A stretch of 64,000 nucleotides of DNA from an uncultured Bifidobacteriaceae bacterium (GTDB lineage: Bacteria > Actinomycetota > Acidimicrobiia > IMCC26256 > PALSA-555), in the NCBI GenBank assembly GCA_964555735.1, contig CAZKTS010000288.1, positions 1,069 through 65,068 on the forward strand, written 5' to 3'. Shown piece by piece: positions 1 through 64,000 of the stretch. The notes below the pieces were generated by a model. That model was given only the letters and a program-made list of their open reading frames with translations. It was not told the origin of the DNA and searched no databases. Each line of letters opens with the position of its first letter. Within the stretch, counting starts at the first letter, position 1. Both the position numbers and the translations under genes were made by a program.

Positions 1-168
1 CAGCTGGCACTTGGGCTCGGCGCGGTTCGGACGTTCTCGGTCGGCGCGCTGGTGCGCGTGACGGGCGCGCCGCGCACGTTCGACATCTGGGCCAACGACT
101 TCACCGGGCTGGGCGGCATGGCGCCGGCGGCAACGACGCAGGTGTCTGTGCTGCAGGTGGGCGTGTGA
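1..168 (+). CDS. 3' end (55 codons) of a CDS starting upstream of the window; possibly terminase large subunit (position only)
   Basis: Frame 1 is open from nt 1 to TGA 166-168 with G/C-rich third positions. It lies just upstream of the portal gene. The function is a synteny guess. Confidence 0.4.
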   Translation, partial: QLALGLGAVRTFSVGALVRVTGAPRTFDIWANDFTGLGGMAPAATTQVSVLQVGV

Positions 169-446
169 TCGCGCGGTTGCTCGCGGGCGCGGTCGTGCAT
201 GAGGTGCGGACGCGCGCAGCCGCGCTCTGCGTCGTGCTGGCGGAGTGGTGCGCGCCGGAGCCGGAGGCGGCCGCGGCCGAGGAGGACGACGATGAGACGC
301 GCGGGTGGGCGGTGCCGATGCAGCGCCCGCTGACGGCGGAGTCGCGGGCGCTGATGCGACCGCCGCCGCGCGATGACGGGGCGCCGGAGGACGACATCAC
401 GCGAGCGGGCAGTCTTCGGGATAGGGTGAGGGCATGGCAGACGTAA
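165..446 (+). CDS. hypothetical acidic protein (93 aa)
   Basis: The GTG start overlaps the upstream stop (GTGTGA). GC3 is high. The end overlaps the portal start. Confidence 0.5.
   Translation: MIARLLAGAVVHEVRTRAAALCVVLAEWCAPEPEAAAAEEDDDETRGWAVPMQRPLTAESRALMRPPPRDDGAPEDDITRAGSLRDRVRAWQT
422..427 (+). promoter_or_regulatory. class-L box variant TAGGGT, 6 nt before portal ATG 434
   Basis: gggaTAGGGTgagggcATG. Confidence 0.35.
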
Positions 447-2506
447 CCGCGTTGTCGAGCTTCGGGCTCGACACGACCACGCTGGGCGCCGACTTCCCGA
501 CGCTCGGCTTCGATGAGAGCCCGCGCTATCGGCTGCTCGATCGCCGGCAGAGCTACTACTCGTGCACGCAGCACGACGCGAAGACGTACGACTTCGACGG
601 GCGCACGATCGTCAACCCGGGGAACGTGCTCGTCTCGCCGATGATCGCGGAGGCGTCGAACCAGGGGCTAGTGCCGCTGCGCGATCGGCGACCGTCGGCG
701 CCGTATCGTCTGCCGCGAGTGATCGCGGACACCTTCACAAACCTGATCTTCGGTCACCAGCGGTGGCCGACGTTCCGCAGCGAAGACCCCGATACGGAGG
801 AGTTCATCCGCGCGCTGGTCGACGCGCAGGCGCTGCGGACGGTGATGGTGCGGGCGCGCACGCTTGGCGGCTCGACGGGCACGGTCGGGTTGTCGTGGCG
901 CTACTGGAACGGGCGACCGCGGACGCGCGTGCACAACGCGAAGAACCTCTTTGTCCATACGTGGGCCGATCGCGAGATGCTGATCCCGGCGCACGTCAGC
1001 GAGATTTACCGCTTTACGCGGCTGGAATACGACCGCGACACGCGGCGCATGGTCGACCGCCCGTACTGGTATCGGCACGATTGGACGCCGGCGGCGGACG
1101 TCGCGTTCTTCGAGGTGCCGATCGACGACACGGTCAACCCGCAGTGGCAGATCGACCCCGCGCGCAGCTACGTGCACGGCGACGGCGAAGCGCACTTCGT
1201 CTGGATCCAGAACCTCCCGAGCGACGACATCTCGACGATCGACGGCGTGCCGGATTACGAGGGGCTCTATGACACGTTTGATGCGCTCGACGTCCTGTAC
1301 TCGGTGCTCGTGCATGGCACGACGCTGAACCTCGACCCGACGCTGCTGCTGAAGGTCGATCCCGATCTGCTGGAGCGATCGGGCGCGGTGCAGAAGGGCA
1401 GCCGCGCGGCGCTCAACGTGGGGCCCGCGGGCGACGCGCGGTACATGGAGCTGCAGGGCACGGCGGTCACGGCAGGGACGGCGCTCTTCATGAAGATGCG
1501 CGAGTCGGCGTTGGAGGTCGCGCAGTGCATCATTCCCGATCCGAATCAGGTCGGGGCGAGCGGGACGTCGAGCGTGGCGCTGAAGGTCGTCAATGCGCCG
1601 ATGCTGAGCAAGGCGGACGTGATCCGTGAGCAGTACGATCACGGGATGCGGCAGCTGCTGCAGCAGCAGCTGCGAGGCGCGAGGCGGTTGGAGATCGGCG
1701 AGGAGTCGGGGCTCTACCTCGAACTACCAACGCGCGTTGAGGTGCAGCTGCAGGAGGACGACGACGGGATCACGCGAGAGGTCGAGGTGCGCGTCGATCA
1801 GAAGCCCGGCGGGTCGGATGTGGTGGTGACCGAGTGGGGCGACTACTACACGCCGACGGCGACGGACCAGCAGCTGACCAGCGCGACGCTCACGCAGTTG
1901 ACGGCGTCGAAGCTACTCGCGCAGGAGGTGGGCGCCGACCTCGCGGCGCGCGTGATGCGCATCAACGCGCGCGGGAATTGGGCGCAGCTGGAGGTCGAGC
2001 GGCGCGCGGCGGCCGAGCGGCAGCAGTTCGAGCTGGAGACGGGCGGCGCGGTGGAAGAGCCCGACGCGATGCCGGACGGCGCGAGTGGGCGGGGCGTGGC
2101 GGAGCTGCTGAAGGCGACGCGCGGCGCGCTGCCGGCGGCGCTGACGGTCAACGAGCTGCGCGAGCTACTCGGCCTGCCGTCGCGTGGCGAGGACGGCGAC
2201 GTAACGCTGGGCGAAGCGGTCGAGCGGGTGAAGCGGCCGCAGCAGCCGATCGAGCAGGGCATGCCGGTCGACGACGGCGGCGGGTATGGCGCCGAGGACG
2301 ATCGAGCGCAGCCTGGCGATGAGCCCGGGCAGTCGGCGGCCGAGCAGCTGGCGGCGGACATGACGGCGGCGAGCGTGGAGCGGTGCGAGCATGGGTCGGT
2401 GAATCGGTGCCGGCTGTGCGGGATCGAGCGCGAGCGGGGCTTTGACTTGCTGCCCGATGGCCAGCCGGTGTGGCGCGTGGCGTGGCGCGCGATGCGCGAT
2501 GGCTGA
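434..2506 (+). CDS. portal protein (690 aa)
   Basis: Size, and position directly upstream of and coupled to a MuF-like gene (the SPP1 gp6/gp7 arrangement). The C-terminus is Cys-rich (CEHGSVNRCRLCG). Confidence 0.7.
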   Translation: MADVTALSSFGLDTTTLGADFPTLGFDESPRYRLLDRRQSYYSCTQHDAKTYDFDGRTIVNPGNVLVSPMIAEASNQGLVPLRDRRPSAPYRLPRVIADTFTNLIFGHQRWPTFRSEDPDTEEFIRALVDAQALRTVMVRARTLGGSTGTVGLSWRYWNGRPRTRVHNAKNLFVHTWADREMLIPAHVSEIYRFTRLEYDRDTRRMVDRPYWYRHDWTPAADVAFFEVPIDDTVNPQWQIDPARSYVHGDGEAHFVWIQNLPSDDISTIDGVPDYEGLYDTFDALDVLYSVLVHGTTLNLDPTLLLKVDPDLLERSGAVQKGSRAALNVGPAGDARYMELQGTAVTAGTALFMKMRESALEVAQCIIPDPNQVGASGTSSVALKVVNAPMLSKADVIREQYDHGMRQLLQQQLRGARRLEIGEESGLYLELPTRVEVQLQEDDDGITREVEVRVDQKPGGSDVVVTEWGDYYTPTATDQQLTSATLTQLTASKLLAQEVGADLAARVMRINARGNWAQLEVERRAAAERQQFELETGGAVEEPDAMPDGASGRGVAELLKATRGALPAALTVNELRELLGLPSRGEDGDVTLGEAVERVKRPQQPIEQGMPVDDGGGYGAEDDRAQPGDEPGQSAAEQLAADMTAASVERCEHGSVNRCRLCGIERERGFDLLPDGQPVWRVAWRAMRDG

Positions 2507-3551
2507 CTCGGTGGCGGCCGCGCTGCGGGTGAACCGGCAGCAGGCGCGGCAGATCGCGGAGGACGTCGGCGTCAAGGAGGTGCGCCGCATGCTGACGCGC
2601 GCGGCGGACGACTTGCGCAGGCGGCTCGATGCGACGGTTCGCACTGGGGCGGCGACGCCGACGACGATCGAGGCGATGCAGACGACGCTGGCGCAGGTCG
2701 AGGCGGTGACGCGCGGAATCGCGACGGGTGTGGGTGACATCACGCGAGGCGCGGCGCGCGAGGTGGCGCAGGTGGGCGCGTCGCAGGCGTACAAGTTCCT
2801 CCGCGTCTCACAGCGCCGCTTTGGTGGGCAGCCGCTGCCGGTGCGTGAGGCGGCGATGATCAATCGCGCCGTTCGCGGCGCGGATGCGAGCCTGCTGCGG
2901 CGCCTAGCGTTGACCGAGACGCAGCGCGCGCGGCAGGCCGAGCGCGTGACGCCGGAGCCCGCGAGCAAGCCGCCGGCGTTCAGCGTTGACCGTCCAACGA
3001 GCGTGTTGCAGCGATACACGGCCGAGACGATCGGGCACTTCGAGGAGGAGCTGCAGACTGGGCTGGTGACCAAGCAGCCATGGGGCGAGGTGCGCGAGCG
3101 GCTGGTGACCAAGTCGACCTTCCTGCAGAGTGCGCCGGCGCACTGGGCGGAGCGCATCGTGCGGACGGAGACGATGGGCGCCTACAACCGCGCTGGGTGG
3201 GAGGCGACGCGCGAAGCCGATGAGACGCTCGGCGACATGGTCAAGGTGCTGGTGGCGACGATCGACGGGCGCACGGGCTGGGACTCGCTGCAGGTGCACG
3301 GCCAGATCCGGCGCGTCGACGAAGCGTTCGAGTGGGCGGGTGGGCTGTACCAGCACCCGCCGAATCGCCCCAACGATCGGGAGATCGTTGTGCCGCATCG
3401 ACTCGCGTGGCCGCTGCTGCCGGAGTTCGCGCCGCGGTCTGACGCCGAGGTGGTGGCGGCGTGGATTCGAGATCGGCGGCGTGGATCTCCGCCGCCGCGC
3501 CCGCAGCGGTCGACGGTGCCGCTCGATGAATTTGGCGGAAAACGCCGGTGA
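2499..3551 (+). CDS. MuF / SPP1 gp7-like minor head (head morphogenesis) protein
   Basis: ATG 2499 overlaps the portal stop (ATGGCTGA). Motifs VRTETMGAYNRAGWEA ... GRTGWDSLQVHGQ ... HPPNRPNDREIVVP are typical of the Phage_Mu_F domain. Confidence 0.85.
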   Translation: MADSVAAALRVNRQQARQIAEDVGVKEVRRMLTRAADDLRRRLDATVRTGAATPTTIEAMQTTLAQVEAVTRGIATGVGDITRGAAREVAQVGASQAYKFLRVSQRRFGGQPLPVREAAMINRAVRGADASLLRRLALTETQRARQAERVTPEPASKPPAFSVDRPTSVLQRYTAETIGHFEEELQTGLVTKQPWGEVRERLVTKSTFLQSAPAHWAERIVRTETMGAYNRAGWEATREADETLGDMVKVLVATIDGRTGWDSLQVHGQIRRVDEAFEWAGGLYQHPPNRPNDREIVVPHRLAWPLLPEFAPRSDAEVVAAWIRDRRRGSPPPRPQRSTVPLDEFGGKRR

Positions 3552-3585
3552 TCCGTGCAGGATGGACGGGGCGTCGCGCGTGAGA

Positions 3586-3591
3586 TAGCGT
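3586..3591 (+). promoter_or_regulatory. class-L box variant TAGCGT, 7 nt before GTG 3599
   Basis: gagaTAGCGTgtagatcGTG. Confidence 0.4.
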
Positions 3592-3598
3592 GTAGATC

Positions 3599-3862
3599 GT
3601 GTTCAAGCTCCGCCCGACGAAGGACGCGCAACCGCAGCTCGAAAAGCTCGCAGTGCTGGCGCCGACCAAGATCGTCGCGGAGGGCCCCGAGAAGGGGATC
3701 GAGCTGAGTGCATCGCTGCGCGCGCACCGCGTGCCGGACCGTGCGATTCGCGCCGGCGACAAGCCGCGCGATGTGGCGGGGCCGGGCACTCCGGTCTATC
3801 CTGACGCGAACCCATGGCCCGCGCCGGTGGCGCGAGTGCCGTACAAGCTGAAGGGCGCGTGA
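3599..3862 (+). CDS. hypothetical protein (87 aa)
   Basis: The GTG start lies 7 nt after a TAGCGT box. High GC3. The stop overlaps the next ATG (TGATG). Confidence 0.5.
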   Translation: MFKLRPTKDAQPQLEKLAVLAPTKIVAEGPEKGIELSASLRAHRVPDRAIRAGDKPRDVAGPGTPVYPDANPWPAPVARVPYKLKGA

Positions 3863-4236
3863 TGGCGAACGACAACGGATCCACGCCGGGCGACGGGCAG
3901 TCGAGCCCGTTCGGCGACGGGCGCGGTGGCATCGGAGGCAACATGGCCGGCGGCAACGATTTCACGCAGAACCCCACGGGCGGCATCGGCAAGAGCGGCG
4001 GCAACGACTTCGTCGTCAACCCGACCGGCAACGGGCCGAAGGGCAACGCGCAACCGGCGGCGTCGCAGCCGGCGCAGCCGAAGGGCAACCTACCGGACCT
4101 CAACGCGCAGACGCAGGCGCGCACGCTGAGCCCGGTGGACGACGCGACCCCGAGCACTTCGAGCGGGCCGCGCGCGAACCTGCTCGGGGCTGGGACCATC
4201 GGCGACGGGCGCAAGCCCTACACGCTGCGGGGCTGA
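3862..4236 (+). CDS. Gly/Asn-rich head-module protein with internal GGNDF-x2-NPTG repeats
   Basis: Starts MANDNGSTPGDG. Carries two copies of GGNDF(T/V)(Q/V)NPTG. Coupled to the upstream ORF. Confidence 0.55.
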   Translation: MANDNGSTPGDGQSSPFGDGRGGIGGNMAGGNDFTQNPTGGIGKSGGNDFVVNPTGNGPKGNAQPAASQPAQPKGNLPDLNAQTQARTLSPVDDATPSTSSGPRANLLGAGTIGDGRKPYTLRG

Positions 4237-4239
4237 TCG

Positions 4240-4656
4240 ATGGGGCAGCTGACGATCGCGGGGACGCTGCTCGGTGGGCCGGTCCAAGTCGGGGCCGGCT
4301 TCCCGCAAGCGATCTACACGACGCAGCTGGCGCTCTCGCAGACGCCGCGGCCCTTCTCGAAGGGTTCGGGCGTCGTGCAGTCGACGGTCAACACGCCTTC
4401 GCCGAGCTACGAGCCGCTGCAGGGTGTGGGGCCGACCGACCGCGTGCGGTACGGCGACGTTCTCTATCTGCGGTGTGATGGTTCACTAGAGCTGCGCATC
4501 TCGCAGACCGATCCCTTGAACCCGCTCGGGCCGCCGCTCGTGCGGCTGCTCAACGTGCAGGGGCTTCAGATCATGGAGTTCCCGCCGTCGTCGCGACTCG
4601 TCTTGCTTGAGGCGCAGGGGTCGGCGACAGTAGAGTACGCAATCTTCGGATCCTGA
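4240..4656 (+). CDS. hypothetical head-module protein (138 aa)
   Basis: High-GC3 ORF in the operon between MuF and the scaffold. Confidence 0.55.
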   Translation: MGQLTIAGTLLGGPVQVGAGFPQAIYTTQLALSQTPRPFSKGSGVVQSTVNTPSPSYEPLQGVGPTDRVRYGDVLYLRCDGSLELRISQTDPLNPLGPPLVRLLNVQGLQIMEFPPSSRLVLLEAQGSATVEYAIFGS

Positions 4657-4670
4657 CAGGAGCACTGACC

Positions 4671-5348
4671 ATGGCTGAGACTCTCCGATCGACGTTCAAT
4701 CGCGGTTCTCTCTCGACGCTGGCCGACGCACTCCGGCTGATCAAGTTCGGCGACGTGCTCGATTCGCTCGCGGCGACGCTGCGGCGCTCGGGGACGGTCG
4801 CGAGCGCGGGCGTCGATGCGGGCGCGCTGGTCACTGCCGCGCAGCAGGCCGACGTGCCGGCGCTCGGGGTGCTGTCGGCGTACGCGCGATCGGGTGCTGG
4901 CGCCGCCGGGCCGCTCGCGCAGGCGGCCGCCTACCCGCCGGTCGCCGGCGAGGTCGGCGTGGCGCCCAACGGCGCGGTCGTCACGGCGGCCGCGGACGCC
5001 TGGACCTCGGTGGACGTGGTCTACCTGCCCGCGAAGGGCGACGTGGTCGAGGTGACGGTGAGCGTGGTGCCGGGCACCGGCGTCGCGGCGATCCCGCCGT
5101 CGGTCGCGGCCGCTGGGATGGTGATGCTGCTCGATGCGGAGTCGCTCGCGGGCGGCTTCACCGGCGCCGCGGAGGTGCTGGAGCCCGGCGCGGGCGCGCC
5201 GGCGGCCGGGCAGGCGCGGCTGAACCTCGCGCTGACGGGCGTGACGTTCGCGGCGGCCGATGCGGTGACGCAGGCGCGGCTGCGCGTCCTGGTGTGCAGC
5301 GCGCAGGAGCTGAGCGCGCAGCTCGCCGGGCAGTCGACTCTGATCTGA
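4671..5348 (+). CDS. hypothetical head-module protein (225 aa, Ala/Val-rich)
   Basis: An AGGAG RBS lies upstream of ATG 4671. High GC3. Confidence 0.55.
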   Translation: MAETLRSTFNRGSLSTLADALRLIKFGDVLDSLAATLRRSGTVASAGVDAGALVTAAQQADVPALGVLSAYARSGAGAAGPLAQAAAYPPVAGEVGVAPNGAVVTAAADAWTSVDVVYLPAKGDVVEVTVSVVPGTGVAAIPPSVAAAGMVMLLDAESLAGGFTGAAEVLEPGAGAPAAGQARLNLALTGVTFAAADAVTQARLRVLVCSAQELSAQLAGQSTLI

Positions 5349-5383
5349 TCGTGCCGGGGCGGCACGGAGAGGCGTGGGAGAAC

Positions 5384-6142
5384 ATGGCGGACCAGCAGAC
5401 GAACGTGGGTGAAGCCGCCGGCGGGGCGCCGGCGGCGAGTGGGACAGCGGCACCGGCAGCGCCGGCGGCACCGGCAGCGCCGGACGACGCGCAGGGGCGC
5501 GGGGTGCCGGCGGCCAAGATGGTGCTGACGCGGGACCAGCTGACGGAGCGGCTGCAGCGCGCTCGGCGCGCTGCGCTGACGGAGGCGCTCGGCACGGACG
5601 ACGTGGCGGCCGTCAAGGCGAGGCTAAAGCGCGCCGAGGAGCTGGAGAAGAAGGCCGAGGAGCAGCGCCTGGCGCAGCTGAGCGAGATCGATCGAGCGCG
5701 CGAGCTGGCCCGGGCGGCCGAGCGGCGCGAGCGCGAGGCGCGGTCGCAGCTCACGGTCGAGCGCGAGCGCCGGATCACGCAAGAGCAGGACGTCTATGTC
5801 GCGCGGCTTGCGGCGCGACACATCAACCAGCGCTATGTGCCCGAGGCGACGCTGGCGTTTGCGCGCGAGGTGCGGCGCATGCCGGAGAGCGACGCGGCGA
5901 AGCTCGACGAGTCGAGCATCCTGAAGTGGTTCTCGCGATACGCGGCGGACAAGCGCGAGATCGCGGCATCGCCGAAGGCGCGCGAGCAGCGCACGCCAGC
6001 CGGCGCTGCGGCTCCGCCTCCGCGAGCACCCGCCACGGCGGGCGCGCGGCCGCCCGTGCAGTCGTTCGCGCCGTCGGCGCCCAACGCCATGTCACCGCGT
6101 GAGGCGCGCGCGGCGGCGGCGAAGATGGGCTACAAGTGGTGA
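5384..6142 (+). CDS. putative scaffolding protein
   Basis: ATG 5384 is preceded by GGAGAGG. Charged coiled-coil core (KRAEELEKKAEEQRLAQLSEIDRARELARAAERREREAR). Lies directly upstream of the major capsid gene. Confidence 0.6.
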   Translation: MADQQTNVGEAAGGAPAASGTAAPAAPAAPAAPDDAQGRGVPAAKMVLTRDQLTERLQRARRAALTEALGTDDVAAVKARLKRAEELEKKAEEQRLAQLSEIDRARELARAAERREREARSQLTVERERRITQEQDVYVARLAARHINQRYVPEATLAFAREVRRMPESDAAKLDESSILKWFSRYAADKREIAASPKAREQRTPAGAAAPPPRAPATAGARPPVQSFAPSAPNAMSPREARAAAAKMGYKW

Positions 6143-6158
6143 TCATCCGGCGCCGCGC

Positions 6159-6187
6159 TTGACGTAGCGCGCGCCGGCGCAGAGAAT
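6159..6187 (+). promoter_or_regulatory. sigma70-like promoter TTGACG-N17-GAGAAT upstream of the major capsid gene
   Basis: -35 at 6159-6164, a 17-nt spacer, -10 at 6182-6187. The -35 sits in the loop of an imperfect GC hairpin (6147-6177). Confidence 0.4.
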
Positions 6188-6271
6188 CAGTCAACCTAGT
6201 CGCGATACGCACACGCCGGCGGTAACGGGCGGAATCTCACGCGACGCAGAACCTTCACCGGAGATTCCGTC

Positions 6272-7648
6272 ATGGCAATCGCAGTCGCAATCCCTCCCAC
6301 CGTCGCAGACCTGATCCAGAAGGGTCTGATCGAGCGCGCGTTCCACGACGCGCTGGTTCCAAACCTGCAGTACCGCGCTGAGGCGTTCGTCGAGGAGTGG
6401 CCCGAGCACGCCGGCGATCAGCTGGTGATGACCCGCTCGGGGGTGCTGCCGACCATCACGGAGCCGCTGACGCCGGGTGTCGACCCGATCCCGCAGGCGC
6501 CGCTCAACGAGCAGTGGATCGCGAACCTCGTGCGCTTCGCCGGCGCGGATGACGTGTCGACGCCGACCAGCGCGGTCGCGGCGCAGAACCTCTTCCTGCA
6601 GAAGATCGCGGTGCAGGGCGTGCAGTCGGGCATGTCCGTCAACCAGATCGCGCGCAACGCCTACTTCAAGTCGTACCTGAGCGGCCAGACGCTCACGACC
6701 GCGGGGGCGCTCGCGGGTGCGACCACGATCACGGTGGCGGCGATCAACGGCTTCACGACCTCGCTGACGCTGACGCTGAGCGCGCTGCCGCAAAACGTCT
6801 CGCCGGTGACCCCGCAGGCGGTCACGATCGCGGGCGTGGCGAACACGGTGATCGGCGCCTTCCCGGCGGATCCGTCCGATCCCTTCGGGCCCGGGACGCT
6901 GCTGCTCGGGACGCCGCTCGTGGCTCCGATCGCGGCGCGCGCGGTGGTGCTCGCGGACGATCGCCCGCTGGTGCTGCGCGCCGGTGGCGGTGACAGCGTG
7001 GATGCGATCGCGGCGGGCGACATCCTCACGCTGCAGGACCTGATCAACGCGGTGAACCTGCTGCGTCAAAACAGCGTGCAGCCGCACGAGGACGGCTTCT
7101 ATCACGTGCACATCATGCCCGTCGGCAACAGCCAGCTCTTCGCCGACCCGGCGGTGCAGCGGCTCAACACGAGCCTGCCGGAGTTCGCGATCTACAAGGA
7201 GGCGTTCATCGGCACGCTGGCCGGCTTCATGGCGTCGCTGAACACCGAGTCGCCGACCCGGTTCAACAGCGGCCCGCTCACGGCGACCGGCGTGAACGCG
7301 CGCTACGCGCGCGGCATCGGCGGTGAGGTCGTGAACGACGGCGGCATCAACGTCGGGCGCGTGCTCGTGACGGGCCGCGCGGGGCTCTACGAGAAGTGGC
7401 TCCCGGGCACCGCGTACGTGACCGAGGCGGGCATCACGGGCAAGCTCGGCGCGTTCGACGTGATCAACAACGGCGTGCGGCTCAACACCGAGCGGATCGA
7501 TCTGATCTTGCGCGCCCCGATCAACCGGCTGCAGGACCAGGTCGGCATCGCCTGGCAGATCACGACGTCCTTCTCGACGCCGTCCGACAAGAGCAACGGC
7601 GGGCCGCAGCGCTTCAAGCGCGGCGTCATCGTCGAGCACGCCGCGTAA
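6272..7648 (+). CDS. major capsid protein (458 aa)
   Basis: Follows the scaffold gene. It has its own sigma70-like promoter, a leader with GGAG, and a structured region or terminator downstream. The size is typical for a capsid protein. Confidence 0.7.
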   Translation: MAIAVAIPPTVADLIQKGLIERAFHDALVPNLQYRAEAFVEEWPEHAGDQLVMTRSGVLPTITEPLTPGVDPIPQAPLNEQWIANLVRFAGADDVSTPTSAVAAQNLFLQKIAVQGVQSGMSVNQIARNAYFKSYLSGQTLTTAGALAGATTITVAAINGFTTSLTLTLSALPQNVSPVTPQAVTIAGVANTVIGAFPADPSDPFGPGTLLLGTPLVAPIAARAVVLADDRPLVLRAGGGDSVDAIAAGDILTLQDLINAVNLLRQNSVQPHEDGFYHVHIMPVGNSQLFADPAVQRLNTSLPEFAIYKEAFIGTLAGFMASLNTESPTRFNSGPLTATGVNARYARGIGGEVVNDGGINVGRVLVTGRAGLYEKWLPGTAYVTEAGITGKLGAFDVINNGVRLNTERIDLILRAPINRLQDQVGIAWQITTSFSTPSDKSNGGPQRFKRGVIVEHAA

Positions 7649-7657
7649 TCGCGGCGT

Positions 7658-7756
7658 GGAGGCGGGCGGGTCGGAAGTGCCAGCCTTCGCTCCTTCGTGA
7701 GTGGGGCGCCTTCCGCCCGCCCCCTCGCTCTCGGGTGTCTCGCTTGCGAAGGAGCG
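7658..7756 (+). terminator. GC-rich nested stem-loops downstream of the major capsid gene (terminator/attenuator candidate); the outer arm pairs with the next gene's RBS
   Basis: GGCGGGCGG (7661-7669) pairs with CCGCCCGCC (7713-7721). CGCTCCTTCG (7688-7697) pairs with CGAAGGAGCG (7747-7756), which contains the AAGGAG RBS of the gene at 7766. There is no T-tract. Confidence 0.4.
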
Positions 7757-7765
7757 ATCTAATCA

Positions 7766-8515
7766 ATGCCGCTGAAGCGTGGAGCTAGTCGCGAAGCCGT
7801 GGCGTCGAATGTCGCTACGCTGGTGCGCGAGGGCTACCCGCAGAAGCAGGCGGTGGCGATCGCGCTATCTCAGTCGGGCAAGTACGAGGACGACCCGGAG
7901 GCGCAGCGCGACGCCGAGGCGCGCGCGTGGTGGAGCATGCCGCCGCTCTCGCAGTGGGCGAGCGCGCGCGAGCGGTTGCGCGTGGTGCCGGCCGAGCAGA
8001 AGACGGACTATTCGTGTGGGCCGGCGGCGCTGGTGGGCGCGCTGTCGGCGTTCGGCGTGACGGCGACCGAGGATGAGCTGGCGGCGGCGGCCGACACGTC
8101 GGCGGCGGCGGGGACGTCGGCGGCCGGACTGATCGCGGCGGCGGAGGGGTACGGGATCGACGGCCGGTGCGCGGTGGGGATGACGGTCGATGAGCTGGCG
8201 GGGCAGCTGCGCGCGGGGCGGATCGTGGTGGCGTGTGTGCAGGCGCCGCGTGCAGCGCCGGAGGCTCTCGACGCGCTAGGGGTGGACGTGTCGCACTGGG
8301 TGGTGCCGGTGGCGGTGCGAGACGGCCAGGTGGAGCTGATGGACCCGAGCGTGCCGGGGGCGCTGACTGCCATGTCGGTCGACGACTTCGAGGCGGGCTG
8401 GTACGGGTACGATGAGGGTGAGCAGTGGCACGGGTTCGGCGTGGTGCTCTCGGGGCCGACGCCGGCCAGGGCCGAGCTGGCGCTGCCGGTGGCCGTCTAC
8501 GGCCGACCCGGATAG
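7766..8515 (+). CDS. papain-like cysteine peptidase (C39-like) with a conserved N-terminal basic module
   Basis: Candidate Cys/His/Asp triad: TDYSCGPAALVGAL (Cys), DVSHWVVPVAV (His), LMDPS (Asp). The N-terminus reads EGYPQKQAVAIALSQSGK. AAGGAG RBS. Confidence 0.7.
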   Translation: MPLKRGASREAVASNVATLVREGYPQKQAVAIALSQSGKYEDDPEAQRDAEARAWWSMPPLSQWASARERLRVVPAEQKTDYSCGPAALVGALSAFGVTATEDELAAAADTSAAAGTSAAGLIAAAEGYGIDGRCAVGMTVDELAGQLRAGRIVVACVQAPRAAPEALDALGVDVSHWVVPVAVRDGQVELMDPSVPGALTAMSVDDFEAGWYGYDEGEQWHGFGVVLSGPTPARAELALPVAVYGRPG

Positions 8516-8518
8516 GAT
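8513..8518 (+). promoter_or_regulatory. class-L box variant TAGGAT, 7 nt before ATG 8526
   Basis: cggaTAGGATgggggtcATG. Confidence 0.35.
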
Positions 8519-8525
8519 GGGGGTC

Positions 8526-8825
8526 ATGAGGAAGCGGCGAGAGCTGGGCGATGATGAGATGACCCCGCCAACGGCGCCACAAGGCGCGCCTACGGGGGTC
8601 CCGGGGCTGGCCCCTATCGTGGCCCCGCCGGCTGCGGAAGACGCGCCCACGGGGCTCACAGCGGCGCTGCCGCCGATCGAGCGCCGGCGGGTCGAGTCGG
8701 ACGTGCTGGTGGCGGTGAACGGGACGCGGGTGCGGCTGCGGGCGGGCAAGGTGCTCGATTCGAGGTACTACGACCTCGCGGCGATCGAGTCGCAGCCCGG
8801 GGTGCGCCTGACGGCGCTGGAGTGA
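8526..8825 (+). CDS. hypothetical protein (99 aa)
   Basis: ATG 8526 lies 7 nt after a TAGGAT box; the alternative start is ATG 8517. Contains the 14-mer repeat, which encodes PQGAPTGVPG. Confidence 0.5.
   Translation: MRKRRELGDDEMTPPTAPQGAPTGVPGLAPIVAPPAAEDAPTGLTAALPPIERRRVESDVLVAVNGTRVRLRAGKVLDSRYYDLAAIESQPGVRLTALE
8584..8597 (+). repeat. 14-mer core GCGCGCCTACGGGG inside a CDS
   Basis: Exact copy of the core. It encodes ..GAPTG.. in the gene at 8526. Confidence 0.7.
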
Positions 8826-8829
8826 TCCG

Positions 8830-9237
8830 GTGCCGTACTTCACGCGCGAGGAGAAGGCCAGGATTCGGTATCACCTCGGCTACGTGAACGTCACCTCGCA
8901 AGCGACGTTCGCACTCGGGTTGCCGGCGGGGGTGGAGCCGATCTACCTGATCGAAGCGGCGATGGATCGGGTACTGCCGGAGGCGGTGGTCATCGTGCGT
9001 GACCTGATGAGCAAGTGCGACCTCGCCGAAGCGCAGATGGTCGAGAACCAGGAGCTGCTGGCGGTGACGCAGGTGGATGAGATCGGGATCCGGCAAGACG
9101 AGTTTCAGCGGCTGCAGGACCGCTATCTGTACTGGCGGAGCGCGATGGCCAACAATCTGGGCGTGCAGCCGAATCCGTGGGATCGGCGATTCGTGGGCGG
9201 GCATGGGCGATCGATCAACGTGTCGGTGACCGGGTGA
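8830..9237 (+). CDS. hypothetical head-tail joining region protein (135 aa)
   Basis: GTG start after GGAG. High GC3. Confidence 0.5.
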   Translation: MPYFTREEKARIRYHLGYVNVTSQATFALGLPAGVEPIYLIEAAMDRVLPEAVVIVRDLMSKCDLAEAQMVENQELLAVTQVDEIGIRQDEFQRLQDRYLYWRSAMANNLGVQPNPWDRRFVGGHGRSINVSVTG

Positions 9238-9243
9238 CGGGGC

Positions 9244-9253
9244 GTGATAGGCT
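9244..9253 (+). promoter_or_regulatory. class-L box GTGATAGGCT (extended -10-like), 7 nt before ATG 9261
   Basis: gcGTGATAGGCTcgggggcATG. No SD in the gap. Confidence 0.55.
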
Positions 9254-9260
9254 CGGGGGC

Positions 9261-9689
9261 ATGCGCAAGCTGATCGGCGTGCTGATGGTATCCGCGGCGG
9301 TCGCGCTCGCCGGGTGCGGGGCGGCGCTCGACGACGTGGTGCTGCGCGACGTGAAGGTGGCGGCCAACGGCGCGGCGCTGACGCTGGAGGCGACGCTGTC
9401 GGCGGCCGAGCTGCTCTATGAGGCTGAGCAGCGCGCGGCGGTGGACCGGGTGATCGCGGCGGGTGGCGACAAGGCGGCGGCGACTGCGGCGGTCGCTGCG
9501 GTGCGCGAGCGCTGGGCGCCGGTCAAGGTGCTCTTCTCCGATGCGGTGAAGGCGCATGGCGAGGTGGCGGCGCTGCTCGCGCAGGGCGCCTCGGTCGTGC
9601 GCGTGGTCGAGGCTGGGAACGAGTTCGCCGCGAAGCAGCGGCAGATCGTGGACGCGCTGCGCGCGGCTCGCGAGCGGATGGGGAAGTGA
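9261..9689 (+). CDS. lipoprotein (moron-like) inside the structural module
   Basis: The N-terminus MRKLIGVLMVSAAVALAGCG is a signal peptide plus lipobox (LAGC). It has its own GTGATAGGCT box 7 nt upstream. Confidence 0.7.
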   Translation: MRKLIGVLMVSAAVALAGCGAALDDVVLRDVKVAANGAALTLEATLSAAELLYEAEQRAAVDRVIAAGGDKAAATAAVAAVRERWAPVKVLFSDAVKAHGEVAALLAQGASVVRVVEAGNEFAAKQRQIVDALRAARERMGK

Positions 9690-9692
9690 GCC

Positions 9693-9911
9693 ATGGGTGA
9701 CCTTCACAAGCTGATCGAGTTCGTGCGGTTGCTGGTCGGTAAGCATCCCGAGCTGTACGGCCAGGTCCGCGACGTGCTGGTCGAGTTCGAGCGCGTGGGG
9801 CACGCGGACGAGATCCGGGATCTGATCAAGCAGGTTCGTCCCGCGCACTTCGACGAGATCGACGCGCGGGTGGATGCGGCAATCGAGCGCGAGTTCGCGC
9901 GGAAGGGCTGA
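9693..9911 (+). CDS. hypothetical protein (72 aa)
   Basis: High-GC3 ORF in the operon. Confidence 0.5.
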   Translation: MGDLHKLIEFVRLLVGKHPELYGQVRDVLVEFERVGHADEIRDLIKQVRPAHFDEIDARVDAAIEREFARKG

Positions 9912-9916
9912 ACGGC

Positions 9917-10213
9917 ATGGCGCAGATCGTCTTTCTCCGGCAGTACACGTCGACTCAGGCGGGCGGGCTGCCGCTCACGATGCGGCCCGGCGACGTCGTG
10001 AGCGATACGGACATCACGGCGGCCGAGTTCGCGACGCTGCGCACGGCGGCGCTGGCGGTGCTCGCGGCGGCGGACTACGACGTGCCGGCGATGCAGCCGG
10101 AGCTGCAGGCGGCGCAGCTGCAGGCGGTCGCGCAGCGACTCCGCGCGGTGCCGGACGACGCCGTGGCGGTCGACACGATGCAGCCGGGGCTGATTCGCGA
10201 GCTGCAGCCTTGA
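9917..10213 (+). CDS. hypothetical protein (98 aa)
   Basis: High-GC3 ORF in the operon. Confidence 0.5.
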   Translation: MAQIVFLRQYTSTQAGGLPLTMRPGDVVSDTDITAAEFATLRTAALAVLAAADYDVPAMQPELQAAQLQAVAQRLRAVPDDAVAVDTMQPGLIRELQP

Positions 10214-10217
10214 GCCG

Positions 10218-10769
10218 ATGCCGCGCGTTCGCCCGCTCCAACCGTTCCAGGCGAAGCGGTCGCTTGCGAACCGGCTGAGCCCGACGGTCGATCGGCTGCG
10301 GCAGCTCGCGACGAACCTCGGGCTGCGGTCGCGCCGGGTGTTCCTCGTGTGGACGACCTTCGATGGTGGCCAGCGCGGCGAGGGCGATGAGCAGCTGATC
10401 GCGAAGATCGAGCTGTTGCCTACGCCGAAGGTGAGTGAGCTGGTGGGGCAGCAGTTCCTCGGCTACGCGGGCGGCGTGTTGCCGACCGGGTCGTTGCGGA
10501 TCGAGAAGGTCAGCGCCGGCTTCACCGAGGCGCAGCTGATGGGGCGTGAGATCCCGGGCGTGCCGGGGCTGACCACGATCCCGCAGCCGTATGATTTCTT
10601 CTACGAGATGATCGAGGACGGGCGCGACCTGCTGCGACCGATCCCGATGCGGTATCGGATGTTCGGATCGCCCTATCGCAAGGAGGGCTCGGTCAGCTGG
10701 ACGCTGCTCTTGGAGCGCCAGCAGGAGGCGCCCAACGTCAACGAGCGGCTGCCGTTCGCGCCGACATGA
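10218..10769 (+). CDS. hypothetical head-tail joining protein (183 aa)
   Basis: Position only. Coupled (ATGA) to the next gene. Confidence 0.5.
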   Translation: MPRVRPLQPFQAKRSLANRLSPTVDRLRQLATNLGLRSRRVFLVWTTFDGGQRGEGDEQLIAKIELLPTPKVSELVGQQFLGYAGGVLPTGSLRIEKVSAGFTEAQLMGREIPGVPGLTTIPQPYDFFYEMIEDGRDLLRPIPMRYRMFGSPYRKEGSVSWTLLLERQQEAPNVNERLPFAPT

Positions 10770-11269
10770 CGCGCGTGATCGAGCTGAAGCAGGCGCCCGA
10801 CTTCTTCGGGCGGGTGCTCGCCGGCGAGATGAAGCAGGCGGCGCTGCGCGGGCTCTACTCGGCGGCAGTGCGGTCGGTGCAGCTGCTGCAGACGCAGGAG
10901 ATCCAGCGGGCATCACCCGCGCCGGTCGACCGCGACGTGTATCGCGCGGGGTGGCGCGCGGAGAAGCTGATCGACGGCGCGGCGGTGGTCAATTCGGTCC
11001 CGTGGGCCGCGATGATCGAATATGGCGTGCCCGGTCGGAACGTCACGATCGGCAGGCAAGCGGTGCTCGCGTTGGCGGAGTGGGCGAGGCGCCGACTAGG
11101 CGTGTCGAGCGACAAGGCGCTATCGACGGCGTGGGCGATTCTGATCGCTGGGAAGCGGCGAGGGCTTTTCCGGCGCGGCGAGGGGCTTCGGATCTTGGAG
11201 ACGTACGCGCGCGAGCGCATGCCGCAGACGATCCGTGAGGAGATCGCGCGGGCGCTCGATGCGATGTAG
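10766..11269 (+). CDS. HK97 gp10-like tail-completion/neck protein
   Basis: SPAPVDRDVYRAGWRA ... NSVPWAAMIEYG resembles the HK97-gp10 family pattern (aPvdtG.lr ... YA..vE.G). Confidence 0.55.
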   Translation: MTRVIELKQAPDFFGRVLAGEMKQAALRGLYSAAVRSVQLLQTQEIQRASPAPVDRDVYRAGWRAEKLIDGAAVVNSVPWAAMIEYGVPGRNVTIGRQAVLALAEWARRRLGVSSDKALSTAWAILIAGKRRGLFRRGEGLRILETYARERMPQTIREEIARALDAM

Positions 11270-11272
11270 GCT
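11267..11272 (+). promoter_or_regulatory. class-L box TAGGCT, 7 nt before ATG 11280
   Basis: gatgTAGGCTcgggtgaATG. Confidence 0.45.
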
Positions 11273-11279
11273 CGGGTGA

Positions 11280-12224
11280 ATGTCCAGCCCGAAGCCGCCG
11301 CCAGGGCCGCCGCCAGGGCTGTCGCCTGAGACGGTCGGCGATGTGATCGGGGCGCCGCCTCCGCTATCGGCGCTCGAACTACCCGCGCTCGATGCGCGCT
11401 GGCGCGGGATCGATGTGTTCTGCCGGTGGCTCGCGTCGCTGGTGTATCGGCGGTCGGCGGGGCCGAGTCGGCCGGCCGAGTCGTTCACGTTGGCCTATGG
11501 CCACGACGTCAAGCTGCCGTCGATCTTCGCGGAGATGCCGGACAACGTGACCGACCTGCCGATCCCGTGCATCGGCGCGCTGCCGGGGCGCGGGTCGTAC
11601 GTGACGCGGTCATCGCTGGGGGGCGTGGAGCCCGAGGTCGATCCGGCACAGACGGGCTCGCCGCAGGCGGCGGTGGTGGTGCCGTACGACTACACCGAGC
11701 AAGTGACGTTCGAGGTCTGGGGCTCGAAGCTGGCCGAGCGAATGGCGCTGATCGCGGCGATCGAGATCGCCATGTCGATCTACGAGGGCTCTTCCGATCT
11801 GCGGCTGGTGGTGCCGGACTACTACGGGCTAGTCGCGAGTTACACGCTGCGCGATGCAGAGCGGCTCGACGGGATCGAGTCGATGCGCGGGCGCCGGCTC
11901 GCACACTTTTATGTCGACATGGTCGTTCCGGTGGCGTTCGGGATCGACGTGCGCGAGTTGAACGTCTTTGTCGGTGGCGGCGCGACGGGTGGCGCGGCGA
12001 TCGCGGCGGCGACGACGATTGCGGCGCCGTGGCAACAGGGGCTGCCGGTGGGTGCGGCGGTGGACGGGATCGTGATCGACGGGTCGGTGCCGGGTGTGGC
12101 CGAGGTGGAGATGGAGACGCACGCGGCCGACGGGCGGCCGGTGTATTCGCTCGATCCGTATCTGTACCCGCAGCCGCCGAGCTACCCGCGGCCGGGGTCG
12201 TTTGGCCGCGGGCGGCGCCGATAA
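11280..12224 (+). CDS. hypothetical structural protein (314 aa)
   Basis: ATG lies 7 nt after a TAGGCT box. Immediately upstream of the sheath gene. Confidence 0.55.
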   Translation: MSSPKPPPGPPPGLSPETVGDVIGAPPPLSALELPALDARWRGIDVFCRWLASLVYRRSAGPSRPAESFTLAYGHDVKLPSIFAEMPDNVTDLPIPCIGALPGRGSYVTRSSLGGVEPEVDPAQTGSPQAAVVVPYDYTEQVTFEVWGSKLAERMALIAAIEIAMSIYEGSSDLRLVVPDYYGLVASYTLRDAERLDGIESMRGRRLAHFYVDMVVPVAFGIDVRELNVFVGGGATGGAAIAAATTIAAPWQQGLPVGAAVDGIVIDGSVPGVAEVEMETHAADGRPVYSLDPYLYPQPPSYPRPGSFGRGRRR

Positions 12225-12256
12225 TGCCGGGGATGGACGGCTCTACGGGCGGAGGA

Positions 12257-12262
12257 TAGGCT
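12257..12262 (+). promoter_or_regulatory. class-L box TAGGCT, 6 nt before sheath ATG 12269
   Basis: gaggaTAGGCTagcgccATG. Confidence 0.5.
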
Positions 12263-12268
12263 AGCGCC

Positions 12269-14764
12269 ATGTCCGTCTTCCTCCGCAGGTTCACGTTCGA
12301 TCCGGGGACTGAGGTGTTGCTGGAGATCGAGGCTGTCAACATCCTCGATCTGGAGCCGGTGTCGGCGGTGTCCGGCGTGGGCACTGGAACGGCGTGCGTC
12401 GTCGGTGAGTTCGAGGATGGCCCGTTCGCGACCGTGACCGAGGTGGCGAGCACTCCCGATCTGACGAACACGTTCGGCGGGTTCGGGTACAGCTACGCGG
12501 GGGTCGGCGGAAACAACCCGTGCGCGCGCAAGCGGTTCGCGGACGCGGCGGTGGTGCCGGAGTTCTGGAACGGCAACGGCCTGGTGGCGCTGAACGGCAA
12601 GCGGTTCTCGCGGCTGCTGGTGGCGCGCGTCGACACGAGCGTCGGCGAGGTGCAGTTCTCGCGACTCGCGTACCTACTCGGCGGCAAGCTGTTCTCGTAC
12701 GCGCTGACGTCGGGTGACACGGTGGTCGGCGATCGCGGCGCGGGCATCGGCGCCTTCACGGCGACGTTCACGGGGACGGTCGCGGCGCTGGTGAGCGGCG
12801 TGGGCGTCTACCCGACGCTCTTCGTCGGCGGCGAGACGATCACGATCGCCCGCGACAGCGAGCCGGCGGTGGTGGTGGTGTTCCAGGCGGCCGATCAGCT
12901 GCAGTCGCAGGTGATCAGCCGCATCAACGCGGCGCTCGGGTACGCGGCCGCGGTCGACTCAGGCGGCGGCGTGACGACGCTGTCCGGCCGCGTGGGCGGC
13001 ACGGGTGGGTCGATCGCGATCACGGCGGCCACGCCGGCGGTGCTCGCGGCTACGGGCTTCGTGGTCGGCGCTGCGAGCGGTGGCGGCAACGTGTCGAACA
13101 TCCTGCAGGTCACGCCGCAGGAGATCGACACGATCGTCAACGCGGCGAGCGCGGGCGCGGTGCGGGTGCGGCTGCTCGACAGTGGCCAGCTGCGCATGGA
13201 GAACGTGCAGACGCCGGTGACGGGCGTGCTGCGGATCACGGCTGGCGCGGCGCTGACGTCGTTGGGGTTCTCGGTGACGCAGGCGGCGGCGTACCAGGAC
13301 GCGCCGCAGGAGCTGGAGATCGTGTCCATCGACCCGGCGGTGGCGGTGGCCACCGGCTTCGCGATCGGCTCGGCGCCGGTGCTGTCGAGCGTGGCGGGTG
13401 TGTACCCGAGCGGCTTCGTGGGCGGCGAGCAGATGGTGGTGCAGGTGGCGGGGCAGCCGCCGCTGACGATCGAGTTCGACGCGGCGGATCAGACGCAGGC
13501 GCAGGTGCTGGCGCGCATCAACCTGGCGCTCGGGTACACGGCGGCGGTGGCTCAGACGGCGACGCGGTCGAGCTTGGCGGGCCCGGGCACGCTGTCGACG
13601 GTGGTGCCGGCGGGGACGCTGGTGCAGACGCCGGCGGGCGTGCAGTGGGTGTCGATGCAGACGCTGGCGGTCACGGCGGAGCTGCTCGACGCGCTCACGG
13701 TCAAGGTTCGGCCGGCCAACGACGTGGGAACGACCGTGGCGGCGGTGGCGGGCGCGGTGACGGTGCTCGGGCGCCCGGTGCAGACGGCGGCGTTCTCGAC
13801 GATCAACCCGCTGGCGCTGACGGCGGCGCTGACGGAGGCGCAGCTCGACGCGCGGTATCTGACCGCGCTCGATTCGACGCTGGCCAGCGCGACGGTGGCG
13901 GCGGAGATCAACCTGCTCTGGGCGGCGCGGCAGAGCAACGCGATCCGGGGGGCGCTGCGGCAGAACGTGGTCGATGCGTCGCAGGGCGGCCTGCTCGGCC
14001 GGTCGTGCGTGATCCGGCCGCCGCTCAGCACCACGACGCGCGCGCAGGCGAAGTCGAACGCGGCGCAGCCCGGGGTCGGGGCGTACCGGCTCGATCGGGT
14101 GTGGTACGCATTCCCGGGCGTGCAGTCGTTCATGCCGGCGATCGCGCAGCGCGGGCTGTCCGGCGGCGAGGGGTTCACCGCCGACGGTGTGATCGACGTC
14201 GGCGCGGACGGCTTCCTCGTGTCGGTGTGCTCGCAGCTGCCGCCCGAGGAGAACCCGGGGCAGCTGACGCCGTACGCGGCGGGGGCGATCGGGATCGAGC
14301 GCGGCAACCCCGACGTCCAGACCATGACGATCAACGACTACAAGGCGTTTCGCGCGTCGGGCATCGCGGCGCCGCGGCTCGACAGCGGCGTGATGATCTT
14401 CCAGTCGGGTGTGACGTCGGTGAACCCGCTCCTGCAGCCGAGCTTGCGCAACATCGCGCGCCGCCGCATGGCCGACTTCATCCAGGATTCGCTCGGCGTG
14501 CGGCTCAAGCGGTTCGGCAAGCAGCTCAACACGCGCTCGCGGCGGACGCAGATCGTCGGTGAGATCCGGGCCTTCATGCTGGAGCTGCAGAACTCGCAGC
14601 GCGTGGCCGGGTTCGCGGTCGACCTCAATTCTGGCAACACGCCGCAGACGCTGGCGCTCGGGATCTTCCGGATCCTGCTCAACGTGCGGACGTGGTCGAG
14701 CCTGGACGCGATCGTGCTGGCGACGCGCATCGGCGAAGCCGTCGAGATCGAAGCTGCGGCGTGA
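12269..14764 (+). CDS. contractile tail sheath protein (831 aa) with duplicated insertion domains
   Basis: Synteny is sheath-tube-chaperone(PRF)-tape measure. The C-terminal region (INDYKAFRASGIAAPRLDSGVMIFQSGVTSV ... RNIARRRMADFIQDSL ... GIFRILLNVRTWSSLDAIVL) looks like a sheath C-terminal domain. Confidence 0.75.
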   Translation: MSVFLRRFTFDPGTEVLLEIEAVNILDLEPVSAVSGVGTGTACVVGEFEDGPFATVTEVASTPDLTNTFGGFGYSYAGVGGNNPCARKRFADAAVVPEFWNGNGLVALNGKRFSRLLVARVDTSVGEVQFSRLAYLLGGKLFSYALTSGDTVVGDRGAGIGAFTATFTGTVAALVSGVGVYPTLFVGGETITIARDSEPAVVVVFQAADQLQSQVISRINAALGYAAAVDSGGGVTTLSGRVGGTGGSIAITAATPAVLAATGFVVGAASGGGNVSNILQVTPQEIDTIVNAASAGAVRVRLLDSGQLRMENVQTPVTGVLRITAGAALTSLGFSVTQAAAYQDAPQELEIVSIDPAVAVATGFAIGSAPVLSSVAGVYPSGFVGGEQMVVQVAGQPPLTIEFDAADQTQAQVLARINLALGYTAAVAQTATRSSLAGPGTLSTVVPAGTLVQTPAGVQWVSMQTLAVTAELLDALTVKVRPANDVGTTVAAVAGAVTVLGRPVQTAAFSTINPLALTAALTEAQLDARYLTALDSTLASATVAAEINLLWAARQSNAIRGALRQNVVDASQGGLLGRSCVIRPPLSTTTRAQAKSNAAQPGVGAYRLDRVWYAFPGVQSFMPAIAQRGLSGGEGFTADGVIDVGADGFLVSVCSQLPPEENPGQLTPYAAGAIGIERGNPDVQTMTINDYKAFRASGIAAPRLDSGVMIFQSGVTSVNPLLQPSLRNIARRRMADFIQDSLGVRLKRFGKQLNTRSRRTQIVGEIRAFMLELQNSQRVAGFAVDLNSGNTPQTLALGIFRILLNVRTWSSLDAIVLATRIGEAVEIEAAA

Positions 14765-14775
14765 AGGAGTGAAGC

Positions 14776-15228
14776 ATGGCATCCAATGATCTGAGGCTAC
14801 GCGGGCAAGAGGTCGAGCTGCGCATGTTCGCGGACAGCGTGCTGGAGGACTCCATCTCGCTCGTGTCGTCATTCGACGAAACCTTCAAGCTGGAGAAGAA
14901 GGAAGACGGGTTCCTCGGCGAAGTGACGAACCGCTACGACGACATCTTCAACGGCATCGACGGCAAGCTCGACGTGCAGGTCAACACTGCAGCCTGGATG
15001 CCGTTCCAGCAGGCGATCAAGGCGCGCGCGCAGCGCCGCACGCCGGCGGTGCGGTTCAACCTCGTGCGGACCGACTTCTACGCCAACGGCGAGACGGCGA
15101 TCGTGACCTACGCGGACGTCAAGTTCGGGCCGATGCCGACGTCGGTGGCCGGGCGCGGTGAGTTCGTGAAGGTGTCGATCGACTTCTCGTGCAGCGACCG
15201 CACCGAGCAGATCACGACCGCGCTCTAA
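14776..15228 (+). CDS. tail tube protein (150 aa)
   Basis: AAGGAG RBS. Size and position between the sheath and the chaperone. Confidence 0.65.
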   Translation: MASNDLRLRGQEVELRMFADSVLEDSISLVSSFDETFKLEKKEDGFLGEVTNRYDDIFNGIDGKLDVQVNTAAWMPFQQAIKARAQRRTPAVRFNLVRTDFYANGETAIVTYADVKFGPMPTSVAGRGEFVKVSIDFSCSDRTEQITTAL

Positions 15229-15270
15229 CGCGCGGTGTGGGGCGAGTAGACAAGAGAGCGAGGCGAGGCG

Positions 15271-15795
15271 ATGGGCGATTCACGCAAGGTGGTGGGCTAT
15301 GATGAGGCGGGCGCGGCGTTGATGGACGCCGAGCCGGTGGCGGCAGAAGCGCCGACGGCGAATTTGCCGGAGGCGTCAACGGACGAGTTGCCGACGTGGG
15401 CCGTGGTCCCGTCGGGGCTGAAGCCGCCGCGGGGGCGCAACGTGCTCTTCCTGCGGATCCCGGCCGACTTCACCGACACGCCGTACAAGGGCGAGCGGCA
15501 GTGCACGATCTGGACGCTGAGCGACGGCGACGAGAAGATGGCGCTGCGCCGGTGCCAGGGCGACCCGAACCGCGCCGCATCGGAGTACACGCGCCAGATG
15601 CTGCGCGCGGTCGATGGCGTGGTGTCGGCGTGGGACAAGCCGGCGGGGCCCGGGTCGGTCGACGAGTTCTGGCGCGAGATCGGGGCGAAGGGGCGCAACA
15701 TGCTGATGCGCGTCTACACGCAGCTCCACCTCCCGACGGACGCGGAGATGGCCAATTTTTTCGAGCACTGCGTCGCTGTCAGAACGGCGAGCTGA
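15271..15795 (+). CDS. tail assembly chaperone (short, G-like product)
   Basis: Lies directly upstream of the tape measure gene. Contains the slippery heptamer T_TTT_TTC near its 3' end. Confidence 0.7.
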   Translation: MGDSRKVVGYDEAGAALMDAEPVAAEAPTANLPEASTDELPTWAVVPSGLKPPRGRNVLFLRIPADFTDTPYKGERQCTIWTLSDGDEKMALRRCQGDPNRAASEYTRQMLRAVDGVVSAWDKPAGPGSVDEFWREIGAKGRNMLMRVYTQLHLPTDAEMANFFEHCVAVRTAS

Positions 15796-16121
15796 GAGAT
15801 CCCGACTTCGGCGGGCCGGAATTGCTCGATGAGGTGGTCGGCCTGCGGGCGCCGTCGGCGCTCGGCGACGCACTCTTTCCGGCGATGTTGAGCTTTGCGG
15901 CGGACGCCGGCGAGCTACAGCGGGCGCGCGTGCGGCGGCTGGTGTTCTTGGCCCGCTTCGGGCGGCAACCGCTGCTCGGGTGGGACGACGTCGAATCGAG
16001 CGAGATCCGGCTCTACGTGGACGTCCTGGTAGAGCTGCTACGGGAGGAGTCGGAGTCGGCGCAGGCGCAGGCGAAGCGGATGCAGGCGCAGGCGCGGCAA
16101 TCGGACGACGACTCGGCGTGA
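15271..16121 (+). CDS. tail assembly chaperone, -1 frameshift fusion product (GT-like)
   Basis: The -1 frame is open from the slippery site (15756-15762) to TGA 16119-16121 with high GC3. It reads ...ANFF|RALRRCQNGELRDPDFGG... and ends 13 nt before the tape measure start. Confidence 0.65.
15756..15762 (+). other. -1 programmed ribosomal frameshift slippery heptamer T_TTT_TTC
   Basis: aaT TTT TTC in the zero frame fits the X_XXY_YYZ pattern. A T6 run is conspicuous in ~70% GC DNA. Its position matches the conserved G/GT frameshift of tailed phages. Confidence 0.7.
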
Positions 16122-16127
16122 TACGCT
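16118..16127 (+). promoter_or_regulatory. class-L box GTGATACGCT, 7 nt before tape-measure GTG 16135
   Basis: gcGTGATACGCTctgaggcGTG. Its TGA is also the stop codon of the frameshift product. Confidence 0.5.
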
Positions 16128-16134
16128 CTGAGGC

Positions 16135-18156
16135 GTGGCGAAGACCGAGACTGAGGTCAAAGCAAAGCTCACGCTGACGGATGGGGCGTCGGCCACGCTG
16201 GCGAAGCTCAAGGGCGGGTTCCAGGGGCTGAACGCGGTGGTCGACAACACCGCGCGGGGGGTGTTCGATTTCGGCAAGCAGGTCGCGGCAGTGGCGATCG
16301 GCGTGAACCTCGGCAGCATCCTCGGCTCGATCCGAGACATCGGGACGTCCGCGTTCGCGGCTGCGAGCGCGGGGCAGCTGCAGATGCGCGAGCTGGGCAA
16401 GGCGATGGCGGGGCTCGCGTCGGCGAAGGGCGCCGGGATGGGTGACTTCGTGCGCGCGGCCGAGTCGGTCTATGACCGGCTCTCGGCGGTGGCGCGACAG
16501 GGGATGGTGGCGCGCGATGAGCTGGTGTCGGCGTTCTCTGAGACGGCCAAGAGCACGACGTTGACCAGCTCGGCGCTCACGAAGCTGATCGCTGACGTGG
16601 CGGGCGCGAGTCGCGCGTTGCCGGCGCCGATTGCGCAGGTGGTGCAGGGCTTCGAGCAGTTCCGAAAGAACGTGATCAGTTCGGACAACCCGCTGGTCAC
16701 GATGATCAAGCAAGCCAACCTGATGCGCGGGCACACCGAGCAGATCACGCTGCGCCTGCAGGCGATGGGGCGGCATCGCGCGCTGACGTTGGCGGGGCAG
16801 GCGTTGCGCGTGATGCAAGAGCGGGCGAAGGCGCTGCCGCCGACGCTGGACGACATGACGCAGCAGCTGGACGACATGCGCACGGACGTCCTGCGCACGG
16901 CCGGGACGCCGATGTTGCAGGCGTTGATGCCGGCGTTCTCGCGGTTGCAGAAGCTGATCGCGGCGCACCGCGAGGAGATCGTGAGGTACGCGCGCGCGGT
17001 GGGGCAGCACGTAGGCCAGTGGATCGTGGCTGCGGCGCAGAAGATCGCCGAGGGCTTCCGCTACATCGACACGCACTCGGCGGAGATCAAGCAGTCGATC
17101 ATGACGGCGTTCTCATACGCGAAGAGCGTGTGGGAGTTCATCATGCGTCACAAGCTCGCGATCGGCGGCGCGATGGTGGCGAGCCGTGTGGCGCCGGCGG
17201 CCGCGTCGGCCGGGTCGGCGGTTGCTGGTGCCGCGGGCGGTCTGATCTCGCTGGCGCGCACGGGGATCCCGGCGCTCGGGATTGCAGCGAGCAGTGCGGC
17301 GACGGGCGTGGCGGGCGCGACGCTGGCGCTAGGGTCGTTCGTGGCGGCGGTGGGATCGGTCGCTGCGGCGGTGATGCAGTACACGCAGCTCCTTGAGGAG
17401 ACGTCTGGAACTGGGCTCACGGGGGCGCTGGGTGGTGGGTCTGAGGACGCGGCGAACGCGGAGGCGCGCAAGAAGGCGATCGAGGCATACGCGAGCAGCT
17501 TTCAGCCGGCGGACGACGCGACCAGGCGCGCGTTCGAGGCGTGGGGCGCGACGGTCAAGGCGAACGCGGAGCACCTCGGCATGACTGCCGAGAGCGCGCG
17601 GGCGTTCGTAGCCTCGGCGGCGGCGAGCCATGACGCGCTGGTGAAGGCGACGGACGGCATGCGGCGCGCGGCGGAGCAGGCGCGTGCGATTCCCGACGCG
17701 ACGGCGGCGACGGTCGGTGCAGTTGCGGCGCAGGAGCTGGAGGTCGCGAAGGCGTTCGCGGCGAGCTACAACGCCGCAGCGAAGTCGGGCAACACCGCGG
17801 CGCTGAATGCGTCGGTGTCGATTCTCGCGGGCTCGAAGGGGCTGCAGGCTGCGATTCTGAAGGCGGGGTCGTTGGCGGGGTTGTCGCTGGATCAGCTGGC
17901 CGATCAGCTCGGGCTGAAGTTGGGCGAGTTCGGCGACAAGTTGCGTGAGCAGGCTGGGATCGATGCTGAGAAGAACGCGCAGGGCGAGAAGGGCGCGGTG
18001 CCGCTGAACGTGTTCAACGGCGGCCAGACGTTCAACATCAAGCAGGACTTCCGCGATCAAGACCCGGACCGGATCGCGGTGGTGTTCGAGCGCGACATCG
18101 CGCGCGCCGCGCAGAACCGCCTGCAGGCGCGCAGCGCGCTCCCGTTCGGCGGATGA
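16135..18156 (+). CDS. tail tape measure protein (673 aa)
   Basis: Ala-rich, predicted helical, long ORF right after the frameshifting chaperone. The GTG start lies 7 nt after a GTGATACGCT box. Confidence 0.8.
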   Translation: MAKTETEVKAKLTLTDGASATLAKLKGGFQGLNAVVDNTARGVFDFGKQVAAVAIGVNLGSILGSIRDIGTSAFAAASAGQLQMRELGKAMAGLASAKGAGMGDFVRAAESVYDRLSAVARQGMVARDELVSAFSETAKSTTLTSSALTKLIADVAGASRALPAPIAQVVQGFEQFRKNVISSDNPLVTMIKQANLMRGHTEQITLRLQAMGRHRALTLAGQALRVMQERAKALPPTLDDMTQQLDDMRTDVLRTAGTPMLQALMPAFSRLQKLIAAHREEIVRYARAVGQHVGQWIVAAAQKIAEGFRYIDTHSAEIKQSIMTAFSYAKSVWEFIMRHKLAIGGAMVASRVAPAAASAGSAVAGAAGGLISLARTGIPALGIAASSAATGVAGATLALGSFVAAVGSVAAAVMQYTQLLEETSGTGLTGALGGGSEDAANAEARKKAIEAYASSFQPADDATRRAFEAWGATVKANAEHLGMTAESARAFVASAAASHDALVKATDGMRRAAEQARAIPDATAATVGAVAAQELEVAKAFAASYNAAAKSGNTAALNASVSILAGSKGLQAAILKAGSLAGLSLDQLADQLGLKLGEFGDKLREQAGIDAEKNAQGEKGAVPLNVFNGGQTFNIKQDFRDQDPDRIAVVFERDIARAAQNRLQARSALPFGG

Positions 18157-18362
18157 CCATCGCCGATGCGCCCGAGCTGCTGTGGTCGCTACGGTACGAC
18201 GCCGATCACGATGTGATGATGGTGGCCTATCACCACGACCCGACGGCGCCCGAGCACTGCCCATGGTGCGCCGGGGGGCGGTGCGTGCAGGAGGTGCGGT
18301 GGTGGCCGCGCCATGGGGCGGTGTGGCTGTGGATCCACGGCGCGGCCGGCGCCCTGAGCTAA
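18153..18362 (+). CDS. hypothetical small protein (69 aa; CPWC...C motif)
   Basis: ATGA overlap with the tape measure stop. Confidence 0.45.
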   Translation: MTIADAPELLWSLRYDADHDVMMVAYHHDPTAPEHCPWCAGGRCVQEVRWWPRHGAVWLWIHGAAGALS

Positions 18363-18480
18363 GGCGCCTAATCGCCGCCCTACGGCGCCCGGAGCCGCCA
18401 GGGCACCCTAGCCCCCATCCGGGGCCGCCGGACGCGCCCACGGGGCGATTAGGCGCCCTGGCGGGTTGCGCGGCGGTGGT
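18362..18480 (+). repeat. composite intergenic repeat, copy A
   Basis: Contains GGCGCCTAATCGCC (18363-18376) and its exact inverse GGCGATTAGGCGCC (18444-18457), the 17-mer GGGCACCCTAGCCCCCA (18401-18417) and a CCCTACGGCGCC variant of the core. Confidence 0.75.
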
Positions 18481-18489
18481 CGGCGCAGA

Positions 18490-18495
18490 TAGGCT
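18490..18495 (+). promoter_or_regulatory. class-L box TAGGCT with a 21-nt leader and AGGAGA RBS before ATG 18517
   Basis: cagaTAGGCTaggggtcAGGAGActgagccgATG. Confidence 0.45.
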
Positions 18496-18516
18496 AGGGG
18501 TCAGGAGACTGAGCCG

Positions 18517-18909
18517 ATGCGAAAGATTCTGATCGCGATGCCCGAAGAGCTTCCGCCCGAGCTGGCGACCGACCCGGACGTGCTGGTGGTCAGCCCGGAG
18601 ATGATCCCGCCCGAGGTGATGGCGATGCTCGACGAGGCGACCAACGGCGCGCTGAGCGGATCGGGGGCGCTGGAGGCGTGGGCGGGCGAGGAGGAGCGCG
18701 AGCACGGCATGGCCGGGCTCGACGACGACGGCGCCGAGGAGTCGGCGCAGCGCGGCGGCAAGGGCGACGACGAGGACGAGGAGAAGTCGGCCGAGGGCGA
18801 CGACGAGGACGAGGAGAGCGAGAAGAAATCGGCCGAGGGCCGTCGCTCGGCGCGGCAGGCGGTTCGCCGCTCGCCGCTGCAGATCTGGGCGCGGCGCTCG
18901 CTTGGCTGA
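18517..18909 (+). CDS. highly acidic protein (130 aa)
   Basis: AGGAGA RBS at 18503-18508. Contains D/E runs (GDDEDEEKSAEGDDEDEESEKK). Confidence 0.6.
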   Translation: MRKILIAMPEELPPELATDPDVLVVSPEMIPPEVMAMLDEATNGALSGSGALEAWAGEEEREHGMAGLDDDGAEESAQRGGKGDDEDEEKSAEGDDEDEESEKKSAEGRRSARQAVRRSPLQIWARRSLG

Positions 18910-18936
18910 CGCGCGCGCCCGTGAACCGGGGGGCGC

Positions 18937-20271
18937 GTGTCGAGTGAAGTCTCCATCCGCGAGCTGACCGGCGCGCGTCGCGAGCTACGGCTGCGCGGCG
19001 CCGGTCTGCCGTTGAGGGGCCAGGCCGACTGGGGCAGCCATCAGCGGGTGGTGACGACGTGGCCGGCGGGCAACGGGGCGCGAGCGACGCAGCACGTCCT
19101 TGGGCCGATCGAGGCGCCAACCAAGCTGACCGGCGAGTGGAACACGACGCGGCTGCTATCGCAGCCGTGCGGGTTCGTGGACGGTGACGGGCCGGAGCGC
19201 AAAGTGGTCATCGCGCACGACCTCGCGCTCTTGCTCGAAGACATCGTGCGCAGCGGGTCGCTGTTGCGCGTGACGTGGATCACGCAGCTGAACGACGTAT
19301 CCGGGCCGCGTGAGGTGCTGCGCGAGGGGCGCGCGCTCGACTTCTCGATCCAGCCGGACACGATCGACGACATCGTCTGGTCCGTCTCGTTCGAGTGGGT
19401 GAGCCGCGGCGACCGGCAGCAGCGCGCGGTGAGCTTCGAGACGAACGAAGCGGAGTCGGCGCTCTTCGACATCAACCAGGCGGCCTTCTCGGTCGCGGAT
19501 GCGTTGGAGGGCGCGAAGCTGGCCACGGCGAACCGCCTGATCCCGAAGGGGGCGCAGCCGCTGACGATCGGGCAGTTCGAGCAGCTCGCCAACGCACCCT
19601 CGACGGTGTTTCGCAGCTTCGCGCAGGCCGCGAATCTGATCGGCAACCGCGCCAAGCGCATCGGCGATCTGGTGCAGTCGGTGAGGACGGCGCCTTACGA
19701 GGTGTTGACCCAAGCGCTCGACGTGGCGCGCAACGCGCAGGCGGTCGCGAATCAGTTTGTGGACGCGATGACGTCGACTCCGCCCGAGGAGATGACGTTC
19801 AACACGAGCCTGAGCAGCGTGACGCGCGCGGCGAGCTACTTCGGCGACGGGACGAAGCAGGCGCAATACATGGCGCGGCAGTCGACGGCGGCGCAGCAGC
19901 GGCTGCGCGCGCAGCAGCAGGCGGCGCTTGCTGGTGGTGAGCAAGGCAAGGCGTCTTCGCCGCTGCAGACTGGCCCGGGCAAGGGCGACTTGCAGTTCTA
20001 TCTGACGCGGCCTGGTGACACGCTGATCGGGCTCGCGCTGAAGTTCTACGGCACCGAAGCCGGGGCGATCGACATCGCGACGGCGAACGCGCTGCGCTTG
20101 ACGACGGCGGTGGTACCGCCGCGGATGACGCTGCTGATCCCGCCGCTGTCGACCACTAGCGCGGCGCAGACGGCGCCGAGCAATCTGCCGTTCAGCGTGG
20201 CGCCGGCGACGAACCCGGCGATCGATGGACAGGTGTCGCCGGTGGTGCAGCAGCCGGGGCTCTTCCCGTGA
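18937..20271 (+). CDS. tail/baseplate protein with C-terminal LysM domain (Mu gp43 / P2 gpX-like position)
   Basis: The C-terminus YLTRPGDTLIGLALKFYGTEAGAIDIATANALRL..MTLLIPP matches the LysM consensus. Sits between the tape measure and the hub. Confidence 0.65.
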   Translation: MSSEVSIRELTGARRELRLRGAGLPLRGQADWGSHQRVVTTWPAGNGARATQHVLGPIEAPTKLTGEWNTTRLLSQPCGFVDGDGPERKVVIAHDLALLLEDIVRSGSLLRVTWITQLNDVSGPREVLREGRALDFSIQPDTIDDIVWSVSFEWVSRGDRQQRAVSFETNEAESALFDINQAAFSVADALEGAKLATANRLIPKGAQPLTIGQFEQLANAPSTVFRSFAQAANLIGNRAKRIGDLVQSVRTAPYEVLTQALDVARNAQAVANQFVDAMTSTPPEEMTFNTSLSSVTRAASYFGDGTKQAQYMARQSTAAQQRLRAQQQAALAGGEQGKASSPLQTGPGKGDLQFYLTRPGDTLIGLALKFYGTEAGAIDIATANALRLTTAVVPPRMTLLIPPLSTTSAAQTAPSNLPFSVAPATNPAIDGQVSPVVQQPGLFP

Positions 20272-22034
20272 TCGACGAATACCCCGAGCAGGGGTACTAC
20301 CCTGGCGCGCTCGTACGACTTGCGATCCGGTTCGACGACCCGAAGCGCAAGCGGTTCAATCGCCAGTTTCCGCGCTATCCGGCCACGGCGCTCAAGCGCA
20401 AGATCCCGCGCGTGCTCGACATCGTGCAGGACGGCGCCGATCTGGTGCTCGTACCGCGCGGCTCGAAGGACTTGGCGGTGTCGCCGCAACGGCAGGCGGT
20501 GAGCGATGACCAGCTGACACAGGTGATCGACGGCGTGATCCCGCTGAATGCGACGCTGTCGCTGAACGGCCTGCGGACGGCGAGCACGCTGTCGCTTGAG
20601 ATCCCGTATGCCGATCTGCCGGTAGAGCCGCGCATGGTGCGCGGCGTCGGCGTGGAGTTCTACCTCGGGACGCTGACGGCCGAGGAGTTCCGGCGCGGCA
20701 TCAGTGGCGGCCTGCGCGCGGGTACGAACGGGCAATTTGTGCCGCTCAATTCGATCCCATATGACTACGTCGACGGCTTCGGCCGGAAGCGGACAAATCT
20801 ACGCTTCGAGGGCTGGGTCGATGCGTGGGAGGCGTCGTGGAGCAGCGACGGGCAGCCCACGGTCAAGCTGGAGTGTCGCGACAACACGACGCTCTTGATC
20901 GATACGGAAGCGCCGCAGCAGCTGACGATCGATCCCAAGCTGCCGGTCACCCGCGCGTTTGCGGACTACCTTGCGGCGTTCCCGCAGTTCTTCGGGCTGC
21001 GCGTGCGCTACTACCCCGACGGGGCCGAGGTGCCGATCTATCGCAAGGCGCTGCAAAAGAGCGCGTTTAACCCGCGCCTGGGGCCGATGGCGACCGGCGA
21101 GAAGATGAGCATCTGGGACTACTTCACCGATGTTGCCGGAGCGATCGGCCACACGGTGCGATTCGACGGGCGCGCGATCATCGTGCAGCGACCTCGCACG
21201 TACTACGGCGGGCAGTACCCGCCGCGCCCCGACGATCCGTTCCAGGGGCGGCTCTTGCCAAGCGGCCGCGCGCTGCCGTTTCGGCTGTTCGTGTACGGGC
21301 GAAACATCCTCGACTATTCGGTCAAGCGAAACTTCACGACGGCGGGCCCGACGACGATCGAAGTGCGGTGCTACTCGAACACGAAGAAGCGAACGCTGGT
21401 CGTCCGCTACCCGCTGAAGAAGGACCGACTGGAGCGCGGCCTACCTGGGAGTTTGCTACCCGATGAGAAGCTCGTGGTGTTTCGCCTGAGCGGCATCGGC
21501 GATGACAAGACCTTGAAGATCGTCGCGCAGCAGATTTACGAGCAGCTGGGGCGCAACGAGCTGGAGGTCATGATTCATACGAAGAACCTCGGCTCGTTCG
21601 GCGGCAGCACCCTCGACCCCGACCTACTCGATTGCAAGCCTGGCGACACGGTGCAGCTGGAGATCAGCGACGATCCGACCACGGCCGAGGGCAACACGAC
21701 CAGCGCGATCGAGCGCGAGGGGACGGTGGCGACGCGCGCGGCGGCATTCGTGCGCGAGCTGGGCTACAGCGACGACTTCGCCCGGGCGTACGGGCGTGCG
21801 AAAGAGGCGGCGCGGCACCAGCAATCGTTTTACCGCGTGAAGCGCATGGAGTATCGGTGGTCGATGGATCAAGGGATCGATGTGGTCGTGACCGGGATCA
21901 ACTACCTGGAGGTCCGTGGCGATGAGCTGCCGGAGGGTGAGGTGCAGCTGAGCGCGGAGGATGTGCGGGCGCAGCAGGCGCAGCGCGCGAGAGAGTTCCC
22001 GATCGCGTCGCACGGGCGCCGGCTGGGTGGGTGA
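20268..22034 (+). CDS. baseplate hub protein (P2 gpD / Mu gp44-like)
   Basis: Synteny, plus a FEGWVDAWEASWSSDGQPTVKLECRDNTTLL-type motif common in gpD-like hub proteins. Confidence 0.55.
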   Translation: MIDEYPEQGYYPGALVRLAIRFDDPKRKRFNRQFPRYPATALKRKIPRVLDIVQDGADLVLVPRGSKDLAVSPQRQAVSDDQLTQVIDGVIPLNATLSLNGLRTASTLSLEIPYADLPVEPRMVRGVGVEFYLGTLTAEEFRRGISGGLRAGTNGQFVPLNSIPYDYVDGFGRKRTNLRFEGWVDAWEASWSSDGQPTVKLECRDNTTLLIDTEAPQQLTIDPKLPVTRAFADYLAAFPQFFGLRVRYYPDGAEVPIYRKALQKSAFNPRLGPMATGEKMSIWDYFTDVAGAIGHTVRFDGRAIIVQRPRTYYGGQYPPRPDDPFQGRLLPSGRALPFRLFVYGRNILDYSVKRNFTTAGPTTIEVRCYSNTKKRTLVVRYPLKKDRLERGLPGSLLPDEKLVVFRLSGIGDDKTLKIVAQQIYEQLGRNELEVMIHTKNLGSFGGSTLDPDLLDCKPGDTVQLEISDDPTTAEGNTTSAIEREGTVATRAAAFVRELGYSDDFARAYGRAKEAARHQQSFYRVKRMEYRWSMDQGIDVVVTGINYLEVRGDELPEGEVQLSAEDVRAQQAQRAREFPIASHGRRLGG

Positions 22035-23095
22035 TGGCTGGGCGCAGCACTGACCAGAGCACGATGGCGCAGGCGTTCGCCGGGCCCGGGATGGACACTC
22101 GGATCTGGGCGTCGTGGGCGACGGTGGACGCGCCCGATGAGACGGGCGAGCAGGCGGTGGTCTTCGACCAGGAGGACGGCCAAATCTATGTGGCGTGCAC
22201 GCTGCAGCCGTCGATGATCCCGGTCAATGCGCGGGTGGGGATGCTGTTCGCGGGTGCAGGTGAGGCGGCGTGGTTTCCGCTGCTCGCGGGCGACGAAGTG
22301 TTCGTGATCTTGCCCGAGGGCGACCCGCGCGCGGGTGCGCTGATCGTGAGCCGCGCAAACAACGCCTACGATCCGTTTCCGTTCGACTCGGTCGCGGGCG
22401 TGGATCCGACGATGAATAGCCTGGCGGTGCTGCGCACGCGCCCGGCGGTCACGATCGAGAGTGGCGCGACGGTGATGCTGCGCAGCGCGGCGGCCGGCGC
22501 GTTCTTTCGGCTGGACGCGAAGGGTGGCATCACATCGCGCGATGGGTCGACGGGTGTGCTGCAGCAGAGCGCGGATCTGTGGGGCTATCAGTCGGGGCCT
22601 GGCGATGCGTTCCACCAGTTCGATCTGAATGCGCAGCGGTACAGCTGGCAGATCGGCTCGGCCAACGCGACCTTCTGCGGCGATGGCGCCGACGTCGCGA
22701 CGCAGGGCCGCTCGATCGTGAAGCTGCCGGGGCCGTGCACGCTGGCGATGGGCGGGCTCGATCAAAACAACGCGGTGGAGCACGCGGCGAGCACGGAGTC
22801 GGTGGTCAATCTGCTGGTGCAGGTGCTGGCGCTAGTGGGCGCCAACATCGCGGTGGCCAACCCGGGGCCGCTGACGGGCGCGGCGCTGGCACCGCTGCTC
22901 AACGCGCTGACCACGCCGACGGTGCAGGCGGCGATCGTGGCGGCGATTCAGGCGGCGGCGGTGCAACCGCAGGCGTCGAGCATCGCGGCGGCGCTGTTCG
23001 CGGCGCTGGCGACGCCGACGGCGAAGCCCGCGGGCGTGCCGGGGTTCGGGCAGCTGCAGCCGGGGCTAGGTTCGCAGGGGCTGGTGATCGGGTAG
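22031..23095 (+). CDS. baseplate central spike (gpV/gp45, VgrG-like OB-fold)
   Basis: AGAGEAAWFPLLAGDEVFVILPEGDPRAGALIV matches the gpV/gp5 OB-fold signature (GDEV.V.f..GD...p.i.g). Confidence 0.7.
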   Translation: MMAGRSTDQSTMAQAFAGPGMDTRIWASWATVDAPDETGEQAVVFDQEDGQIYVACTLQPSMIPVNARVGMLFAGAGEAAWFPLLAGDEVFVILPEGDPRAGALIVSRANNAYDPFPFDSVAGVDPTMNSLAVLRTRPAVTIESGATVMLRSAAAGAFFRLDAKGGITSRDGSTGVLQQSADLWGYQSGPGDAFHQFDLNAQRYSWQIGSANATFCGDGADVATQGRSIVKLPGPCTLAMGGLDQNNAVEHAASTESVVNLLVQVLALVGANIAVANPGPLTGAALAPLLNALTTPTVQAAIVAAIQAAAVQPQASSIAAALFAALATPTAKPAGVPGFGQLQPGLGSQGLVIG

Positions 23096-23098
23096 GCT
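23093..23098 (+). promoter_or_regulatory. class-L box TAGGCT abutting ATG 23099 and 6 nt before ATG 23105 (amidase)
   Basis: cgggTAGGCTATGgcgATGgccATG. Confidence 0.45.
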
Positions 23099-24439
23099 AT
23101 GGCGATGGCCATGGCGAGTGCGCGAGAGTTGGCGGCGGCGTGTCAGGCGGTGCCGTGCACGGCGGTTCCTGTGCGGCTCGCGGACGGGCGCGTGGTGGAG
23201 TTCTGGGCGATGAACGACGCGGCCAAGGTCGCGGGCGTGCGGGCGATGGTATCGGCCAACCTCGCGCAGCAGGCGGCCGACCTGTGCGGGATGATGTTGC
23301 CGACGGCGCGCATGGTCGATCTGATCGTGGACGCGGCCACGATGCTGGTGGACCCGATGCCGATGCCGATCAGCGCGACGCCGGAGGCGGCGGTCACTCA
23401 TTCGCGCCGAGTGGATACGGCGGTCGGCGCGGCGCGCGGGCTCCTGAGCAACGTGGGCAAGTGGTGGGTGATCGATAACAAGCTGTCGATCGCGCACGGC
23501 CGGGCGATGAACTACGGGTGGCACGTCCGCGCGAACCCTTGGCGCGGGATCGCGACTCACCCGGCGGTCAGCGGGTCATGGCGTGTGATCCAGCCGGCGG
23601 CGACGGCGCACAACGGCCTGCACTACGACTACTCGCAGACGCTGCGGCTGGTGCGGCGCGAGTGCACGCTGGACGGAGAGCCGGCGGACCTCGCGCAGCT
23701 GCTGGCGGATCCGACCTGCGCGGCGGCGCTCACGACGTGCGGCCCGATGGTGATCACGCGCCAGCCGGGGGTGGAGCCTCCCGGGGTGGTGGTGCTGCCC
23801 GAGGTGGTGATCACGGCGAGCCCGCCGAAGCCGGTGGCGCCGAAGCCGATGGTGGCGGCGGTGGCGGCCGCGCGGGCGGCGATGGGCGACTTCGAGGACA
23901 TCCGCTTCGTGCCGACGCGGCAGCGCACGGCGGCGCAGCGCCGGCCGGACCAGATCCGGTGGATCGTGCTGCACACGGCCGAGACGGGCGAGGTGCCCAA
24001 CGCGGCGGAGAACCTCGCGGCGTGGGTGGCGGGGCCGCAGGCGCCGCAAGCGAGCTGGCACTTTGCGGTCGACTGCGACTCGATCGTGCAGAGCGTGCGG
24101 CTGTGTGATGTGGCGTGGCACGCGCCGGGCGCGAACCGAGATGGCATCGGGATCGAGCAGGCGGGGCGCGCAGCGCAGGGCGGCGTGCAGTGGGAGGACG
24201 ACTACTCGACGCGGATGCTGGAGCGCACGGCGCAGCTGGTGGCGCGGCTGTGCCGGCTGACGGGGATCCCGGTGGTGCGGCTCGGGCCTAGCGATCTGGT
24301 GCGTGCGGGGACGCGCGGGGTGTGCGGGCATCACGACGTGACGCTGGCGTTCATGAAGTCGACGCACACCGATCCGGGCGCGGCGTATCCGTGGGATCGA
24401 GTGCTCGGGCGGGTGCGTGATCTGCTGGCGGGTGGGTGA
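23099..24439 (+). CDS. N-acetylmuramoyl-L-alanine amidase (Amidase_2/AmpD-PGRP type) with a ~250-aa N-terminal domain of unknown function
   Basis: The C-terminal domain reads IRWIVLHTAETG ... WHFAVD ... AWHAPGANRDGIGIEQAG ... VCGHHDV..KSTHTDPG. The start could be ATG 23099, 23105 or 23111. Confidence 0.85.
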   Translation: MAMAMASARELAAACQAVPCTAVPVRLADGRVVEFWAMNDAAKVAGVRAMVSANLAQQAADLCGMMLPTARMVDLIVDAATMLVDPMPMPISATPEAAVTHSRRVDTAVGAARGLLSNVGKWWVIDNKLSIAHGRAMNYGWHVRANPWRGIATHPAVSGSWRVIQPAATAHNGLHYDYSQTLRLVRRECTLDGEPADLAQLLADPTCAAALTTCGPMVITRQPGVEPPGVVVLPEVVITASPPKPVAPKPMVAAVAAARAAMGDFEDIRFVPTRQRTAAQRRPDQIRWIVLHTAETGEVPNAAENLAAWVAGPQAPQASWHFAVDCDSIVQSVRLCDVAWHAPGANRDGIGIEQAGRAAQGGVQWEDDYSTRMLERTAQLVARLCRLTGIPVVRLGPSDLVRAGTRGVCGHHDVTLAFMKSTHTDPGAAYPWDRVLGRVRDLLAGG

Positions 24440-24744
24440 TGGCCGGAGTACCGCCGCCGCCCGATCTGCCACCGCCCGCGCCTGGCAGCTCGCCACTAGT
24501 CAGCGCGGAGGCGTCGTTCCCGCCATCGCCGAGCGCCGCGGACATCTGCGGCTTCAAGATCCCGCCGATCTTCGTGTTCAACATCTCGATCAACATTCCG
24601 TTTCCGTCGTTCGCGCTGCCGAACTTCCAATTTGCGCTGTCGCTGAAGTGCGACTTGAACGACCCGATCGGCGCCGAGGTGAGTTTCGGGGGCGGGCGGT
24701 CGCCGACGGGTGACACGATGGACCCGATCGAGCAGGACTTCTAA
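24436..24744 (+). CDS. hypothetical Pro-rich / beta-rich small baseplate-module protein (102 aa)
   Basis: Coupled (GTGATG) to the amidase gene. Locally lower GC. Confidence 0.45.
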   Translation: MMAGVPPPPDLPPPAPGSSPLVSAEASFPPSPSAADICGFKIPPIFVFNISINIPFPSFALPNFQFALSLKCDLNDPIGAEVSFGGGRSPTGDTMDPIEQDF

Positions 24745-24868
24745 GCGCCTCGCTGCCGCGCCTTTGGGCCCCGGGCACCCTAGCCCCCACGGGGCGCCCA
24801 AAAGCGCGCCTACGGGGCGCCCACGCGGGCTCCCGGGGTGCTCCGGGGCCGTGGGGTCACTGGGGCCC
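24745..24868 (+). repeat. composite intergenic repeat, copy B
   Basis: Contains the identical 17-mer GGGCACCCTAGCCCCCA (24773-24789), AAAGCGCGCCTACGGGG (24801-24817), and ACGGGGCGCCCA twice (24789-24800 and 24812-24823). Confidence 0.75.
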
Positions 24869-24878
24869 GTGATAGGCT
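24869..24878 (+). promoter_or_regulatory. class-L box GTGATAGGCT, 7 nt before GTG 24886
   Basis: ccGTGATAGGCTcctcggcGTG. Confidence 0.55.
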
Positions 24879-24885
24879 CCTCGGC

Positions 24886-25677
24886 GTGGCCGTCTCCATC
24901 CTGATCAACCAGCCTGGTAGTGGGGCGCCGCCGGGCGTGGCCGGCCAGGCGCGCGAAGACCTCACGACTGGATTCCCGGTGCAGCTGACGGCGATGGGCG
25001 GGCCGTTTGCGGCCTACCAGTGGTCGATCGTCGACAAGCCGGTGGACATCGTGGCCGGGGTGCAGAGTGCGGCGGTGCTGAGCGCCCCGGCGGCGGCGGT
25101 GACGTTGTATCTGCCGGCGGATCTGGAGGGCACGTCGCTGGTGCAGGTGGTGGTCGATTCGGGGTCGGGGCTCGGGGCGCTACCGGACGACATCGCACGG
25201 ATCACGTTCTACTGCGGGCCCGGGCTCAATGCGTTGAACCCGGATCCGACGCGGCTGCCACGCCGTCGGATGGCATTCCGCGAGCAGACCGAGCACAACG
25301 TACCGGACGCGATTTTCCCGCTCGGGAACCCGCGCGGGTGGGCCGAGGAGTGGGAGCGGTGGTTCGCGGTGATCCAGGCGGCGGGCGCGACGTCATCGCA
25401 GGCGATGGGGCGCGTCGTGCTGCCGGCGGGTGGCCCGGCGTCGCTGCTGTCGAGCTATCAAGTGGCGGGCGTCAATCGCGTCGCGGTGGGGACCGTCGAC
25501 GTGACGTTCCCGGTGCCGCTGCCGAGCGCGAGTTACGCGGTGCTGCACGCGGCTCGCGGGGTGGACGGGCAGCTGTACGTCGACACGGAGACCGTGAACG
25601 GCTTTCGCATCTATCGGGCCGACTCGGCGGGCACGCTGATCGACGCCGACTTTTCGTTCTCTGTGGTGCTGGCGTGA
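24886..25677 (+). CDS. hypothetical baseplate-module protein (263 aa)
   Basis: The GTG start lies 7 nt after a GTGATAGGCT box. High GC3. Confidence 0.5.
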   Translation: MAVSILINQPGSGAPPGVAGQAREDLTTGFPVQLTAMGGPFAAYQWSIVDKPVDIVAGVQSAAVLSAPAAAVTLYLPADLEGTSLVQVVVDSGSGLGALPDDIARITFYCGPGLNALNPDPTRLPRRRMAFREQTEHNVPDAIFPLGNPRGWAEEWERWFAVIQAAGATSSQAMGRVVLPAGGPASLLSSYQVAGVNRVAVGTVDVTFPVPLPSASYAVLHAARGVDGQLYVDTETVNGFRIYRADSAGTLIDADFSFSVVLA

Positions 25678-26582
25678 GTGGGTGGGGCTCGGGCTACTGG
25701 GGCGCCGGGCCATGGGGCGCGGGTGGCATCGACGCGCTGCGCATGCTCGGCGCTGAGGCGGTGCGCGAGAACGTGGTCCGCGTGACGTTCAACGCTGCGC
25801 CGCTGTTCGATCGGCTGCTCGGGCCCAACGATGCTAGCGACCCGAAGCGGTTTCAGATCGTGGCGGACGTCTTGACGATCGGGCGCGACGGCGAGCCCGC
25901 GCGGCCGGTGTTGCCGGTGCTGGTTGAGGTGGCGCCGATCGAGCTGTCGTTCGGCGCGGTGCTCGATGTGACGACGGACCGGCCGCTCTCACCCTGGCCG
26001 ACGTACTACCGGATTTCGGCGACGCAGCTCGTGGTGGCGGCGACGGGCGGGCTACTCGACCCGGCGGCGAGCAGCCGCGAGTTCCAAGGGCTGTATCGGG
26101 AGCTGCGCGTGCCGACGACGGCGATCGCGACGCCGAGTCAGGACGTGGCGAGCCCGGCGGCCGGGTTCGACGTCGTGCCGGGGCTGCCGGCGCTGACGCC
26201 GAGTGATGAGGAGCTGCAGCTCGGGACGTACGTGCCGGGCGATGATGGCGACTACGCAACCGACTCGGGGATCGCACAGCTGCGCAAGCGGATCTTCCGG
26301 CGGTTTGTGACGGCGCCTGGTGCGTTCGCGCACTTGCCGGGATACGGGCTCGGGGTCCGGTCGTACGGCAAGCGGCTGGGGACGGCGGCGGTGCGTCAGC
26401 AGCTGGTCGCCACGGCGATGGCGCAGCTGCGCGAAGAGCCGGACGTGGTCGCGGTGAAGGTGCGCGCTGAGACGGACGCGCGAAACCCGAGCATCACGCG
26501 GTTCTTTGTCGACGTGAAAGCGGCGGCCGCGCCCGACTGGGTGACGTTCGACTACTCGTTTGGAGGGACTGGAAATGGCTGA
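25674..26582 (+). CDS. baseplate wedge protein with C-terminal gp25/GPW-like domain
   Basis: GTGA overlap. The C-terminus RKRIFRRFVTAPGAFAHLPGYGLGVRSY ... LREEPDVVAVKVRAE ... ITRFFVDV resembles GPW/gp25. Lies directly upstream of the J-like gene. Confidence 0.55.
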   Translation: MSGWGSGYWGAGPWGAGGIDALRMLGAEAVRENVVRVTFNAAPLFDRLLGPNDASDPKRFQIVADVLTIGRDGEPARPVLPVLVEVAPIELSFGAVLDVTTDRPLSPWPTYYRISATQLVVAATGGLLDPAASSREFQGLYRELRVPTTAIATPSQDVASPAAGFDVVPGLPALTPSDEELQLGTYVPGDDGDYATDSGIAQLRKRIFRRFVTAPGAFAHLPGYGLGVRSYGKRLGTAAVRQQLVATAMAQLREEPDVVAVKVRAETDARNPSITRFFVDVKAAAAPDWVTFDYSFGGTGNG

Positions 26583-27699
26583 CTTCCCGACGCGGCTGGA
26601 CTTGTACGCGATCGGCCGCGACTACGTCACGCAGCGGGCGCGCAAGATCGATCCGGTCCAGGTCGACATCTCCGGCAGCGACATCAATCTCTATGTGGGG
26701 ATCGCGAGCTACGTGGGCAGCGCGGTGGTGCTCGCGCTCGTGCAATCGATCAATTCGCTGCTCTTGAACGGCGCCTACCGCGAAGACCTCGATCGGTACG
26801 CGCTCGATCGCTACTCGAACCAGGTGCCGCGCAAGGGCGCCGCGGCAGCGCGCGGCTTCGTGACGATCGCACGGCCGACGGCGGCGGCCGGTGCTGGATC
26901 GATCCCGCTCGGGACGCGGCTGCTGACGCTCTCGGGCGTGGAGTACACTACGGTCGCGGACGTCAGCATGGGGGGCGCACAGCTCACGCTGACGAATGTG
27001 CCGGTCCGCGCCGCGCAGGCGGGCAAGTCGAGCCAGACGGGCGCAAACACGATCCGACTCTTCGGCGACCTCGGCGCGCTGTGGGACCAGACGCTGACGG
27101 TGACCAACCCCGAGCGCACGGCGAACGGCGAGGACGCCGAGGAGGACGACGTCTACCGCGAGCGGATCCGTGCCTACTGGGGCGCGGCGCAGCGCGGGAC
27201 GCTCGCGGCGATCGAGTTCGGCGCGCGCAAGGTGCCTGGCATCACGAGCGCGCTGGCCGAGGAGGTGATCGATCCGACCGATCCCAACAAGCCCGCGCGC
27301 GTGGTGAATCTCTACATCGCCGACTCATCCGGCGTGGCGTCGGCGGCGATCGCGGCGGAGGTGCTGGCCGAGCTGCGCGAGTGGCGCGCTGGGGGGATCG
27401 CGGTGATCGTCAACACCAGCGTTCCGGTGATCGTCGACGTGCAGCTGCATCTGACGTTCGCGGCCGCGGTCGACACGACGTCCTTGACGGGGACGATTCG
27501 CGCGGCCGTCGCGGACTACATCAACAACCTGGGCGTGGGGCAGACGCTCTATCGCGCGGCGATTTACTCGGTGCTGCAGCGCTACACGCAGAACGGGCTG
27601 ATCGTAAACACGGCCAGCGTGGTGAGCCCGGCGGGCGACGTCGTGCCGGAGATCGGGCAGGCGTTGCGCACGCGATATGAAAACGTGGTGGTGGTCTGA
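26575..27699 (+). CDS. baseplate J-like protein (P2 gpJ / Mu gp47)
   Basis: SGSDINLYVGIASYVGSAVV ... REDLDRYALDRY..VPRKGAAAARGFVTI is a Baseplate_J-type pattern. ATGGCTGA overlap. Confidence 0.75.
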   Translation: MADFPTRLDLYAIGRDYVTQRARKIDPVQVDISGSDINLYVGIASYVGSAVVLALVQSINSLLLNGAYREDLDRYALDRYSNQVPRKGAAAARGFVTIARPTAAAGAGSIPLGTRLLTLSGVEYTTVADVSMGGAQLTLTNVPVRAAQAGKSSQTGANTIRLFGDLGALWDQTLTVTNPERTANGEDAEEDDVYRERIRAYWGAAQRGTLAAIEFGARKVPGITSALAEEVIDPTDPNKPARVVNLYIADSSGVASAAIAAEVLAELREWRAGGIAVIVNTSVPVIVDVQLHLTFAAAVDTTSLTGTIRAAVADYINNLGVGQTLYRAAIYSVLQRYTQNGLIVNTASVVSPAGDVVPEIGQALRTRYENVVVV

Positions 27700-29552
27700 T
27701 GCCGGCGCGCGGCGCGTTGACGCGCGACGAGCTGTTCCAGGTGTTGCGGTCGGTCGTCGACCCTGAGTACATCGAGCCCTTCCTGCTGCGCGGGTACGAT
27801 TCGGGGCTCGAATCGCTGGAGATGCTCTGCGAGGTGCTCGCGCGTGTATCGCAGTCGATCGACCGCTCGACGCAGCGGCTCTACATCGAGCCATGGAGCG
27901 GACAATCGGATGGGCCGGCGGTGGGCGCGGCGCTGGCTCGGATCACGCTGCGGCTGCAGCGATCGGCGCGCTTGAATTTCCCGCTCACGATCACGGCGGG
28001 CGAAGTGATCTTCGAGGAGATCGCAACGGAGGCGGGGGCGACGGGTGGCGTGCCGGTCGCGACGGGGCGCCGGTACACGATCGAGCACGACGTGACGTTC
28101 TTGCCCGGCGAGCCGGGGCCGATCGACGTGCCGGCGATCGCGCTGCGCCCGGGGTACACCGCGGGGCGCGTGCTGCCGGGGACGGTGACGGGCATCCTGC
28201 AGCCTGGGGCGGGGCTCTCGAATGCGGGCGCGAGCGTGGTGCAATCGCCGCCGGCGTCGCTGCTCGTGCTGGCGCCGCAGCCGGACGTCATCGCGCCGCA
28301 GCAAGTCGGGCAGATCGTGGAGCTGGTCGGCGGCGCGAGCGCGGGGCAGCAGCGGCGCGTGAGTGCATACGAGCGGGCGACGCTGGGCGCCGGCGGTAGC
28401 GTGCAGCTGGCGCCGGAGGTGGTCGTGCGCGCGGTGGCGACGGCGCCGGTCGGGACGTTCGAGCCGGGCGAGACGGTGCGCCAGGTCGACACGGCGCTAC
28501 CGGCGCCGGGGGTCATCGCCTCGGGCGTCGTTCTGGCCGCCACGTCACCCGCAGCCGGGCCGCCGTGGTGGCTGGTGGTGCTGCAGCAGACCGGCGCCTT
28601 CCAGCCGACGGCGGGCACGGTGGGGCCGCTGACGGGCGTGCTGTCCGGCGCCACGTTCGCGCTCGAAGACATCTCGCAGGGGCCGACCCTGGCGAGTGAG
28701 GTGCGGTCGGCGGTGTGGCGCGTGCTGACGTGGGGTGATGACCTCGGGCTGACGGTCACGAACGTCGGCGAGGGGTTGCCAGGCGAGCTGGCGACGCTCG
28801 ATGAGCTGGGGGCGGAGCGCGGCGTGTACCGGGCGCCGGGCGAGACTGACGAGAGCTACCGCGAGCGGGTCTATCACCCGGCGGACGTGGTCAGCCCGGA
28901 TGCACTGCTGCGCACGGCGAACCGCATCCTGGCGCCGATCGGCCTGCAGGCGTGCTTGCGCGAGGTGGGGCAAGCGAAGTTCCGCGGGCTGTTCGCCGAC
29001 GGCGACCCGCTGAGCACCGATCGAGCGGTGGCGTTCGCGTATGACATGGACGGCGTCCGATTCACGGGGCCGCAGGTGGGATTCTTCATCGAGGGCGAGG
29101 TGGTCACGCAGCAAGCGGGGCCGGGTGCGCCGATCGCTCGCGGGCGCGCGAGCGTGGTCCCGGCGGGCGTGCTGGTGGGCGTCTCGCGAGTTGAAGGGCA
29201 GTTCGTGCCTGGCTTCAACGCAGTCGGGTCGGTGAGTGGCGCGCTGGTGGTGGTGGCCAGCGCGGTGGGCGGGCCGAGCCCGCTCGACCGCTGGCGGGTG
29301 GTGCTCGATTACGAGCGATTCCGCGCGTACTTCGAGATCGGTGTGCCGCGGGTGCAGCTCGGCGACTTCGGCGTGCCGTTCGATCAGCACCCGCACAACG
29401 CATTCGACGCGGCGCCCTATCTGGCCGGGTTCGACGGGTTCCCGGTGACGGGCGCGGTGTTGATGCGGTCGATCTGGCAGGCGATCGACCGCGCGCGCGC
29501 GGGCGGTGTCGGGTTCGACCTGTACGTGGAGACGACGGGCTGTCTCGGGTGA
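27699..29552 (+). CDS. baseplate/fibre-adaptor protein (617 aa), function by position only
   Basis: Coupled to the J-like gene and precedes the fibre genes. Confidence 0.4.
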   Translation: MPARGALTRDELFQVLRSVVDPEYIEPFLLRGYDSGLESLEMLCEVLARVSQSIDRSTQRLYIEPWSGQSDGPAVGAALARITLRLQRSARLNFPLTITAGEVIFEEIATEAGATGGVPVATGRRYTIEHDVTFLPGEPGPIDVPAIALRPGYTAGRVLPGTVTGILQPGAGLSNAGASVVQSPPASLLVLAPQPDVIAPQQVGQIVELVGGASAGQQRRVSAYERATLGAGGSVQLAPEVVVRAVATAPVGTFEPGETVRQVDTALPAPGVIASGVVLAATSPAAGPPWWLVVLQQTGAFQPTAGTVGPLTGVLSGATFALEDISQGPTLASEVRSAVWRVLTWGDDLGLTVTNVGEGLPGELATLDELGAERGVYRAPGETDESYRERVYHPADVVSPDALLRTANRILAPIGLQACLREVGQAKFRGLFADGDPLSTDRAVAFAYDMDGVRFTGPQVGFFIEGEVVTQQAGPGAPIARGRASVVPAGVLVGVSRVEGQFVPGFNAVGSVSGALVVVASAVGGPSPLDRWRVVLDYERFRAYFEIGVPRVQLGDFGVPFDQHPHNAFDAAPYLAGFDGFPVTGAVLMRSIWQAIDRARAGGVGFDLYVETTGCLG

Positions 29553-29558
29553 TAGGCT
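29549..29558 (+). promoter_or_regulatory. class-L box GTGATAGGCT, 6 nt before ATG 29565 (fibre A)
   Basis: ggGTGATAGGCTcggccgATG. Its TGA is the stop codon of the upstream gene. Confidence 0.55.
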
Positions 29559-29564
29559 CGGCCG

Positions 29565-30470
29565 ATGGCACGGTTTGGGCTGCTGAATACGGTCACGGTG
29601 ACGCCGGGCGTGACGCTGGCGCCCGGTGCGGTGGTTGATGACCCCAAGCTGGTGCAGGCGGCGAGCGCGGCGGGTGGCGTGCTCGTGTCGGTCGACACGC
29701 CTACGGGCGCTGACGCGGTCGAGGTCGCGCGGCGATTCGCCGATCGCGGCGATAGCCTCGGCGGCAGCATGGCCGGGATCGGGCGCCTGGCGGTGGCCGG
29801 CGGTGGCGGTGGTGGTGGCATCTTCAGCCTGGCGCGTGTCGACTGCTCGGTGAACGCGGCCTACGTCGAGGCGCCGTACAGCGCGAGCCCGGTGCTGCAC
29901 ACTCGCGCGGGCGGCAACGCGGTCGGCGGCTACAACGGCACCGGGGTCGGCAACAAGTGCATCCTCGGATTTGCGGCGGGCGTGGGCACGGCGATCGGCG
30001 CATGGACGGGGCTGCGGTGGACGTGGCTGGACTTGGCGCCGGCGACGCCGGGTATCGGGTGCTACTCGAACCAGATCGTCAATCTGGGCGGTGGGACGAT
30101 CAAGGTGTTCGTGGTCGACCCGGGCGCCAACCCGGCGCTGAATAACGGCGTGACGGTGATCAACGGCGATGGGAGTCGAACCACGACGTTCGATCCGGCC
30201 GTGCACTTCGTGACGGTGGTGAATGACGTGGTGGGCGTGGTGCCGGCGGTGGACCTCGGCGGCAGCTGGACGGCGCGCAGCTACCGCGTGAGCGACATCC
30301 TGGCGGTCTACCCGGGGGCGGTGTTCGCGAACGTGGCCAGCGGAGACGGTGGGATGCCGGCGACGCCGGTGGCGACTCCGCCCGTGCTGATCGTGACCGG
30401 CGACAGCACAAATAACCGGGTGCGCGCGTTCCGCCTGTCGGCGGTCGAGTTCAACGGCGCGGCGGTGTGA
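29565..30470 (+). CDS. tail fibre/spike A (301 aa): shared N-terminal module + poly-Gly linker + distinct C-terminal domain
   Basis: About 85 N-terminal residues are paralogous to the protein at 33631, followed by a GGGGGGG linker. ATG lies 6 nt after GTGATAGGCT. Confidence 0.55.
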   Translation: MARFGLLNTVTVTPGVTLAPGAVVDDPKLVQAASAAGGVLVSVDTPTGADAVEVARRFADRGDSLGGSMAGIGRLAVAGGGGGGGIFSLARVDCSVNAAYVEAPYSASPVLHTRAGGNAVGGYNGTGVGNKCILGFAAGVGTAIGAWTGLRWTWLDLAPATPGIGCYSNQIVNLGGGTIKVFVVDPGANPALNNGVTVINGDGSRTTTFDPAVHFVTVVNDVVGVVPAVDLGGSWTARSYRVSDILAVYPGAVFANVASGDGGMPATPVATPPVLIVTGDSTNNRVRAFRLSAVEFNGAAV

Positions 30471-30477
30471 TCGGCGT

Positions 30478-30487
30478 GTGATAGGCT
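30478..30487 (+). promoter_or_regulatory. class-L box GTGATAGGCT, 7 nt before ATG 30495
   Basis: gtGTGATAGGCTcggtcgcATG. Confidence 0.55.
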
Positions 30488-30494
30488 CGGTCGC

Positions 30495-32120
30495 ATGTCA
30501 TCCGGTGGCAAGCGGCTGGTCCTGAATTTCGAGGAGCGCATCATCTCGCCCGATGCGAATCGGGCGCAGGCGTTCCAGTCGGCGCAGATCGCGGAAAGTG
30601 CGCGGCAGCTGTTCTCGCCATCAGAGAACGTCGACGTCTTCTCAGCGCAGCCGACGCCGGCGACGGTGACGGCTCCGGCTGGTGGTGCGGTGCTCAACGG
30701 GCTGATGGTCGTAGCACCGCTCGGGTCGCTGGAGCTGGCGGTGACCTCGGGCATGGCGCTCCTGATCGATCCCGACGGGCAGCCGGGCTCGACGGTGTTG
30801 ACGCCGGCCAACCCGGACGACTCGATCGGCAAGCTGTGCTACGACGCCGTCGGCGTGCTCGCGGGCAGCGGCGTGCTCGTGTTCATCCCGAATGGCTCGG
30901 GGCTCGTGCGCGTCGACGTGGTCGAGATCCAGCGCGACCCGGGGGCGGTGCTGGAGATCGACAATCGCGACATCTTCAACCCCGGGACCGGGCTCTTCAC
31001 GCCGGCGACGGTCGACAAGGTCGCGGCGGACGGGGTCGTGTACCGGATCCGTGCGGGTGTGCCCGGCGGTGGCGTGCCGGCGTCGGTGCTCGGGTGGATG
31101 CCGATCGCGGTGGTCAGCGTGCCAAGCGGTGCGGCCAATTTCGACGCCTGCACGCTGTACGACGTGCGACCGCTCGTGAGTGACCGAGGGCCCGGGTCGG
31201 GCGCGCTGCTTGGTGGGCCGCTGACGTCGCGGACGCGCGTGGGCGACTTCTACGTCGATCCGACGACTACGCCGGGCGCGCTGATCATGAGCGGCTGGGT
31301 CGATGGGCTCGCGCAAGGTGCGCGCGCGGGCGGCGTCTTCGGCGGGTTCAACCTGCGCGATGTGGCGAACCAAGAGCCTGGGTTCGCAGTCGTGGCGAGT
31401 ACGCTGGTCGCGGTGTGGCTGCTGTTTCCCGGCGGCCTGCCGCGGTGGGTGCGGTACTCGACGGTCGCCTCGCCGCCGTTCGGCGGCCGCGTGCCCAACG
31501 GGCCGCGCGGGATCATGGTGCTCTCTTCGACGCTGCCGCTCTCCACGGCGCCGCTGCCGAGCGCGCCGGTCAACCCGCCGCCTGCGAGTGGGCTGGTCGG
31601 GTCGCTGACATCGGAGGCGCTGCTGGTCGGCGTGCTCGCCAATTCGTCGACGCCGGGGGTCGCCGGGTGCGTGGCGAAGTGCGTGGACGGGCGCACGACG
31701 TTCGGGCAGGCGCCGGGCGTGGGGATCCCGGTGCTGCTGCCGGTAGTCACGCCGGCGGCGTTCTCGGCGGCAGTGGCGCTGCAGTACGGGCTGACGGTGC
31801 CAGCGGGGGTCCGCGCGGTGCTGCTGAACGCGACGTGCGACATGACTGGAGTACCCGCGACGCCGTTCAACTACCAGCCGAGCATGGGCAGTCAGCGCTT
31901 CCCAGTCGGGAACGAGATTTTCGTCGGCGAGGCGAACACTATCGCGGCGCAGACCGACGGCGCCGGCGTCGTACAGCTCGGCCAGACGCGGTGGGTCGAT
32001 CTGATGGTCGACCGCTCGAACATCCAGCCCGTGCTTCAGGTCGCCAACGTAAACTGGCTGCAGGCGGCCGGCGTCATCAAGAGCGCCGATGCCGCGGCGG
32101 TGCTCGGGTGGGAAGTGTGA
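30495..32120 (+). CDS. tail fibre-module structural protein (541 aa)
   Basis: Position only. ATG lies 7 nt after GTGATAGGCT. Confidence 0.45.
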   Translation: MSSGGKRLVLNFEERIISPDANRAQAFQSAQIAESARQLFSPSENVDVFSAQPTPATVTAPAGGAVLNGLMVVAPLGSLELAVTSGMALLIDPDGQPGSTVLTPANPDDSIGKLCYDAVGVLAGSGVLVFIPNGSGLVRVDVVEIQRDPGAVLEIDNRDIFNPGTGLFTPATVDKVAADGVVYRIRAGVPGGGVPASVLGWMPIAVVSVPSGAANFDACTLYDVRPLVSDRGPGSGALLGGPLTSRTRVGDFYVDPTTTPGALIMSGWVDGLAQGARAGGVFGGFNLRDVANQEPGFAVVASTLVAVWLLFPGGLPRWVRYSTVASPPFGGRVPNGPRGIMVLSSTLPLSTAPLPSAPVNPPPASGLVGSLTSEALLVGVLANSSTPGVAGCVAKCVDGRTTFGQAPGVGIPVLLPVVTPAAFSAAVALQYGLTVPAGVRAVLLNATCDMTGVPATPFNYQPSMGSQRFPVGNEIFVGEANTIAAQTDGAGVVQLGQTRWVDLMVDRSNIQPVLQVANVNWLQAAGVIKSADAAAVLGWEV

Positions 32121-32503
32121 CCACGCCGAGCGATGCGCTGCTCGCGGCGCGCGATCTGTCGCGCATCGCGCTTGCATCGGCCACGACCTTGCAAGACCCG
32201 GTGTCTCGCACCCTGGACGACTTGGCGCGCCGCGCAGGCACGACCCGCGCGCTGGTGGCGACCGCGTGCGGCGTCGACCCTCTGCTGTTCGAGCGCGTCG
32301 ATCAGGGGCGGCAGCCGATGCCGCTATCGGTGGTGGTGTCGATCGCGTCGTTGCTGCGGATCCCGATGTGGATGGCGCGCGCGGCGTGCCGGTCGTGGAC
32401 CGACCAGATCGACGCGCGGCTGCGCAACCCGAAGCCGCCGCGCCCCATTCTCGGGGATTCGTTGCCGGCGGTGTCCATCGTGGCGACGGTGCCGCAGCCT
32501 TGA
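32117..32503 (+). CDS. XRE-family helix-turn-helix protein (128 aa)
   Basis: GTGA overlap. RTLDDLARRAGTTRALVATACGVDPLLFERVDQGRQPMPLSVVVSIASLLRIP fits the Cro/C1-type HTH pattern. Confidence 0.6.
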   Translation: MTTPSDALLAARDLSRIALASATTLQDPVSRTLDDLARRAGTTRALVATACGVDPLLFERVDQGRQPMPLSVVVSIASLLRIPMWMARAACRSWTDQIDARLRNPKPPRPILGDSLPAVSIVATVPQP

Positions 32504-32513
32504 CGGGACCACG

Positions 32514-32840
32514 ATGGAGGCGCGCGCTGTAGAGCTGCTCGGGTCGCTGGGGTTGCCAGGGCTGGTCATCGGCGGCCTGTGGCTGTACGCGCGGCAGCTG
32601 CACCTCCGCAACGAGCAGATCATGGATCTGCGGCTGCGTGAGGCGCAGGACTATGCCTCGGTGCTGCGGGCTATCGACGAGACGCGCGTGCGTGAGGAGC
32701 GCGAGCGTGGAGATCGGATCTTGGCGGTGCAGCGCGAGGTGCACGCCACGATCAAGCAGCTGACGATGTTGGTGGAGCGCGAAGAGCGCCGCGACGATCG
32801 CCTAGACCGCCGCGGGTCATGGAGACAGGACGATGAATAA
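32514..32840 (+). CDS. N-terminal TM + charged coiled-coil protein (holin/BhlA-like or i-spanin-like architecture)
   Basis: LLGSLGLPGLVIGGLWLYA is a TM segment, followed by REAQDY...REERERGDRILAVQREVHATIKQL. Confidence 0.5.
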   Translation: MEARAVELLGSLGLPGLVIGGLWLYARQLHLRNEQIMDLRLREAQDYASVLRAIDETRVREERERGDRILAVQREVHATIKQLTMLVEREERRDDRLDRRGSWRQDDE

Positions 32841-33030
32841 CCAACGCACGATCGCGGACGTGGCGCGTGAGATGGAGATCGAAGAGGAGTCGGCGCGGCT
32901 CGAAGCGCGCGCGCGTGCACTGGTGGCGCGTGCCGCGGCGCTCCTCGACGGGCAGGCGCGGCGTCAATCCGGCCAGCATCGGCTCGATCTACCGCCGGAA
33001 ATGATGGCGCTTCGCAAGCCATCGGCCTGA
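32833..33030 (+). CDS. hypothetical small helical protein (65 aa)
   Basis: Overlaps the upstream stop. High GC3. Confidence 0.4.
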   Translation: MNNQRTIADVAREMEIEEESARLEARARALVARAAALLDGQARRQSGQHRLDLPPEMMALRKPSA

Positions 33031-33040
33031 GTGATAGCGT
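33031..33040 (+). promoter_or_regulatory. class-L box GTGATAGCGT, 8 nt before ATG 33049
   Basis: gaGTGATAGCGTttcgggccATG. Confidence 0.5.
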
Positions 33041-33048
33041 TTCGGGCC

Positions 33049-33282
33049 ATGGCAAGTGTGTTCATGGCTCTCGCGCAGTCGCGCAAGGCGTGGGTGGTGC
33101 TGGCCGCGGTGGTCGGCGTGATCGTGATGAATGTCACGGGGCGCGTGCCGGGCGAACGCGCGCTGGACTTCATCAAGTGGATCGTGATGACGTGGCTCGG
33201 CGCGCAGGCGGCCGAGGACGCCGCGGGCAAGCTGCTCGTTCCACCCAAGAGTGGCGGCGATGAGACTGGCGGTGTCGAGTGA
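33049..33282 (+). CDS. two-TM small membrane protein (class II holin-like)
   Basis: ATG 33049 lies 8 nt after GTGATAGCGT. Hydrophobic segments AWVVLAAVVGVIVMNV and FIKWIVMTWLGAQAA, with a charged C-terminus. Confidence 0.5.
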   Translation: MASVFMALAQSRKAWVVLAAVVGVIVMNVTGRVPGERALDFIKWIVMTWLGAQAAEDAAGKLLVPPKSGGDETGGVE

Positions 33283-33626
33283 GCCGCGCGATTCACATCG
33301 TGACGGCGGGCGGCGCGGTTCTGCCGGTCGACACGTCGCCAGTGTCGGTCGAGCCGCCGCGTGAGCGCGTGTTCCCGTTCGTGCGGTCGCCGACGGGTGC
33401 CGATGCGCTCTGGCTGGGTGCGATCGGCGGGTCGTGCACCGTGGAGCTGTGGGCCAAGGACGGCGCGGACTGGTTCGCGGCGACTGCGGTGCCGGTGGTC
33501 GTGCCGGCGAACCGGCTCGCGCTCGGGTTCGCCGGGCTGATCGTGCCGCAGGAGCTGCTGTACTTCGTCCAGATCACGGCGAACGCGGGAGCCACGCAGC
33601 TCCGCGTCGGAACGATCTACAGGTGA
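33279..33626 (+). CDS. hypothetical protein (115 aa)
   Basis: GTGA overlap. High GC3. Confidence 0.5.
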   Translation: MSRAIHIVTAGGAVLPVDTSPVSVEPPRERVFPFVRSPTGADALWLGAIGGSCTVELWAKDGADWFAATAVPVVVPANRLALGFAGLIVPQELLYFVQITANAGATQLRVGTIYR

Positions 33627-33630
33627 CCCC

Positions 33631-36351
33631 ATGTTGCTCGCGCTGCTGAATCAGGTTTCGATTTCGGGCACGACGCTCACGCCTGGCAGCGTGATCGATG
33701 ACGTCGCCGACCCGCAGCTTGCGGGGGCGGTGCTCGAAGCGGGCGGCATCCTGGTCAACCTGGGGACGCTCCAAGGGGCTCGCGCGGCGGACCTCGCGCA
33801 GCGCTTCGCGCGGCGTGGCGACACGACCGGCGCGGCGATCGCGGGCATCGGCGCGATGCTCGGCGCAGGAGGAGGCGGTGGCGGCGGTGGCGCGTGCGCG
33901 TCGACGTACTCGGTCCCGAGCGATGACTACCCGACGATCGAGGCGGCGCTGGCTGCGGCCAACGGCGCGGCCGGGCCTGCGCAGCCGATCACGGTGATGG
34001 TGTGCCCGGGGACGTACGTGGTGACGTCGACGCTCGACATCACGAACCCCTACGTGGACGTCACGGCTGAGAGCGAGGTCAGCGCGTTCGTGCTCGCGGC
34101 GCCGGGCGTCTCGCCGCTACTGCGCGTGAGTGCGCCGCCCGCGCTCGATGCGGTGCGCGTGCGCGGGCTCGTGCTGATGCGCTCGGATGCGGGCGTGATG
34201 CTCGACCTGACATCGCAGCAGAGCGTCTTCGTGGCCGACTGCGTGTTTCTGCGCACGGCGGCGTCTCCGGGCATCGTCTGCGTGCAGCAGTCGGCGTCGA
34301 CGTTCACGGTCCTGGAGCGGTGCTTCGTGGGGATCGATAGCGGCGGCCTGCCGTCGGGCTCGGCGTTCGTGGTGACGGATGGCCAGCTGACGCTGTCGGA
34401 CTGTCAGATCCAGGACGCGCTCGGATCGAGCGTGACGGGGCCCGGGTCGGCCGTGACGCTGAGCCGGTGCCTGATGCAGTCGGCGGCGACGGCGCAGGCG
34501 CTGCTGGTCACGGGCGGCGCGCGCTTGGACGCGAAGAGCCTGCAGCTGTTCGCGCCGAGTGCGGCGGCCGGCGTGGTGCTGAACGGCGCAGCGACGGGCG
34601 ACCTGGAGAGCTGCTCGATCAACGGCGACGCGCCCGCCGCTGCTGGTGTGCGCGCGCTGGGCTCGGCGTCCGTGCGCGTGCGCCTGAGCCAGATCCGGGC
34701 TGACGTCGGTGTCTACGGGGGCGGCGCGGTCGTGGAGCTGGAGTCGGTGCAGTACGCGACGACGACGGCGCTGCCTGGCGTGATGCTGACGGCCTCGGCG
34801 GGCGTGGCGCGTGCGCTGAATTGTGTCTGCTACCCGCCGCACATCCCGCTGGTGCAGTCAGCGGGTGTACCGTGCGCGATGCTCTGGGGCGAGCTGGCGA
34901 TGCAGAATGCGCTGATCGCGACGCCGCTGGATGTGCGCTGGGTCACGAGCGCGACGGCGGAGCTGGAGGTGCAGCACCTCAACGGGTCGTGGGCGAGCTT
35001 CGCGATCCGGTCGCCATACACGCCGACAAGCCCGAGCGACCCCAACGGGGCCGTGGGTGCGATCAATTGGGGCGACTCGACCACCCATCCGCCGCTGCTG
35101 AGCGTGCGATCGAGCACTGGCTGGGCCAGCGTGCCGATGGGCGGGGTAGCTGACCTCGCGAGCGTGACGGCGCTACCGGGGGCGTTGCGCCCTGGCGCCT
35201 CGGTGTGGTGCGCGGAGGTGCGCGCGTCATTCGTGCTGACTGACTTTGCGGCACCGCTCGCGGTCAACGGGGTCACGGTGCTGGCGACGGCGCTGGGCGG
35301 CAATACGCGCTGGGAGCGCGTGCAGGGTGGGCCGCAGTCGGATCTGGCGCTGTACGGCGACGGGCGAGACGGTGTCGCCACGATCAGCGCGCCGGTCACG
35401 CTGACGCGCGACATGTTCTACGCCGATCTGACCCTGACCCCGGGTGCCGCCATCACGACGGCGGGATTCGCGATCTACGTGGCCGGGGTGCTGGACCTCA
35501 GCACCGCCCCAGCCGGGGCGATCGCGCGCAGTGGCGCCAACGGCGCCAACGGCGCCACGGTGGGCACCGGAGGCGGCGCAGGCGCGGCTTTGGCCGCGGT
35601 GGCCACGGGGGGCTCTGGCGCGGGCACCGCGGGCGGTGCGGGCGGCGTAGCGGCCGGCGTGCAGGCTACGGCGCCGACGGCGCAGAACCCGGGCAACGGC
35701 GGCGTCGGCGGGCTCGGCGCGGCCGGCGGCTCGGGCTCGGGTGGCGCCGGCGGCGCGGCCCGCGCTGGCGCGGCGGTCACTGCGTACCCGCGGGGCGTGC
35801 TGACCACGCAGCTCACGCGAGGCGCGGCGATCATTCAGGGCGGCGCCGGCGGTGCCGGCGGTGGTGGCGGCGGCGGCGATGCGACCTCGGGCGGCGGCGG
35901 TGGCGGTGGTGCGAGCGGCGGCGGCGTGGTGCTGGTGTGCGCGCGCACGATCCAGAGAGGCGGCGGCACGGCGGCGGGTGCGATCCGGGCGCTGGGTGGC
36001 ACCGCAGGCAACGGCGGCTCGGCGACGGCGGGCAATCGCGGCGGCGGCGGTGGTGGTGGTGGTGGCGGCGGTGGGTGGGTGATGGTGATCTATGATCAGC
36101 TCATCGGTGCGGCCGCGCCGAATGCGGTGGCGTGCAACGGCGGCAACGGCGGCACGGGCGGCAACGGCTTCGGCACTGGTATCGGCGGCACGGGCGGCAC
36201 GGGCGGCGCCGGTGGGCGCGTGACGCTCATGTCGCCGCTGGTGGGCACGATCGCCGATTCGGTCGGTGGTGCTGGGTCGGCCGGCAGCGCGGGCGCTGGT
36301 ACGGTGGGCGGCGCGGGTGGTGGCGGTGCAGCCTTCGCGGTGACGCTATGA
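33631..36351 (+). CDS. tail spike/fibre B (906 aa): shared N-terminal module, beta-helix-like middle, extreme glycine-rich C-terminal region
   Basis: The N-terminus is paralogous to 29565. Residues ~100-400 show ~25-30 aa periodic V/L/C repeats like a parallel beta-helix. The last ~270 aa carry poly-Gly runs (G7, G7, G12) separated by short segments. Confidence 0.7.
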   Translation: MLLALLNQVSISGTTLTPGSVIDDVADPQLAGAVLEAGGILVNLGTLQGARAADLAQRFARRGDTTGAAIAGIGAMLGAGGGGGGGGACASTYSVPSDDYPTIEAALAAANGAAGPAQPITVMVCPGTYVVTSTLDITNPYVDVTAESEVSAFVLAAPGVSPLLRVSAPPALDAVRVRGLVLMRSDAGVMLDLTSQQSVFVADCVFLRTAASPGIVCVQQSASTFTVLERCFVGIDSGGLPSGSAFVVTDGQLTLSDCQIQDALGSSVTGPGSAVTLSRCLMQSAATAQALLVTGGARLDAKSLQLFAPSAAAGVVLNGAATGDLESCSINGDAPAAAGVRALGSASVRVRLSQIRADVGVYGGGAVVELESVQYATTTALPGVMLTASAGVARALNCVCYPPHIPLVQSAGVPCAMLWGELAMQNALIATPLDVRWVTSATAELEVQHLNGSWASFAIRSPYTPTSPSDPNGAVGAINWGDSTTHPPLLSVRSSTGWASVPMGGVADLASVTALPGALRPGASVWCAEVRASFVLTDFAAPLAVNGVTVLATALGGNTRWERVQGGPQSDLALYGDGRDGVATISAPVTLTRDMFYADLTLTPGAAITTAGFAIYVAGVLDLSTAPAGAIARSGANGANGATVGTGGGAGAALAAVATGGSGAGTAGGAGGVAAGVQATAPTAQNPGNGGVGGLGAAGGSGSGGAGGAARAGAAVTAYPRGVLTTQLTRGAAIIQGGAGGAGGGGGGGDATSGGGGGGGASGGGVVLVCARTIQRGGGTAAGAIRALGGTAGNGGSATAGNRGGGGGGGGGGGGWVMVIYDQLIGAAAPNAVACNGGNGGTGGNGFGTGIGGTGGTGGAGGRVTLMSPLVGTIADSVGGAGSAGSAGAGTVGGAGGGGAAFAVTL

Positions 36352-36521
36352 GCGGCGACGTGAGCGTGAGCTACGTCTACGTCCCGGCCCTGCCGAGTGA
36401 TCTGCCGCCGCTGCGCGTGGCCGAGGGGAAGATCGTAGTCGATACGGCGATCGCGTTGACGCCGGCGGAGCTGATCGTGCTCGACGCGCACTTCGCGGCG
36501 CGCGGATACCGGAGGGAGTGA
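36348..36521 (+). CDS. small protein (57 aa), paralog 1 of a tandem pair
   Basis: ATGA overlap with the fibre stop. The C-terminus reads ...IALTPAELIVLDAHFAARGYRRE. Confidence 0.5.
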   Translation: MSGDVSVSYVYVPALPSDLPPLRVAEGKIVVDTAIALTPAELIVLDAHFAARGYRRE

Positions 36522-36522
36522 G

Positions 36523-36693
36523 ATGTGGTCCTACGGCTACACGTTCAAGGTGCCTGAGATGCTCGGGCTGCCGCCCGAGCTGCAGCCGACGCAGGGCAAC
36601 GAGGTCGTCTTCACGTCGAGCGTCGAGCTGACGCCTGAGCAGAAGTCGGCGCTCGATGCGTTCATGATCGGCAAGGGTTACGATCCCGAGTGA
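36523..36693 (+). CDS. small protein (56 aa, not in the ORF track), paralog 2 of a tandem pair
   Basis: My own translation gives MWSYGYTFKVPEMLGLPPELQPTQGNEVVFTSSVELTPEQKSALDAFMIGKGYDPE. It shares the V.LTP.E...LDA....GY..E tail with 36348. Confidence 0.5.
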   Translation: MWSYGYTFKVPEMLGLPPELQPTQGNEVVFTSSVELTPEQKSALDAFMIGKGYDPE

Positions 36694-36709
36694 CGCCGGT
36701 GTGTGCGGT

Positions 36710-36719
36710 GCGCTATTCG
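36710..36719 (+). promoter_or_regulatory. class-E box GCGCTATTCG, 7 nt before ATG 36727
   Basis: gtGCGCTATTCGtgagtgcATG. Confidence 0.45.
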
Positions 36720-36726
36720 TGAGTGC

Positions 36727-36987
36727 ATGCGCGTCTCTCTGGTCGATGTGCTGGAGGCGGTGCGAGCGGAGTTCGCGCGCGGTCATCACCCGCGGGCGCT
36801 CGTGCGGCTGGGTGATGGGTGGATCGAGTGCTGGACGCTGACGGTGGCGCCTGAGCGGGCCGCCGGCCTGCGGCGTCACCTCGGGTCGCGCTGCCGGTGG
36901 CCGGCGGCGGGGATGCCCGAGGTGCCCGGGTACACGCCGATCGCGCTGATCCACGGCGATCTGCTGATTCTCGCCCGCCAACCTTGA
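36727..36987 (+). CDS. hypothetical protein (86 aa)
   Basis: ATG 36727 lies 7 nt after a GCGCTATTCG box. Confidence 0.45.
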   Translation: MRVSLVDVLEAVRAEFARGHHPRALVRLGDGWIECWTLTVAPERAAGLRRHLGSRCRWPAAGMPEVPGYTPIALIHGDLLILARQP

Positions 36988-37012
36988 CAGCCCTATGCAC
37001 CGGGCATATACC
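36984..37012 (+). promoter_or_regulatory. canonical sigma70-type promoter TTGACA-N17-TATACC upstream of the UvrD-like helicase operon
   Basis: Perfect -35 TTGACA at 36984-36989, a 17-nt spacer, TATACC at 37007-37012, ~38 nt before ATG 37050. Confidence 0.6.
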
Positions 37013-37049
37013 TGGGGCGCGGCTGAGATGGCGGCCGCGGAGGCACCCC

Positions 37050-38561
37050 ATGATCAACACGTTCCTGGCTCACAGTGATTCGGCGGATGAGGCGGCACCG
37101 GCGTCGGCGCCGGTGAAGGCGGCGCGCGAGTGGTCGCCATACCAGGCGGCTGTGTTCGCGGACGTCGAGAGCGGCGAGGGCAACACGATCGTCTCGGCGC
37201 GCGCCGGAAGCGGCAAGACGTCGACGATCGTGGAGGCGCTGCGCTACTTGCCGCCCGGCAGCAAGGCGCTGCTGGTCGCCTTCAACAAGAATATCGCGCA
37301 GGAGCTGTCCACGCGCGCGCCCAAGGGTGTCGACGTGATGACGCTGCACAGCTACGGGCTGCGCGCCGTCAAGGCGCGCAACCGCGCCGCGGAGATCGAC
37401 AGCGACAAGTCGCGCAACATCGCACGCGAGCTGTACGGCGATGATGCGAAGTTCTTCGGGGCGGCCTTGCCCAAGGCGGTCGGGCTCGCGAAGAACTTGC
37501 TCCTCTCGACGGCGGAGGAGATCGACGCGGTGCTCGACGGGTACGGGGTCGACATTCCGGGGCCGGCGACGGCGGCGGCGCGGGCGAAGTTCGTGGCCGC
37601 GGTGGTCGCGGTGGTCGAGGCGAGCAAGCGCGACCTCGACACGATCGACTTCGACGACATGATCTGGCTGCCGGTGGTCCTGCGCTTGCCGACGCCGCGA
37701 TACGCGCGGGTCTTTGTGGACGAAACGCAAGACCTCAACCCCTGCCAGATCGAGCTGGTGCTCGGGTCGGTGGCGACCGGCGGCCGCGTGACGGCGGTGG
37801 GCGATGACCGGCAGGCGATCTACGGCTTCCGCGGCGCCGACCGCAACGCGATGGAGCGCGTCCGCGCCGCACTCGGCGCGAAGGTGCTGCCGCTGTCCAT
37901 CACGTATCGCTGCGCGACGGCGATCGTGAAGGTGGCGCAGGCGATCGTGCCCGACCTGGAGGCGGCGCCGGGTGCGGCGGAGGGTAGCGTGGCAGAGCTG
38001 CCGTGGGCGCAGGCGTCGCAGCGGCTGGAGGCGGGCGACATGGTGATCTCGCGCACGAACGCGCCGCTGGTGCGGGAGCTGCTGCGCGCGGTGCGCGCGG
38101 GGCGCCGGGCGACGATGCTCGGGCGCGACTTCGGCCAGGCGTTGACCGGGCTGATTCGCAAGAGCAAGGCGGCGACGATCGCGCAGCTCGACGCCTACAT
38201 CGACCAGTGGGAGGCGCGCGAGGTGGCGCGGCTGGACGCGAAGGGGCGCGACACGGGCGCGGTGCGCGATCGCGCCGACACGCTGCGCGCGCTGGCCGAG
38301 GGGGCGACCTCGCCCGAGCAGGTGATCTCGACGATCGAGAGGTACTTCGCCGAGAACGCGGCGAAGGACGCGGTCGTGTTCTCCTCGACTCACAAGGCGA
38401 AGGGCTTGGAGGCGCACCGGGTGGTGCTCTTCGCCGACACGTACCGGCCGGGTCGCTCGGTCGAGGAGGATAACCTCTGGTATGTCGCGGTGACGCGCGC
38501 CAAGGTGGAGCTGGTGCTGGCGTACGGCGCCGGGCAGGACGACGAGCAGGGGGCGGCGTGA
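37050..38561 (+). CDS. UvrD/PcrA/Rep-family SF1 helicase (503 aa)
   Basis: Motifs ARAGSGKTST (I), VFVDETQDLNP (II), VGDDRQAIYGFRGA (III), ITYRC (IV), STHKAKGLEAHRVVLF (V), YVAVTRAKVELVL (VI). A canonical promoter lies upstream. Confidence 0.9.
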   Translation: MINTFLAHSDSADEAAPASAPVKAAREWSPYQAAVFADVESGEGNTIVSARAGSGKTSTIVEALRYLPPGSKALLVAFNKNIAQELSTRAPKGVDVMTLHSYGLRAVKARNRAAEIDSDKSRNIARELYGDDAKFFGAALPKAVGLAKNLLLSTAEEIDAVLDGYGVDIPGPATAAARAKFVAAVVAVVEASKRDLDTIDFDDMIWLPVVLRLPTPRYARVFVDETQDLNPCQIELVLGSVATGGRVTAVGDDRQAIYGFRGADRNAMERVRAALGAKVLPLSITYRCATAIVKVAQAIVPDLEAAPGAAEGSVAELPWAQASQRLEAGDMVISRTNAPLVRELLRAVRAGRRATMLGRDFGQALTGLIRKSKAATIAQLDAYIDQWEAREVARLDAKGRDTGAVRDRADTLRALAEGATSPEQVISTIERYFAENAAKDAVVFSSTHKAKGLEAHRVVLFADTYRPGRSVEEDNLWYVAVTRAKVELVLAYGAGQDDEQGAA

Positions 38562-39154
38562 TGCCGCCCCGGGTCCGCACTCGCAAGGGGTCGCATCCGG
38601 TCGGGGAGATGATCTGGTCGTACGGGTCGAATCTCTACACGCCGCAGGCGCTGAGCCGGTGCCCGAGCGCGGTGCGGGTGGGTCCGGCGGCGCTGCACGA
38701 CCACGCGATCGAGTTCGTCGGGTACTCGGCGGGCTGGGGCGGCGGGGTCGCGACGGTGATCCCGGCGCACGGGTCGCAGGTCGACGGCGAGCTGATGATC
38801 GTGCGGGAGAGCGATCTGGCGCGGCTCGATGCGTACGAGGGGGCGCCGGACGTCTACCAGCGGATCAAGGTGGAGGTGGTGGCGACCGCGACCGACGGCG
38901 CGCCGTACCGCGTGCCGTGCTGGACGTATCGGCACACTCGCGGGGTGAGTGCGCGGCGCGACCCGAGCGCGGCCTACATCGCGCGCATCGCGGCGGGATA
39001 CGGGCGACTCGGCTTCGATCTGACGCCGGTGATCGCGGCGATGGGCCGCGCGAATGCTGCGCGGTGGACACAGACTCAGCTGACGTGGGAGCGAGAGCAT
39101 GCGACAAATCGAGATCCGAATCCTGGCCCTGGACCCGGCCGCCGTAGTCGGTGA
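38558..39154 (+). CDS. gamma-glutamylcyclotransferase (GGCT/AIG2-like fold) with ~65-aa C-terminal extension
   Basis: WSYGSNL...RCPSA ... WGGGVATVIP ... VDGELM ... LARLDAYEG ... YQRIKVEV ... PCWTY is collinear with the human GGCT pattern (YGSNL, PSA, WHGGIATI, LDEQEG catalytic Glu). Start is GTG 38558, ATG 38561 or ATG 38609. Confidence 0.85.
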   Translation: MMPPRVRTRKGSHPVGEMIWSYGSNLYTPQALSRCPSAVRVGPAALHDHAIEFVGYSAGWGGGVATVIPAHGSQVDGELMIVRESDLARLDAYEGAPDVYQRIKVEVVATATDGAPYRVPCWTYRHTRGVSARRDPSAAYIARIAAGYGRLGFDLTPVIAAMGRANAARWTQTQLTWEREHATNRDPNPGPGPGRRSR

Positions 39155-39398
39155 GGTGCGCGAGCTGGCGCTAGTGCGCGGCTGGCAGTGGGGCGGCGCG
39201 CGAGACAATCCGATCGGCGCGACGGCGGGCACGGTGGCGCCGGAGACGGCCGACCAGATCCGTGCGCTGCGGGCGCAGGGGCTCTCGATCGGGGCCATCG
39301 TGGCGACGCTGAATGAGCAGGGCGTGACGGGCCCGCGCGGCGGGCGGTGGTGGCCGCGGACGGTACACCTCGCGCTGCGGCGGCTGGGGCTCTCGTGA
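39099..39398 (+). CDS. small DNA-binding protein resembling the 'Recombinase' wHTH domain of serine recombinases (no catalytic domain)
   Basis: IRALRAQGLSIGAIVATLNEQGVTGPRGGRWWPRTVHLALRR matches the i..l...G.s...Ia..Ln..g..t.rGg.W....V..il pattern. The alternative start is GTG 39156. Confidence 0.55.
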   Translation: MRQIEIRILALDPAAVVGEVRELALVRGWQWGGARDNPIGATAGTVAPETADQIRALRAQGLSIGAIVATLNEQGVTGPRGGRWWPRTVHLALRRLGLS

Positions 39399-40393
39399 CT
39401 CGCGTGGTGACGGGCGGCCCGGAGCTGCGCGCGGCGCTGCAATCGACCACGGCGGAGGCGCTGGCGCTCGAATCTGAGCCGATCGCTGAGGTGCAGCGGT
39501 GCGTGGCCGACGTCATGCGCCTGCTGGCCGACGTGCCAATCGCGCCCGAGGTGCCATCGGCGGCGGTCGTGCAAGCGGTCATCGACTGGCTGTGGGAGCG
39601 GCGGGTGGTCGTGCGCGCGCCGACGGGCGCGACGCTGGCGGCGGCGGCGATCGTGGCCGAGTCGCGGGACATCCAGCTGCGATGGCACTGGGGCGTCCGG
39701 TGGGTGGCGGCGGCGTATCCGACGGTCGACCTCGCCACGCCGCAGTTCGTCGCGGCGCTGCTGTGCTCGGGGCACGACCCCGAGCAGGAGCTGCGAGCGC
39801 CGTGGCCGGCGTTCCTGCTGCGCATACCGCCCGGGACGGGCCTGCCGGCTGAGCTGATCATGGTGGCGCGCGTGACCGACCCGGACGAAGGGCTGGCGAT
39901 CGTGGCGCTCGGCCGGAGCTATTCGTGGTGGCAGCGCGTGACGGTGGCGCAGCTGTGCGCGCCGGACTTCGCGCTCGACCAGCCCGACACGGCGACGGAG
40001 GTGCCGATGGATGCGGCCGACGTGCGGGTGCAGACCGCGCTGCGTGCGCTGGTGCGCAGCGTGCTCGCGTGGGTGGCCGACCCGGAGCGGGTGCAGGCGG
40101 CGCGTGTGGGGCCATCGAGCCCGAAGGCTGAGCGGGCGCGCGCGGCTGCGCGTCGTGGTCTTCCGCTCGATCGGTACGTGCTGACGGCTCCGATCCGAAT
40201 CGATGCGCGCCCGGTGGTAGCGGCGTACCTCGCCGGCGAGAGGGCGCGGCCTGGTGTGCGGTCGCTCGTGCGCGGGTTCTGGCGGCGGCAGGCGTGCGGT
40301 GCTGGGCGCGTGGATCGGGTGTGGCGGTGGATCGAGCCGCACTGGCGCGGCGGCGAAGACCTCCCGATCGCGGTGCGGGTGCATCGGCCGTGA
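39395..40393 (+). CDS. hypothetical protein (332 aa)
   Basis: GTGA overlap. High GC3. No motif recognised. Confidence 0.55.
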   Translation: MTRVVTGGPELRAALQSTTAEALALESEPIAEVQRCVADVMRLLADVPIAPEVPSAAVVQAVIDWLWERRVVVRAPTGATLAAAAIVAESRDIQLRWHWGVRWVAAAYPTVDLATPQFVAALLCSGHDPEQELRAPWPAFLLRIPPGTGLPAELIMVARVTDPDEGLAIVALGRSYSWWQRVTVAQLCAPDFALDQPDTATEVPMDAADVRVQTALRALVRSVLAWVADPERVQAARVGPSSPKAERARAAARRGLPLDRYVLTAPIRIDARPVVAAYLAGERARPGVRSLVRGFWRRQACGAGRVDRVWRWIEPHWRGGEDLPIAVRVHRP

Positions 40394-40566
40394 GGCGGGC
40401 GCGGCACCCGACGATCGAGCCGATGACGGTCCAGATCCGTACCCGGGCCGAGGTCGGCGACAACGACCGCACGGTCGAGCTGCTCACACGCCTGGCGAGG
40501 AGCCGAGGGTGGGAGCTGACCGTCACGCGGCGGCACCCGCGCCGGGCGCCCCGCCAGCCCGCCTAA
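40390..40566 (+). CDS. hypothetical small protein (58 aa)
   Basis: GTGA overlap (alternative start ATG 40423). High GC3. Last ORF before the non-coding region. Confidence 0.35.
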   Translation: MRRARHPTIEPMTVQIRTRAEVGDNDRTVELLTRLARSRGWELTVTRRHPRRAPRQPA

Positions 40567-40790
40567 TCGCCGCGCTGGCGCGCCTTCGAGTGGTCGCCCA
40601 CCCCTGACCCGCCCGCCCGGGCAAAGCGCGCCTACGGGGCTCCTACGGGCCCCGGGCGCCAATGGGCCTAATCGCCTCGCTGGCGCGTCGGGCGAGGCTG
40701 GGGCACCTAGCACCCGTCCGGCGCCCAAAAGCGCGCCTACGGGGCGCCTGTGCGGCCCGGCGGGCGGTCTTGGCCCTGGGGCGAGGGGAA
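40558..40790 (+). repeat. composite intergenic repeat, copy C (double)
   Basis: Contains CCTAATCGCC.CGCTGGCGCG twice (~40563 and ~40667), AAAGCGCGCCTACGGGG twice (40623-40639 and 40728-40744) and GGGCACCTAGCACCCG (40701-40716). Confidence 0.75.
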
Positions 40791-40793
40791 GTG

Positions 40794-40864
40794 CCGCCCG
40801 CGTACCCGTCGGTCGTGCGGTCGAGGGGATGGGCGCTCCGACATCGGGCCGGGTACGCGGGCGG
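40794..40864. repeat. 14-bp perfect inverted repeat (CCGCCCGCGTACCC / GGGTACGCGGGCGG), 43-nt spacer
   Basis: Arms at 40794-40807 and 40851-40864. Confidence 0.75.
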
Positions 40865-40947
40865 CGAGGTGCAGCCTACCACGGGCGGCCGCGCTCGATC
40901 GGGGTCGGGGCTTGGCCGGTCCTTGCCGGTCTTCGACAAGCCTCGGC

Positions 40948-40969
40948 GAGCGCATGTCCGCATGCGCTC
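40948..40969. repeat. 9-bp stem / 4-nt loop hairpin GAGCGCATG-tccg-CATGCGCTC
   Basis: Perfect palindrome arms. Confidence 0.75.
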
Positions 40970-41070
40970 GCGCGCGCCGCCCGGCGGGCGGCGCAATCGC
41001 GTCACGGCCGGCGCGGATCGGCCTACGGCCGATAAGCCTCTTCGATGATTCCCTGAGGAGAATCTCTGAC

Positions 41071-41128
41071 GCGCACGGGCGCGCTTGCGCGCACGTACGC
41101 ATGTACCCGCGTGGGCGCGCCCGTGCGC
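41071..41128. repeat. 14-bp perfect inverted repeat (GCGCACGGGCGCGC / GCGCGCCCGTGCGC), 30-nt spacer
   Basis: Arms at 41071-41084 and 41115-41128, followed by (CGCACA)n-like repeats. Confidence 0.75.
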
Positions 41129-41154
41129 ACACGCACACGCACGCGCGGGCGCGC

Positions 41155-41183
41155 GAGGCGGCGGCACCGGCGGCGCTCGGGGC
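41155..41183 (+). repeat. 29-bp perfect direct repeat, copy 1
   Basis: GAGGCGGCGGCACCGGCGGCGCTCGGGGC. Confidence 0.8.
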
Positions 41184-41190
41184 GGCCGCG

Positions 41191-41210
41191 GTGTCTACCC
41201 GAGTAGACAC
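41191..41210. repeat. 8-bp stem / 4-nt loop palindrome GTGTCTAC-ccga-GTAGACAC
   Basis: Perfect arms. Unusually A/T-containing for this DNA. Confidence 0.75.
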
Positions 41211-41344
41211 CGATCGGCGGGGCTGGGGGGAACTGGTGCAACGTGGCGGGATCGCGAGGCGAATCGGCATCGCCGCTCGACGCGCATGCACTAGCCTCGC
41301 GGTGTATGCGGTATGTGAGTGAGCCGAACTAGCGGCCCGCGCTA

Positions 41345-41373
41345 GAGGCGGCGGCACCGGCGGCGCTCGGGGC
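41345..41373 (+). repeat. 29-bp perfect direct repeat, copy 2
   Basis: Identical 29-mer 190 bp downstream of copy 1, and 34 nt before the class-E box at 41407. Confidence 0.8.
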
Positions 41374-41406
41374 TGGGGCTGAATTAGCGGGGCCGGCCGC
41401 AGTGGC

Positions 41407-41416
41407 GCGCTATTCG
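41407..41416 (+). promoter_or_regulatory. class-E box GCGCTATTCG, 7 nt before ATG 41424 (SF2 helicase)
   Basis: ggcGCGCTATTCGgggtgggATG. Confidence 0.5.
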
Positions 41417-41423
41417 GGGTGGG

Positions 41424-42890
41424 ATGGCTGTGCGGGTGCGTGCGACGCTGGAGCTAGCCCTGGCTGACGTGCCGGCGGAGCTGGTGGACGCGCTGCGCGC
41501 GGAGTTCACGGTCGCGAACCCGGTTCGCGCGAAGCTGGAGGCGATGGGGCGGCGCAACCGTGCGATGGCGTGGCGCGCGGCGAAGACGCCGGCTGAGCTG
41601 CGGTTCTGGCGCGAGGCGGGGGGTGTGCTGCATCTACCGCGGGGCGCGGTGTCGCGAGTGCGGCGGGTGGCGGAGGCGCACGGGGTGCGGCTGACGTGGC
41701 GCGATGAGCGGGAGGCGGGCGGGGACTTCTACGCGCGTGCGATCGCGCATCGCCCGGCGAGTCGCGAGGCGGATGGTGGGGCGCTGCGGTGGTATCAGAC
41801 CGAGGCGATTGCGCGGGCGATGGATCGGCAGTGCGGGATCATTCGCGCGCCGACGGGGTCGGGCAAGACGACGATCGCGCTGGGGCTGGTGGCGGCGGTT
41901 CGGGTGCCTACGCTGGTCGTGGTGTGGTCGGGCGCGCTATTCGACCAGTGGGTGCAGCGACTGCGCGATGAGTTGGGGCTGCGCGCCGATGAGATTGGGC
42001 GATACGGTGCGGGGCATGATCAGGTGCGGCCGGTGACGGTGGCGATGCAACAGAAGCTCTGGCGCGGCATGTCGCGGGACTTCGTCGCGCGGTGGGGGAT
42101 GGTGGTGATCGATGAGGTGCAGCGCGCGCCGGCGCGCACGTTCGCCGAGGTGGTGGGCCAGATCCCGGCGAAGTACCGGATCGGGATCAGCGCAGACGAG
42201 ACGCGACCCGATGGGCTGGAGGCGGTGACGTACGACGTGTTCGGGCCGCTGGTGTACGAGGTGTCGCGCGATGACTTGATCGCGGACGGCAGCGTGCGCG
42301 ACGTGGAGATCCGGGTGGTGCCGACGGAGTTTCGCGCGGACTGGTATCGCGATCAGCTAGCGCGGCGGCAGATCCCAGACATCAAGCGGTTGCTCGATGA
42401 GATGGAGGCGGACGACGCGCGCAACGAGCTAGTGGCCGAGGTGATGCAGGGCGAGGTGCGCGAGGGCCGGCAGGTGGCGATGGTGGCGTCGCGGGTCGCG
42501 ATCTGTCGGCGGGTAGATGCGGCGTTGGCGGCGCGGCGGGTGGGGTCGGGCGTGGCGGTGGGCGAGGACGGCGCTGCGGCGGGCGAGGCGATCGCGCGGT
42601 TGAAGTCGGGCGAGCTGCGCGCGTTGTGCGCGAGCATCCAGCTATTCGGAACGGGCGTGGACGTGCCGGCGTTGTCGCGCGGCGTGCTGGCGACTCCGAT
42701 CGGGTCGAATCGCCAGCTGTTCGGCCAGGTGCGCGGGCGGCTGTCGCGACCTGGTGAGCCGGCGGTGCTCTATGTGCTGTGGGATCGACACGTCTACAGC
42801 GCGAACATGCTGCGGCGGCTGGAGGCGTGGAATCGGCGCGTGTTGGTGCGCGTCGGTGGTGGCTGGGTCGATGCGAGTGAGGTGGAGTAA
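41424..42890 (+). CDS. SF2 DEAD/DEAH-box (DExH) helicase, type III restriction Res-like/XPB-like
   Basis: WYQTEAI (Q), RAPTGSGKTT (I), VIDEVQRAP (II), SADETR (III), GTGVDVP (V), QVRGRLSR (VI). Confidence 0.85.
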   Translation: MAVRVRATLELALADVPAELVDALRAEFTVANPVRAKLEAMGRRNRAMAWRAAKTPAELRFWREAGGVLHLPRGAVSRVRRVAEAHGVRLTWRDEREAGGDFYARAIAHRPASREADGGALRWYQTEAIARAMDRQCGIIRAPTGSGKTTIALGLVAAVRVPTLVVVWSGALFDQWVQRLRDELGLRADEIGRYGAGHDQVRPVTVAMQQKLWRGMSRDFVARWGMVVIDEVQRAPARTFAEVVGQIPAKYRIGISADETRPDGLEAVTYDVFGPLVYEVSRDDLIADGSVRDVEIRVVPTEFRADWYRDQLARRQIPDIKRLLDEMEADDARNELVAEVMQGEVREGRQVAMVASRVAICRRVDAALAARRVGSGVAVGEDGAAAGEAIARLKSGELRALCASIQLFGTGVDVPALSRGVLATPIGSNRQLFGQVRGRLSRPGEPAVLYVLWDRHVYSANMLRRLEAWNRRVLVRVGGGWVDASEVE

Positions 42891-43138
42891 TGGCGAAGGT
42901 CCGTGTGGTGGTGACGCGAGGTGAAGAGGTTTACGCGCCGGTGAGTTATCACTCTTTCCGAGTGGGGCCGCTCTCGGTGACGTTCGAGTGCGAGTCGGAC
43001 ATGGTCGGTCCGATGGCGGAGGAGTGGACGGAGGCGCTTCGCCGGCTGAGCGACACGGTCTATGCCGATGAGCTGCGGCTGCATCTGGAGCGGGTGAAGA
43101 CTGCAGCGGCGGCGGCGCGTGCGAGCCAGCGCGCATGA
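42890..43138 (+). CDS. hypothetical protein (82 aa)
   Basis: TAATG overlap with the helicase stop. High GC3. Confidence 0.5.
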   Translation: MAKVRVVVTRGEEVYAPVSYHSFRVGPLSVTFECESDMVGPMAEEWTEALRRLSDTVYADELRLHLERVKTAAAAARASQRA

Positions 43139-43626
43139 GTCGGCGGCTGAGGTACGCCGAGCACGAGGCGGCGGCGGCCAAGCTGGCGGCGATGGTGACG
43201 GCGCGGCCGGCGGCCAAGCGGCGCGTGATCACACGGGCGCGCGCGGCGCAGGACTTGGAGCGCGCGATCGAGGCTCGCGACTATGCGAGCCTGCGGCCGA
43301 CGCATCTGGTCGCGTTGTGGGCGCGGTGCCATGGGCAGGTGTACGGGGTCGCGCCGGCGGAGCTGGACGCGGCCTCGTGGCGAGGCGCGGCGTTTGCGGC
43401 GGCGCGGCTGGTCAGGGGTGAGTTCGGCGGGTCGATGGAGGCGGCGGTGGAGTTCCTGCGGTGGACGTGGCGGCGGGAGCAGTGGCGCGAGGACAAGGCG
43501 CGCGAGGAGCGCAACGCGCGGGTGGGGCGCATCGGCTGGCGGCTGCAGTTCGTGGCGCGTCACTTGCTGACGGACTATCGGCTCGACCGGGCGCGGCGCC
43601 GGTTGCCGATCGGGGCGAAGCCGTGA
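43135..43626 (+). CDS. hypothetical protein (163 aa)
   Basis: ATGA overlap. High GC3. Confidence 0.55.
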   Translation: MSRRLRYAEHEAAAAKLAAMVTARPAAKRRVITRARAAQDLERAIEARDYASLRPTHLVALWARCHGQVYGVAPAELDAASWRGAAFAAARLVRGEFGGSMEAAVEFLRWTWRREQWREDKAREERNARVGRIGWRLQFVARHLLTDYRLDRARRRLPIGAKP

Positions 43627-43817
43627 GTCGCAAGGACCGAGTGATGTTGGCGGCGTGGGTGTCACCCGAGGTGCGCGAGGTCGCGCGGGTGGAAGCCGCG
43701 GCGGCGTGTATGGAGTTCTCGCGGTGGGTCGAGTGGGCGGTGAGGCGCGCATTCGCTGAGGAGGTTTCGCGGCAGGTGTTGCGGGATGACGCGGAGAAGG
43801 ACGCGGCGGGTCGATGA
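43623..43817 (+). CDS. ribbon-helix-helix (CopG/Arc-like) protein (64 aa)
   Basis: GTGA overlap. KDRVMLAAWVSPEVREVARVEAAAACMEFSRWVEWAVRRAF shows a beta-alpha-alpha pattern. Confidence 0.55.
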   Translation: MSRKDRVMLAAWVSPEVREVARVEAAAACMEFSRWVEWAVRRAFAEEVSRQVLRDDAEKDAAGR

Positions 43818-43848
43818 CGTGCAAGGAGTGCCACGGGTGCCGACTGGT
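43744..43848 (+). repeat. direct repeat copy 1 (~105 bp) flanking the DUF2829 gene
   Basis: 62 nt (43744-43805) are identical to 44177-44238. The next ~43 nt differ at about 6 positions. Confidence 0.85.
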
Positions 43849-43894
43849 GACGTGCAAGTTCTCACAGACAGAGGAGAGGGTTAATCATGGCTGA
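43814..43894 (+). pseudogene. truncated 5' copy (26 codons) of the zinc-ribbon gene at 44247
   Basis: MTCKECHGCRLV then diverges, compared with MMCKECHGCRLVGWSG at 44247. It lies in copy 1 of the ~105-bp direct repeat. Confidence 0.5.
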
Positions 43895-44162
43895 TTTCTC
43901 ATGGGCGTTGGCGGAGCTGAGGGCAGGGCGGCTGGTAGCTCGGGAGGGGTGGAACGGGAAGGGCCAGTGGCTCGCGCTCCCGAGGGCGTATCCGCGCGGC
44001 ATTCCGATCGACAAGAACACGGCTGAGGCGACGGGGATCCCCGAGGGGACGGTCTGCAGGTTCTTGCCGTACATCATCGTGCGGACGGTCGATGGGGCTT
44101 TCGTGCCGTGGCAGGCGTCGCAGACGGACGTGATGGCTGAGGACTGGGCGGCGCCCCCATGA
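43887..44162 (+). CDS. DUF2829-family protein (Tad2-like candidate anti-Thoeris nucleotide sponge)
   Basis: FSWALAELRAGRLVAREGWNGKGQWL ... LPYIIVRTVDGAFVPWQASQTDVMAEDW matches the DUF2829 hallmarks (A...lk.Gk.v.R.gW.gkg ... pW..SqtDllAeDW). GGAGAGG RBS. GC is lower than in the neighbours. Confidence 0.85.
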   Translation: MADFSWALAELRAGRLVAREGWNGKGQWLALPRAYPRGIPIDKNTAEATGIPEGTVCRFLPYIIVRTVDGAFVPWQASQTDVMAEDWAAPP

Positions 44163-44176
44163 GGCGCGTTCCGCCC

Positions 44177-44281
44177 GGCGCGCATTCGCTGAGGAGGTTT
44201 CGCGGCAGGTGTTGCGGGATGACGCGGAGAAGGACGCGCGCGGCCGATGATGTGTAAGGAGTGCCACGGGTGCCGACTGGT
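44177..44281 (+). repeat. direct repeat copy 2 (~105 bp) flanking the DUF2829 gene
   Basis: Duplicate of the RHH gene's 3' end plus the zinc-ribbon gene's 5' end. Confidence 0.85.
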
Positions 44282-44747
44282 CGGCTGGAGCGGGGCGGGG
44301 CCGCACTTCTGCCGCGCGTGCTCGCGAGAGGTGACGCTGCTCGAAGCGTTCGAGGTCATCACGGCGGCATGGCGTGAGCAGCGCTCTCGTGCCGAGCGAG
44401 CCGAGCACGCGAGGGATGAGGCGGCAGCGTGGCTGCTGACGATCGCGGAGATGACCAGCGACTACATGAAGGCGGTCGTGCTCGCGAAGCAGGCGCTGCG
44501 CGGGCGCTCGCCGAGTGCGCGGCTGCTTGCGCGGGTACAGGCCGGGGATGCTCTTTCTCACAGCCCGGAGGACGAGAGACTCGTGGCCGCCCGGGTAGCC
44601 GAGGTCATGGGTGGCGAGAAGCCAAGGCCGCTCAATAGTCGTGCGTGGGAGGAGCGAGCCGTGCGGGCCGAGGCTCGGTGTGCCGAGTATGAAGCTCGGC
44701 TGCAGCAGGTGCATGATGCGATTGAGCGACTCAGGGGTGACTCGTGA
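44247..44747 (+). CDS. zinc-ribbon + coiled-coil protein (166 aa)
   Basis: CKECHGC...FCRAC at the N-terminus, with a helical charged remainder. Confidence 0.55.
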   Translation: MMCKECHGCRLVGWSGAGPHFCRACSREVTLLEAFEVITAAWREQRSRAERAEHARDEAAAWLLTIAEMTSDYMKAVVLAKQALRGRSPSARLLARVQAGDALSHSPEDERLVAARVAEVMGGEKPRPLNSRAWEERAVRAEARCAEYEARLQQVHDAIERLRGDS

Positions 44748-45046
44748 GAGTGAAACCCACTGACCCAAGGTGGACCGTGAGCGGGATTGGCGTCTTGACG
44801 CCGCGTCAGGCGCTGGAGATTGGGCTTGCGCGCGACGAGCACAATTGCAGGACGTGGACCCGCGCGAGTGGCGTTGCTCAGCTGTCGCATATCGTGACGG
44901 ACTGTGCCGTGCGAGTCGTGCAGGTCCAGCGATTCCGCGCCTCTGGGTCCGCGACACGCGGCGATCGCGTGATGATGGGGCGGGCACTGCGCACTCTCAA
45001 TGTCGCGGTCGATCTGTGGACCGAGTCGACGGGGCGGACGCCATGA
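44744..45046 (+). CDS. hypothetical protein (100 aa)
   Basis: GTGA overlap. Somewhat lower GC3. Confidence 0.4.
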   Translation: MRVKPTDPRWTVSGIGVLTPRQALEIGLARDEHNCRTWTRASGVAQLSHIVTDCAVRVVQVQRFRASGSATRGDRVMMGRALRTLNVAVDLWTESTGRTP

Positions 45047-45279
45047 GCGTGACGCTGCGGACGTTGCGGGTAGAGCGCCCGGACTGGGCGTGGACGGCCG
45101 AGCGCGCGGGGATGGGGTGGCGATATGTTGGAGCACGCGGAGGGCGGCAGGTGGTGGTTTTCGCGTGTGCGCGGCTGATCGGCGAGGATGAGTTTGCGAC
45201 GGAGTGGCGTGTGGATGATGGAGCCATCTCGCGGTCTTATGTGTCGTGGTGGCTGGAGTGCGAGGCGCGGTCGGCATGA
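45043..45279 (+). CDS. hypothetical protein (78 aa)
   Basis: ATGA overlaps at both ends. Confidence 0.5.
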   Translation: MSVTLRTLRVERPDWAWTAERAGMGWRYVGARGGRQVVVFACARLIGEDEFATEWRVDDGAISRSYVSWWLECEARSA

Positions 45280-46748
45280 TGCGGCGGCGCGTGGGGTCTG
45301 GTGAGCGGGCGGCGCCTGCGGCGGTGCAGATCCCGCACGACGTCGTCAACGAGCAGGCGGTGCTGGTCGCGGCGTTGGCGGACGCCGATGTTCGGCGCAA
45401 GCTGACGCTGCAGATCAAGCCGGACGAGTTTGTGGTCCGCGAGCACGGTGTCTTGTGGATCGCGCTCGGCGAGGTGGCGAAGCGCCGGCTGGAGCCGGAC
45501 CTCGCGACGCTGCAGCAGCTGACGGGTGATGAGAAGTCGGCGCGGTATGCGATCGAGCTGGCGGGCGCGTTGGGTGCGCCGGCGAACCTTGACCATCATG
45601 TCACGGCGATGCGGTGGGATCGCGCGCGCGTTGAGGCGTCGACGGGGCCGCTGGCGCAGCTGATCGAGCTATTGCGCGACCCGCAGACGGAGCCGGCGCG
45701 GGTGCAATCGGTGGCTGGGCAGCTGGCGGAGGTGTTTCGGCGCGGTGCGGCGCATGAGCTACTGCGCGACCCGCAGGCGTTGTCGGCGGCGACACGGGCG
45801 GAGCGGGCGAGGCGCCGCGAGCGGGCGGTGTACCCGTACGGGATCGATGGGCTCGACTACACGGAGGACGGGGCGGTGCGAGTGATGCCCGGGTGTGCGC
45901 CGGGCAAGGTGACGGTGGTGACGGGCGTTCCGGGTTCGGGCAAGACCACGGTGGCGGCGCAGATGGCGCTAGGGCAGCTGCGTGCTGGGCGGACGGTGCT
46001 CTATGGCGCGTGGGAGATCGGGGCCGAGGCGGCGCTGGAGATGCTGGCGACGCTGTCGGTTGGGCAGTCGCGCTCGAAGGTTCTGGCGGCTGGGATCACG
46101 GCGGAGGAAGAGCGCGAGATCGAAGCCGAGGAGGAGCGGCTGCAGGCCGATCGCCGGCTGTATTTCGTGGGGCGCCCGAAGCGGGTGGTGGGGTCGCACA
46201 CGGCGCGCGGAGTGAGTGCGCACAACCTGCGAGCGTTGGAGGCGGTGCACGCGGCGATCGTGGAGACGGGTGCGGAGGTTTTCGTGGCCGACTTGTGGAA
46301 GCGCATGCTGACGGAGACGCGGCCCGAGGACGAAGAGGCGGCGTTCGAGGTGCAGCAGGACGTGTGTCAGCAGACGGGGTGCCACGGGCTGCTGCTGCAG
46401 CAACAGCGATTCAAGGACATCGAGTCGCGGCCCGACAAGCGGCCGACGCGCGAGGGGATCAAGGGATCGGGCACGTATGTCGAGGTCGCGGATGTGATCG
46501 TCGGCGTGCACCGCCCGGCGCTGTGGAAGAATATCGCGGACGACACGCTGGAGCTGATCTTGCTGAAGCAGCGATGGGGCGGGCGGGCGACGGCGATCGA
46601 GTTCGATTGGCACGGCGACACGGCGTCACTCGCGAACCCGCGCGAAGTACCGCTCGACGATGGCGTGCGAGGGCATGACGACGCGGACGACTTTCTGGCG
46701 CCGCGGGTGGGCAGCCCGAAGCGCGCGCGCAAGGGTGCGGGGCGGTAG
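45276..46748 (+). CDS. dnaB: DnaB-family replicative helicase
   Basis: The N-terminus PHDVVNEQAVLVAALAD is a DnaB_N-type pattern. Walker A is TGVPGSGKTT. RecA-like core (VFVADLW, LLLQQQRF, REGIKGSGTYVEVADVIVGVHRP). Confidence 0.85.
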   Translation: MMRRRVGSGERAAPAAVQIPHDVVNEQAVLVAALADADVRRKLTLQIKPDEFVVREHGVLWIALGEVAKRRLEPDLATLQQLTGDEKSARYAIELAGALGAPANLDHHVTAMRWDRARVEASTGPLAQLIELLRDPQTEPARVQSVAGQLAEVFRRGAAHELLRDPQALSAATRAERARRRERAVYPYGIDGLDYTEDGAVRVMPGCAPGKVTVVTGVPGSGKTTVAAQMALGQLRAGRTVLYGAWEIGAEAALEMLATLSVGQSRSKVLAAGITAEEEREIEAEEERLQADRRLYFVGRPKRVVGSHTARGVSAHNLRALEAVHAAIVETGAEVFVADLWKRMLTETRPEDEEAAFEVQQDVCQQTGCHGLLLQQQRFKDIESRPDKRPTREGIKGSGTYVEVADVIVGVHRPALWKNIADDTLELILLKQRWGGRATAIEFDWHGDTASLANPREVPLDDGVRGHDDADDFLAPRVGSPKRARKGAGR

Positions 46749-47674
46749 TGGTCGTCGATGTACCGCGGCTGTTGGAGGCGCTGGGCATCGCGCAGGGCAA
46801 GGCGCGCAACGCGCGCGAGGTGTGGTGCTTGTGTCCGGCGCACGTCGATCGGTCGCCGAGCTGGTCGATCGACCTGAAGGACGGCAAGCACTTCTGCTTT
46901 GCGTGCTCGTTCGGGGGCGGCCCGCTCGATCTGGTGATGCACGCGCGGAAGCTGACGCGCGGCGAGGCGGCGCAGTGGGTCCGCGATTCGGGCCTGGCGC
47001 TCGATTCGGCGACGCTGCCGGAGACGCGCGTGGTGTTGCGGGTGGGCTCGCTCGATCGGTTCGTGATGCCCGCCGAGGTGCAGATGGCCGAGCCGTGGCC
47101 GGCGGAGGCGCAGGCGTACGCTGAGCGGCGCGGCATCACCCGCGAGCAGATCGAGCGGTGGGGGATCGGGTACGCGGCGACGGGTCGCTTGGCCAAGCGG
47201 CTGGTGATCCCGATCGTCGATTGGCTGGGGCGGCTGTCGGGCTACACGGCGCGGACGTGGTCCACCTCGCCGGTGCGCTACTTGACCCCGAGCGAGGCTG
47301 AGCACCCGCGGCGGGAGGTGCTGTTCGGTGAGCGGCACTGGTTCGCGATCGGCGCGGAGGTCGTGGTGGTGACGGAGGGGGCGATCGATGCGTTGGCGGT
47401 CGAGCGCGCGTGTGAGGGGCGCTTCGCGGTGGCGGCGCTGAGCGGTGCGAGCAATTCGCGATCGAGGCTGGTGCAGGCGAAGCTGGCGCGATTTGGCTGC
47501 GTGGTGCTGGCGACCGATGTGGATTCGGCGGGAGACGCCGCGGCGGCCGGGTTGCGGGTGGCGCTCGCGCGGCACACTCACGTCGTCCGGCTGCGATACC
47601 CGGCGGGCGTTGACGCGGCTGGTATGGATCGGGCAGGCTTGGCAGAGTTGATCGTGGACGCGGTGAGCCGATGA
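46748..47674 (+). CDS. dnaG: DnaG-type DNA primase (CHC2 zinc finger + TOPRIM)
   Basis: CLCPAHVDRSPSWSIDLKDGKHFCFAC is a CHC2 finger. VVVTEGAIDALAV ... LATDVDSAGD is TOPRIM. Confidence 0.85.
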   Translation: MVVDVPRLLEALGIAQGKARNAREVWCLCPAHVDRSPSWSIDLKDGKHFCFACSFGGGPLDLVMHARKLTRGEAAQWVRDSGLALDSATLPETRVVLRVGSLDRFVMPAEVQMAEPWPAEAQAYAERRGITREQIERWGIGYAATGRLAKRLVIPIVDWLGRLSGYTARTWSTSPVRYLTPSEAEHPRREVLFGERHWFAIGAEVVVVTEGAIDALAVERACEGRFAVAALSGASNSRSRLVQAKLARFGCVVLATDVDSAGDAAAAGLRVALARHTHVVRLRYPAGVDAAGMDRAGLAELIVDAVSR

Positions 47675-47979
47675 ATCGCACGGGATCGAGATCGACGTGG
47701 CTGCGCAAGCTGCGAGCGCGCGGCGTGTCGATCGCGCCGTTCGTGCTGGCGGCGGTGTGGCGCGCGGATGGGCGGGTTGAGGCGGCGGCGGCGCTGCTCG
47801 GGATCACGTCGCGCAATCTCCGCCAGCACTTGTGGCGAGAGGCGCTGTGGGGCGAGGTGCATGCGGCGCGTGCGGCTGCGGCCGCGGCGCGGCGGGTGTA
47901 CTTGCCGGCGTCGATGGCGCAGGCGGCGCGTGAGGCGCTGCGCGCGCCGCTGGGAGCGCGGCGTGTATCGGACATGTGA
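47671..47979 (+). CDS. Fis-type HTH protein (102 aa)
   Basis: DGRVEAAAALLGITSRNLRQHL matches the gn...AA..LGisr.tL.rkl pattern. Confidence 0.55.
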   Translation: MNRTGSRSTWLRKLRARGVSIAPFVLAAVWRADGRVEAAAALLGITSRNLRQHLWREALWGEVHAARAAAAAARRVYLPASMAQAAREALRAPLGARRVSDM

Positions 47980-48178
47980 GCTGGGTCTAGAGGTGCGGCT
48001 GAAGCCGCAGCACGCGGCGCGGCGCATCCGTCGGGCGCTGGGCGTGTCGGCGAACCGGGCCGAGGCGGCGCGGCGCCTCGGCTGCGGCGTGCGGTCGCTG
48101 GTGCGGTGGATCGCGATACTCCGGGCGGAAGGGTTCGAGGTGGAGCATGGATCAGGCGACGTTGATGTTGGCGGTTGA
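47963..48178 (+). CDS. second Fis-type HTH protein (~71 aa)
   Basis: ANRAEAARRLGCGVRSLVRWI. GTG start at 47963 or 47993. Tandem to 47671. Confidence 0.45.
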   Translation: MYRTCELGLEVRLKPQHAARRIRRALGVSANRAEAARRLGCGVRSLVRWIAILRAEGFEVEHGSGDVDVGG

Positions 48179-48431
48179 GGCGATCTTCGATCAGCTGAAG
48201 GCGCTGCATCGCGCGGCGAAGCGGGGCGATGAGTCGGCCGAGTACGTGATGGGGCGCCACGATGATCTCGGGGCGGCGCTGCTCACGCTGATCAGCGCGA
48301 TGCCGGACGCGGGCGCGGCGGCGGTGCAGCGCGCACGGTTGCAGCGCGCGCTCGACTACGGGGCCGCGCAGTACCACGATCGCGTGGCAGCCGCGCGGAT
48401 CGAGCAGCCGCGACTGCGGCGGCGCGAATAG
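48147..48431 (+). CDS. hypothetical protein (94 aa)
   Basis: High-GC3 helical ORF. Confidence 0.5.
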   Translation: MDQATLMLAVEAIFDQLKALHRAAKRGDESAEYVMGRHDDLGAALLTLISAMPDAGAAAVQRARLQRALDYGAAQYHDRVAAARIEQPRLRRRE

Positions 48432-48452
48432 ACTTGAGGCGCGCCAAGGTTG

Positions 48453-48462
48453 GCGCTATTAG
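48453..48462 (+). promoter_or_regulatory. class-E box variant GCGCTATTAG with a 40-nt leader and AAGGAG before ATG 48503
   Basis: ttgGCGCTATTAGgtctgc...AAGGAGtcgagcATG. Confidence 0.4.
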
Positions 48463-48502
48463 GTCTGCACGCGCCACGAACCGGCGCGCAAAGGAGTCGA
48501 GC

Positions 48503-48934
48503 ATGGAAAACACGCGGACGCTGCTGAAGGCGGCGCACAAGGAGCTGGCGGGGCTGATGGGTGGGCGCGCGCGCATGGCGCGGCGCGAGCGGCTGCGGGT
48601 GGCGCTGGAGGCGGGCGTCATGGTGCGGACGCGCAAGGGTGCCGAGGTGGCGATCGCGCTGTCGCCGATCGACAGCGTGATCCACGCGATCGAGCTGATC
48701 AAGCTCGGCGAGGCGGTGCCGGCCGCGGCGGTGCAGCGGCTGCGGGCGGCCTTCGGCGCGGCGCCCGGGCGGCCGCAGGTGGCCGAGGCCGTGCGGCGGG
48801 CGATGGACGGCGCGGGCGTCGCGGCGGCCGCGCGGGATGCGTTCCTGCAGGCGATCGATCTGGACGTGGAGACGGCCGAGTCTCCGCTGGCGGCGGGGCT
48901 GGACGCGGCGCGGCGCCGGCGGGGGCGCGCGTGA
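48503..48934 (+). CDS. hypothetical protein (143 aa)
   Basis: AAGGAG RBS at 48491-48496. A GCGCTATTAG box lies 40 nt upstream. Confidence 0.5.
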   Translation: MENTRTLLKAAHKELAGLMGGRARMARRERLRVALEAGVMVRTRKGAEVAIALSPIDSVIHAIELIKLGEAVPAAAVQRLRAAFGAAPGRPQVAEAVRRAMDGAGVAAAARDAFLQAIDLDVETAESPLAAGLDAARRRRGRA

Positions 48935-49434
48935 CCTCGTCGGAGGTCGCGCGGGTGGCGCGGGCGATTCACCGGGCCTGGCGGTTGCCGGCCGCGGTGG
49001 AGGTCGAGGACATCGAGCAGGAGCTGCGCCTGCAGTACGTGCTCGGCGGCCGCGCGTACGACGCGAGCCGCGGAGTGCCGCGGGAGGCGTTCTGCTGGTG
49101 GTACGCACGGCGGCAGGCCGAGCGGTGGTGTCACACGCAGCGCTCGGCGCTGCGGCGCTCGGGGCGCGCCCCGAGCCGGCTGCCGGTCCTGCTGGACGAC
49201 GCGATCGATCCCGGGGTCGAGCCGTGCGCCGAGCGGGTGGCCGAGCTGGCCAGCGCGGTGAGGCGGGCGCGCCGCCTCTGCCGCTCGGCGGTGGACGCCA
49301 GGGCGCTGGAGGCGCTGGAGGCGTCAGCGCTCGACACGTCGGCGGCGGTGGAGTCGCTGGCGGGCGAGCTGACGCGCCGCCAGGCTCGCGCGGCCATGGG
49401 GCGCGTGACGCGCGCGCTGAGGGCGGCCGCGTGA
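48931..49434 (+). CDS. ECF-like sigma factor candidate (regions 2 and 4)
   Basis: EDIEQELRLQYVLGGRAYD....PREAFCWWYARRQAERW is region-2-like (eDl.Qe..l.......yd.....f..Wl..ia.n). The C-terminus ..AVESLAGELTRRQARAAMGRVTRALRAAA is region-4-like. GTGA overlap. Confidence 0.5.
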   Translation: MTSSEVARVARAIHRAWRLPAAVEVEDIEQELRLQYVLGGRAYDASRGVPREAFCWWYARRQAERWCHTQRSALRRSGRAPSRLPVLLDDAIDPGVEPCAERVAELASAVRRARRLCRSAVDARALEALEASALDTSAAVESLAGELTRRQARAAMGRVTRALRAAA

Positions 49435-50444
49435 AGCACCGGGTCGATCTGACCAAGGCACGCCAGGAGTGCGTGGTGGCGGCGCTGAAGCGCCACGGGC
49501 TGGCCCCTCCGGGGGCTGGCTCGTGGGCGCTCGCGCGGCAGGTGTCGACGCTGGTGGCCTACTATCGCGCGCACACACCGCGCGCGCGCATCGCGGACTG
49601 CGAGACGTGCGGGGGCGAGAGCGACAGCGGCGAAGCGGCGTGCCCGTACTGCGGCGACGCGGACGGCGAAGCGTCGGCCGAGGTGGAGGCGGTGGAGCCG
49701 GTGGCGCCGGTGGTGGGCGGCCTGCAGGTCGTACCCGCGGCCGGGTCGATGGTGGCGGCGGCGGAGCCGCCGAGCGGGTCGACGGAGCGTGACCTCGATC
49801 GGGCCGTGGCGAAGGTGCTCCGGCTGCGCCGCGACGCGGCGAGCAGCATCTGGGAGCTGGCGGTTGCGGTGCGGGAGGTGAGCGAGTCGTCGATCTGGAA
49901 GCTGCGGCGCGATGAGACGGGCGCGCCGAAGTGGACCAGCTGGGGGCGGTTCGCCGTGGAGGAGCTGGGCGTGTCGCCGGCCTACAGCTACCAGCTGATC
50001 GAGGTGGCCAAGACCTTCACGCGGGCGGAGGTCGACGAAGTCGGGATCAAGAAGCTGATCGTCTCGCTGCGCGTCTCTCACCACGACCGCGGCGACATCT
50101 TGGCGGCGGCTCGCGCGGGTGAGTCGGTGTCCGAGCTGGAGGCGCGCGTGGAGACGGTGCTCGATGGCGGCGAGGCGGGTGGTGACGATGGCGGCGCTGG
50201 CGGTGGCGGCGAGGCGGGTGCGACGCCGCGGCCGCGTCTCGCGCGTGGCGTCACGGCAGCCATGCTGATGCGACGGGTCACGATCCCGCTGTACCGCCCT
50301 GGGTCCATGGCGCGGGCTCGCCGGCTGGCCGACACGCCGCGCGGTGAGGAGCGGCTGGTCAACGGCGTCAAGCAGGTATTTGTGGTTGACGTCGACTCCG
50401 ACGGCGGGCTGGTGCTGATCGTGGAGCGGCTCCGCGAGACATGA
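49431..50444 (+). CDS. DNA-binding protein: zinc ribbon + ParB/KorB-like HTH region
   Basis: CETCGG...CPYCGD, followed by IWELAVAVREV...WTSWGRFAVEELGVSPAYSYQLIEVAKTF...ESVSELEARVE. Confidence 0.4.
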   Translation: MKHRVDLTKARQECVVAALKRHGLAPPGAGSWALARQVSTLVAYYRAHTPRARIADCETCGGESDSGEAACPYCGDADGEASAEVEAVEPVAPVVGGLQVVPAAGSMVAAAEPPSGSTERDLDRAVAKVLRLRRDAASSIWELAVAVREVSESSIWKLRRDETGAPKWTSWGRFAVEELGVSPAYSYQLIEVAKTFTRAEVDEVGIKKLIVSLRVSHHDRGDILAAARAGESVSELEARVETVLDGGEAGGDDGGAGGGGEAGATPRPRLARGVTAAMLMRRVTIPLYRPGSMARARRLADTPRGEERLVNGVKQVFVVDVDSDGGLVLIVERLRET

Positions 50445-52981
50445 TCGAGGCGCTCAACGCCTGGTCAGAGCATGACGGGCGGGTGTACTACGCCGCGCGC
50501 GATGCGGACGGCCGGGTACGAGTGCACGACGCGGGGCGGGTCGTGTACTCGTACCTCCGCGGTGACAGTGACCCTGAGCTGATTCGCGAGATCGAGCGGT
50601 CGCGGGTGCTGCGTGCGGTGGAGCGCGCAGGCGACTGGTGGCGCCTGCACTGGTCCGCGCCGTGGGCGCGCGATGCGGCGTGCGGGCCTGACGGGTGGTT
50701 CGCGTCGAAGCGAGTGCCGACGTTCGAGGCTGATCTGCCGGCGGTGCGGCAGTGGGCGATCGAGCGCGACGTGCAGGTGCAGCGGCCGCGCCTCTGCTAT
50801 TTCGACATCGAGACGGACGCGCGCGCTGGGATCGCCAACAAGGAGCGCATGCGCATCCTGTGCTGGACGGTGCAGAGCGCCGACGGTGAGCGCGTGCAGA
50901 GCGGCATGCTGGAGGCTGACACGGATGCGGCGGAGCGCGACTTGCTGCGCGCGTTGTGGCGCGAGTTCGATCGGTACGATCAGGTCGCGGCGTGGTACGG
51001 CGACGGCTTCGACTTCCCGGTGGTGTTTGCGCGCAGTAAGCGCGCGGGTATCTCGGTCGACGCGCGGCGGTGGCTGTGGCTGGACCACCTTGAGGTGTTC
51101 CGCCGGATGAATATCTCGTCGTCTGAGAGTGGCGAGGAGAAGCAGTCGCTGGCGCTGCAGGCGATTGCGATGGCGGTGCTCGGTGAGGGCAAGCTGCCGG
51201 GGTTCGGGTACGCCGAGATTTACCGCGCGTGGGCGGCGGGCGGCGATGACCGCGATCGGCTGCTCGCGTACAACGTGCGCGACGTCGACTTGATGCGGCG
51301 GGTTGAGGACCGGACGGGTTACATCGAACTGCTCTTCACGCTGTGCGCGACCACGGGCGTCTTCCCTGATACTCGCGGGATCCGGCCGATGCCGCAGGTC
51401 GAGACGTACGTGCAGCGGCTGGCCAACGCGCGCGGCGACCGCCTGCCGACGCAGTATCGGGGTGGGGATGAGAGCAAGTATCGCGGCGCGTATGTGATGG
51501 AGCCGCGGCGTACGGGGCTGATCCGTGACCGCGTGCACGTCTGCGACTTCGGCTCGATGTATCCGAGCATTGTGCAGACCTGGAATATCTCGCCGGAGAT
51601 GATCGTGGAGAAGCCGCCCGAGCCGGTGTTCCCCGCGTATCTGTCGCACCTTGCGGCTGAGTGGAAGCCGCCGCCGCGGCCGGCTGAGTACGCCGAGGCG
51701 CCGAAGACGCGCGTGTGGTTCCGCCAGGCGGAGCGCGGGCTGCTACCGCGCGCGCTCGATGCGCTGGGCGCGCTGCGTGCGCAGTGGCAGGCGCGCAAGG
51801 CGGAGCTGCCGCCTAACACGCCGGAGTGGCGTGACGCGGACGCGCGAGCGACCGCGTACAAGATCAACGCCAACAGTTTTCCGGGTGTGATCGGCGCGTC
51901 GGTGTCGCGGCTCTATTCGCGCGAGGCGGCCGAGAGCGTGAGCACAACGGGGGCGTGGCTGCTGGAGCAGGTCGACCGTGCGGCGCGCGAGCACGCCGGG
52001 CTCGATCCGTTCTACGGCGACACGGATTCCAGCATGGTCGCTGGCTGTAGTGATGAGACTTTCGCGGCGTTCGTCGCGTGGTGCAACGGCGATCTGCTGC
52101 CGCGGTTGGCGCGCGAGCAAGGTTGCGCGGGCGCGTGCACGCTGAAGCTGGCGTACGAAAAGGCGTTCGAGCGGATGCTCTTGCTGAGCGCGAAGCGGTA
52201 CATCGCGCGGCTGGCGCACTACAAGGGGCAGGCGCCGACGGCGGCGACGAAGCCGGAGATCAAGGGGATCGAATACAAGCGCGGCGACTCGCTGCGCCTC
52301 ACGCGGCAGATGCAGGCGATCGTGATCGACCTCATGATGGGCGGCGGGCTGGTGCGACCGCGCCAGGAGCGGTGCGAAGACGCTGAGGAGACGTATGTGG
52401 CGCTAGTCGAGGCGTGGCGCGACCTCGTGCTGACGGGCCCGCTGGAGCTGGCCGACGTGGTGCGGTCGCAGCGGCTGACGCAGCCGCTGAAGGCGTACGC
52501 GGGCAAGGTCAAGCTCGATGGGACCGAGAGCGGCGGCATGCCGCATGTCCGGGTGGCGCGGGTGCTGGCTGAGCGCGGTGAGGCGATCGGGGTCGGGGCG
52601 CGCGTGGAGTACGTGGTGGTCGATGGCTCGGTGAGCCCGGCGGAGGTGATCCCGGCGTCGGACTGGACCGGCGAGTGCGACCGCTTCGCGCTGTGGGAGT
52701 CGGCGGTCTGGCCGCCGACCCGGCGATTGCTGGAGTCGGCGTTTCCGGCGGGCCCGTGGGCGCGGTACGACCGGGTCCGGCCGAGCAAGCGCCGGCCGGC
52801 GGCGCACGCCGACAAGCTGCCGCTGTTCGAGGCGCCCACGCGCCGCGCCAAGGCGCCGGCGCGCCCGGCCGCCCCAATGCCCCAGGCGGCGCCCGAAAGC
52901 GCGCCTACGGGGCTCCCAGGCGGCCAGATCGGGCTCTTCGGGGCGGCGACCGCTGCTCGGCGCGGCAGGAGGCGCGGGTGA
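50441..52981 (+). CDS. family B DNA polymerase with 3'-5' exonuclease domain and C-terminal clamp-binding-like motif
   Basis: Exo I YFDIETD, Exo II LAYNVRDVDL, motif A CDFGSMYPSIV, motif B KINANSFPGV, motif C YGDTDS. The C-terminal QIGLF lies at nt 52925-52939. Confidence 0.95.
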   Translation: MIEALNAWSEHDGRVYYAARDADGRVRVHDAGRVVYSYLRGDSDPELIREIERSRVLRAVERAGDWWRLHWSAPWARDAACGPDGWFASKRVPTFEADLPAVRQWAIERDVQVQRPRLCYFDIETDARAGIANKERMRILCWTVQSADGERVQSGMLEADTDAAERDLLRALWREFDRYDQVAAWYGDGFDFPVVFARSKRAGISVDARRWLWLDHLEVFRRMNISSSESGEEKQSLALQAIAMAVLGEGKLPGFGYAEIYRAWAAGGDDRDRLLAYNVRDVDLMRRVEDRTGYIELLFTLCATTGVFPDTRGIRPMPQVETYVQRLANARGDRLPTQYRGGDESKYRGAYVMEPRRTGLIRDRVHVCDFGSMYPSIVQTWNISPEMIVEKPPEPVFPAYLSHLAAEWKPPPRPAEYAEAPKTRVWFRQAERGLLPRALDALGALRAQWQARKAELPPNTPEWRDADARATAYKINANSFPGVIGASVSRLYSREAAESVSTTGAWLLEQVDRAAREHAGLDPFYGDTDSSMVAGCSDETFAAFVAWCNGDLLPRLAREQGCAGACTLKLAYEKAFERMLLLSAKRYIARLAHYKGQAPTAATKPEIKGIEYKRGDSLRLTRQMQAIVIDLMMGGGLVRPRQERCEDAEETYVALVEAWRDLVLTGPLELADVVRSQRLTQPLKAYAGKVKLDGTESGGMPHVRVARVLAERGEAIGVGARVEYVVVDGSVSPAEVIPASDWTGECDRFALWESAVWPPTRRLLESAFPAGPWARYDRVRPSKRRPAAHADKLPLFEAPTRRAKAPARPAAPMPQAAPESAPTGLPGGQIGLFGAATAARRGRRRG
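52899..52912 (+). repeat. 14-mer core GCGCGCCTACGGGG inside the DNA polymerase 3' end
   Basis: Exact copy. The flanks (GAAAGCGCGCCTACGGGGCTCC) match the first core of copy C. It encodes PESAPTGLPG just before QIGLF. Confidence 0.7.
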
Positions 52982-53001
52982 GTGTCCGCGGCGCGCGGGT
53001 C

Positions 53002-53011
53002 GCGCTATTGG
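53002..53011 (+). promoter_or_regulatory. class-E box GCGCTATTGG, 7 nt before ATG 53019
   Basis: tcGCGCTATTGGgggtggcATG. Confidence 0.5.
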
Positions 53012-53018
53012 GGGTGGC

Positions 53019-53732
53019 ATGGTGAGGCGACGGCGTGCGGCCGAGGTGACCGGGTCACCCGCGGCGGGTGGTGGGGTGGACGTGGGGGCGCTCGATCCGT
53101 TGGCGGCGTACGTGGCGAGCTGGTCAGAGCCGCATCGACCGCCGGCGGGGCCCGGCGAGGCGGAGCTGGTCGCGCGAGCCGAGCCGAGCAGGCCAGAGCC
53201 GAGCAGGCCAGAGCCGCCCGCGGCCGAGGAGCGCGTCAGCCGGTTTCTGGCGGCGGGGCCGGTGCACGGGCGCGGGTACGATCGGATCGTGGAGCGCGTG
53301 TTCGATCTGCCGGATCCCGACGATGAGTATCGCGCGCTGGAGGCGGCGCTGGTGGTGGGCGACCGCGAGCACGATTCGCTGGCGGCGGCGCTCGACCGGG
53401 CCGAGGACAACGCGCGCCGAGCGCATCGGCTCTATGTCGCGGCGAAGCTCGACCGCGATCGGTATGAGGCGGACGCCGAGGTGGTGACGGCGGCGCTGCG
53501 CGAGCAGGCGACCGACGTGCTGCAACAGCAGAAGGCGGCGGGGCTCCGCTCGAAGGCGATCACGGACGCGGACGTGCTGGCGCAGTGCGCGGCGATGCAC
53601 CCGGATGAGTGGCGCGACATTGTCGACCGCCGCTCGCGGGCGCGGCTGACGGTCGAACATCTCGAACGGCTCGCCGACCTGTGGGTGAGCCGTTGCAGGT
53701 CGTTGACGGCGCTGCTGTCGGCGAGGCGTTGA
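53019..53732 (+). CDS. hypothetical coiled-coil protein (237 aa) with EPSRP tandem repeat
   Basis: ATG lies 7 nt after a GCGCTATTGG box. Helical C-terminal half. Confidence 0.55.
   Translation: MVRRRRAAEVTGSPAAGGGVDVGALDPLAAYVASWSEPHRPPAGPGEAELVARAEPSRPEPSRPEPPAAEERVSRFLAAGPVHGRGYDRIVERVFDLPDPDDEYRALEAALVVGDREHDSLAAALDRAEDNARRAHRLYVAAKLDRDRYEADAEVVTAALREQATDVLQQQKAAGLRSKAITDADVLAQCAAMHPDEWRDIVDRRSRARLTVEHLERLADLWVSRCRSLTALLSARR
53181..53216 (+). repeat. 15-bp tandem repeat (GAGCCGAGCAGGCCA x2.4) encoding EPSRP-EPSRP-EP
   Basis: Units at 53181-53195 and 53196-53210, with a partial third unit. Confidence 0.8.
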
Positions 53733-53760
53733 GTAACCAGTACGGACATGGAGGATTGAT

Positions 53761-55026
53761 ATGCCGCAGCTGTCGTTGGATGAGTTCGTCAGCCACAAGT
53801 CGAACGAGCGAGGCGCGAGTGCTTCGCGCAAGTCGCTGATCTGGAAGAAGCGCGCGCCGATTCCGCCGGCGAAGCTGCCGGGGCTCACGGCGTGGCTGCA
53901 CACGCAGGCCAGCATCGAGGCGGTCTGGCGGCACCCGTGGGCGCGCCTGGTGGAGCGCGAGCGCGACGGAGAGCAGACGCGCGAGGTGTGGAGCGACGAG
54001 TTCGTCTGCCACGAGTCGGAGGCGGTGCTGCGCCGGCAGTACCGGCGCGGCGATGATGGCAAGCGGGTCGCGCCGCCGGAGGTGTGCCCGCTGTGCCGCG
54101 TGATCGACTACGTGCACGGGCAGGTCACGGACGGGGCGCTCGACTGGACCGATCCGGTGTTCGTGTTCGACGCGGACGAACCGCGCGTGTTCACCGCGGG
54201 CGGGATCTGCAACATGTTCGGGCGCGACCTCACGGCCGAACAGAAGCGCGAGCTGCGCGCGGCGAAGATCAACCTGCGCGAAGCGTTCAAGCAGAACGTG
54301 ATCGCCAAGTGCAGCTACATCTTCACCGTGGTCGATCACGATCGGCCGGAGGACGGCGTGCAGGTGTGCGTCGAGCCGACGTCGCTCGGCGACTCGGTCA
54401 AGGGCGTGATCCGTATGCAGATGGAGGGCGCTGAGGATGAGCGGCAGGGCAACCCGCTGATCAACCCGTACGCGATCCGGTGGGAGTACGACGAGAACGA
54501 GCCCGAGTTCGGCAAGAAGTATCGGGCCTTCGCGTACCCGCGAGCGCGGCTGACGGATGAGGTCCGCGCGCTGATCGTCGACTCGCCGGCGCCGTCGCTG
54601 GCGGCGTGGACCACGCCGGGCGATGTGGACCGGCTCCGGCTGTCGATGGAGGCGGCCGCGAAGATCGATCTGCCGTTCGATCGGCTGTTCGGCGGCGGCA
54701 AGCGCGCGGTGTCGGCGCAGGTGCCGCGCGAGCGTGCCGCGCAGAAGGCGCCTGTGAAGGCGCGCGTGCTCGATGAGGTCGCGGAGAGCCCGCCGAAGCC
54801 GGCGGGTCGGCGGCGGGCGCAGGCGCCGACTCTGATCCCGTGCGAGGCGTGCGGCAAGCCGATGGACGAGCGGGCGACCAAGTGCCCGCACTGCGGCGAG
54901 GAGTACGCATTCGACGACGAACCGGCGGCCAAGCCTGCGGCTGCCGCGCCGGCGAAGGCGGTGAAGGCGCCGGTGCTGCTGGATGATCTGGCCGCCGACG
55001 ATGACGACTCGCTGCCGTGGGGCTGA
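53761..55026 (+). CDS. putative ssDNA-binding protein (zinc-containing, acidic C-terminal tip)
   Basis: GGAGGA RBS. Sits between the polymerase and the RecA-like gene. Has a C-H...CPLC cluster, a C-terminal zinc ribbon CEACG..CPHCG, and the tail DDLAADDDDSLPWG, which resembles an SSB/gp32/gp2.5 acidic tip. Confidence 0.4.
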   Translation: MPQLSLDEFVSHKSNERGASASRKSLIWKKRAPIPPAKLPGLTAWLHTQASIEAVWRHPWARLVERERDGEQTREVWSDEFVCHESEAVLRRQYRRGDDGKRVAPPEVCPLCRVIDYVHGQVTDGALDWTDPVFVFDADEPRVFTAGGICNMFGRDLTAEQKRELRAAKINLREAFKQNVIAKCSYIFTVVDHDRPEDGVQVCVEPTSLGDSVKGVIRMQMEGAEDERQGNPLINPYAIRWEYDENEPEFGKKYRAFAYPRARLTDEVRALIVDSPAPSLAAWTTPGDVDRLRLSMEAAAKIDLPFDRLFGGGKRAVSAQVPRERAAQKAPVKARVLDEVAESPPKPAGRRRAQAPTLIPCEACGKPMDERATKCPHCGEEYAFDDEPAAKPAAAAPAKAVKAPVLLDDLAADDDDSLPWG

Positions 55027-55028
55027 GC

Positions 55029-56216
55029 ATGGCGGCGAAGCGCAAGGTGGAGGCGGCGCCCGCGGGGGCGCCGCCTAGCCCTGGTGACACGCGCGATCGA
55101 CTGGCGGCGATGGCGTCGGTCGCGGCGAAGTTCTCGGCGTTCAAGCCGGCGGCGCAGGTGCTAACGCGCGTGCGTGCGGTGCCGACCGACTTCATCCAGC
55201 TCGACTACGCGACGCGTTGCGGCGGCTGGCCGATCGAGCGGTTCTGCACGTTGCACGGACCGAGCAACGAAGGCAAGACGCTCACGAGTCACGGGCTCGG
55301 GCTCTCGTTTCTGAGCCGCGGGCATTACTACGCATTCGTCGACGCCGAGTTCACCACGCCGGCGGACTGGCTGCGCCGCATGATGGGCGCGGTTGCTGAC
55401 CATCCGGGGTTCGTCGCACTGCGGCCTGATTCGTTCGAGTCGACGGTCGATGAGGTGCGCAAGTTCTGTCTCGCGATCAAGGCGGCGCGCGAGAAGGGCG
55501 ACCTACAGACGGACACTAGCGCGCTGATCGTGGTCGACAGCGTGCGGAAGCTGGTTCCGCGCGAGCTGATCAAGCGAGTCGAGAAGGACGGGACCAAGCA
55601 CGGCGTCGACGGGTACAGCGGGCGCGCGGCGCAGTTTCGCGCGGCGCTCATGTCGCAGTGGCTGGATGAACTGGTGCCGCTGCTCTATCACTCGGGGACG
55701 TCGATGATCGCGATCGCGCGCGAGGCGGACGATCCCGACGCGAGCGCGATGGAGCGCAAGTTCGGCAGCGACTGGAAGGTGCAGGGCGCCAAGGCGCTCG
55801 TGTACGACGCGAGCCTGGTGGCGCGCATCACTCGCGGCTGGCTGCGCGAGAAGGACGAGACGGGCGAAGCGGGCGAGGAGGGCGAGCGGAGCGACGTGAT
55901 CGGCGAGCGGCACCGCGTGCGGCTGTGGAAGACCAAGGTGGGCACGAAAGAGGGCGCGGCCACAGACGCATTCATTCACACGTCGAACGGCGCTACGGCG
56001 CCGGAGGGGTTCGACTTCGCGATGGATTCGCTGCGGCTGGCGGAGAAGCTGGAGGTAGTCGAGAAGGCGGGCGCGTGGATCTCATGGGGGCGCCACAAGT
56101 GGCAGGGGCGGCGCAAGGCGTTGCAGGCGCTGCGCGAGAAGCCGGCGCTGCGCCTGGAGCTGAACGAAGCGCTGCGCGAGCGGTTCACGGCCGAGCCCGA
56201 CAAGGTGGAGCCGTGA
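55029..56216 (+). CDS. RecA-family recombinase (UvsX/Sak4-like)
   Basis: GGWPIERFCTLHGPSNEGKT (Walker A), YAFVDAEF, SALIVVDSVRKLVP (Walker B region). Confidence 0.75.
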   Translation: MAAKRKVEAAPAGAPPSPGDTRDRLAAMASVAAKFSAFKPAAQVLTRVRAVPTDFIQLDYATRCGGWPIERFCTLHGPSNEGKTLTSHGLGLSFLSRGHYYAFVDAEFTTPADWLRRMMGAVADHPGFVALRPDSFESTVDEVRKFCLAIKAAREKGDLQTDTSALIVVDSVRKLVPRELIKRVEKDGTKHGVDGYSGRAAQFRAALMSQWLDELVPLLYHSGTSMIAIAREADDPDASAMERKFGSDWKVQGAKALVYDASLVARITRGWLREKDETGEAGEEGERSDVIGERHRVRLWKTKVGTKEGAATDAFIHTSNGATAPEGFDFAMDSLRLAEKLEVVEKAGAWISWGRHKWQGRRKALQALREKPALRLELNEALRERFTAEPDKVEP

Positions 56217-57247
56217 TCATATCGAGCGACTGGCACCTCGACGCGGTGACGTGCGGGGTCGAGCGGTTCGCGGAGATCGCGGCGCAGGTTGACGGGTTAG
56301 CGCGGCGCGCGATCGAGGCGGGCGAGCCGTTCGCGTTCTTGGGCGACCTGTGTGATCCCGACTCGGCGAGCGCGAGCCGGTGTATCGCGTACGCGGTTGG
56401 CGTCGCGTCGCGGCTCAAGGCGGCCGGGGTGCCGAGTGTATGGGTCGCGGGGAATCACGACGTGGTCGAGGATGGGCGCGGGCACTCGGTGCTGGAGGCG
56501 CTGGCGTCGCTCGGCGACCCGCTGGTGATGGTAGCCGAGAAGCCGGAGCAGTTCGTGATCGAGGGGCTAGCGGTGCGCGCGCTGCCGTACACGGCGCGGG
56601 TGGGCGCTTACGACGCGGCGGCGGTGGTGCGCGCGCTCGACGTCGTCGAGCGGCCGCTGGAGCCGTTGGCGGTGCTCGGGCACTTGATGGTCCCGGGCGC
56701 GCTGATGCGCGAGGAGTCGCACGAGATGGCGCGCGGGCGTGAGCAGACGTGGACGGGCGCCGAGTGCGGCGATGCGTGGCCGCGATTCAACGGGCACTAT
56801 CACTGCCAGCAGCAGTGCGGCCCGATCTGGATCCCGGGCTCCCTCGCGACGTTGTCATTCGGCGAGGCGCCTGGAGTACCGCGCGCGCTGCGGTTGAGTG
56901 GTGGCGCGGTGACGTCGCTGGCGTTGCCGGTGCCGCCGGTCGAGATGGTGACGGTCGCGACGGCGGAGGAGTTCGACGCGGTGCATGAGCGATTGCGCCG
57001 CGTAATCGGGCGGGCGTTCGTCCGGGTGCGCGGGGATGAGGCGCTGCTGGAGCGTGTGAGGTCGGCGCCGACGTGTGCGGGCGCGAAGCTCGATCGGGTG
57101 GCGCGCGCGGCGCGCAAGCCCGAGGCGCAGCGCGCGGCGCAGCGCATGACGCCGCGGATGGCGGTCGAGCAGGAGCTGCAGCGGCGGGTCGACCGGGGCG
57201 AGGTCGAGCCGGTGGTTGCTGGGCTACTCGACCGCGGGGGGCTCTGA
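56213..57247 (+). CDS. sbcD: SbcD/Mre11-type metallophosphoesterase nuclease
   Basis: SSDWHLD, FLGDLCD and VAGNHD calcineurin-like motifs. GTGA overlap. Followed by the SbcC-like ATPase. Confidence 0.85.
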   Translation: MIISSDWHLDAVTCGVERFAEIAAQVDGLARRAIEAGEPFAFLGDLCDPDSASASRCIAYAVGVASRLKAAGVPSVWVAGNHDVVEDGRGHSVLEALASLGDPLVMVAEKPEQFVIEGLAVRALPYTARVGAYDAAAVVRALDVVERPLEPLAVLGHLMVPGALMREESHEMARGREQTWTGAECGDAWPRFNGHYHCQQQCGPIWIPGSLATLSFGEAPGVPRALRLSGGAVTSLALPVPPVEMVTVATAEEFDAVHERLRRVIGRAFVRVRGDEALLERVRSAPTCAGAKLDRVARAARKPEAQRAAQRMTPRMAVEQELQRRVDRGEVEPVVAGLLDRGGL

Positions 57248-59109
57248 TGCGCGTCGCGCGGCTGGAGCTGCAGAACTGGGCCCGGTTCGCCGGGCGGGTG
57301 GTGGTCGAGTGCCCGCCCGGCGTGACGGCGGTGGTGGCGCGGTACGTCGACGATCGAGCGCGCTCGAACTGGGGCGGCAAGAGCGTGCTGCTGGAGGCGA
57401 TTCGGTTCGCGCTGTTCGGGGTGCACCGCTGGCGGCGGGACGACGAGTGGATCACGGCGGGCGCTGGCAGTGGGTCGGTCGGGCTGGAGCTGACGGGCGG
57501 CATGGGCATTCGTCGCGCCAGGAGCCGCGGGTCGGCGACTTCGATCGCGGTGGTGAGTGAGGGTGCAGAACGGTCCGGCGCGCGCGCGGCGGCTGCCCTG
57601 CAGGCCGCGCTCGGGCTCGATGGCGACTATTTCTCGACGTGCTGGATTGGGCAGAAGCAGGCGGCGCGGCTGGTGGTCGCGCGGCCGGCTGAGCGGTTCG
57701 CGCTGGTGGCGCAGTGGGCGGGGATCGAGGCGCTGCGCAAGTGCGAGGAGTCGGCGCGGGACATGGGGCGCGCGGTGGCGGCCGAGGTGGCGGGGCTGTC
57801 CGCGCAGCTGCAGGCGCAGCGCGCGCTGGTGGTCGAGTGCGACTGGAGCGCCGAGCTGGCGTATGCGCGAGCCGCGGCACGGGTGGCGCGCGAGAAGCTG
57901 CACGCTTACGAGCTGCACACTGAGGCGGCGAAGCCGCGCAAGGCGATGGCGCGCGCGGCGGCTGACATGCAGGCCGAGCTGGCTGGGCTGAAGCGCGAGT
58001 ACGATCAGATCGGGGTGGTGGCGGAGCCGGATTCGCGGGCGTGGGAGGCGGCGACCCTCGGGCTGCGCGAGGTGGACGCGCAGCTGGCGCGGCTGGCGGC
58101 GATTCGATCGGGCGGGTTTGATGGGGCGTGTCCGGTGGTGCCGGGGCTGGAGTGCCCGGCGCGTAAGGTGGTGGACGCGGCGGCGCGGGATCGGACGGAG
58201 GCGCGGGCGGAGCTGGGCGCGCGGCAGGCGATGCTGCGCGAAGCGGAGCGCGTGGAGGGGCTGGCGGTGAGCACGGCGCGGCGTGCGGTGGCGCGGCGTG
58301 CGGCGCTGGTGCAGGCGCGGGATGCGATCGTGCCGCGGCTGCGTGCGATGCTGGCCGAGATGCCCGCGCCGCCGGTCGAGGAGTACGTCACGGGCGCCGG
58401 CGGCGAGTTGGCGGCCGCGGCTGAGCGGGCGACGCGCGAGGAGGCGCGGCTGCGTGCGGCGCGCGAGGCGTCCGATCGGGCGGCGGCGAGGGCGGCCGAG
58501 CTGGAGGCTGAGCTGGTCGCGGTGAAGGCGCGGCTGGCGGCGGTGCAAGGCGCGGCGCAGGTGGTGGGGCGGCAGGGCGCGCAGCGGGTGCTGGCGCAGC
58601 GCGCGCTGGAGGCGATCGAGCACGGGGCGAACGTGCTGCTGGGCGAGTCGGGGATCGATCTGTCGGTGTCGCTGAGCTGGTCGCGCGATGCGAGTGACCA
58701 GCTGGCGCCGGTGTGCGCGTGCGGATATCAGTACAGCGGGCAGCGCGAGAAGCGGTGTCCTGAGTGCCGCGAGCCTCGCGGCCCGAAGCAGATCGACGCG
58801 CTCGACGTCGAGCTGAGCGACCGCAGCGGTGCGGCAGAGGACTTGGCGGGCATCGCGCTGCAGCTTGGGGCGGCGGCATGGCTGCGGGAGGAGCACGCGA
58901 TCCCGTGGTCGGTGGCGGTGATCGATGAGCCGTTCGGCGCGCTCGATGAGCGCAATCGGCGGCAGTTCTCTGCGCACCTCGCGAGCATGCTGGCGAGCCG
59001 CTATGGCATCGAGCAGGCGTTCGTGATCGCGCATTCGTCCGACGTAGTCGACGCGCTGCCGAACCGGATTCAGATCGTGGCGGATGCGACGAGGTCGTGG
59101 GTGGAGTAG
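57247..59109 (+). CDS. sbcC: SbcC/Rad50-type SMC-like ATPase
   Basis: N-terminal P-loop region NWGGKSVLLEAIRFALFG. Long coiled coils with a central Cys hook-like CPVVPGLECP. C-terminal VIDEPFGALD. Also an extra CPEC zinc element. Confidence 0.85.
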   Translation: MRVARLELQNWARFAGRVVVECPPGVTAVVARYVDDRARSNWGGKSVLLEAIRFALFGVHRWRRDDEWITAGAGSGSVGLELTGGMGIRRARSRGSATSIAVVSEGAERSGARAAAALQAALGLDGDYFSTCWIGQKQAARLVVARPAERFALVAQWAGIEALRKCEESARDMGRAVAAEVAGLSAQLQAQRALVVECDWSAELAYARAAARVAREKLHAYELHTEAAKPRKAMARAAADMQAELAGLKREYDQIGVVAEPDSRAWEAATLGLREVDAQLARLAAIRSGGFDGACPVVPGLECPARKVVDAAARDRTEARAELGARQAMLREAERVEGLAVSTARRAVARRAALVQARDAIVPRLRAMLAEMPAPPVEEYVTGAGGELAAAAERATREEARLRAAREASDRAAARAAELEAELVAVKARLAAVQGAAQVVGRQGAQRVLAQRALEAIEHGANVLLGESGIDLSVSLSWSRDASDQLAPVCACGYQYSGQREKRCPECREPRGPKQIDALDVELSDRSGAAEDLAGIALQLGAAAWLREEHAIPWSVAVIDEPFGALDERNRRQFSAHLASMLASRYGIEQAFVIAHSSDVVDALPNRIQIVADATRSWVE

Positions 59110-59591
59110 TGGTCGACTCGCGCGAGAAGGGGGCGCGAGCGGAGCGCGAGGTGGCGGCGCTGCTGGTGGGGTGGTGGTGCCGGCGGGAGCCCGGGACGCG
59201 GTTCGTGCGCTCGCCTGGGTCTGGCGGGTGGGCGACGGCGGACGTACGCGCCGAGTTCCGCGCGAGCGGGGATCTGATGACGACGGCGGCGGAGTTTCCG
59301 TGGTCGGTCGAGGTGAAGCGCCGCGAGCGGTTCGTGCTGTCGCGGGTGGCGGAGGGGCGGCAGAGCCCGGTGTGGCGGTGGTGGTGGCAGGCGTGCGGCG
59401 CCGCGCATGAGGCGTGCGTGCGGCCGATGCTGTGGCTGCGCGCGTCGCGTGCGCCGTGGGTGGTCGTGCTGAGCGATTCGGAGCCGATCGATCGCGCGCT
59501 GGGTGGGCGGTATCGTCGCGTCCAGTGGCAGCGCGTGGTCATGGTGGACGCGGAGGCGTTGCTGCAGAGTGACCCGGGGCACTGGATTTGA
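59097..59591 (+). CDS. PD-(D/E)xK nuclease, Hjc/Holliday-junction-resolvase-like
   Basis: KGARAEREVAALL...GSGG...GDLM...WSVEVKRRE fits the KG...ER ... D ... E.K pattern. Confidence 0.5.
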   Translation: MGGVVVDSREKGARAEREVAALLVGWWCRREPGTRFVRSPGSGGWATADVRAEFRASGDLMTTAAEFPWSVEVKRRERFVLSRVAEGRQSPVWRWWWQACGAAHEACVRPMLWLRASRAPWVVVLSDSEPIDRALGGRYRRVQWQRVVMVDAEALLQSDPGHWI

Positions 59592-60052
59592 CGGAGATTG
59601 ACGCGGAGTGCACACTGCCGGGCGTGGCGACGTCTACGCCGACCCTCGCGGATGCTCGCGCGGCCTACGCGGCCGCGCAGGTCGAGCTGCGCACGGTGGC
59701 CGCGGATGGCGCGGTGGGGCCTGAGTTCGAGGCGGCCGCGCGGCGGGTGATGGCGGCGGCGACGGCGGTAGCGCAGGCGCAGCACCGCGAGGCGCGGAGC
59801 ACGGCGCAGGTGGGCACTTGGCGGCCGCCGAATGCGGCGCACGTTCTCGGGACGTGGGAGCCGCGGCTCTTCGATCCCGAGACGGGCTTGCCCGAGCCGC
59901 AGCGGGTGATGTGCATCTGCGAGTGGCCAGACTGCGGCGGGGTGTGGACGACGGAGTGCTCTAGCGGGCTGGTGCGTGAGCACGTCCAGCGTTTCGCGCT
60001 GGTGCACTTGCACCGCGACGTCTTCGCGCCGCCCGTCCGCGCTACTCGGTAG
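59588..60052 (+). CDS. hypothetical protein (154 aa)
   Basis: TTG start overlapping the upstream stop. High GC3. Confidence 0.4.
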   Translation: MTEIDAECTLPGVATSTPTLADARAAYAAAQVELRTVAADGAVGPEFEAAARRVMAAATAVAQAQHREARSTAQVGTWRPPNAAHVLGTWEPRLFDPETGLPEPQRVMCICEWPDCGGVWTTECSSGLVREHVQRFALVHLHRDVFAPPVRATR

Positions 60053-60054
60053 GT

Positions 60055-60237
60055 ATGGGCTACCTGAATGCGGAAGATCGGGTGCGTTTGCTCGATGCGT
60101 TGAACCGGGTGGAGCTGTGGGCCCGGCTGCGGACGGTCGTGGTGGGCGATGAGCGGCTCGCGCGATGGGTCGCGCGGGGGCTGGCCGAAGCCGAGGTCGA
60201 TCTGCTGCACCTAGCGCGAGAGGTGGCCCGTGAGTAG
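60055..60237 (+). CDS. hypothetical protein (60 aa)
   Basis: ATG lies 2 nt after the upstream stop. Confidence 0.4.
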   Translation: MGYLNAEDRVRLLDALNRVELWARLRTVVVGDERLARWVARGLAEAEVDLLHLAREVARE

Positions 60238-60248
60238 ACTCGGGCGGG

Positions 60249-60803
60249 ATGCCGACTGCGTCGCCGAATCGACTTGCCGCGCGGACGACGGATCCGGCGA
60301 ACCGCAGGGCCGCCTATTCGGTCGACGACCGGCGGCGGCAGCTTGCGGGGATCGAGCGGCTGCTGATCGCGGGCGTGTCGGTGTCGCGAGTCGAGCATGC
60401 GATGCGCGAGGAGTTCGGCATGCCGCCGAGCGCGACGAAGCGCGCGATCGATGCGGTGCGCCGGCGGTGGACCGAGGAGGAGCGCGAGAACCGTGCGCAC
60501 TTCAAGGCGATGGCGCAGCGCCGGATCTATGGGCACATAGCCGAGGCGCGCAAGGCGGCGAATTTCGCGAGCGTGGCGCAGCTGGAGCGGCTGCTTGCGG
60601 AGATCCAGGGGACACGCGAGCCGGAGGCGCTGCAGATCAGCGTCGACGCGACGGTCAGCGAGGCGGCGTTGTCTGTGATCTCCGGGCTTACGCGCGAGCG
60701 CATCGAGGCGCTGGTGGCCGAGCAGCGGCGCCTGCGGCAGCTGGCGCCGGCGCCGCCGGTGGCGGCGATGCCGGTAGTCGAGACGTCGGGGGTGGAGCGG
60801 TGA
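60249..60803 (+). CDS. hypothetical helical protein (184 aa)
   Basis: High-GC3 ORF. No confident motif. Confidence 0.5.
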   Translation: MPTASPNRLAARTTDPANRRAAYSVDDRRRQLAGIERLLIAGVSVSRVEHAMREEFGMPPSATKRAIDAVRRRWTEEERENRAHFKAMAQRRIYGHIAEARKAANFASVAQLERLLAEIQGTREPEALQISVDATVSEAALSVISGLTRERIEALVAEQRRLRQLAPAPPVAAMPVVETSGVER

Positions 60804-61045
60804 AGCCCGCGCGGGTCGTGGACCTGGAGGCGCGGCGGCAGGCGCTGGTCGAGCGCGAGCGCGGGTCGCAGATCGAGCGCACGGAGGCGGTGCTGCGGCG
60901 GGTGATCGCGCTGATCGAGACGGCGGGGCTGTCGCCGATCGAGCGGGTGGCGGTGTGTGATGCGGCGGTGCAGATCGTGGGCGAGGGGTGCACGCGGGCG
61001 CAGCTGATCGCGTCGTCGGTGCTGGCCGAGGAGATTTTCGGGTGA
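60800..61045 (+). CDS. hypothetical protein (81 aa)
   Basis: GTGA overlap. Confidence 0.45.
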   Translation: MKPARVVDLEARRQALVERERGSQIERTEAVLRRVIALIETAGLSPIERVAVCDAAVQIVGEGCTRAQLIASSVLAEEIFG

Positions 61046-61626
61046 GTGACGCGGCGGTGCTTGCGGCGGCGCTGTTGGCGCTGCCGGTCGCGTGGTATCC
61101 GCCGGGGCGCGAGCCGGAGACGGAGGCGCAGCGCGTCGCGCGGTACGGTGTGATCGCGGATGCGATCGACCATGCGAGCCGGCGGGCGACGACGTGTGAG
61201 GGTGCCGGGTGCGCGCCGCTGTGGCCGTGGCCGCGGGATGAGCTGGTGGCGGTGCTGGCGGCTCAGGGCTGGTGGGAGACGCGCTATGCGCACCACGTCC
61301 ACGCTGGGCGGTGCCGGCGGCACGAGTGCGACACGCGCAACGGGCGCGCGCGGGCGGTGAGCCCGTGGCAGATCCAGATGACGGCGCTCGTACCGCGCGC
61401 GGAGTGGTCGACGCTCACGGGAACGGGGTTCGAGCCGACCGAGCGCGCGGCCTACGCGGCGGCGAAGGTGCTGGCGTCGTCTCGCGCGCGATGCGCGAAG
61501 TCTGAGGCGTGGGCGGCGCCCACGATCGCGATGTACGCGACGGGGGCGCGATGCCGGTGGCGGGGCGCTCGGGTGCGAGCGGCGACGGTGGGGCGGCTGC
61601 TGGTGGCGCTGCGCGCTACTCGGTGA
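61042..61626 (+). CDS. secreted lytic-transglycosylase-like protein (SLT-like)
   Basis: N-terminal hydrophobic signal AAVLAAALLALPVAW. GWWETRY (candidate catalytic Glu) and GRARAVSPWQIQ (compare A.GlmQi). Confidence 0.4.
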   Translation: MSDAAVLAAALLALPVAWYPPGREPETEAQRVARYGVIADAIDHASRRATTCEGAGCAPLWPWPRDELVAVLAAQGWWETRYAHHVHAGRCRRHECDTRNGRARAVSPWQIQMTALVPRAEWSTLTGTGFEPTERAAYAAAKVLASSRARCAKSEAWAAPTIAMYATGARCRWRGARVRAATVGRLLVALRATR

Positions 61627-61654
61627 GGGCGCCGAGGCGCGACTGGAGGCGGAC

Positions 61655-61855
61655 GTGGACAACGAACCGATCGTGTTAGCGCTGAGTGCGACCGAGGTGG
61701 CGGAGGCGGTCTGGCGGTACGCGGCGGCGCGAGACAAGCTGTCGGCCGAGGTGCTCTCGGGGCGCGTGACGGCGGTGTCGTTCAGCGCTGGTGGTCGCAC
61801 GCTGACGGAGTATCCGGTGGTCGCGGTTGCGTTCTTGCCGGGGCGCGGCGCGTGA
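61655..61855 (+). CDS. hypothetical protein (66 aa)
   Basis: GTG start. High GC3. Confidence 0.4.
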   Translation: MDNEPIVLALSATEVAEAVWRYAAARDKLSAEVLSGRVTAVSFSAGGRTLTEYPVVAVAFLPGRGA

Positions 61856-62460
61856 GCGACGCGGCTGGACAGGCGTTCTTTCTGGTGGCGTTCATCGCGC
61901 TGCTGGTGGCGGTGGCTGTGATCGTCGTGCGGCGGCGCGGGTTGCCGGGTGAGCCGATCGGGGCGCCGGTGGAGCGCGAGGAGCCGCGGCCTGACCCGGA
62001 GATCGGGTCGGCGACGACGGCGATCGGGGTGGTGACTGCTGAGGCTGGGTGGTGCGTGGTGTGCGGCGTGGCTCGGGCGAGTGAGTGCTGGCCGGGGTTC
62101 GGCGAGTCGTCGATCGACGCGGCGTGGACGACGCTGGGGCACCGCCAGCTGCAGCAGAGCGGGGCGCTCTACACGGTGCGCGACGTGGGGCGCGAGTCGC
62201 TGTGTGCGACGCACAAGCGGGTCGCGGTGCGCACGCTGGAGGCGAAGCTCGGCGAGGTGGTGAGGCGGCGTGGCGAGTTCAACGCGCTGGTCGAGCGCGA
62301 GCTGGCCGAGTGCGAGACGACGCTACTCGCCACGATGCAGCTGGACCAGCGGCGCACGGTCGACGCGATGCGCGCGGTTGCGGCCGCGGTCGATCGCCCG
62401 GCGCCGCAGCTGTCGCGCGGGACGATGACGCTGATCACGACGCGCTCTGAGGAGGAGTAA
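61852..62460 (+). CDS. membrane-anchored protein (202 aa)
   Basis: N-terminal TM segment FFLVAFIALLVAVAVIVV. GTGA overlap. Confidence 0.5.
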   Translation: MSDAAGQAFFLVAFIALLVAVAVIVVRRRGLPGEPIGAPVEREEPRPDPEIGSATTAIGVVTAEAGWCVVCGVARASECWPGFGESSIDAAWTTLGHRQLQQSGALYTVRDVGRESLCATHKRVAVRTLEAKLGEVVRRRGEFNALVERELAECETTLLATMQLDQRRTVDAMRAVAAAVDRPAPQLSRGTMTLITTRSEEE

Positions 62461-62690
62461 TGCTGTGTGAGCACGGGCATGGGGTCGCGTGTGGCGCGTG
62501 CGCGGCGGCGCTGGAGGCGGCGGTGGGCGCGAAGCGCGCGCTCGCCGCGATGCGGCGGGCCGCGTTCTGGCTGGAGGAGCTGGAGCGCCACGACACGCTG
62601 TCGATGGACGCCGCGGGCGACCGCGCGAGGCTGGCGAGCTACCTAGCGATCGCGGTCGTTCGGGCGCGTGCTCGGGAGATGGGGCGGTGA
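62460..62690 (+). CDS. hypothetical protein (76 aa)
   Basis: TAATG overlap. CEHGHGVACGAC N-terminus. Confidence 0.45.
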   Translation: MLCEHGHGVACGACAAALEAAVGAKRALAAMRRAAFWLEELERHDTLSMDAAGDRARLASYLAIAVVRARAREMGR

Positions 62691-62860
62691 AGGAGAGGCG
62701 GCATGTGTGCTCTGAGTGCGGCAAGCTGGCACCGGCAGCGCAGCTGGTGCCCAAGCGGGACGCGGGGAACCGGCGGCACTGGTTTCATCCTGCGTGCTGG
62801 GCGCAGCTCTGCGCGTGGATGAGCGGCGGGCTTCGCCCAGTGCGCGAATCGCTGCGGTGA
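62687..62860 (+). CDS. small Cys/His protein (57 aa)
   Basis: GTGA overlap. HVCSECG...HPAC. Confidence 0.4.
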   Translation: MKERRHVCSECGKLAPAAQLVPKRDAGNRRHWFHPACWAQLCAWMSGGLRPVRESLR

Positions 62861-63276
62861 TGGGAGCGCCGCGCGTGGTGCGCTCGGTGGAGATCGCGAG
62901 AGCGGTCAAGGCTGAGCCGCGCGAGCCGCGGCACTTGCCGCTGACGCGGGGCGAGTGCGAGCAGAGTGCGCGGCCGTGTCCCTACGTGAGCTGTCGACAG
63001 CACTTGTTTGCGGACGTCACGATCGGCGGGGCGATTCGCCCGAATTTCGACGTCGACATCTTGGAGCTGGAGCGGCTGCCCGAGACGTGCGCGCTCGACG
63101 TCGCGGCGAGGGGCGCGCACGGGTTGGACGCGATCGCGGCGGTGATGAATCTGACCAGCGAGCGGGTGCGGCAGATCGAGCTGAGCGGGCTCGGCCAGGT
63201 GCGGCGGGTCGCGCTCGCGCTCGATCTGGCATTCGAGGTGGGGCCGCCGTCGTACTGGGACGCGGGCGACGGATGA
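62860..63276 (+). CDS. sigma-70 region-4-like HTH DNA-binding protein
   Basis: CPYVSCRQHLF ... ETCALDVAARGAHGLDAIAAVMNLTSERVRQIELSGLGQVRR matches the common phage 'sigma factor-like HTH' pattern (sCaLDva..g..tleeig..lg.TrERvRQIE..al.KlR). Confidence 0.8.
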   Translation: MGAPRVVRSVEIARAVKAEPREPRHLPLTRGECEQSARPCPYVSCRQHLFADVTIGGAIRPNFDVDILELERLPETCALDVAARGAHGLDAIAAVMNLTSERVRQIELSGLGQVRRVALALDLAFEVGPPSYWDAGDG

Positions 63277-63377
63277 CCGGCGCGCGGGTAGTGGCGGTCG
63301 CCCTGGGGCGCCTGGGCGGGCTCAAGGGCGGCAAGGCTCGGGCTGCGAGCCCGCTGGTCGCGATAGTGGCGGTTTGA
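63273..63377 (+). CDS. short KGG-motif peptide (34 aa), possibly truncated
   Basis: ATGA overlap. GRLGGLKGGKARAAS resembles the start of small GG.KGGkARA..LS..eR..IA..AA..RW proteins, but the usual C-terminal half is missing. Confidence 0.3.
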   Translation: MTGARVVAVALGRLGGLKGGKARAASPLVAIVAV

Positions 63378-63381
63378 AGGA

Positions 63382-63597
63382 CTACATCGACAATGTCCCG
63401 TTAAAAACCAGCGCGTTAGACCTGGGCGCGAACTTCGTGGAGTTTCGCTCCAACGGGAGCGGCTTCAGAATCGGCATCTTCGGCGTTGGCTCCACCGACT
63501 TGCGCGCCGCGGCCTGGGCCGCGCTCAGCAATTCCGCCGTCAGGCGCGCTTGCCGCTGCAGTGCCTCTTGAACCTCCCGCGTCGTTGACGGTCGCAT
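63382..63597 (-). CDS. hypothetical protein (71 aa); the only plausible minus-strand gene
   Basis: ATG 63597 is preceded by a perfect AAGGAG 6 nt upstream (on the minus strand). GC is lower than its surroundings. It competes with a + strand ORF (63374..63571) that shares the same wobble positions. Confidence 0.4.
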   Translation of the reverse strand: MRPSTTREVQEALQRQARLTAELLSAAQAAARKSVEPTPKMPILKPLPLERNSTKFAPRSNALVFNGTLSM

Positions 63598-63612
63598 GAG
63601 CTACTCCTTGCC

Positions 63613-63627
63613 GGGTCAAACTGACCC
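63613..63627. promoter_or_regulatory. palindrome GGGTCA-aac-TGACCC in the divergent intergenic region (operator candidate)
   Basis: 6-bp perfect arms with a 3-nt spacer, lying between the minus-strand ATG 63597 and the class-E box at 63641. Confidence 0.4.
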
Positions 63628-63640
63628 ACTACCGGCGCGC

Positions 63641-63650
63641 GCGCTATTGG
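63641..63650 (+). promoter_or_regulatory. class-E box GCGCTATTGG, 6 nt before ATG 63657
   Basis: gcGCGCTATTGGgtaggcATG. Confidence 0.5.
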
Positions 63651-63656
63651 GTAGGC

Positions 63657-64000
63657 ATGGACACAGGCCGACGGCATCGGGTGCGCTGGCAGCCGGAGGG
63701 CGCGGCGGTCGAGCTGAGGGGGCCGGGAATCCGATCGGTCATCGGCGAGGCGATGGCGCGCCGCGGGATTGCGCGGCGATATGCCGCGCTGCGGGAGCGG
63801 TGGCCAGGGTTGAAGCCGCGGGTTTACGTGGCATTCGCGCCGGTCGATCTGCGGGTGGTCTGCGGCGTGCCTGGGGGTGAGATGCCCGTGCAGTCGCTGG
63901 TGGTGGCCGGGTGCGAACCGAGCTGGGTGGACGGCGAGATCCGGGCCGAGGACCATGCGCGGCTGGTGGATGCGCTGGAGGTGGTGATCGCTAGGATGTT
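63657..64000 (+). CDS. hypothetical protein, 5' part (runs off the window)
   Basis: My own translation gives MDTGRRHRVRWQPEGAAVELRGPGIRSVIGEAMARRGIARRYAALRERWPGL..., open to nt 64000 with high GC3. ATG lies 6 nt after a GCGCTATTGG box. Confidence 0.55.
   Translation, partial: MDTGRRHRVRWQPEGAAVELRGPGIRSVIGEAMARRGIARRYAALRERWPGLKPRVYVAFAPVDLRVVCGVPGGEMPVQSLVVAGCEPSWVDGEIRAEDHARLVDALEVVIARM

Follow-up and report, generated by a model that had tools for sequence, protein, structure and literature searches.

T4-like myoviruses carry PeSLs (promoter-early/stem-loops), terminator/promoter cassettes of about 100 nt that recur at many intergenic sites in the same orientation as the genes (PMC2839356, PMC4122927). 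In the PLE satellite, a repeat-rich non-coding region with RepA_N iterons has been demonstrated experimentally to be a replication origin (PMC7145576). Cluster K mycobacteriophages have SAS/ESAS elements, which are short, asymmetric, strand-specific boxes (5'-GGGATAGGAGCCC) placed a constant few nucleotides ahead of the start codons of some genes (PMC3203893). The locus described here resembles each of these systems in part. It is a spacer of 857 nt (positions 40567-41423) within a window of 64 kb, the whole stretch of DNA that was analysed, and it is gene-free, packed with repeats and hairpins, and placed ahead of phage DNA-replication genes. We read the source as an uncultured, myovirus-like phage of 71% GC that belongs to an undescribed lineage, in which such a spacer is an ordinary kind of feature. 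Our preferred explanation, held tentatively, is that the spacer is a compound terminator, promoter and leader region that has been enlarged by local duplications. Sequence alone cannot decide between a transcription-control boundary of this kind and a replication origin, and the two roles could coexist.

As the original prediction stated, the spacer has no credible open reading frame. The difference between GC3 and GC2 is -0.07 to +0.14 in 40567-41423 on both strands, compared with about 0.3-0.45 in genes, and this is the longest stretch of the window that lacks codon-position asymmetry or coding signal. An independent gene caller left 40394-41423 empty in identical public contigs, Pfam and PHROGs searches of all spacer ORFs gave no match, and a search for tRNA and tmRNA genes found none. 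The accompanying claim that the genome is otherwise gap-free is roughly true, although smaller gaps of 100-340 nt are present elsewhere. The 5' boundary at 40566/40567 is correct because the adjoining small plus-strand ORF (40390..40566) shows coding signal, with a GC3 of 0.93 in its own frame. This ORF encodes 58 aa from a GTG at 40390, which forms a GTGA overlap with the stop of the preceding gene, or 47 aa from an ATG at 40423, and it ends at a TAA stop at 40566. Its translation and tblastn searches, with a 126-aa homologue from the relative L013 and the 99-aa ORF at 39099-39398 as queries, place it as a truncated paralogue of the latter that keeps only the N-terminal domain. The 99-aa protein itself has a Pfam Recombinase/HTH_62 match. 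We rejected a reading of 40567-40665 as the degraded C-terminal half of this HTH paralogue: similarity past the stop is too weak, and the same DNA follows an unrelated gene at 24745. A conserved gene of about 205 aa that lies upstream of the helicase in L012, L013 and L005 has no tblastn similarity to the spacer, and its supposed L013 copy is a mis-called repeat array.

The spacer marks the junction between a variable accessory block (UvrD-like helicase, GGACT and small HTH proteins) and a conserved replication block that comprises an SF2 helicase, a DnaB-like helicase, a primase, a sigma-like protein and PolB. Its predicted position beside replication genes therefore holds, since it stands directly ahead of the SF2 (ResIII/DEAD) helicase (41424..42890, plus strand), with the DnaB-like helicase, primase and PolB beyond; this helicase is the first gene of the block and the anchor for all of our comparisons. 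The genes that flank the spacer encode a 332-aa protein with no Pfam or PDB match, the small HTH proteins and the SF2 helicase, and no family could be assigned to the downstream 82-aa and 163-aa products.

A repeat, which we call element C, had been noted in the spacer as a single copy. It is present, but as two tandem plus-strand copies of about 105 nt each (40552-40656 and 40657-40761) that fill the first 200 nt. Both copies contain block A (GCCTAATCGCC), which in copy 1 includes the TAA stop of the small ORF. Block B is degenerate in copy 1 (CCCACCCCTGACCC) and reads GGGGCACCTAGCACCC in copy 2, and block C is AAAGCGCGCCTACGGGGC and AAAGCGCGCCTACGGGGCG, respectively. Copy 1 holds the only C-rich four-tract motif of the window, a minus-strand G-quadruplex motif, and copy 2 shares 29 identical nucleotides with another element C copy at 24793-24821. 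Further copies lie near 8.6, 18.4, 24.8 and 52.9 kb, always on the coding strand and at the end of a gene, where coding signal fades, and three copies begin at a TAA stop codon (18360, 24742 and 40564). The core AAGCGCGCCTACGGGGC found only four unrelated chance matches in IMG/VR, and block A and the 29-nt repeat had no match in JGI metagenomes. The element's share of the spacer, about a quarter, was missed in the original prediction. Because this quarter is a dispersed, strand-oriented intergenic cassette, it suggests transcription signals over an origin.

Element C is accordingly closest to the PeSLs. Its core is multi-copy, intergenic and co-oriented (seven copies at five loci, all on the coding plus strand and none on the other), and the heptamer CCTACGG has 10 plus-strand occurrences and no minus-strand one. 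Like PeSLs, the copies are short (about 100 nt), sit in the intervals that separate successive genes, and flank variable blocks; the phage, too, is a myovirus whose replication and recombination genes are T4-like. The window also has the tandem copies and repeat-flanked accessory genes that are seen with PeSLs; a Tad2-like gene, for instance, is flanked by 105-nt repeats that are located at 43744 and 44177. By its orientation and its position at gene ends, element C is a candidate transcription-linked cassette. However, a sigma-70 early promoter is part of the PeSL and is missing here, there is no clear conserved stem-loop, the sequences are unrelated, and the 650 nt downstream of the cassettes have no PeSL counterpart. 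A consensus fold of six copies contains 11 weak pairs, seven of which are broken in one or two copies, and only the copy at 18363-18457 has a long terminal stem (14-16 bp). This weak hairpin potential, not kept between copies, counts against the preferred explanation. So does the distance from the C box to the next start codon, which is about 20-106 nt at other loci and 679 nt to the helicase ATG here, far beyond any other copy.

Conventional transcription signals are scarce. Between 40300 and 41500 there is no sigma-70 consensus promoter and, on either strand, no hairpin followed by a U-tract that would mark an intrinsic terminator. The only plus-strand TAnnnT (-10-like) hexamer in the spacer is TAGCCT at 41292-41297, 126 nt ahead of the helicase ATG and with a poor -35. 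All three observations count against a transcription-control boundary. Hairpins without a U-tract do occur in the spacer (HP2, HP3 and HP6, described below). A short box, GCTATTCGGGGTGGG (41409-41423, plus strand), abuts the helicase ATG at 41424 and recurs at 53004 ahead of the gene after polB, and a similar xTAxTx, G-run and start arrangement precedes the helicase in L012, L020, L022 and L023. The segment 48931-49434 encodes a 167-aa homologue of the relatives' Sigma70_r2 proteins (E ~ 4e-21). Because this sigma-like homologue is encoded and the pre-start box is common to the helicase, the post-polB gene and relatives, use of phage-specific promoters is plausible. The B and C boxes with their 17-nt spacing are a candidate for such a promoter. 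The pre-start box recalls the SAS elements, as does GATAGGCT, which stands 6-7 nt ahead of the starts of structural genes. The likeness is confined to the spacer's 3' edge and to other loci and does not extend to its bulk; the imperfect copy GATAAGCCT at 41031 is followed only by a 3-codon ORF.

The four perfect inverted repeats that had been predicted are all real, and most are longer than first given. HP1 (40793-40808/40850-40865) is a perfect 16-bp inverted repeat rather than 14 bp and spans 73 nt in all, with a 41-nt loop that itself folds into a nested hairpin. HP2 (40946-40956/40961-40971) has an 11-bp stem instead of 9 bp and a TCCG tetraloop, and HP6 (41189-41198/41203-41212) has a perfect 10-bp stem instead of 8 bp, a CCGA tetraloop and a folding z-score of -5.9; both are compact hairpins like one just past a gene end at 55051-55076. 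The 14-bp perfect stem of HP5 (41071-41084/41115-41128, plus strand) extends to 21 bp. Two additional hairpins were found, a 9-10-bp palindrome directly after HP2 (HP3, 40974-40994) and a 7-bp plus-strand stem, ATCGGCC-TAC-GGCCGAT, that runs into a low-GC patch (HP4, 41017-41033). The spacer contains six perfect inverted repeats of at least 9 bp, compared with 1.24 +/- 1.15 expected from 500 dinucleotide shuffles (P~0.002) and a mean of 0.8 per 857 nt in the rest of the window, and it holds the two longest of the window.

Some of these stems could act in RNA. Between the genes of T7 early mRNA lie RNase III processing hairpins with characteristic internal loops. HP5 (21 bp, G-U pairs included) and HP1 (16-17 bp, with nested pairs in addition) fit these in size, but the stems here are perfect palindromes at the DNA level, in contrast to the looped T7 hairpins. 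The three non-Watson-Crick positions of HP5 are T-G, T-G and G-T, and HP5 consequently forms an unbroken 21-bp helix as plus-strand RNA and has A-C mismatches on the minus strand. This strand-specific helix, together with the stability of HP6 and a plus-strand fold of the whole spacer that is better than that of shuffled sequences (z = -4.5, against -2.7 for the minus strand), might suggest a discrete, stable structured RNA encoded by the plus strand, for example from about 41045 to HP6 at about 41212, that works in trans or as a decoy. A further point in its favor comes from a distant pair of relatives, L004 and L011, whose corresponding gap combines, mosaic-like, perfectly conserved blocks with variable stems that bear UUCG and GAAA-type caps. 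We nevertheless consider such an RNA quite unlikely. The structure stems from DNA palindromes: most hairpins of the spacer are perfectly palindromic and can fold equally well in either strand, and local z-scores do not consistently favor one strand; this same symmetry counts against the preferred explanation. No consensus promoter or terminator flanks the putative RNA, no sequence homologue was found for covariation, and the window lacks the L004/L011 blocks except for one degenerate box. No covariance model of Rfam 15 reached its gathering threshold anywhere in the window. With E <= 10 there are only chance-like, sub-threshold miRNA, sRNA, snoRNA and IRES matches, of which a single one lies outside the HP5 palindrome and its flanks. 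Block GCTCTGTCCGAAGGACAA, used as a probe to widen the L004/L011 set, gave a chance match only.

The spacer also holds other duplicated segments. The predicted 29-bp direct repeat is exact at 41155 and 41345, whereas the longest repeat in 200 shuffles was 18 nt, and it extends to 35 nt at 94% (41149-41183 and, 190 nt downstream, 41339-41373, both plus strand). The loop and right arm of HP1 (40809-40857) are an inverted, diverged copy of the small-ORF segment 40438-40478. The unusual length of the spacer would follow from these local duplications, namely the 105-nt tandem, the 35-nt repeat and the inverted small-ORF fragment. The same features could instead indicate largely non-functional debris at a recombination-scarred accessory junction, assembled within a hyperplastic region from leftover gene pieces and from slipped or duplicated stretches, with small functional signals only at its edges. 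A truncated paralogue at the 5' edge and an inverted piece of it inside HP1, the two duplications, and an interior (40770-41400) that matches nothing else in the window and nothing in the relatives are all compatible with this idea, as is a gap length that ranges from 36 to 857 nt across relatives behind preceding genes that always differ. Debris is nonetheless unlikely. The rest of the genome is tightly packed, the residual codon periodicity expected of recent pseudogenes is absent, perfect palindromes of 14-16 bp would decay quickly without selection, and an excess of inverted repeats is present in nine of the nine relatives' gaps that were measured.

Twelve relatives were compared by anchoring on the helicase, whose protein is 34-55% identical to that of the window; even the closest relative reaches only 55% at this flanking protein. 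A nucleotide search with 40000-44000 against 50,697 phage records gave no match, the best cultured phage in the collection is at most 28% identical at the helicase protein, no annotated relative turned up, and an exact-protein look-up returned 10 public contigs that are all 100% identical to the window, with no microdiversity. The phage is present in public read sets (SRR13076506, -513, -514, -517, -593 and sibling runs), and its full contig measures about 83 kb. Nine of the 12 relatives have 140 nt or more of gap ahead of the helicase (36-825 nt overall, versus 857 nt here), and the genes before the gap differ in every relative. In L012, L015 and L020-L022 (Logan/ENA/JGI; loci reaching tail genes), it lies between variable small genes and a conserved helicase-to-primase block. 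Inverted repeats are enriched about 3-10-fold in the measured gaps. Six gaps hold an extreme low-GC segment, which is the unique lowest-GC 40-nt segment of the 11-17-kb locus in L013, L021, L022 and L011 and falls within the lowest 0.1% of GC windows in L015 and L004. GATC clusters occur in three relatives' gaps, including those of L015 and L021 at about 3-5 times the locus density, and the L013 gap has a (GGRGATC)x17 7-mer array. Nested palindromes of 65-73 nt are found in the window, L013 and L022, and alternating purine-pyrimidine tracts that resemble those of the window are found in the gaps of L013, L022 and L012. Homology of the CG-rich tract between the window and L022 was rejected, as the similarity is indistinguishable from common composition.

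In the relatives' gaps, block B occurs in a C7TAC7 form. In L015 (7879-7911) and L023 (913-945), distant relatives at about 50% protein identity, blocks B and C are again found with a 17-nt spacing, 67-90 nt upstream of the helicase start, and L015 has two tandem B-type boxes (7742 and 7879) of which only the second is joined to block C. The G7TAG7/C7TAC7 box is far above chance within the clade; its counterpart in the window is degenerate (CACCCTAGCCCCC) and is the only sequence block that the window has in common with the L004/L011 gaps. Its orientation varies among relatives. In L004 and L011 the box is inverted even though the genes on either side are plus-strand genes, and in L013 it points the opposite way to block C. 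This variability is unexpected for a simple promoter and better fits a DNA-level site, and it counts against the preferred explanation. We rejected a divergent gene faced by the inverted box in L004/L011, as the better-supported upstream gene is on the plus strand. Also rejected was a C7TAC6 15-mer as a pan-phage element with flanking microsatellites: its more than 120 IMG/VR matches are on unrelated contigs, three of 120 share any gene, and they often lie in low-complexity coding sequence. Their number may reflect chance and homopolymer bias for a 15-mer in a large collection.

These conserved features bear on the original prediction of a lytic replication origin. In such an origin, a phage- or host-encoded factor would bind the repeats or palindromes, the duplex would open, and the adjacent helicases, primase and PolB would assemble. 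Opening would occur through supercoil-driven extrusion of cruciforms or Z-DNA, or through a transcript in a persistent R-loop. The non-coding, repeat- and hairpin-rich character of the spacer and its place directly upstream of the replication block stand. Three kinds of non-B-DNA motif are concentrated here: the longest inverted repeats, the only minus-strand G-quadruplex motif, and Z-DNA-prone alternating purine-pyrimidine tracts at 41086-41106 (21 nt) and 41122-41147 (26 nt), which are the two longest such runs in the 64-kb window. The second tract bears out the (CGCACA)n-like microrepeat reported earlier. The occurrence of a spacer at the same position across the clade, to which relatives add low-GC segments, GATC clusters, a 7-mer array and nested palindromes, also favors an origin, as do the clade-wide box found in either orientation and a T4-like gene set (PolB, DnaB-like helicase, DnaG-type primase, RecA-like and SbcC-like).

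Several hallmarks of well-characterized origins are nevertheless weak or absent in this window. Iteron-type (theta) origins carry three or more direct repeats of about 10-22 bp to which an initiator binds, beside an AT-rich unwinding element. Lambda ori has iterons and an AT-rich region, and P1 oriR has GATC heptamers. The spacer resembles these origins and that of PLE in being non-coding, rich in repeats and palindromes, and next to replication genes, and the relatives' gaps have AT-rich islands and GATC or 7-mer arrays. Here, however, an iteron array is absent: k-mers of 9 nt or longer occur at most twice in the spacer, and its direct-repeat families (the 35-nt pair and the 105-nt tandem pair) all have two copies. 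GATC is depleted (4.7 vs 10.5 per kb), no recognizable initiator gene (Rep, O or DnaA-like) adjoins the spacer, and GC skew is positive on both sides and climbs to 0.21-0.27 at 41200-41420 without a polarity switch. The low-GC patch is real (47% GC over 40 nt at 41030; about 47-50% across 41031-41070), but the window has 10 such loci, this one included, and averaged over 80-100 nt it does not stand out. On the plus strand it contains GATAAGCCT (41031-41039), a 3-codon ATG mini-ORF (41045-41056) and a bulged hairpin (41047-41064) within 41031-41070. Its description as an easily melted patch finds little support here: it is short and not unique, and the surrounding spacer has a higher GC content (75%) than the genome and window (71%). 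Element C, moreover, lies at four other loci, which cannot all be origins. We regard a lytic origin as a serious rival, somewhat less likely than our preferred explanation.

Transcription and replication signals need not be separate. T4 origins are promoters, and a control region could thus also fire replication. In transcription-primed origins such as T4 oriF and oriG and that of ColE1, the transcript from a promoter stays hybridized to the DNA at an unwinding or G-rich element further downstream. The spacer is like T4 oriF and oriG in being a putatively promoter-proximal region upstream of replication or recombination genes. A related precedent is mitochondrial CSB II, where a hybrid G-quadruplex halts transcription and makes the replication primer (PMC3488243, PMC4176368). 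The clade box is reminiscent of CSB II in appearance, and this is a resemblance only; the box is degenerate here and of variable orientation in relatives. The two G-runs of the CSB II sequence are split by an A. One could imagine that the spacer is a clade-wide, transcription-primed origin built of non-B-DNA elements that replace iterons and an AT-rich element. The G-quadruplex-capable G7TAG7/C7TAC7 box would then arrest transcription and pass on a primer, long palindromes prone to form cruciforms and tracts prone to form Z-DNA would open the duplex under supercoiling, and the window would carry a degenerate, duplicated box inside element C. We consider this combination very improbable.

For the transcription-control boundary that we prefer, we infer terminator, promoter and leader activity from the arrangement of these elements. 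Transcripts of the upstream genes may end or be processed at the tandem element C copies and the GC-rich hairpins, and transcription of the replication block may restart from phage-specific signals, the candidates being element C's B/C boxes, the pre-start box at the helicase ATG, or both. If restart occurs at element C, then it would produce a long, highly structured plus-strand leader, and the helices of about 20 bp in this leader (HP1 and HP5) would suit RNase III-type processing or RNA stabilization.

What comparison of these sequences adds is the dispersed element C, the conservation of boxes upstream of the helicase, and the features of the gap across relatives. The practical value is modest and consists of a warning to annotators against spurious ORFs in such gaps, of which there is one case in L013. 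The region is the first place to examine once reads or cultures exist. If the spacer proves to be an origin, it would show one in a very GC-rich genome that lacks iterons and an AT-rich element of the usual kind. Should it instead be a control boundary, the spacer and element C would offer a starting point for studying the transcription programme of an uncultured lineage, whose phage carries its own sigma-like factor and whose helicase has no counterpart more than 28% identical in the cultured collection.

The window is phage-like (71% GC) and carries all of its credible genes on the plus strand. Structural genes (tail sheath, baseplate, fibres) occupy its first 32 kb and are followed by an accessory block with a UvrD-like helicase (36897-38561), GGACT (38558-39154), a 99-aa Recombinase-HTH protein (39099-39398) and a 332-aa protein of unknown function. 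The replication block begins directly after the spacer (40567-41423) with an SF2 helicase (41424-42890) and includes a DnaB-like helicase (45246-46748), a DnaG-type primase (46748-47674), a sigma-like protein (48931-49434), PolB (50441-52981) and RecA-like and SbcC-like proteins. Identical sequence is present in ten public contigs, and the helicases of the nearest uncultured relatives are 45-55% identical. Cultured phages give no nucleotide match and at most 28% helicase identity.

As originally predicted, the spacer is gene-free. None of its ORFs has the strong GC3>GC2 asymmetry typical of this genome's genes, none matches Pfam or PHROGs, and an independent gene caller finds nothing in 40394-41423. 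It is the window's longest stretch without codon-position asymmetry; the sole comparable one lies within a glycine-rich 906-aa ORF (33631-36351) with (GGN)n-type repeats, where the signal is missing for ~800 nt (35431-36220) that are probably coding even though simple frame-plot gene finding fails there. A small ORF (40390-40566, ending in TAA at 40566) sets the 5' limit of the spacer. This ORF, which automatic gene calling on the public contigs missed, is a truncated paralogue of the 99-aa Recombinase-HTH protein encoded two genes upstream and has only the N-terminal domain.

The inverted repeats first noticed in the spacer are all present, mostly in longer form (16, 11, 14, extendable to 21, and 10 bp), and two more were found. 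Perfect inverted repeats of 9 bp or more number six, versus 1.24 in dinucleotide shuffles (P~0.002). Four hairpins occupy 40793-41033, the first of which (HP1, 40793-40865) includes a piece of the small ORF, diverged and in inverted orientation. Hairpin HP5 and the alternating tracts follow (41071-41147); all three HP5 mismatches are G-T, which gives an unbroken 21-bp helix on plus-strand RNA only. The (CGCACA)n tract is confirmed, and with its neighbour it forms the window's two longest alternating purine-pyrimidine runs. A 35-nt repeat pair flanks HP6 (41149-41373), and the 29-nt direct repeat is exact; 200 shuffles produced no repeat longer than 18 nt. The low-GC patch (41031-41070) is real, but it is small (40 nt) and one of ten such places, and the spacer is GC-richer than the genome. 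Within this patch lie GATAAGCCT and a three-codon ORF. TAnnnT occurs once on the plus strand of the spacer, at 41292. A box abutting the helicase ATG (41409-41423) is found again ahead of the gene that follows polB, and relatives have a similar box ahead of their helicase.

The GATAAGCCT at 41031 is an imperfect copy of an 8-nt box, GATAGGCT, found on the plus strand only. Perfect copies lie at 9246, 12255, 18488, 24871, 29551 and 30480, and copies with one mismatch at 420, 8511, 16120 and 23091. The box stands 6-7 nt ahead of structural-gene start codons (21 nt at 18488), and in the replication half no copy lies close to a start codon. One possibility is a TAnnnT -10 element serving leaderless late mRNAs; another is an equivalent of GGGATAGGAGCCC, the start-associated sequence of Cluster K mycobacteriophages (PMC3203893).

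Element C, a dispersed cassette of blocks A, B and C, forms two tandem 105-nt copies at the 5' end of the spacer (40552-40761). Its other copies (8582 and 8639; 18363-18457; 24745-24849; 52840-52944) are likewise all on the plus strand, and the ten occurrences of CCTACGG in the window are all plus-strand. Three copies start at the TAA that ends the preceding gene, and coding signal fades at those near 8.6 and 52.9 kb. The C box (AAAGCGCGCCTACGGGGC) lies 20-106 nt ahead of the next start codon at the other loci and 679 nt ahead of the helicase ATG in the spacer. At 18363-18457 the copy has a 14-16-bp inverted repeat at its ends (GGCGCCTAATCGCC...GGCGATTAGGCGCC), making it a 95-nt MITE-like or hairpin unit, with a GATAGGCT box 30 nt beyond it. 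At 52840-52981, element C runs over the final ~45 codons of the PolB ORF, in which the codon-position GC signal declines. The polB-frame tail here reads ...APTGLPGGQIGLFG..., and we take its QIGLF to resemble a sliding-clamp-binding motif.

The relatives are too distant for nucleotide alignment, and architecture was compared instead at loci anchored on the helicase homologue. The gap before the helicase is 857 nt in the window, about 825 nt in L013, about 700 nt in L004, about 530-750 nt in L011, 607 nt in L022, 517 nt in L015, 331 nt in L021, 278 nt in L020 and 169 nt in L023. L012, L002/L003 and L005 have no such gap, and L001, whose contig begins 136 nt before the helicase, was left out of the scoring. 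Loci reaching the tail genes run from these through variable small genes and the gap to a conserved helicase-to-primase block. Every measured gap is enriched about 3-10-fold in perfect inverted repeats, and because this hairpin excess is kept clade-wide, it is unlikely that the spacer is pure debris.

A C7TAC7 box (13-16 nt) occurs in the gaps of L013, L015 (twice), L020, L021 and L023, which has a further copy before two preceding small genes, and it is inverted in L004 and L011. By a rough estimate, the clade holds about ten occurrences versus <0.1 expected. In L015 and L023, AAAGCGCGCC lies 17 nt beyond the box, precisely the arrangement that blocks B and C have in the element C of the window. 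Element C is therefore the local form, degenerate and amplified, of an element that the clade conserves in the gap ahead of the helicase.

L004 (5298-5997) and L011 (5251-6000), two of the relatives, with helicases 38-39% identical to the window's, have mutually homologous gaps of ~700 nt. In these, variable segments alternate with perfectly conserved blocks (among them G7TAG7, three CGCTCACCGG-type motifs and GGTGATAGACTC) in a mosaic with UUCG- and GAAA-capped hairpins, a pattern that, between these two sequences, hints at either a structured RNA or an array of protein-binding sites. Neither gap matches Rfam. For the spacer itself, a discrete noncoding RNA has fold energy as its one positive support but no Rfam relative, and we rate it marginally below even debris.

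Other gap features bear on the proposed lytic origin. The window, L013 and L022 have nested palindromes of 65-73 nt; in L013, L021, L022 and L011 the gap includes the one segment of the locus with the lowest GC; the L015 and L004 gaps have a low-GC segment within the lowest 0.1% of windows; and GATC clusters occur in L013, L015 and L021. A called 209-aa "gene" upstream of the L013 helicase (7228-7857, Logan SRR22184561) is translated noncoding DNA with palindromes, an AT-rich stretch and a (GGRGATC)x17 microsatellite (7581-7694, 18 GATC sites), and is likely an annotation artefact of such gaps. These AT-rich islands, GATC arrays and palindromes, together with the orientation-independent box, keep an origin in contention, possibly combined with a control role as in T4. 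However, its classic hallmarks are absent or weak in the window: the spacer is GC-rich and lacks an iteron array, there is no recognisable initiator gene, and GC skew does not switch. An origin thus ranks second, as a serious rival that is less likely than not, and a non-B-DNA, transcription-primed version built around a CSB II-like G-run box is the least probable reading of all.

We tentatively place first a compound transcription-control region. A transcription-linked role of at least the 5' part is favoured by the way element C sits on one strand only, between gene ends and gene starts, by its conservation immediately ahead of the helicase in relatives, and by the pre-ATG box, the compact tetraloop hairpins and the phage's own sigma-like factor. 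The 167-aa product of 48931-49434 has no Pfam match itself but is homologous to Sigma70_r2-containing proteins of L015 and L022 (E about 4e-21 to 4e-22) in the same position, two genes before PolB; the phage probably brings such a factor. The 650-nt interior of this control region would serve as a structured leader or as stacked terminator and processing hairpins, lengthened by duplications. Among described systems, the PeSL terminator/promoter cassette of T4-like phages (PMC2839356, PMC4122927) comes closest. Against transcription control, the spacer has no consensus promoter or U-tract terminator, its hairpins are symmetric palindromes, and the conserved box is orientation-independent in relatives.

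Elsewhere inside the replication block, a lower-GC, weakly coding region (43.6-45.2 kb) holds a Tad2-like gene (Thoeris anti-defence 2; 43887-44162, Pfam E = 2.6e-22) flanked by 105-nt direct repeats (43744-43848 and 44177-44281, 94% identical). The arrangement resembles an anti-defence cassette bounded by repeats. Every public contig of the phage is broken at 43773, within the first of the two copies.

With no sequence relative in Rfam or annotated phages, the spacer is an undescribed instance, in an uncultured lineage, of a familiar kind of feature: the long, repeat-rich intergenic control/origin region before replication genes.

Follow-up and report, generated by a model that had tools for sequence, protein, structure and literature searches.

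A Tad2-like anti-defence gene bracketed by a duplicated gene junction in an uncultured GC-rich phage, read as a probable recombination scar

The window (the whole 64-kb stretch of DNA that was analysed) is part of a tailed-phage genome of ~83 kb with a GC content of 71%. Its replication module is ordered as helicase, 82-aa gene, 163-aa gene, a variable block, DnaB, primase, and PolB, and the element described here is situated in the variable block, which follows the 163-aa gene and precedes DnaB. It is a unit of 433 nt in which a tad2-like gene and its leader are accompanied by a single copy of a junction at which two small genes meet; the positions of all features are given in Table 1. The phage lineage is distant from sequenced isolates: positions 42800-45300 gave no match at the DNA level to 50,697 GenBank phage records, and PolB searched against the same records yielded only ~25% identical matches, from haloarchaeal and T4-like phages.

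Table 1. Features at the tad2-like locus, in window coordinates.
Feature	Position	Strand	Description
Upstream small gene	43626..43817	+	63 codons from GTG 43626 or 57 from ATG 43644; initially annotated as RHH
Repeat copy 1	43744..43848	+	Tail of upstream gene and head of downstream gene; six divergent positions in its right part (43806-43822)
Truncated zinc-ribbon-like copy	43814..43894	+	26 codons: MTCKECHGCRLV followed by 14 unrelated residues; second CxxC missing
Cassette leader	43849..43886	+	38 nt, 50% GC; contains a Shine-Dalgarno stretch
tad2-like gene	43887..44162	+	91 aa, DUF2829/PF11195; predicted sponge for TIR-derived ADPR signals
32-codon ORF	44159..44257	+	Starts at the ATGA of the tad2 stop; last 11 nt fall within the intact downstream gene
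Spacer	44163..44176	+	14 nt from the tad2 stop to repeat copy 2
Repeat copy 2	44177..44281	+	Startless 3' remnant of the upstream gene (44177-44250) and genuine start of the full-length zinc-ribbon-like gene
Intact downstream gene	44247..44747	+	166 aa; N-terminal CxxCxxC...CxxC, then a helical region

The upstream small gene, for which the gene caller selects the later of the two starts, ends in a TGA that overlaps the following ATG (ATGA). Its counterpart in the closest relative (see below) is a 57-aa protein (P0128) of 89% identity. A set of 31 remote homologues defines a strand-helix-helix consensus, and among family members Pfam returns weak CcdA matches for 6 of 30 (best E 0.008) and RHH_6 for one (7.8e-4). 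The window protein itself matches no Pfam or PHROG family, a search of PDB sequences with the family profile found nothing, and the AF2 model, built from a shallow alignment of two sequences, is one long helix. The initial label of RHH is thus left with weak CcdA/RHH_6 hints in remote homologues and no significant profile support. The same holds for the label of zinc ribbon given to the downstream gene, whose 166-aa product belongs to no Pfam or PHROG family; we use zinc-ribbon-like as a descriptive name. A 100% identical protein (P0001) is present on 9 contigs, and the version in the relative is 128 aa long and 73% identical. Searches of IMG/VR with the zinc-ribbon-like protein, DnaB, and the upstream small protein, and of JGI metagenomes with the upstream small protein, gave no matches; in GTDB genomes, the sole match to the zinc-ribbon-like protein is a 30% identical, coiled-coil-like protein of a Thiodiazotropha MAG.

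The interior of the unit retains fragments of both neighbours. As first described, a truncated copy of the zinc-ribbon-like gene runs into the tad2-like gene, and its final 8 nt, stop included, are shared with the beginning of the 91-codon ORF. The first four codons of this truncated copy, TGACGTGCAAG, recur at 43848-43858 and at no other site in the window. The leader sequence occurs once in the window and provides the cassette with its own ribosome-binding site, as had been proposed: the Shine-Dalgarno stretch GAGGAGAGGG occupies 43871-43880, with the ATG 6 nt further. Past the tad2-like gene, the 32-codon ORF is read in a different frame from the remnant of the upstream gene, and it may serve as a translational relay. 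The sequence TGAGGCGCG at 44160-44168 is a repeat of 43741-43749, with four occurrences in 64 kb, two of them at this locus; the recurrence may represent a leftward extension of the repeat that carries a 14-nt insertion.

Sequence and model comparisons clearly identify the 91-aa product as a bona fide Tad2-family member. Its score against Pfam PF11195 (Tad2-like), 79.6 bits, exceeds the cut-off of 25 (E 2.6e-22, with positions 2-71 of the 73 in the profile aligned); it also matches PHROG phrog_1048 (2.2e-25), and its nearest Tad2 homologues in the databases are 73-75% identical. A phmmer search of the PDB recovers MoTad2 (8v3e and 9eib, ~4e-12), HgmTad2 (AcrIIA7; 8kbi, 1.3e-11), SptTad2 (8wjd, 3e-9), and SPO1 Tad2 (8sme, 6e-8), with residues 3-88 covered in all of the alignments at 28-36% identity. 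The AF2 monomer model (pLDDT 90.3) consists of a helix (residues 4-12), two strands, a helix (43-49), two strands, a helix (79-83), and a final strand, which corresponds to the N-terminal helix, antiparallel sheet, and short loop helices of the Tad2 fold. When this model was used for a Foldseek search of the PDB, the best 24 matches were all Tad2 (probability 1.0, TM 0.63-0.72), and the next had an E value of 1.5. Profile and structure comparisons to Tad2 were therefore both positive, and together with the pocket residues they agree with the DUF2829 (Tad2-like) identity assigned initially.

Residues W22, N23, G24, W75, S78, T80, and D81 align to the ADPR-signal pocket of solved Tad2 proteins, which is defined for gcADPR by W25/N26/W73/S76/T78/D79 in SPO1 Tad2 (10.1101/2023.05.01.538930) and by W21/N22/G23/W87/S90/T92/D93 in HgmTad2 (PMC10680739). 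Five of these residues (W22, N23, G24, W75, and D81) show no variation across 42 homologues, and the remaining two, S78 and T80, are nearly invariant (at least 90% conserved). Both the sequence and the model suggest that the protein most likely acts like characterised Tad2, sequestering ADP-ribose-derived Thoeris signals. By analogy, it would form a small homotetramer whose inter-subunit pockets trap the signal made by TIR proteins (3'cADPR or a related molecule), such that the Thoeris effector would never be activated; the oligomeric state, the ligand, and the anti-Thoeris activity are all predictions of this kind. For a stoichiometric sponge, gene dosage should matter.

The Tad2 family is functionally diverse, with members that act against Thoeris of types I, II, and IV, against CBASS, or against Pycsar, often against more than one of these each (PMC12393519), and several signals are accordingly candidate ligands of the 91-aa protein. 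A sponge of the same fold could be directed at CBASS cyclic dinucleotides or Pycsar cCMP/cUMP, or could play an anti-CRISPR role of the AcrIIA7 type, the name under which HgmTad2 was originally described, although Cas9 inhibition by HgmTad2 failed to reproduce (PMC10680739). We regard such a target outside Thoeris as unlikely, given that the ADPR-type pocket residues are all retained in the 91-aa protein. For cyclic dinucleotides, the separate pocket of HgmTad2 is formed by R31, K46/S47, F70, and N85, with a long beta2-beta5 insertion (PMC10680739). In the alignment, R31 and N85 fall in insert positions that have no counterpart, the 10-residue stretch with K46/S47 is deleted, and F70 alone is kept, as F59 of the 91-aa protein. 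This alignment argues against a dual sponge of the HgmTad2 type, binding both gcADPR and cyclic dinucleotides.

The duplication that brackets the gene was recomputed and agrees with the ~105-bp, near-identical repeat with 62 exact nt reported in the initial annotation. The two 105-nt copies are identical at 99 positions (94%) with a start-to-start spacing of 433; the leftmost 62 nt are exact, and six mismatches follow at 43806, 43807, 43808, 43811, 43818, and 43822. Gene labels aside, the composition of each copy is also as stated, namely the final 74 nt of the upstream gene and the initial 35 nt of the downstream gene. A scan of the window found this pair to be its sole long high-identity direct repeat, which excludes a chance origin. 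The duplication is real, and it is independently supported by Logan assemblies of ~10 sequencing runs, in which, without exception, the upstream contigs stop at 43773 and the downstream contigs begin at 44209. Measured from the two ends of the exact repeat, each break falls k-1 = 30 nt inward, as a k=31 de Bruijn graph does at a true repeat.

The same assemblies bear on the concern that two co-occurring strains were threaded into one contig and that no genome contains both copies. The window appears to come from a single NCBI contig (83,345 nt), from which its proteins are on record and which is the only record of the exact 91-aa protein (an exact look-up of the 91-aa sequence found the source contig only, and no independent contig across the cassette), and short-read graphs are ambiguous at repeats. 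Against this, the graph branches at both repeat ends in ~10 independent Logan assemblies, and the in-branch at 43744 requires a second left context, which is provided by the 3' end of the cassette. If the two branches are the sole edges into the repeat (the cassette unitig being unrecovered), cassette-bearing genomes read upstream-repeat-cassette-repeat-downstream. We consider an assembly artefact to be very improbable.

Sequence elements that could make the unit mobile in their own right were also sought. No inverted repeats were found at the cassette ends, the repeats fold no better than shuffled sequences (z scores of -0.36 and +0.83), and an Rfam search of the repeats gave no match. The non-significant folding and the Rfam result rule out an attC-like site, a structured element, or a small RNA in the repeats. 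A site-specific mobile cassette (an integron cassette, an IS or transposon, or a homing endonuclease gene) is likewise rejected: what is duplicated is a 105-nt stretch of coding sequence, and the 91-aa protein is the only one encoded.

The empty site is present in a near-identical relative. This relative is a composite of two Logan contigs, L019 and L012, joined by 150 identical nt. In 100-nt bins over 42139-43638, the identity of the composite to the window is mostly 95-100%, and it is ~98% overall. The relative corresponds to the window minus 433 nt, with the upstream gene directly adjoining the zinc-ribbon-like gene in an uninterrupted junction, as predicted from the annotation of the filled site; this junction is identical at 99 of 100 positions to the window from which 43806-44238 has been removed. 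An empty site in so similar a genome indicates that the cassette was gained or lost recently by recombination at the junction.

A comparison of the two repeat copies with the relative suggests where the duplicated sequence came from. All six mismatches fall within a span of 17 nt (P ~2e-4), the other 88 nt being identical, and at every one of them the relative has the base of copy 2; repeat copy 2 is orthologous to the junction of the relative. The copy-1 junction variant reads …GCGGCGGGTCGATGACGTGCAAGG…, and the local density of differences in it is far above the ~2% divergence of the two phages. The clustering of the mismatches and the agreement of the relative with copy 2 suggest that the right part of copy 1 and the cassette were acquired together, from a source of greater divergence.

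Such a mosaic bears directly on a repair event in place, in which sister genomes broken 105 nt apart were rejoined around a captured foreign fragment in a single event, by end-joining or by microhomology-mediated template switching. Short stutter scars are typical of microhomology-mediated joining, and stutters are found at both joints (TGACGTGCAAG at 43815 and 43848; TGAGGCGCG/GGCGCG at 43741 and 44160/44177). However, a duplication made from a single genome should begin with identical copies, and the local cluster in copy 1, six differences in 17 nt next to 88 identical nt, speaks for another origin of that part. In-situ repair therefore appears doubtful to us.

The best explanation overall, to which we assign a probability of about 75%, is a recombination scar around a tad2-like cassette, with repeat copy 1 a hybrid and the sponge function predicted. 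The resident junction would survive as copy 2. Copy 1 would derive from homologous recombination inside the 62-nt identical stretch, with 62 nt identical to copy 2 and the last 43 nt brought in, together with the cassette, from a relative of greater divergence; candidates for the partner are a donor genome with the cassette, a unit in circular form, and an illegitimate join anchored by homology. The exact pathway and its polarity are what we infer from the scar. Duplication of the whole junction means that the upstream, incoming, and intact downstream genes each keep their ribosome-binding context and their overlapping stop/start link, and a tad2-like gene carried by the early/replication operon would need no promoter of its own. 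Recombination between the repeats would result in clean loss of the cassette, leaving exactly the junction of the relative.

That last step also underlies the opposite polarity, in which the flanked cassette predates the split of the two phages and the relative lost it through the repeats, its empty site being secondary. The 62-nt exact repeat is a good substrate for deletion, and a crossover anywhere within it would join the left part of copy 1 to the right part of copy 2 and yield the junction of the relative. On the other hand, the gene fragments (the truncated zinc-ribbon-like copy and the startless upstream remnant) show that the flanked state derives from an uninterrupted junction, and the cassette is absent from all ~25 of the more distant relatives in which it was sought. 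We hold this order of events to be a minority possibility, if one with some weight. It would alter the timing alone, and the nature of the element would be the same.

Inspection of the interval from the 163-aa gene to DnaB in these ~25 distant relatives places the junction in a wider setting. The interval is lineage-specific and ranges from 0 to 2.1 kb; where it is not empty, its contents are a Dam methylase, a dCMP deaminase, an FG-GAP protein, or small ORFs. The junction itself is known in two states only, filled and empty, and no other cargo was found there; the anti-defence hotspot proposed in the initial annotation is thus not upheld at the junction, and variability is confined to the wider interval. 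Two tad2-like homologues (L020 and L022) were inspected as part of a donor search, and they have in common with the cassette the gene alone, neither the leader nor the flanks. Of 82 other Tad2-like loci surveyed, one (L102) showed bracketing by a duplicated junction, which there is of a different kind, and such bracketing is therefore rejected as a general property of tad2 genes.

The composition and signals of the cassette address how the gene is expressed. The coding sequence has a GC content of 0.674 (GC3 0.848), within the 0.657-0.681 range of the neighbouring genes, and a foreign base composition is accordingly rejected for it; the visibly lower GC remarked on initially is confined to the leader. 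Over 42800-45400 of the + strand, no sigma-70-like promoter was detected in a scan for the sigma-70-type consensus only, which may not be that of the host, and a scan for intrinsic terminators downstream of the gene returned zero terminator-like sites. The initial annotation had called the insertion a moron. It is indeed present in one and absent from the other of two otherwise near-identical genomes, the difference being exactly 433 nt. With neither promoter nor terminator detected, a 38-nt leader, and operon genes chained by overlapping stop and start codons, however, the gene reads as non-autonomous and not as a moron in the strict sense, and it is probably coupled in translation to its operon neighbours.

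A more speculative view, which we consider quite improbable, is that the 433-nt unit is a cassette mobilised by recombination and free of any recombinase, able to be excised as a circle, to spread by single crossover, and to expand into tandem arrays that tune the dose of sponge. Recombination of the flanks would give a perfect junction and a small circle, and a crossover in the 62-nt stretch would allow entry into any relative that shares the junction. Such behaviour is consistent with the hybrid make-up of copy 1 and with the exactness of the empty site, and the short-read graphs are compatible with zero, one, or several copies in the population, empty alleles in the same samples included.

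The locus adds a well-supported member of the Tad2 family from a very GC-rich, uncultured ~83-kb phage lineage without a close sequenced isolate. It also offers an unusually clean snapshot of the movement of an anti-defence gene, with filled and empty alleles in ~98% identical genomes and a recombination scar that is still readable from the hybrid repeat and the stutters at both joints. The duplication illustrates one way in which a gene without a promoter can enter an operon of tightly coupled genes and leave its neighbours undisturbed, and it predicts easy loss or amplification of the tad2-like gene. Well documented as it is, the locus is nonetheless an ordinary instance of an accessory gene recently gained or lost by recombination; it serves well as an example but introduces no new principle, and it leaves current knowledge of Tad2 and of phage mosaicism unchanged.

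The 91-aa protein resembles Tad2 from other sources (SPO1 Gp34.65, MoTad2, HgmTad2/AcrIIA7, and SptTad2) in its length of ~90 aa, in the alpha1 and antiparallel-sheet fold of its model, and in being encoded among phage early/replication genes. It shares with the SPO1 protein and HgmTad2 the W-N-G and W-x-x-S-x-T-D residues, which contact gcADPR in those two. It differs in its origin from an uncultured phage of 71% GC and, relative to HgmTad2, in lacking the long insertion and the R31/S47/N85 of the second pocket.

The arrangement of the locus can be compared with phage morons, a concept that reportedly goes back to Juhala and Hendrix and covers accessory-gene indels at gene boundaries in lambdoid phages and mycobacteriophages. 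As in those cases, a single extra gene lies between two conserved genes and is precisely missing from a near-identical relative. Classical morons have their own promoter and terminator, and a 105-nt duplication of the target junction is rarely kept; here, in contrast, no promoter or terminator was detected at the cassette, and the junction duplication is retained. The gene accordion of poxvirus K3L, in which an anti-host-defence gene changes in copy number, concerns a different type of virus, and there is no sign of more than one copy here, but a repeat-flanked anti-defence gene could, purely as a possibility, expand and contract by unequal recombination in a similar manner. Homology-facilitated illegitimate recombination, or a Campbell-type single crossover, uses one stretch of homology, and the insert ends up flanked by direct repeats. 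At this locus, neither a donor nor a circle nor a recombinase was observed, and the pathway is read from the scar only, but the hybrid copy 1, with 62 identical nt and a diverged right end, is as expected from such a crossover.

A repeat search of the window revealed a direct repeat of 105 nt (copy 1, 43744-43848; copy 2, 44177-44281), with 94% identity between the copies and a spacing of 433 nt. The first 62 nt and the last 26 nt are exact, and the six mismatches are located at 43806, 43807, 43808, 43811, 43818, and 43822; three of these become a 1-nt shift in a gapped alignment. This is the sole long high-identity repeat in the 64-kb window, the other repeat families all being 65-81% identical, and a chance origin is not an issue. 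In each copy, the final 74 nt of the upstream small gene (TGA included) meet the initial 35 nt of the zinc-ribbon-like 166-aa gene in an ATGA overlap. In copy 1, a complete upstream gene ends and a truncated version of the downstream gene begins; this version has 26 codons, reads MTCKECHGCRLV followed by 14 unrelated residues, and runs into the start of the tad2-like gene. Copy 2 contains an upstream-gene remnant without a start and the true start of the intact 166-aa gene. The initial annotation had described this arrangement correctly, apart from its claim about GC content (see below).

Coding features around the cassette, and genes in the corresponding interval of metagenome loci
Feature	Sequence	Coordinates	Location
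DEAD/ResIII helicase	window	41424-42890	
82-aa gene	window	42890-43138	
163-aa gene	window	43135-43626	
Upstream small gene, 63 or 57 codons	window	43626 or 43644 to 43817	
26-codon ORF (truncated copy of 166-aa gene)	window	43814-43894	
91-codon ORF (tad2-like)	window	43887-44162	
32-codon ORF	window	44159-44257	
166-aa gene (zinc-ribbon-like)	window	44247-44747	
100-aa gene	window	44744-45046	
78-aa gene	window	45043-45279	
DnaB	window	45246 or 45276 to 46748	
Primase	window	46748-47674	
dCMP deaminase	L029	9162-9623	163-aa-homologue-DnaB interval
Dam-type DNA methyltransferase	L030	9876-10520	163-aa-homologue-DnaB interval
617-aa FG-GAP repeat protein	L033	8690-10543	163-aa-homologue-DnaB interval

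Records of this region's proteins come from a single NCBI contig (83,345 nt) and from many Logan assemblies. The Logan contigs that carry the 163-aa gene (L014-L017) all stop at window position 43773, and those that carry the 166-aa gene (L006-L011) all start at 44209; both breakpoints recur across about ten SRR130765xx runs. Relative to the repeat, the first lies 30 nt (k-1, k = 31) in from its left end and the second 30 nt in from the right end of the exact stretch, as expected of a de Bruijn assembler where a sequence has two left and two right contexts. If the two branches are the only edges into the repeat, a genome with the cassette would have to read upstream-repeat-cassette-repeat-downstream; the cassette unitig was not recovered, and the Logan graphs are blind to cassette copy number and to empty alleles coexisting in the same samples.

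In a set of 5.8 billion proteins, just two further homologues of the 166-aa protein turned up; for the upstream small protein there is one. Their Logan contigs, L019 (SRR32919002, 1690 nt) and L012 (SRR32919013, 904 nt), represent a close relative, overlap by 150 identical nt, and together contain the helicase 3' end, the 82-aa and 163-aa genes, the small gene, the zinc-ribbon-like gene, and the 100-aa gene, in that order. The composite is mostly 95-100% identical per 100-nt bin to window 42139-43638. With 43806-44238 taken out, the window's junction bin (43739-44271) matches at 99 of 100 positions, so the relative corresponds to the window less exactly one 433-nt unit. The initial annotation had predicted this empty site, in which the small gene is followed directly by the zinc-ribbon-like gene; the site supports a recent recombinational gain or loss.

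The relative carries the copy-2 base at all six positions that separate the copies. The mismatches fall within 17 nt of the 105-nt repeat (P about 2e-4 under uniform decay, by simulation), a density far above the ~2% divergence of the two phages. Together, these observations identify copy 2 as the resident junction and trace the right part of copy 1 to a more diverged source, from which it most simply arrived with the cassette. The clustered divergence is less well explained by a one-step duplication through break repair within a single genome. Elsewhere, the window and the relative differ by seven mismatches in 43678-43710, and a stretch running from the last part of the 100-aa gene into the 78-aa gene (44872-45071) is 81-86% identical to L012, against 96-100% otherwise, and is probably another short recombination patch. 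Judging from these several short diverged patches, this phage lineage evidently often undergoes patchy recombination with diverged partners. The relative's zinc-ribbon-like gene (L012, ~300) also lacks 114 nt (38 codons, in frame) found at window 44412-44524, so that it encodes 128 rather than 166 aa; from this comparison, the middle of the protein is evidently dispensable or variable.

Both novel joints contain sequence stutters. At the left joint, where …CCGACTGGT meets GACGTGCAAGTTCTC…, the sequence TGACGTGCAAG (codons 1-4 of the copy-1 zinc-ribbon-like start) is repeated 33 nt downstream and occurs nowhere else in the window. At the right joint, the tad2 stop is situated inside TGAGGCGCG (44160-44168), which is also present ahead of copy 1 at 43741-43749 and has only four occurrences in 64 kb; given a 14-nt insertion (TTCCGCCCGGCGCG), the repeat can be extended to the tad2 stop codon. 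Microhomology-mediated joining leaves such stutters, and their presence at both joints speaks against site-specific insertion. That candidate was rejected: the cassette ends have no terminal inverted repeats, the repeats fold no better than shuffled sequence and have no match in Rfam, and no recombinase is encoded within the cassette. The unit could have been acquired by an ordinary double crossover with a more diverged relative that carries the cassette, the junction copies serving as homology arms; by entry of a circularised unit through a single crossover within the 62-nt identical stretch; or by a homology-anchored illegitimate join. All three routes yield the observed hybrid pattern, and the data do not separate them. 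The polarity may also be reversed, with the relative having lost the cassette by repeat-mediated deletion, which would leave exactly the relative's junction. The gene fragments flanking the cassette show that the filled state itself arose, at some time, from a junction without interruption. It is improbable that the repeat-flanked unit represents a recombination-mobilised or dosage-tunable cassette, the sole reading that, if true, would make the finding more notable.

Repeat-flanking is not a general trait of tad2 genes, as self-comparison found flanking direct repeats at only 1 of 82 other Tad2-like loci (L102, 21-3411; IMGVR_UViG_3300046009_006793). In that locus, a ~650-nt segment is duplicated at ~91% identity; the duplication takes in a 138-aa gene together with the 3' end of a convergent tail-fibre-like gene, and tad2, with a 22-nt leader, lies between these two in the second copy only. 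One contig thus appears to contain both a filled and an empty site, which may reflect a genuine tandem duplication or the serial assembly of two strains.

In composition, the tad2-like coding sequence (GC 0.674, GC3 0.848) does not stand out from the neighbouring 166-aa (0.681/0.778), 100-aa (0.657/0.752), and 82-aa (0.659/0.771) genes. The lower GC attributed to the cassette holds for the 38-nt leader (43849-43886) but not for the gene; at 50% GC, the leader is the sole AT-richer part and accounts for the dips in the 100-nt GC profile. It contains GAGGAGAGGG 6 nt ahead of the tad2 ATG. Neither a sigma-70-like promoter on the + strand (scanned with a sigma-70-type consensus only) nor an intrinsic terminator was found in 42800-45400. 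Stop and start codons overlap all along, with ATGA between the upstream and truncated genes, 8 nt between the truncated gene and tad2, ATGA between tad2 and the 32-codon ORF, and the end of the latter 11 nt within the 166-aa gene. We infer that the duplication kept translation-initiation contexts for all partner genes. The tad2-like gene probably is expressed within the early/replication operon and would therefore be no moron in the strict sense; the initial annotation went too far with this term.

The proposal of an anti-defence hotspot likewise goes beyond the evidence: the exact junction of the small gene and the 166-aa gene was seen only filled or empty, with no other cargo. The helicase-82aa-163aa-DnaB-primase backbone is kept in 5 IMG/VR and ~20 JGI/ENA metagenome loci (24-58% protein identity), where about 0 to 2.1 kb separates the 163-aa gene from DnaB. 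Apart from the three genes listed in the table, this interval holds small unknown ORFs or nothing in other distant relatives. Since the upstream small gene, the zinc-ribbon-like gene, and tad2 occur in none of the ~25 distant backbone loci, the whole 43626-45279 block is a lineage-specific variable region of the phage family. In a more distant phage (L013, 60-140), a zinc-ribbon-like homologue (77% identity across 48 residues) follows a short ORF that ends …ERLAAWVAATPEVCREW and is similar to the upstream small gene at the N-terminus only, which hints at a third arrangement of the junction.

The upstream small gene, initially named RHH, has 31 remote homologues, whose consensus MSHKDGRVVLSAWVxPVLRDYAREAAxxAGxEFSRWVERAVQQAV looks strand-helix-helix. 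Pfam matches in this family are weak (CcdA in 6 of 30 members, best E 0.008; RHH_6 in 1 of 30), and the name is plausible but unproven: the window's own protein has no Pfam or PHROG match, the family profile has none among PDB sequences, and the AF2 model (2 sequences only) is a single helix. The 166-aa protein contains CxxCxxC…CxxC at its N-terminus and matches no Pfam or PHROG family. Several remote upstream-gene homologues (P0130, P0131, P0132, P0138, and P0147 in alignment A5) run on into a C-terminal …RGECxxCG… motif, so functions separate here, in overlapping genes, appear fused in one protein in other phages. These fused forms suggest that the cassette sits between two probably cooperating parts.

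GC is ~71% across the whole window, which holds nearly all of its long ORFs on the + strand and no tRNA genes. A GGACT/AIG2-like protein (gamma-glutamyl cyclotransferase family), unusual in a phage, is encoded at ~38.5-39.2 kb (L014 3427-4020), adjoining a UvrD-type helicase upstream of the replication module. Four copies of a ~100-nt element, which may have a regulatory role specific to the phage, are located at gene boundaries or close to them (24745-24849, 40607-40655, 40672-40776, and 52840-52944); the copies are 68-76% identical and share the invariant core AAAGCGCGCCTACGGGGC, with CTAAnCGCCnCGC upstream, and two are in tandem, 105 nt apart.

The 91-aa protein matches Pfam PF11195 (Tad2-like, formerly DUF2829) with 79.6 bits (cut-off 25, E 2.6e-22), as well as two PHROGs of unknown function. 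Its significant matches among PDB sequences are Tad2 proteins only (MoTad2 8v3e/9eib, ~4e-12; HgmTad2/AcrIIA7 8kbi, 1.3e-11; a 158-aa AcrIIA7 entry, 7e-10; SptTad2, 3e-9; SPO1 Tad2, 6e-8), and all alignments span residues 3-88. A Foldseek comparison of the AlphaFold2 model (42 homologues, mean pLDDT 90.3) with the PDB yielded Tad2 chains for all of the best 24 matches (probability 1.0, TM 0.63-0.72), the next match having an E of 1.5. By profile and model, the protein is a Tad2-family member, and the initial annotation was right on the family as on a recent gain or loss with an empty site.

In SPO1 Tad2, 1''-3' gcADPR is held by W25, N26, W73, and D79, plus S76 and T78 (10.1101/2023.05.01.538930), and in HgmTad2 by W21, N22, G23, W87, S90, T92, and D93, where the W21A/N22A and S90A/T92A/D93A mutants lose binding (PMC10680739). 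The counterparts in the 91-aa protein are W22, N23, G24, W75, S78, T80, and D81, each invariant or at least 90% conserved in an alignment of close homologues; the Tad2 fold and ADPR-type pocket are established. A second pocket of HgmTad2 binds cyclic dinucleotides and needs a long insertion with R31, K46/S47, F70, and N85 (PMC10680739), whereas the insertion is short in the 91-aa protein and only the F has a counterpart. Both the protein family and the kind of evolutionary situation are already known, and the documentation here is unusually clean. Tad2 homologues have been shown to inhibit Thoeris (types I, II, and IV), CBASS, or Pycsar, and often more than one of these (PMC12393519; 10.1101/2024.01.03.573942).
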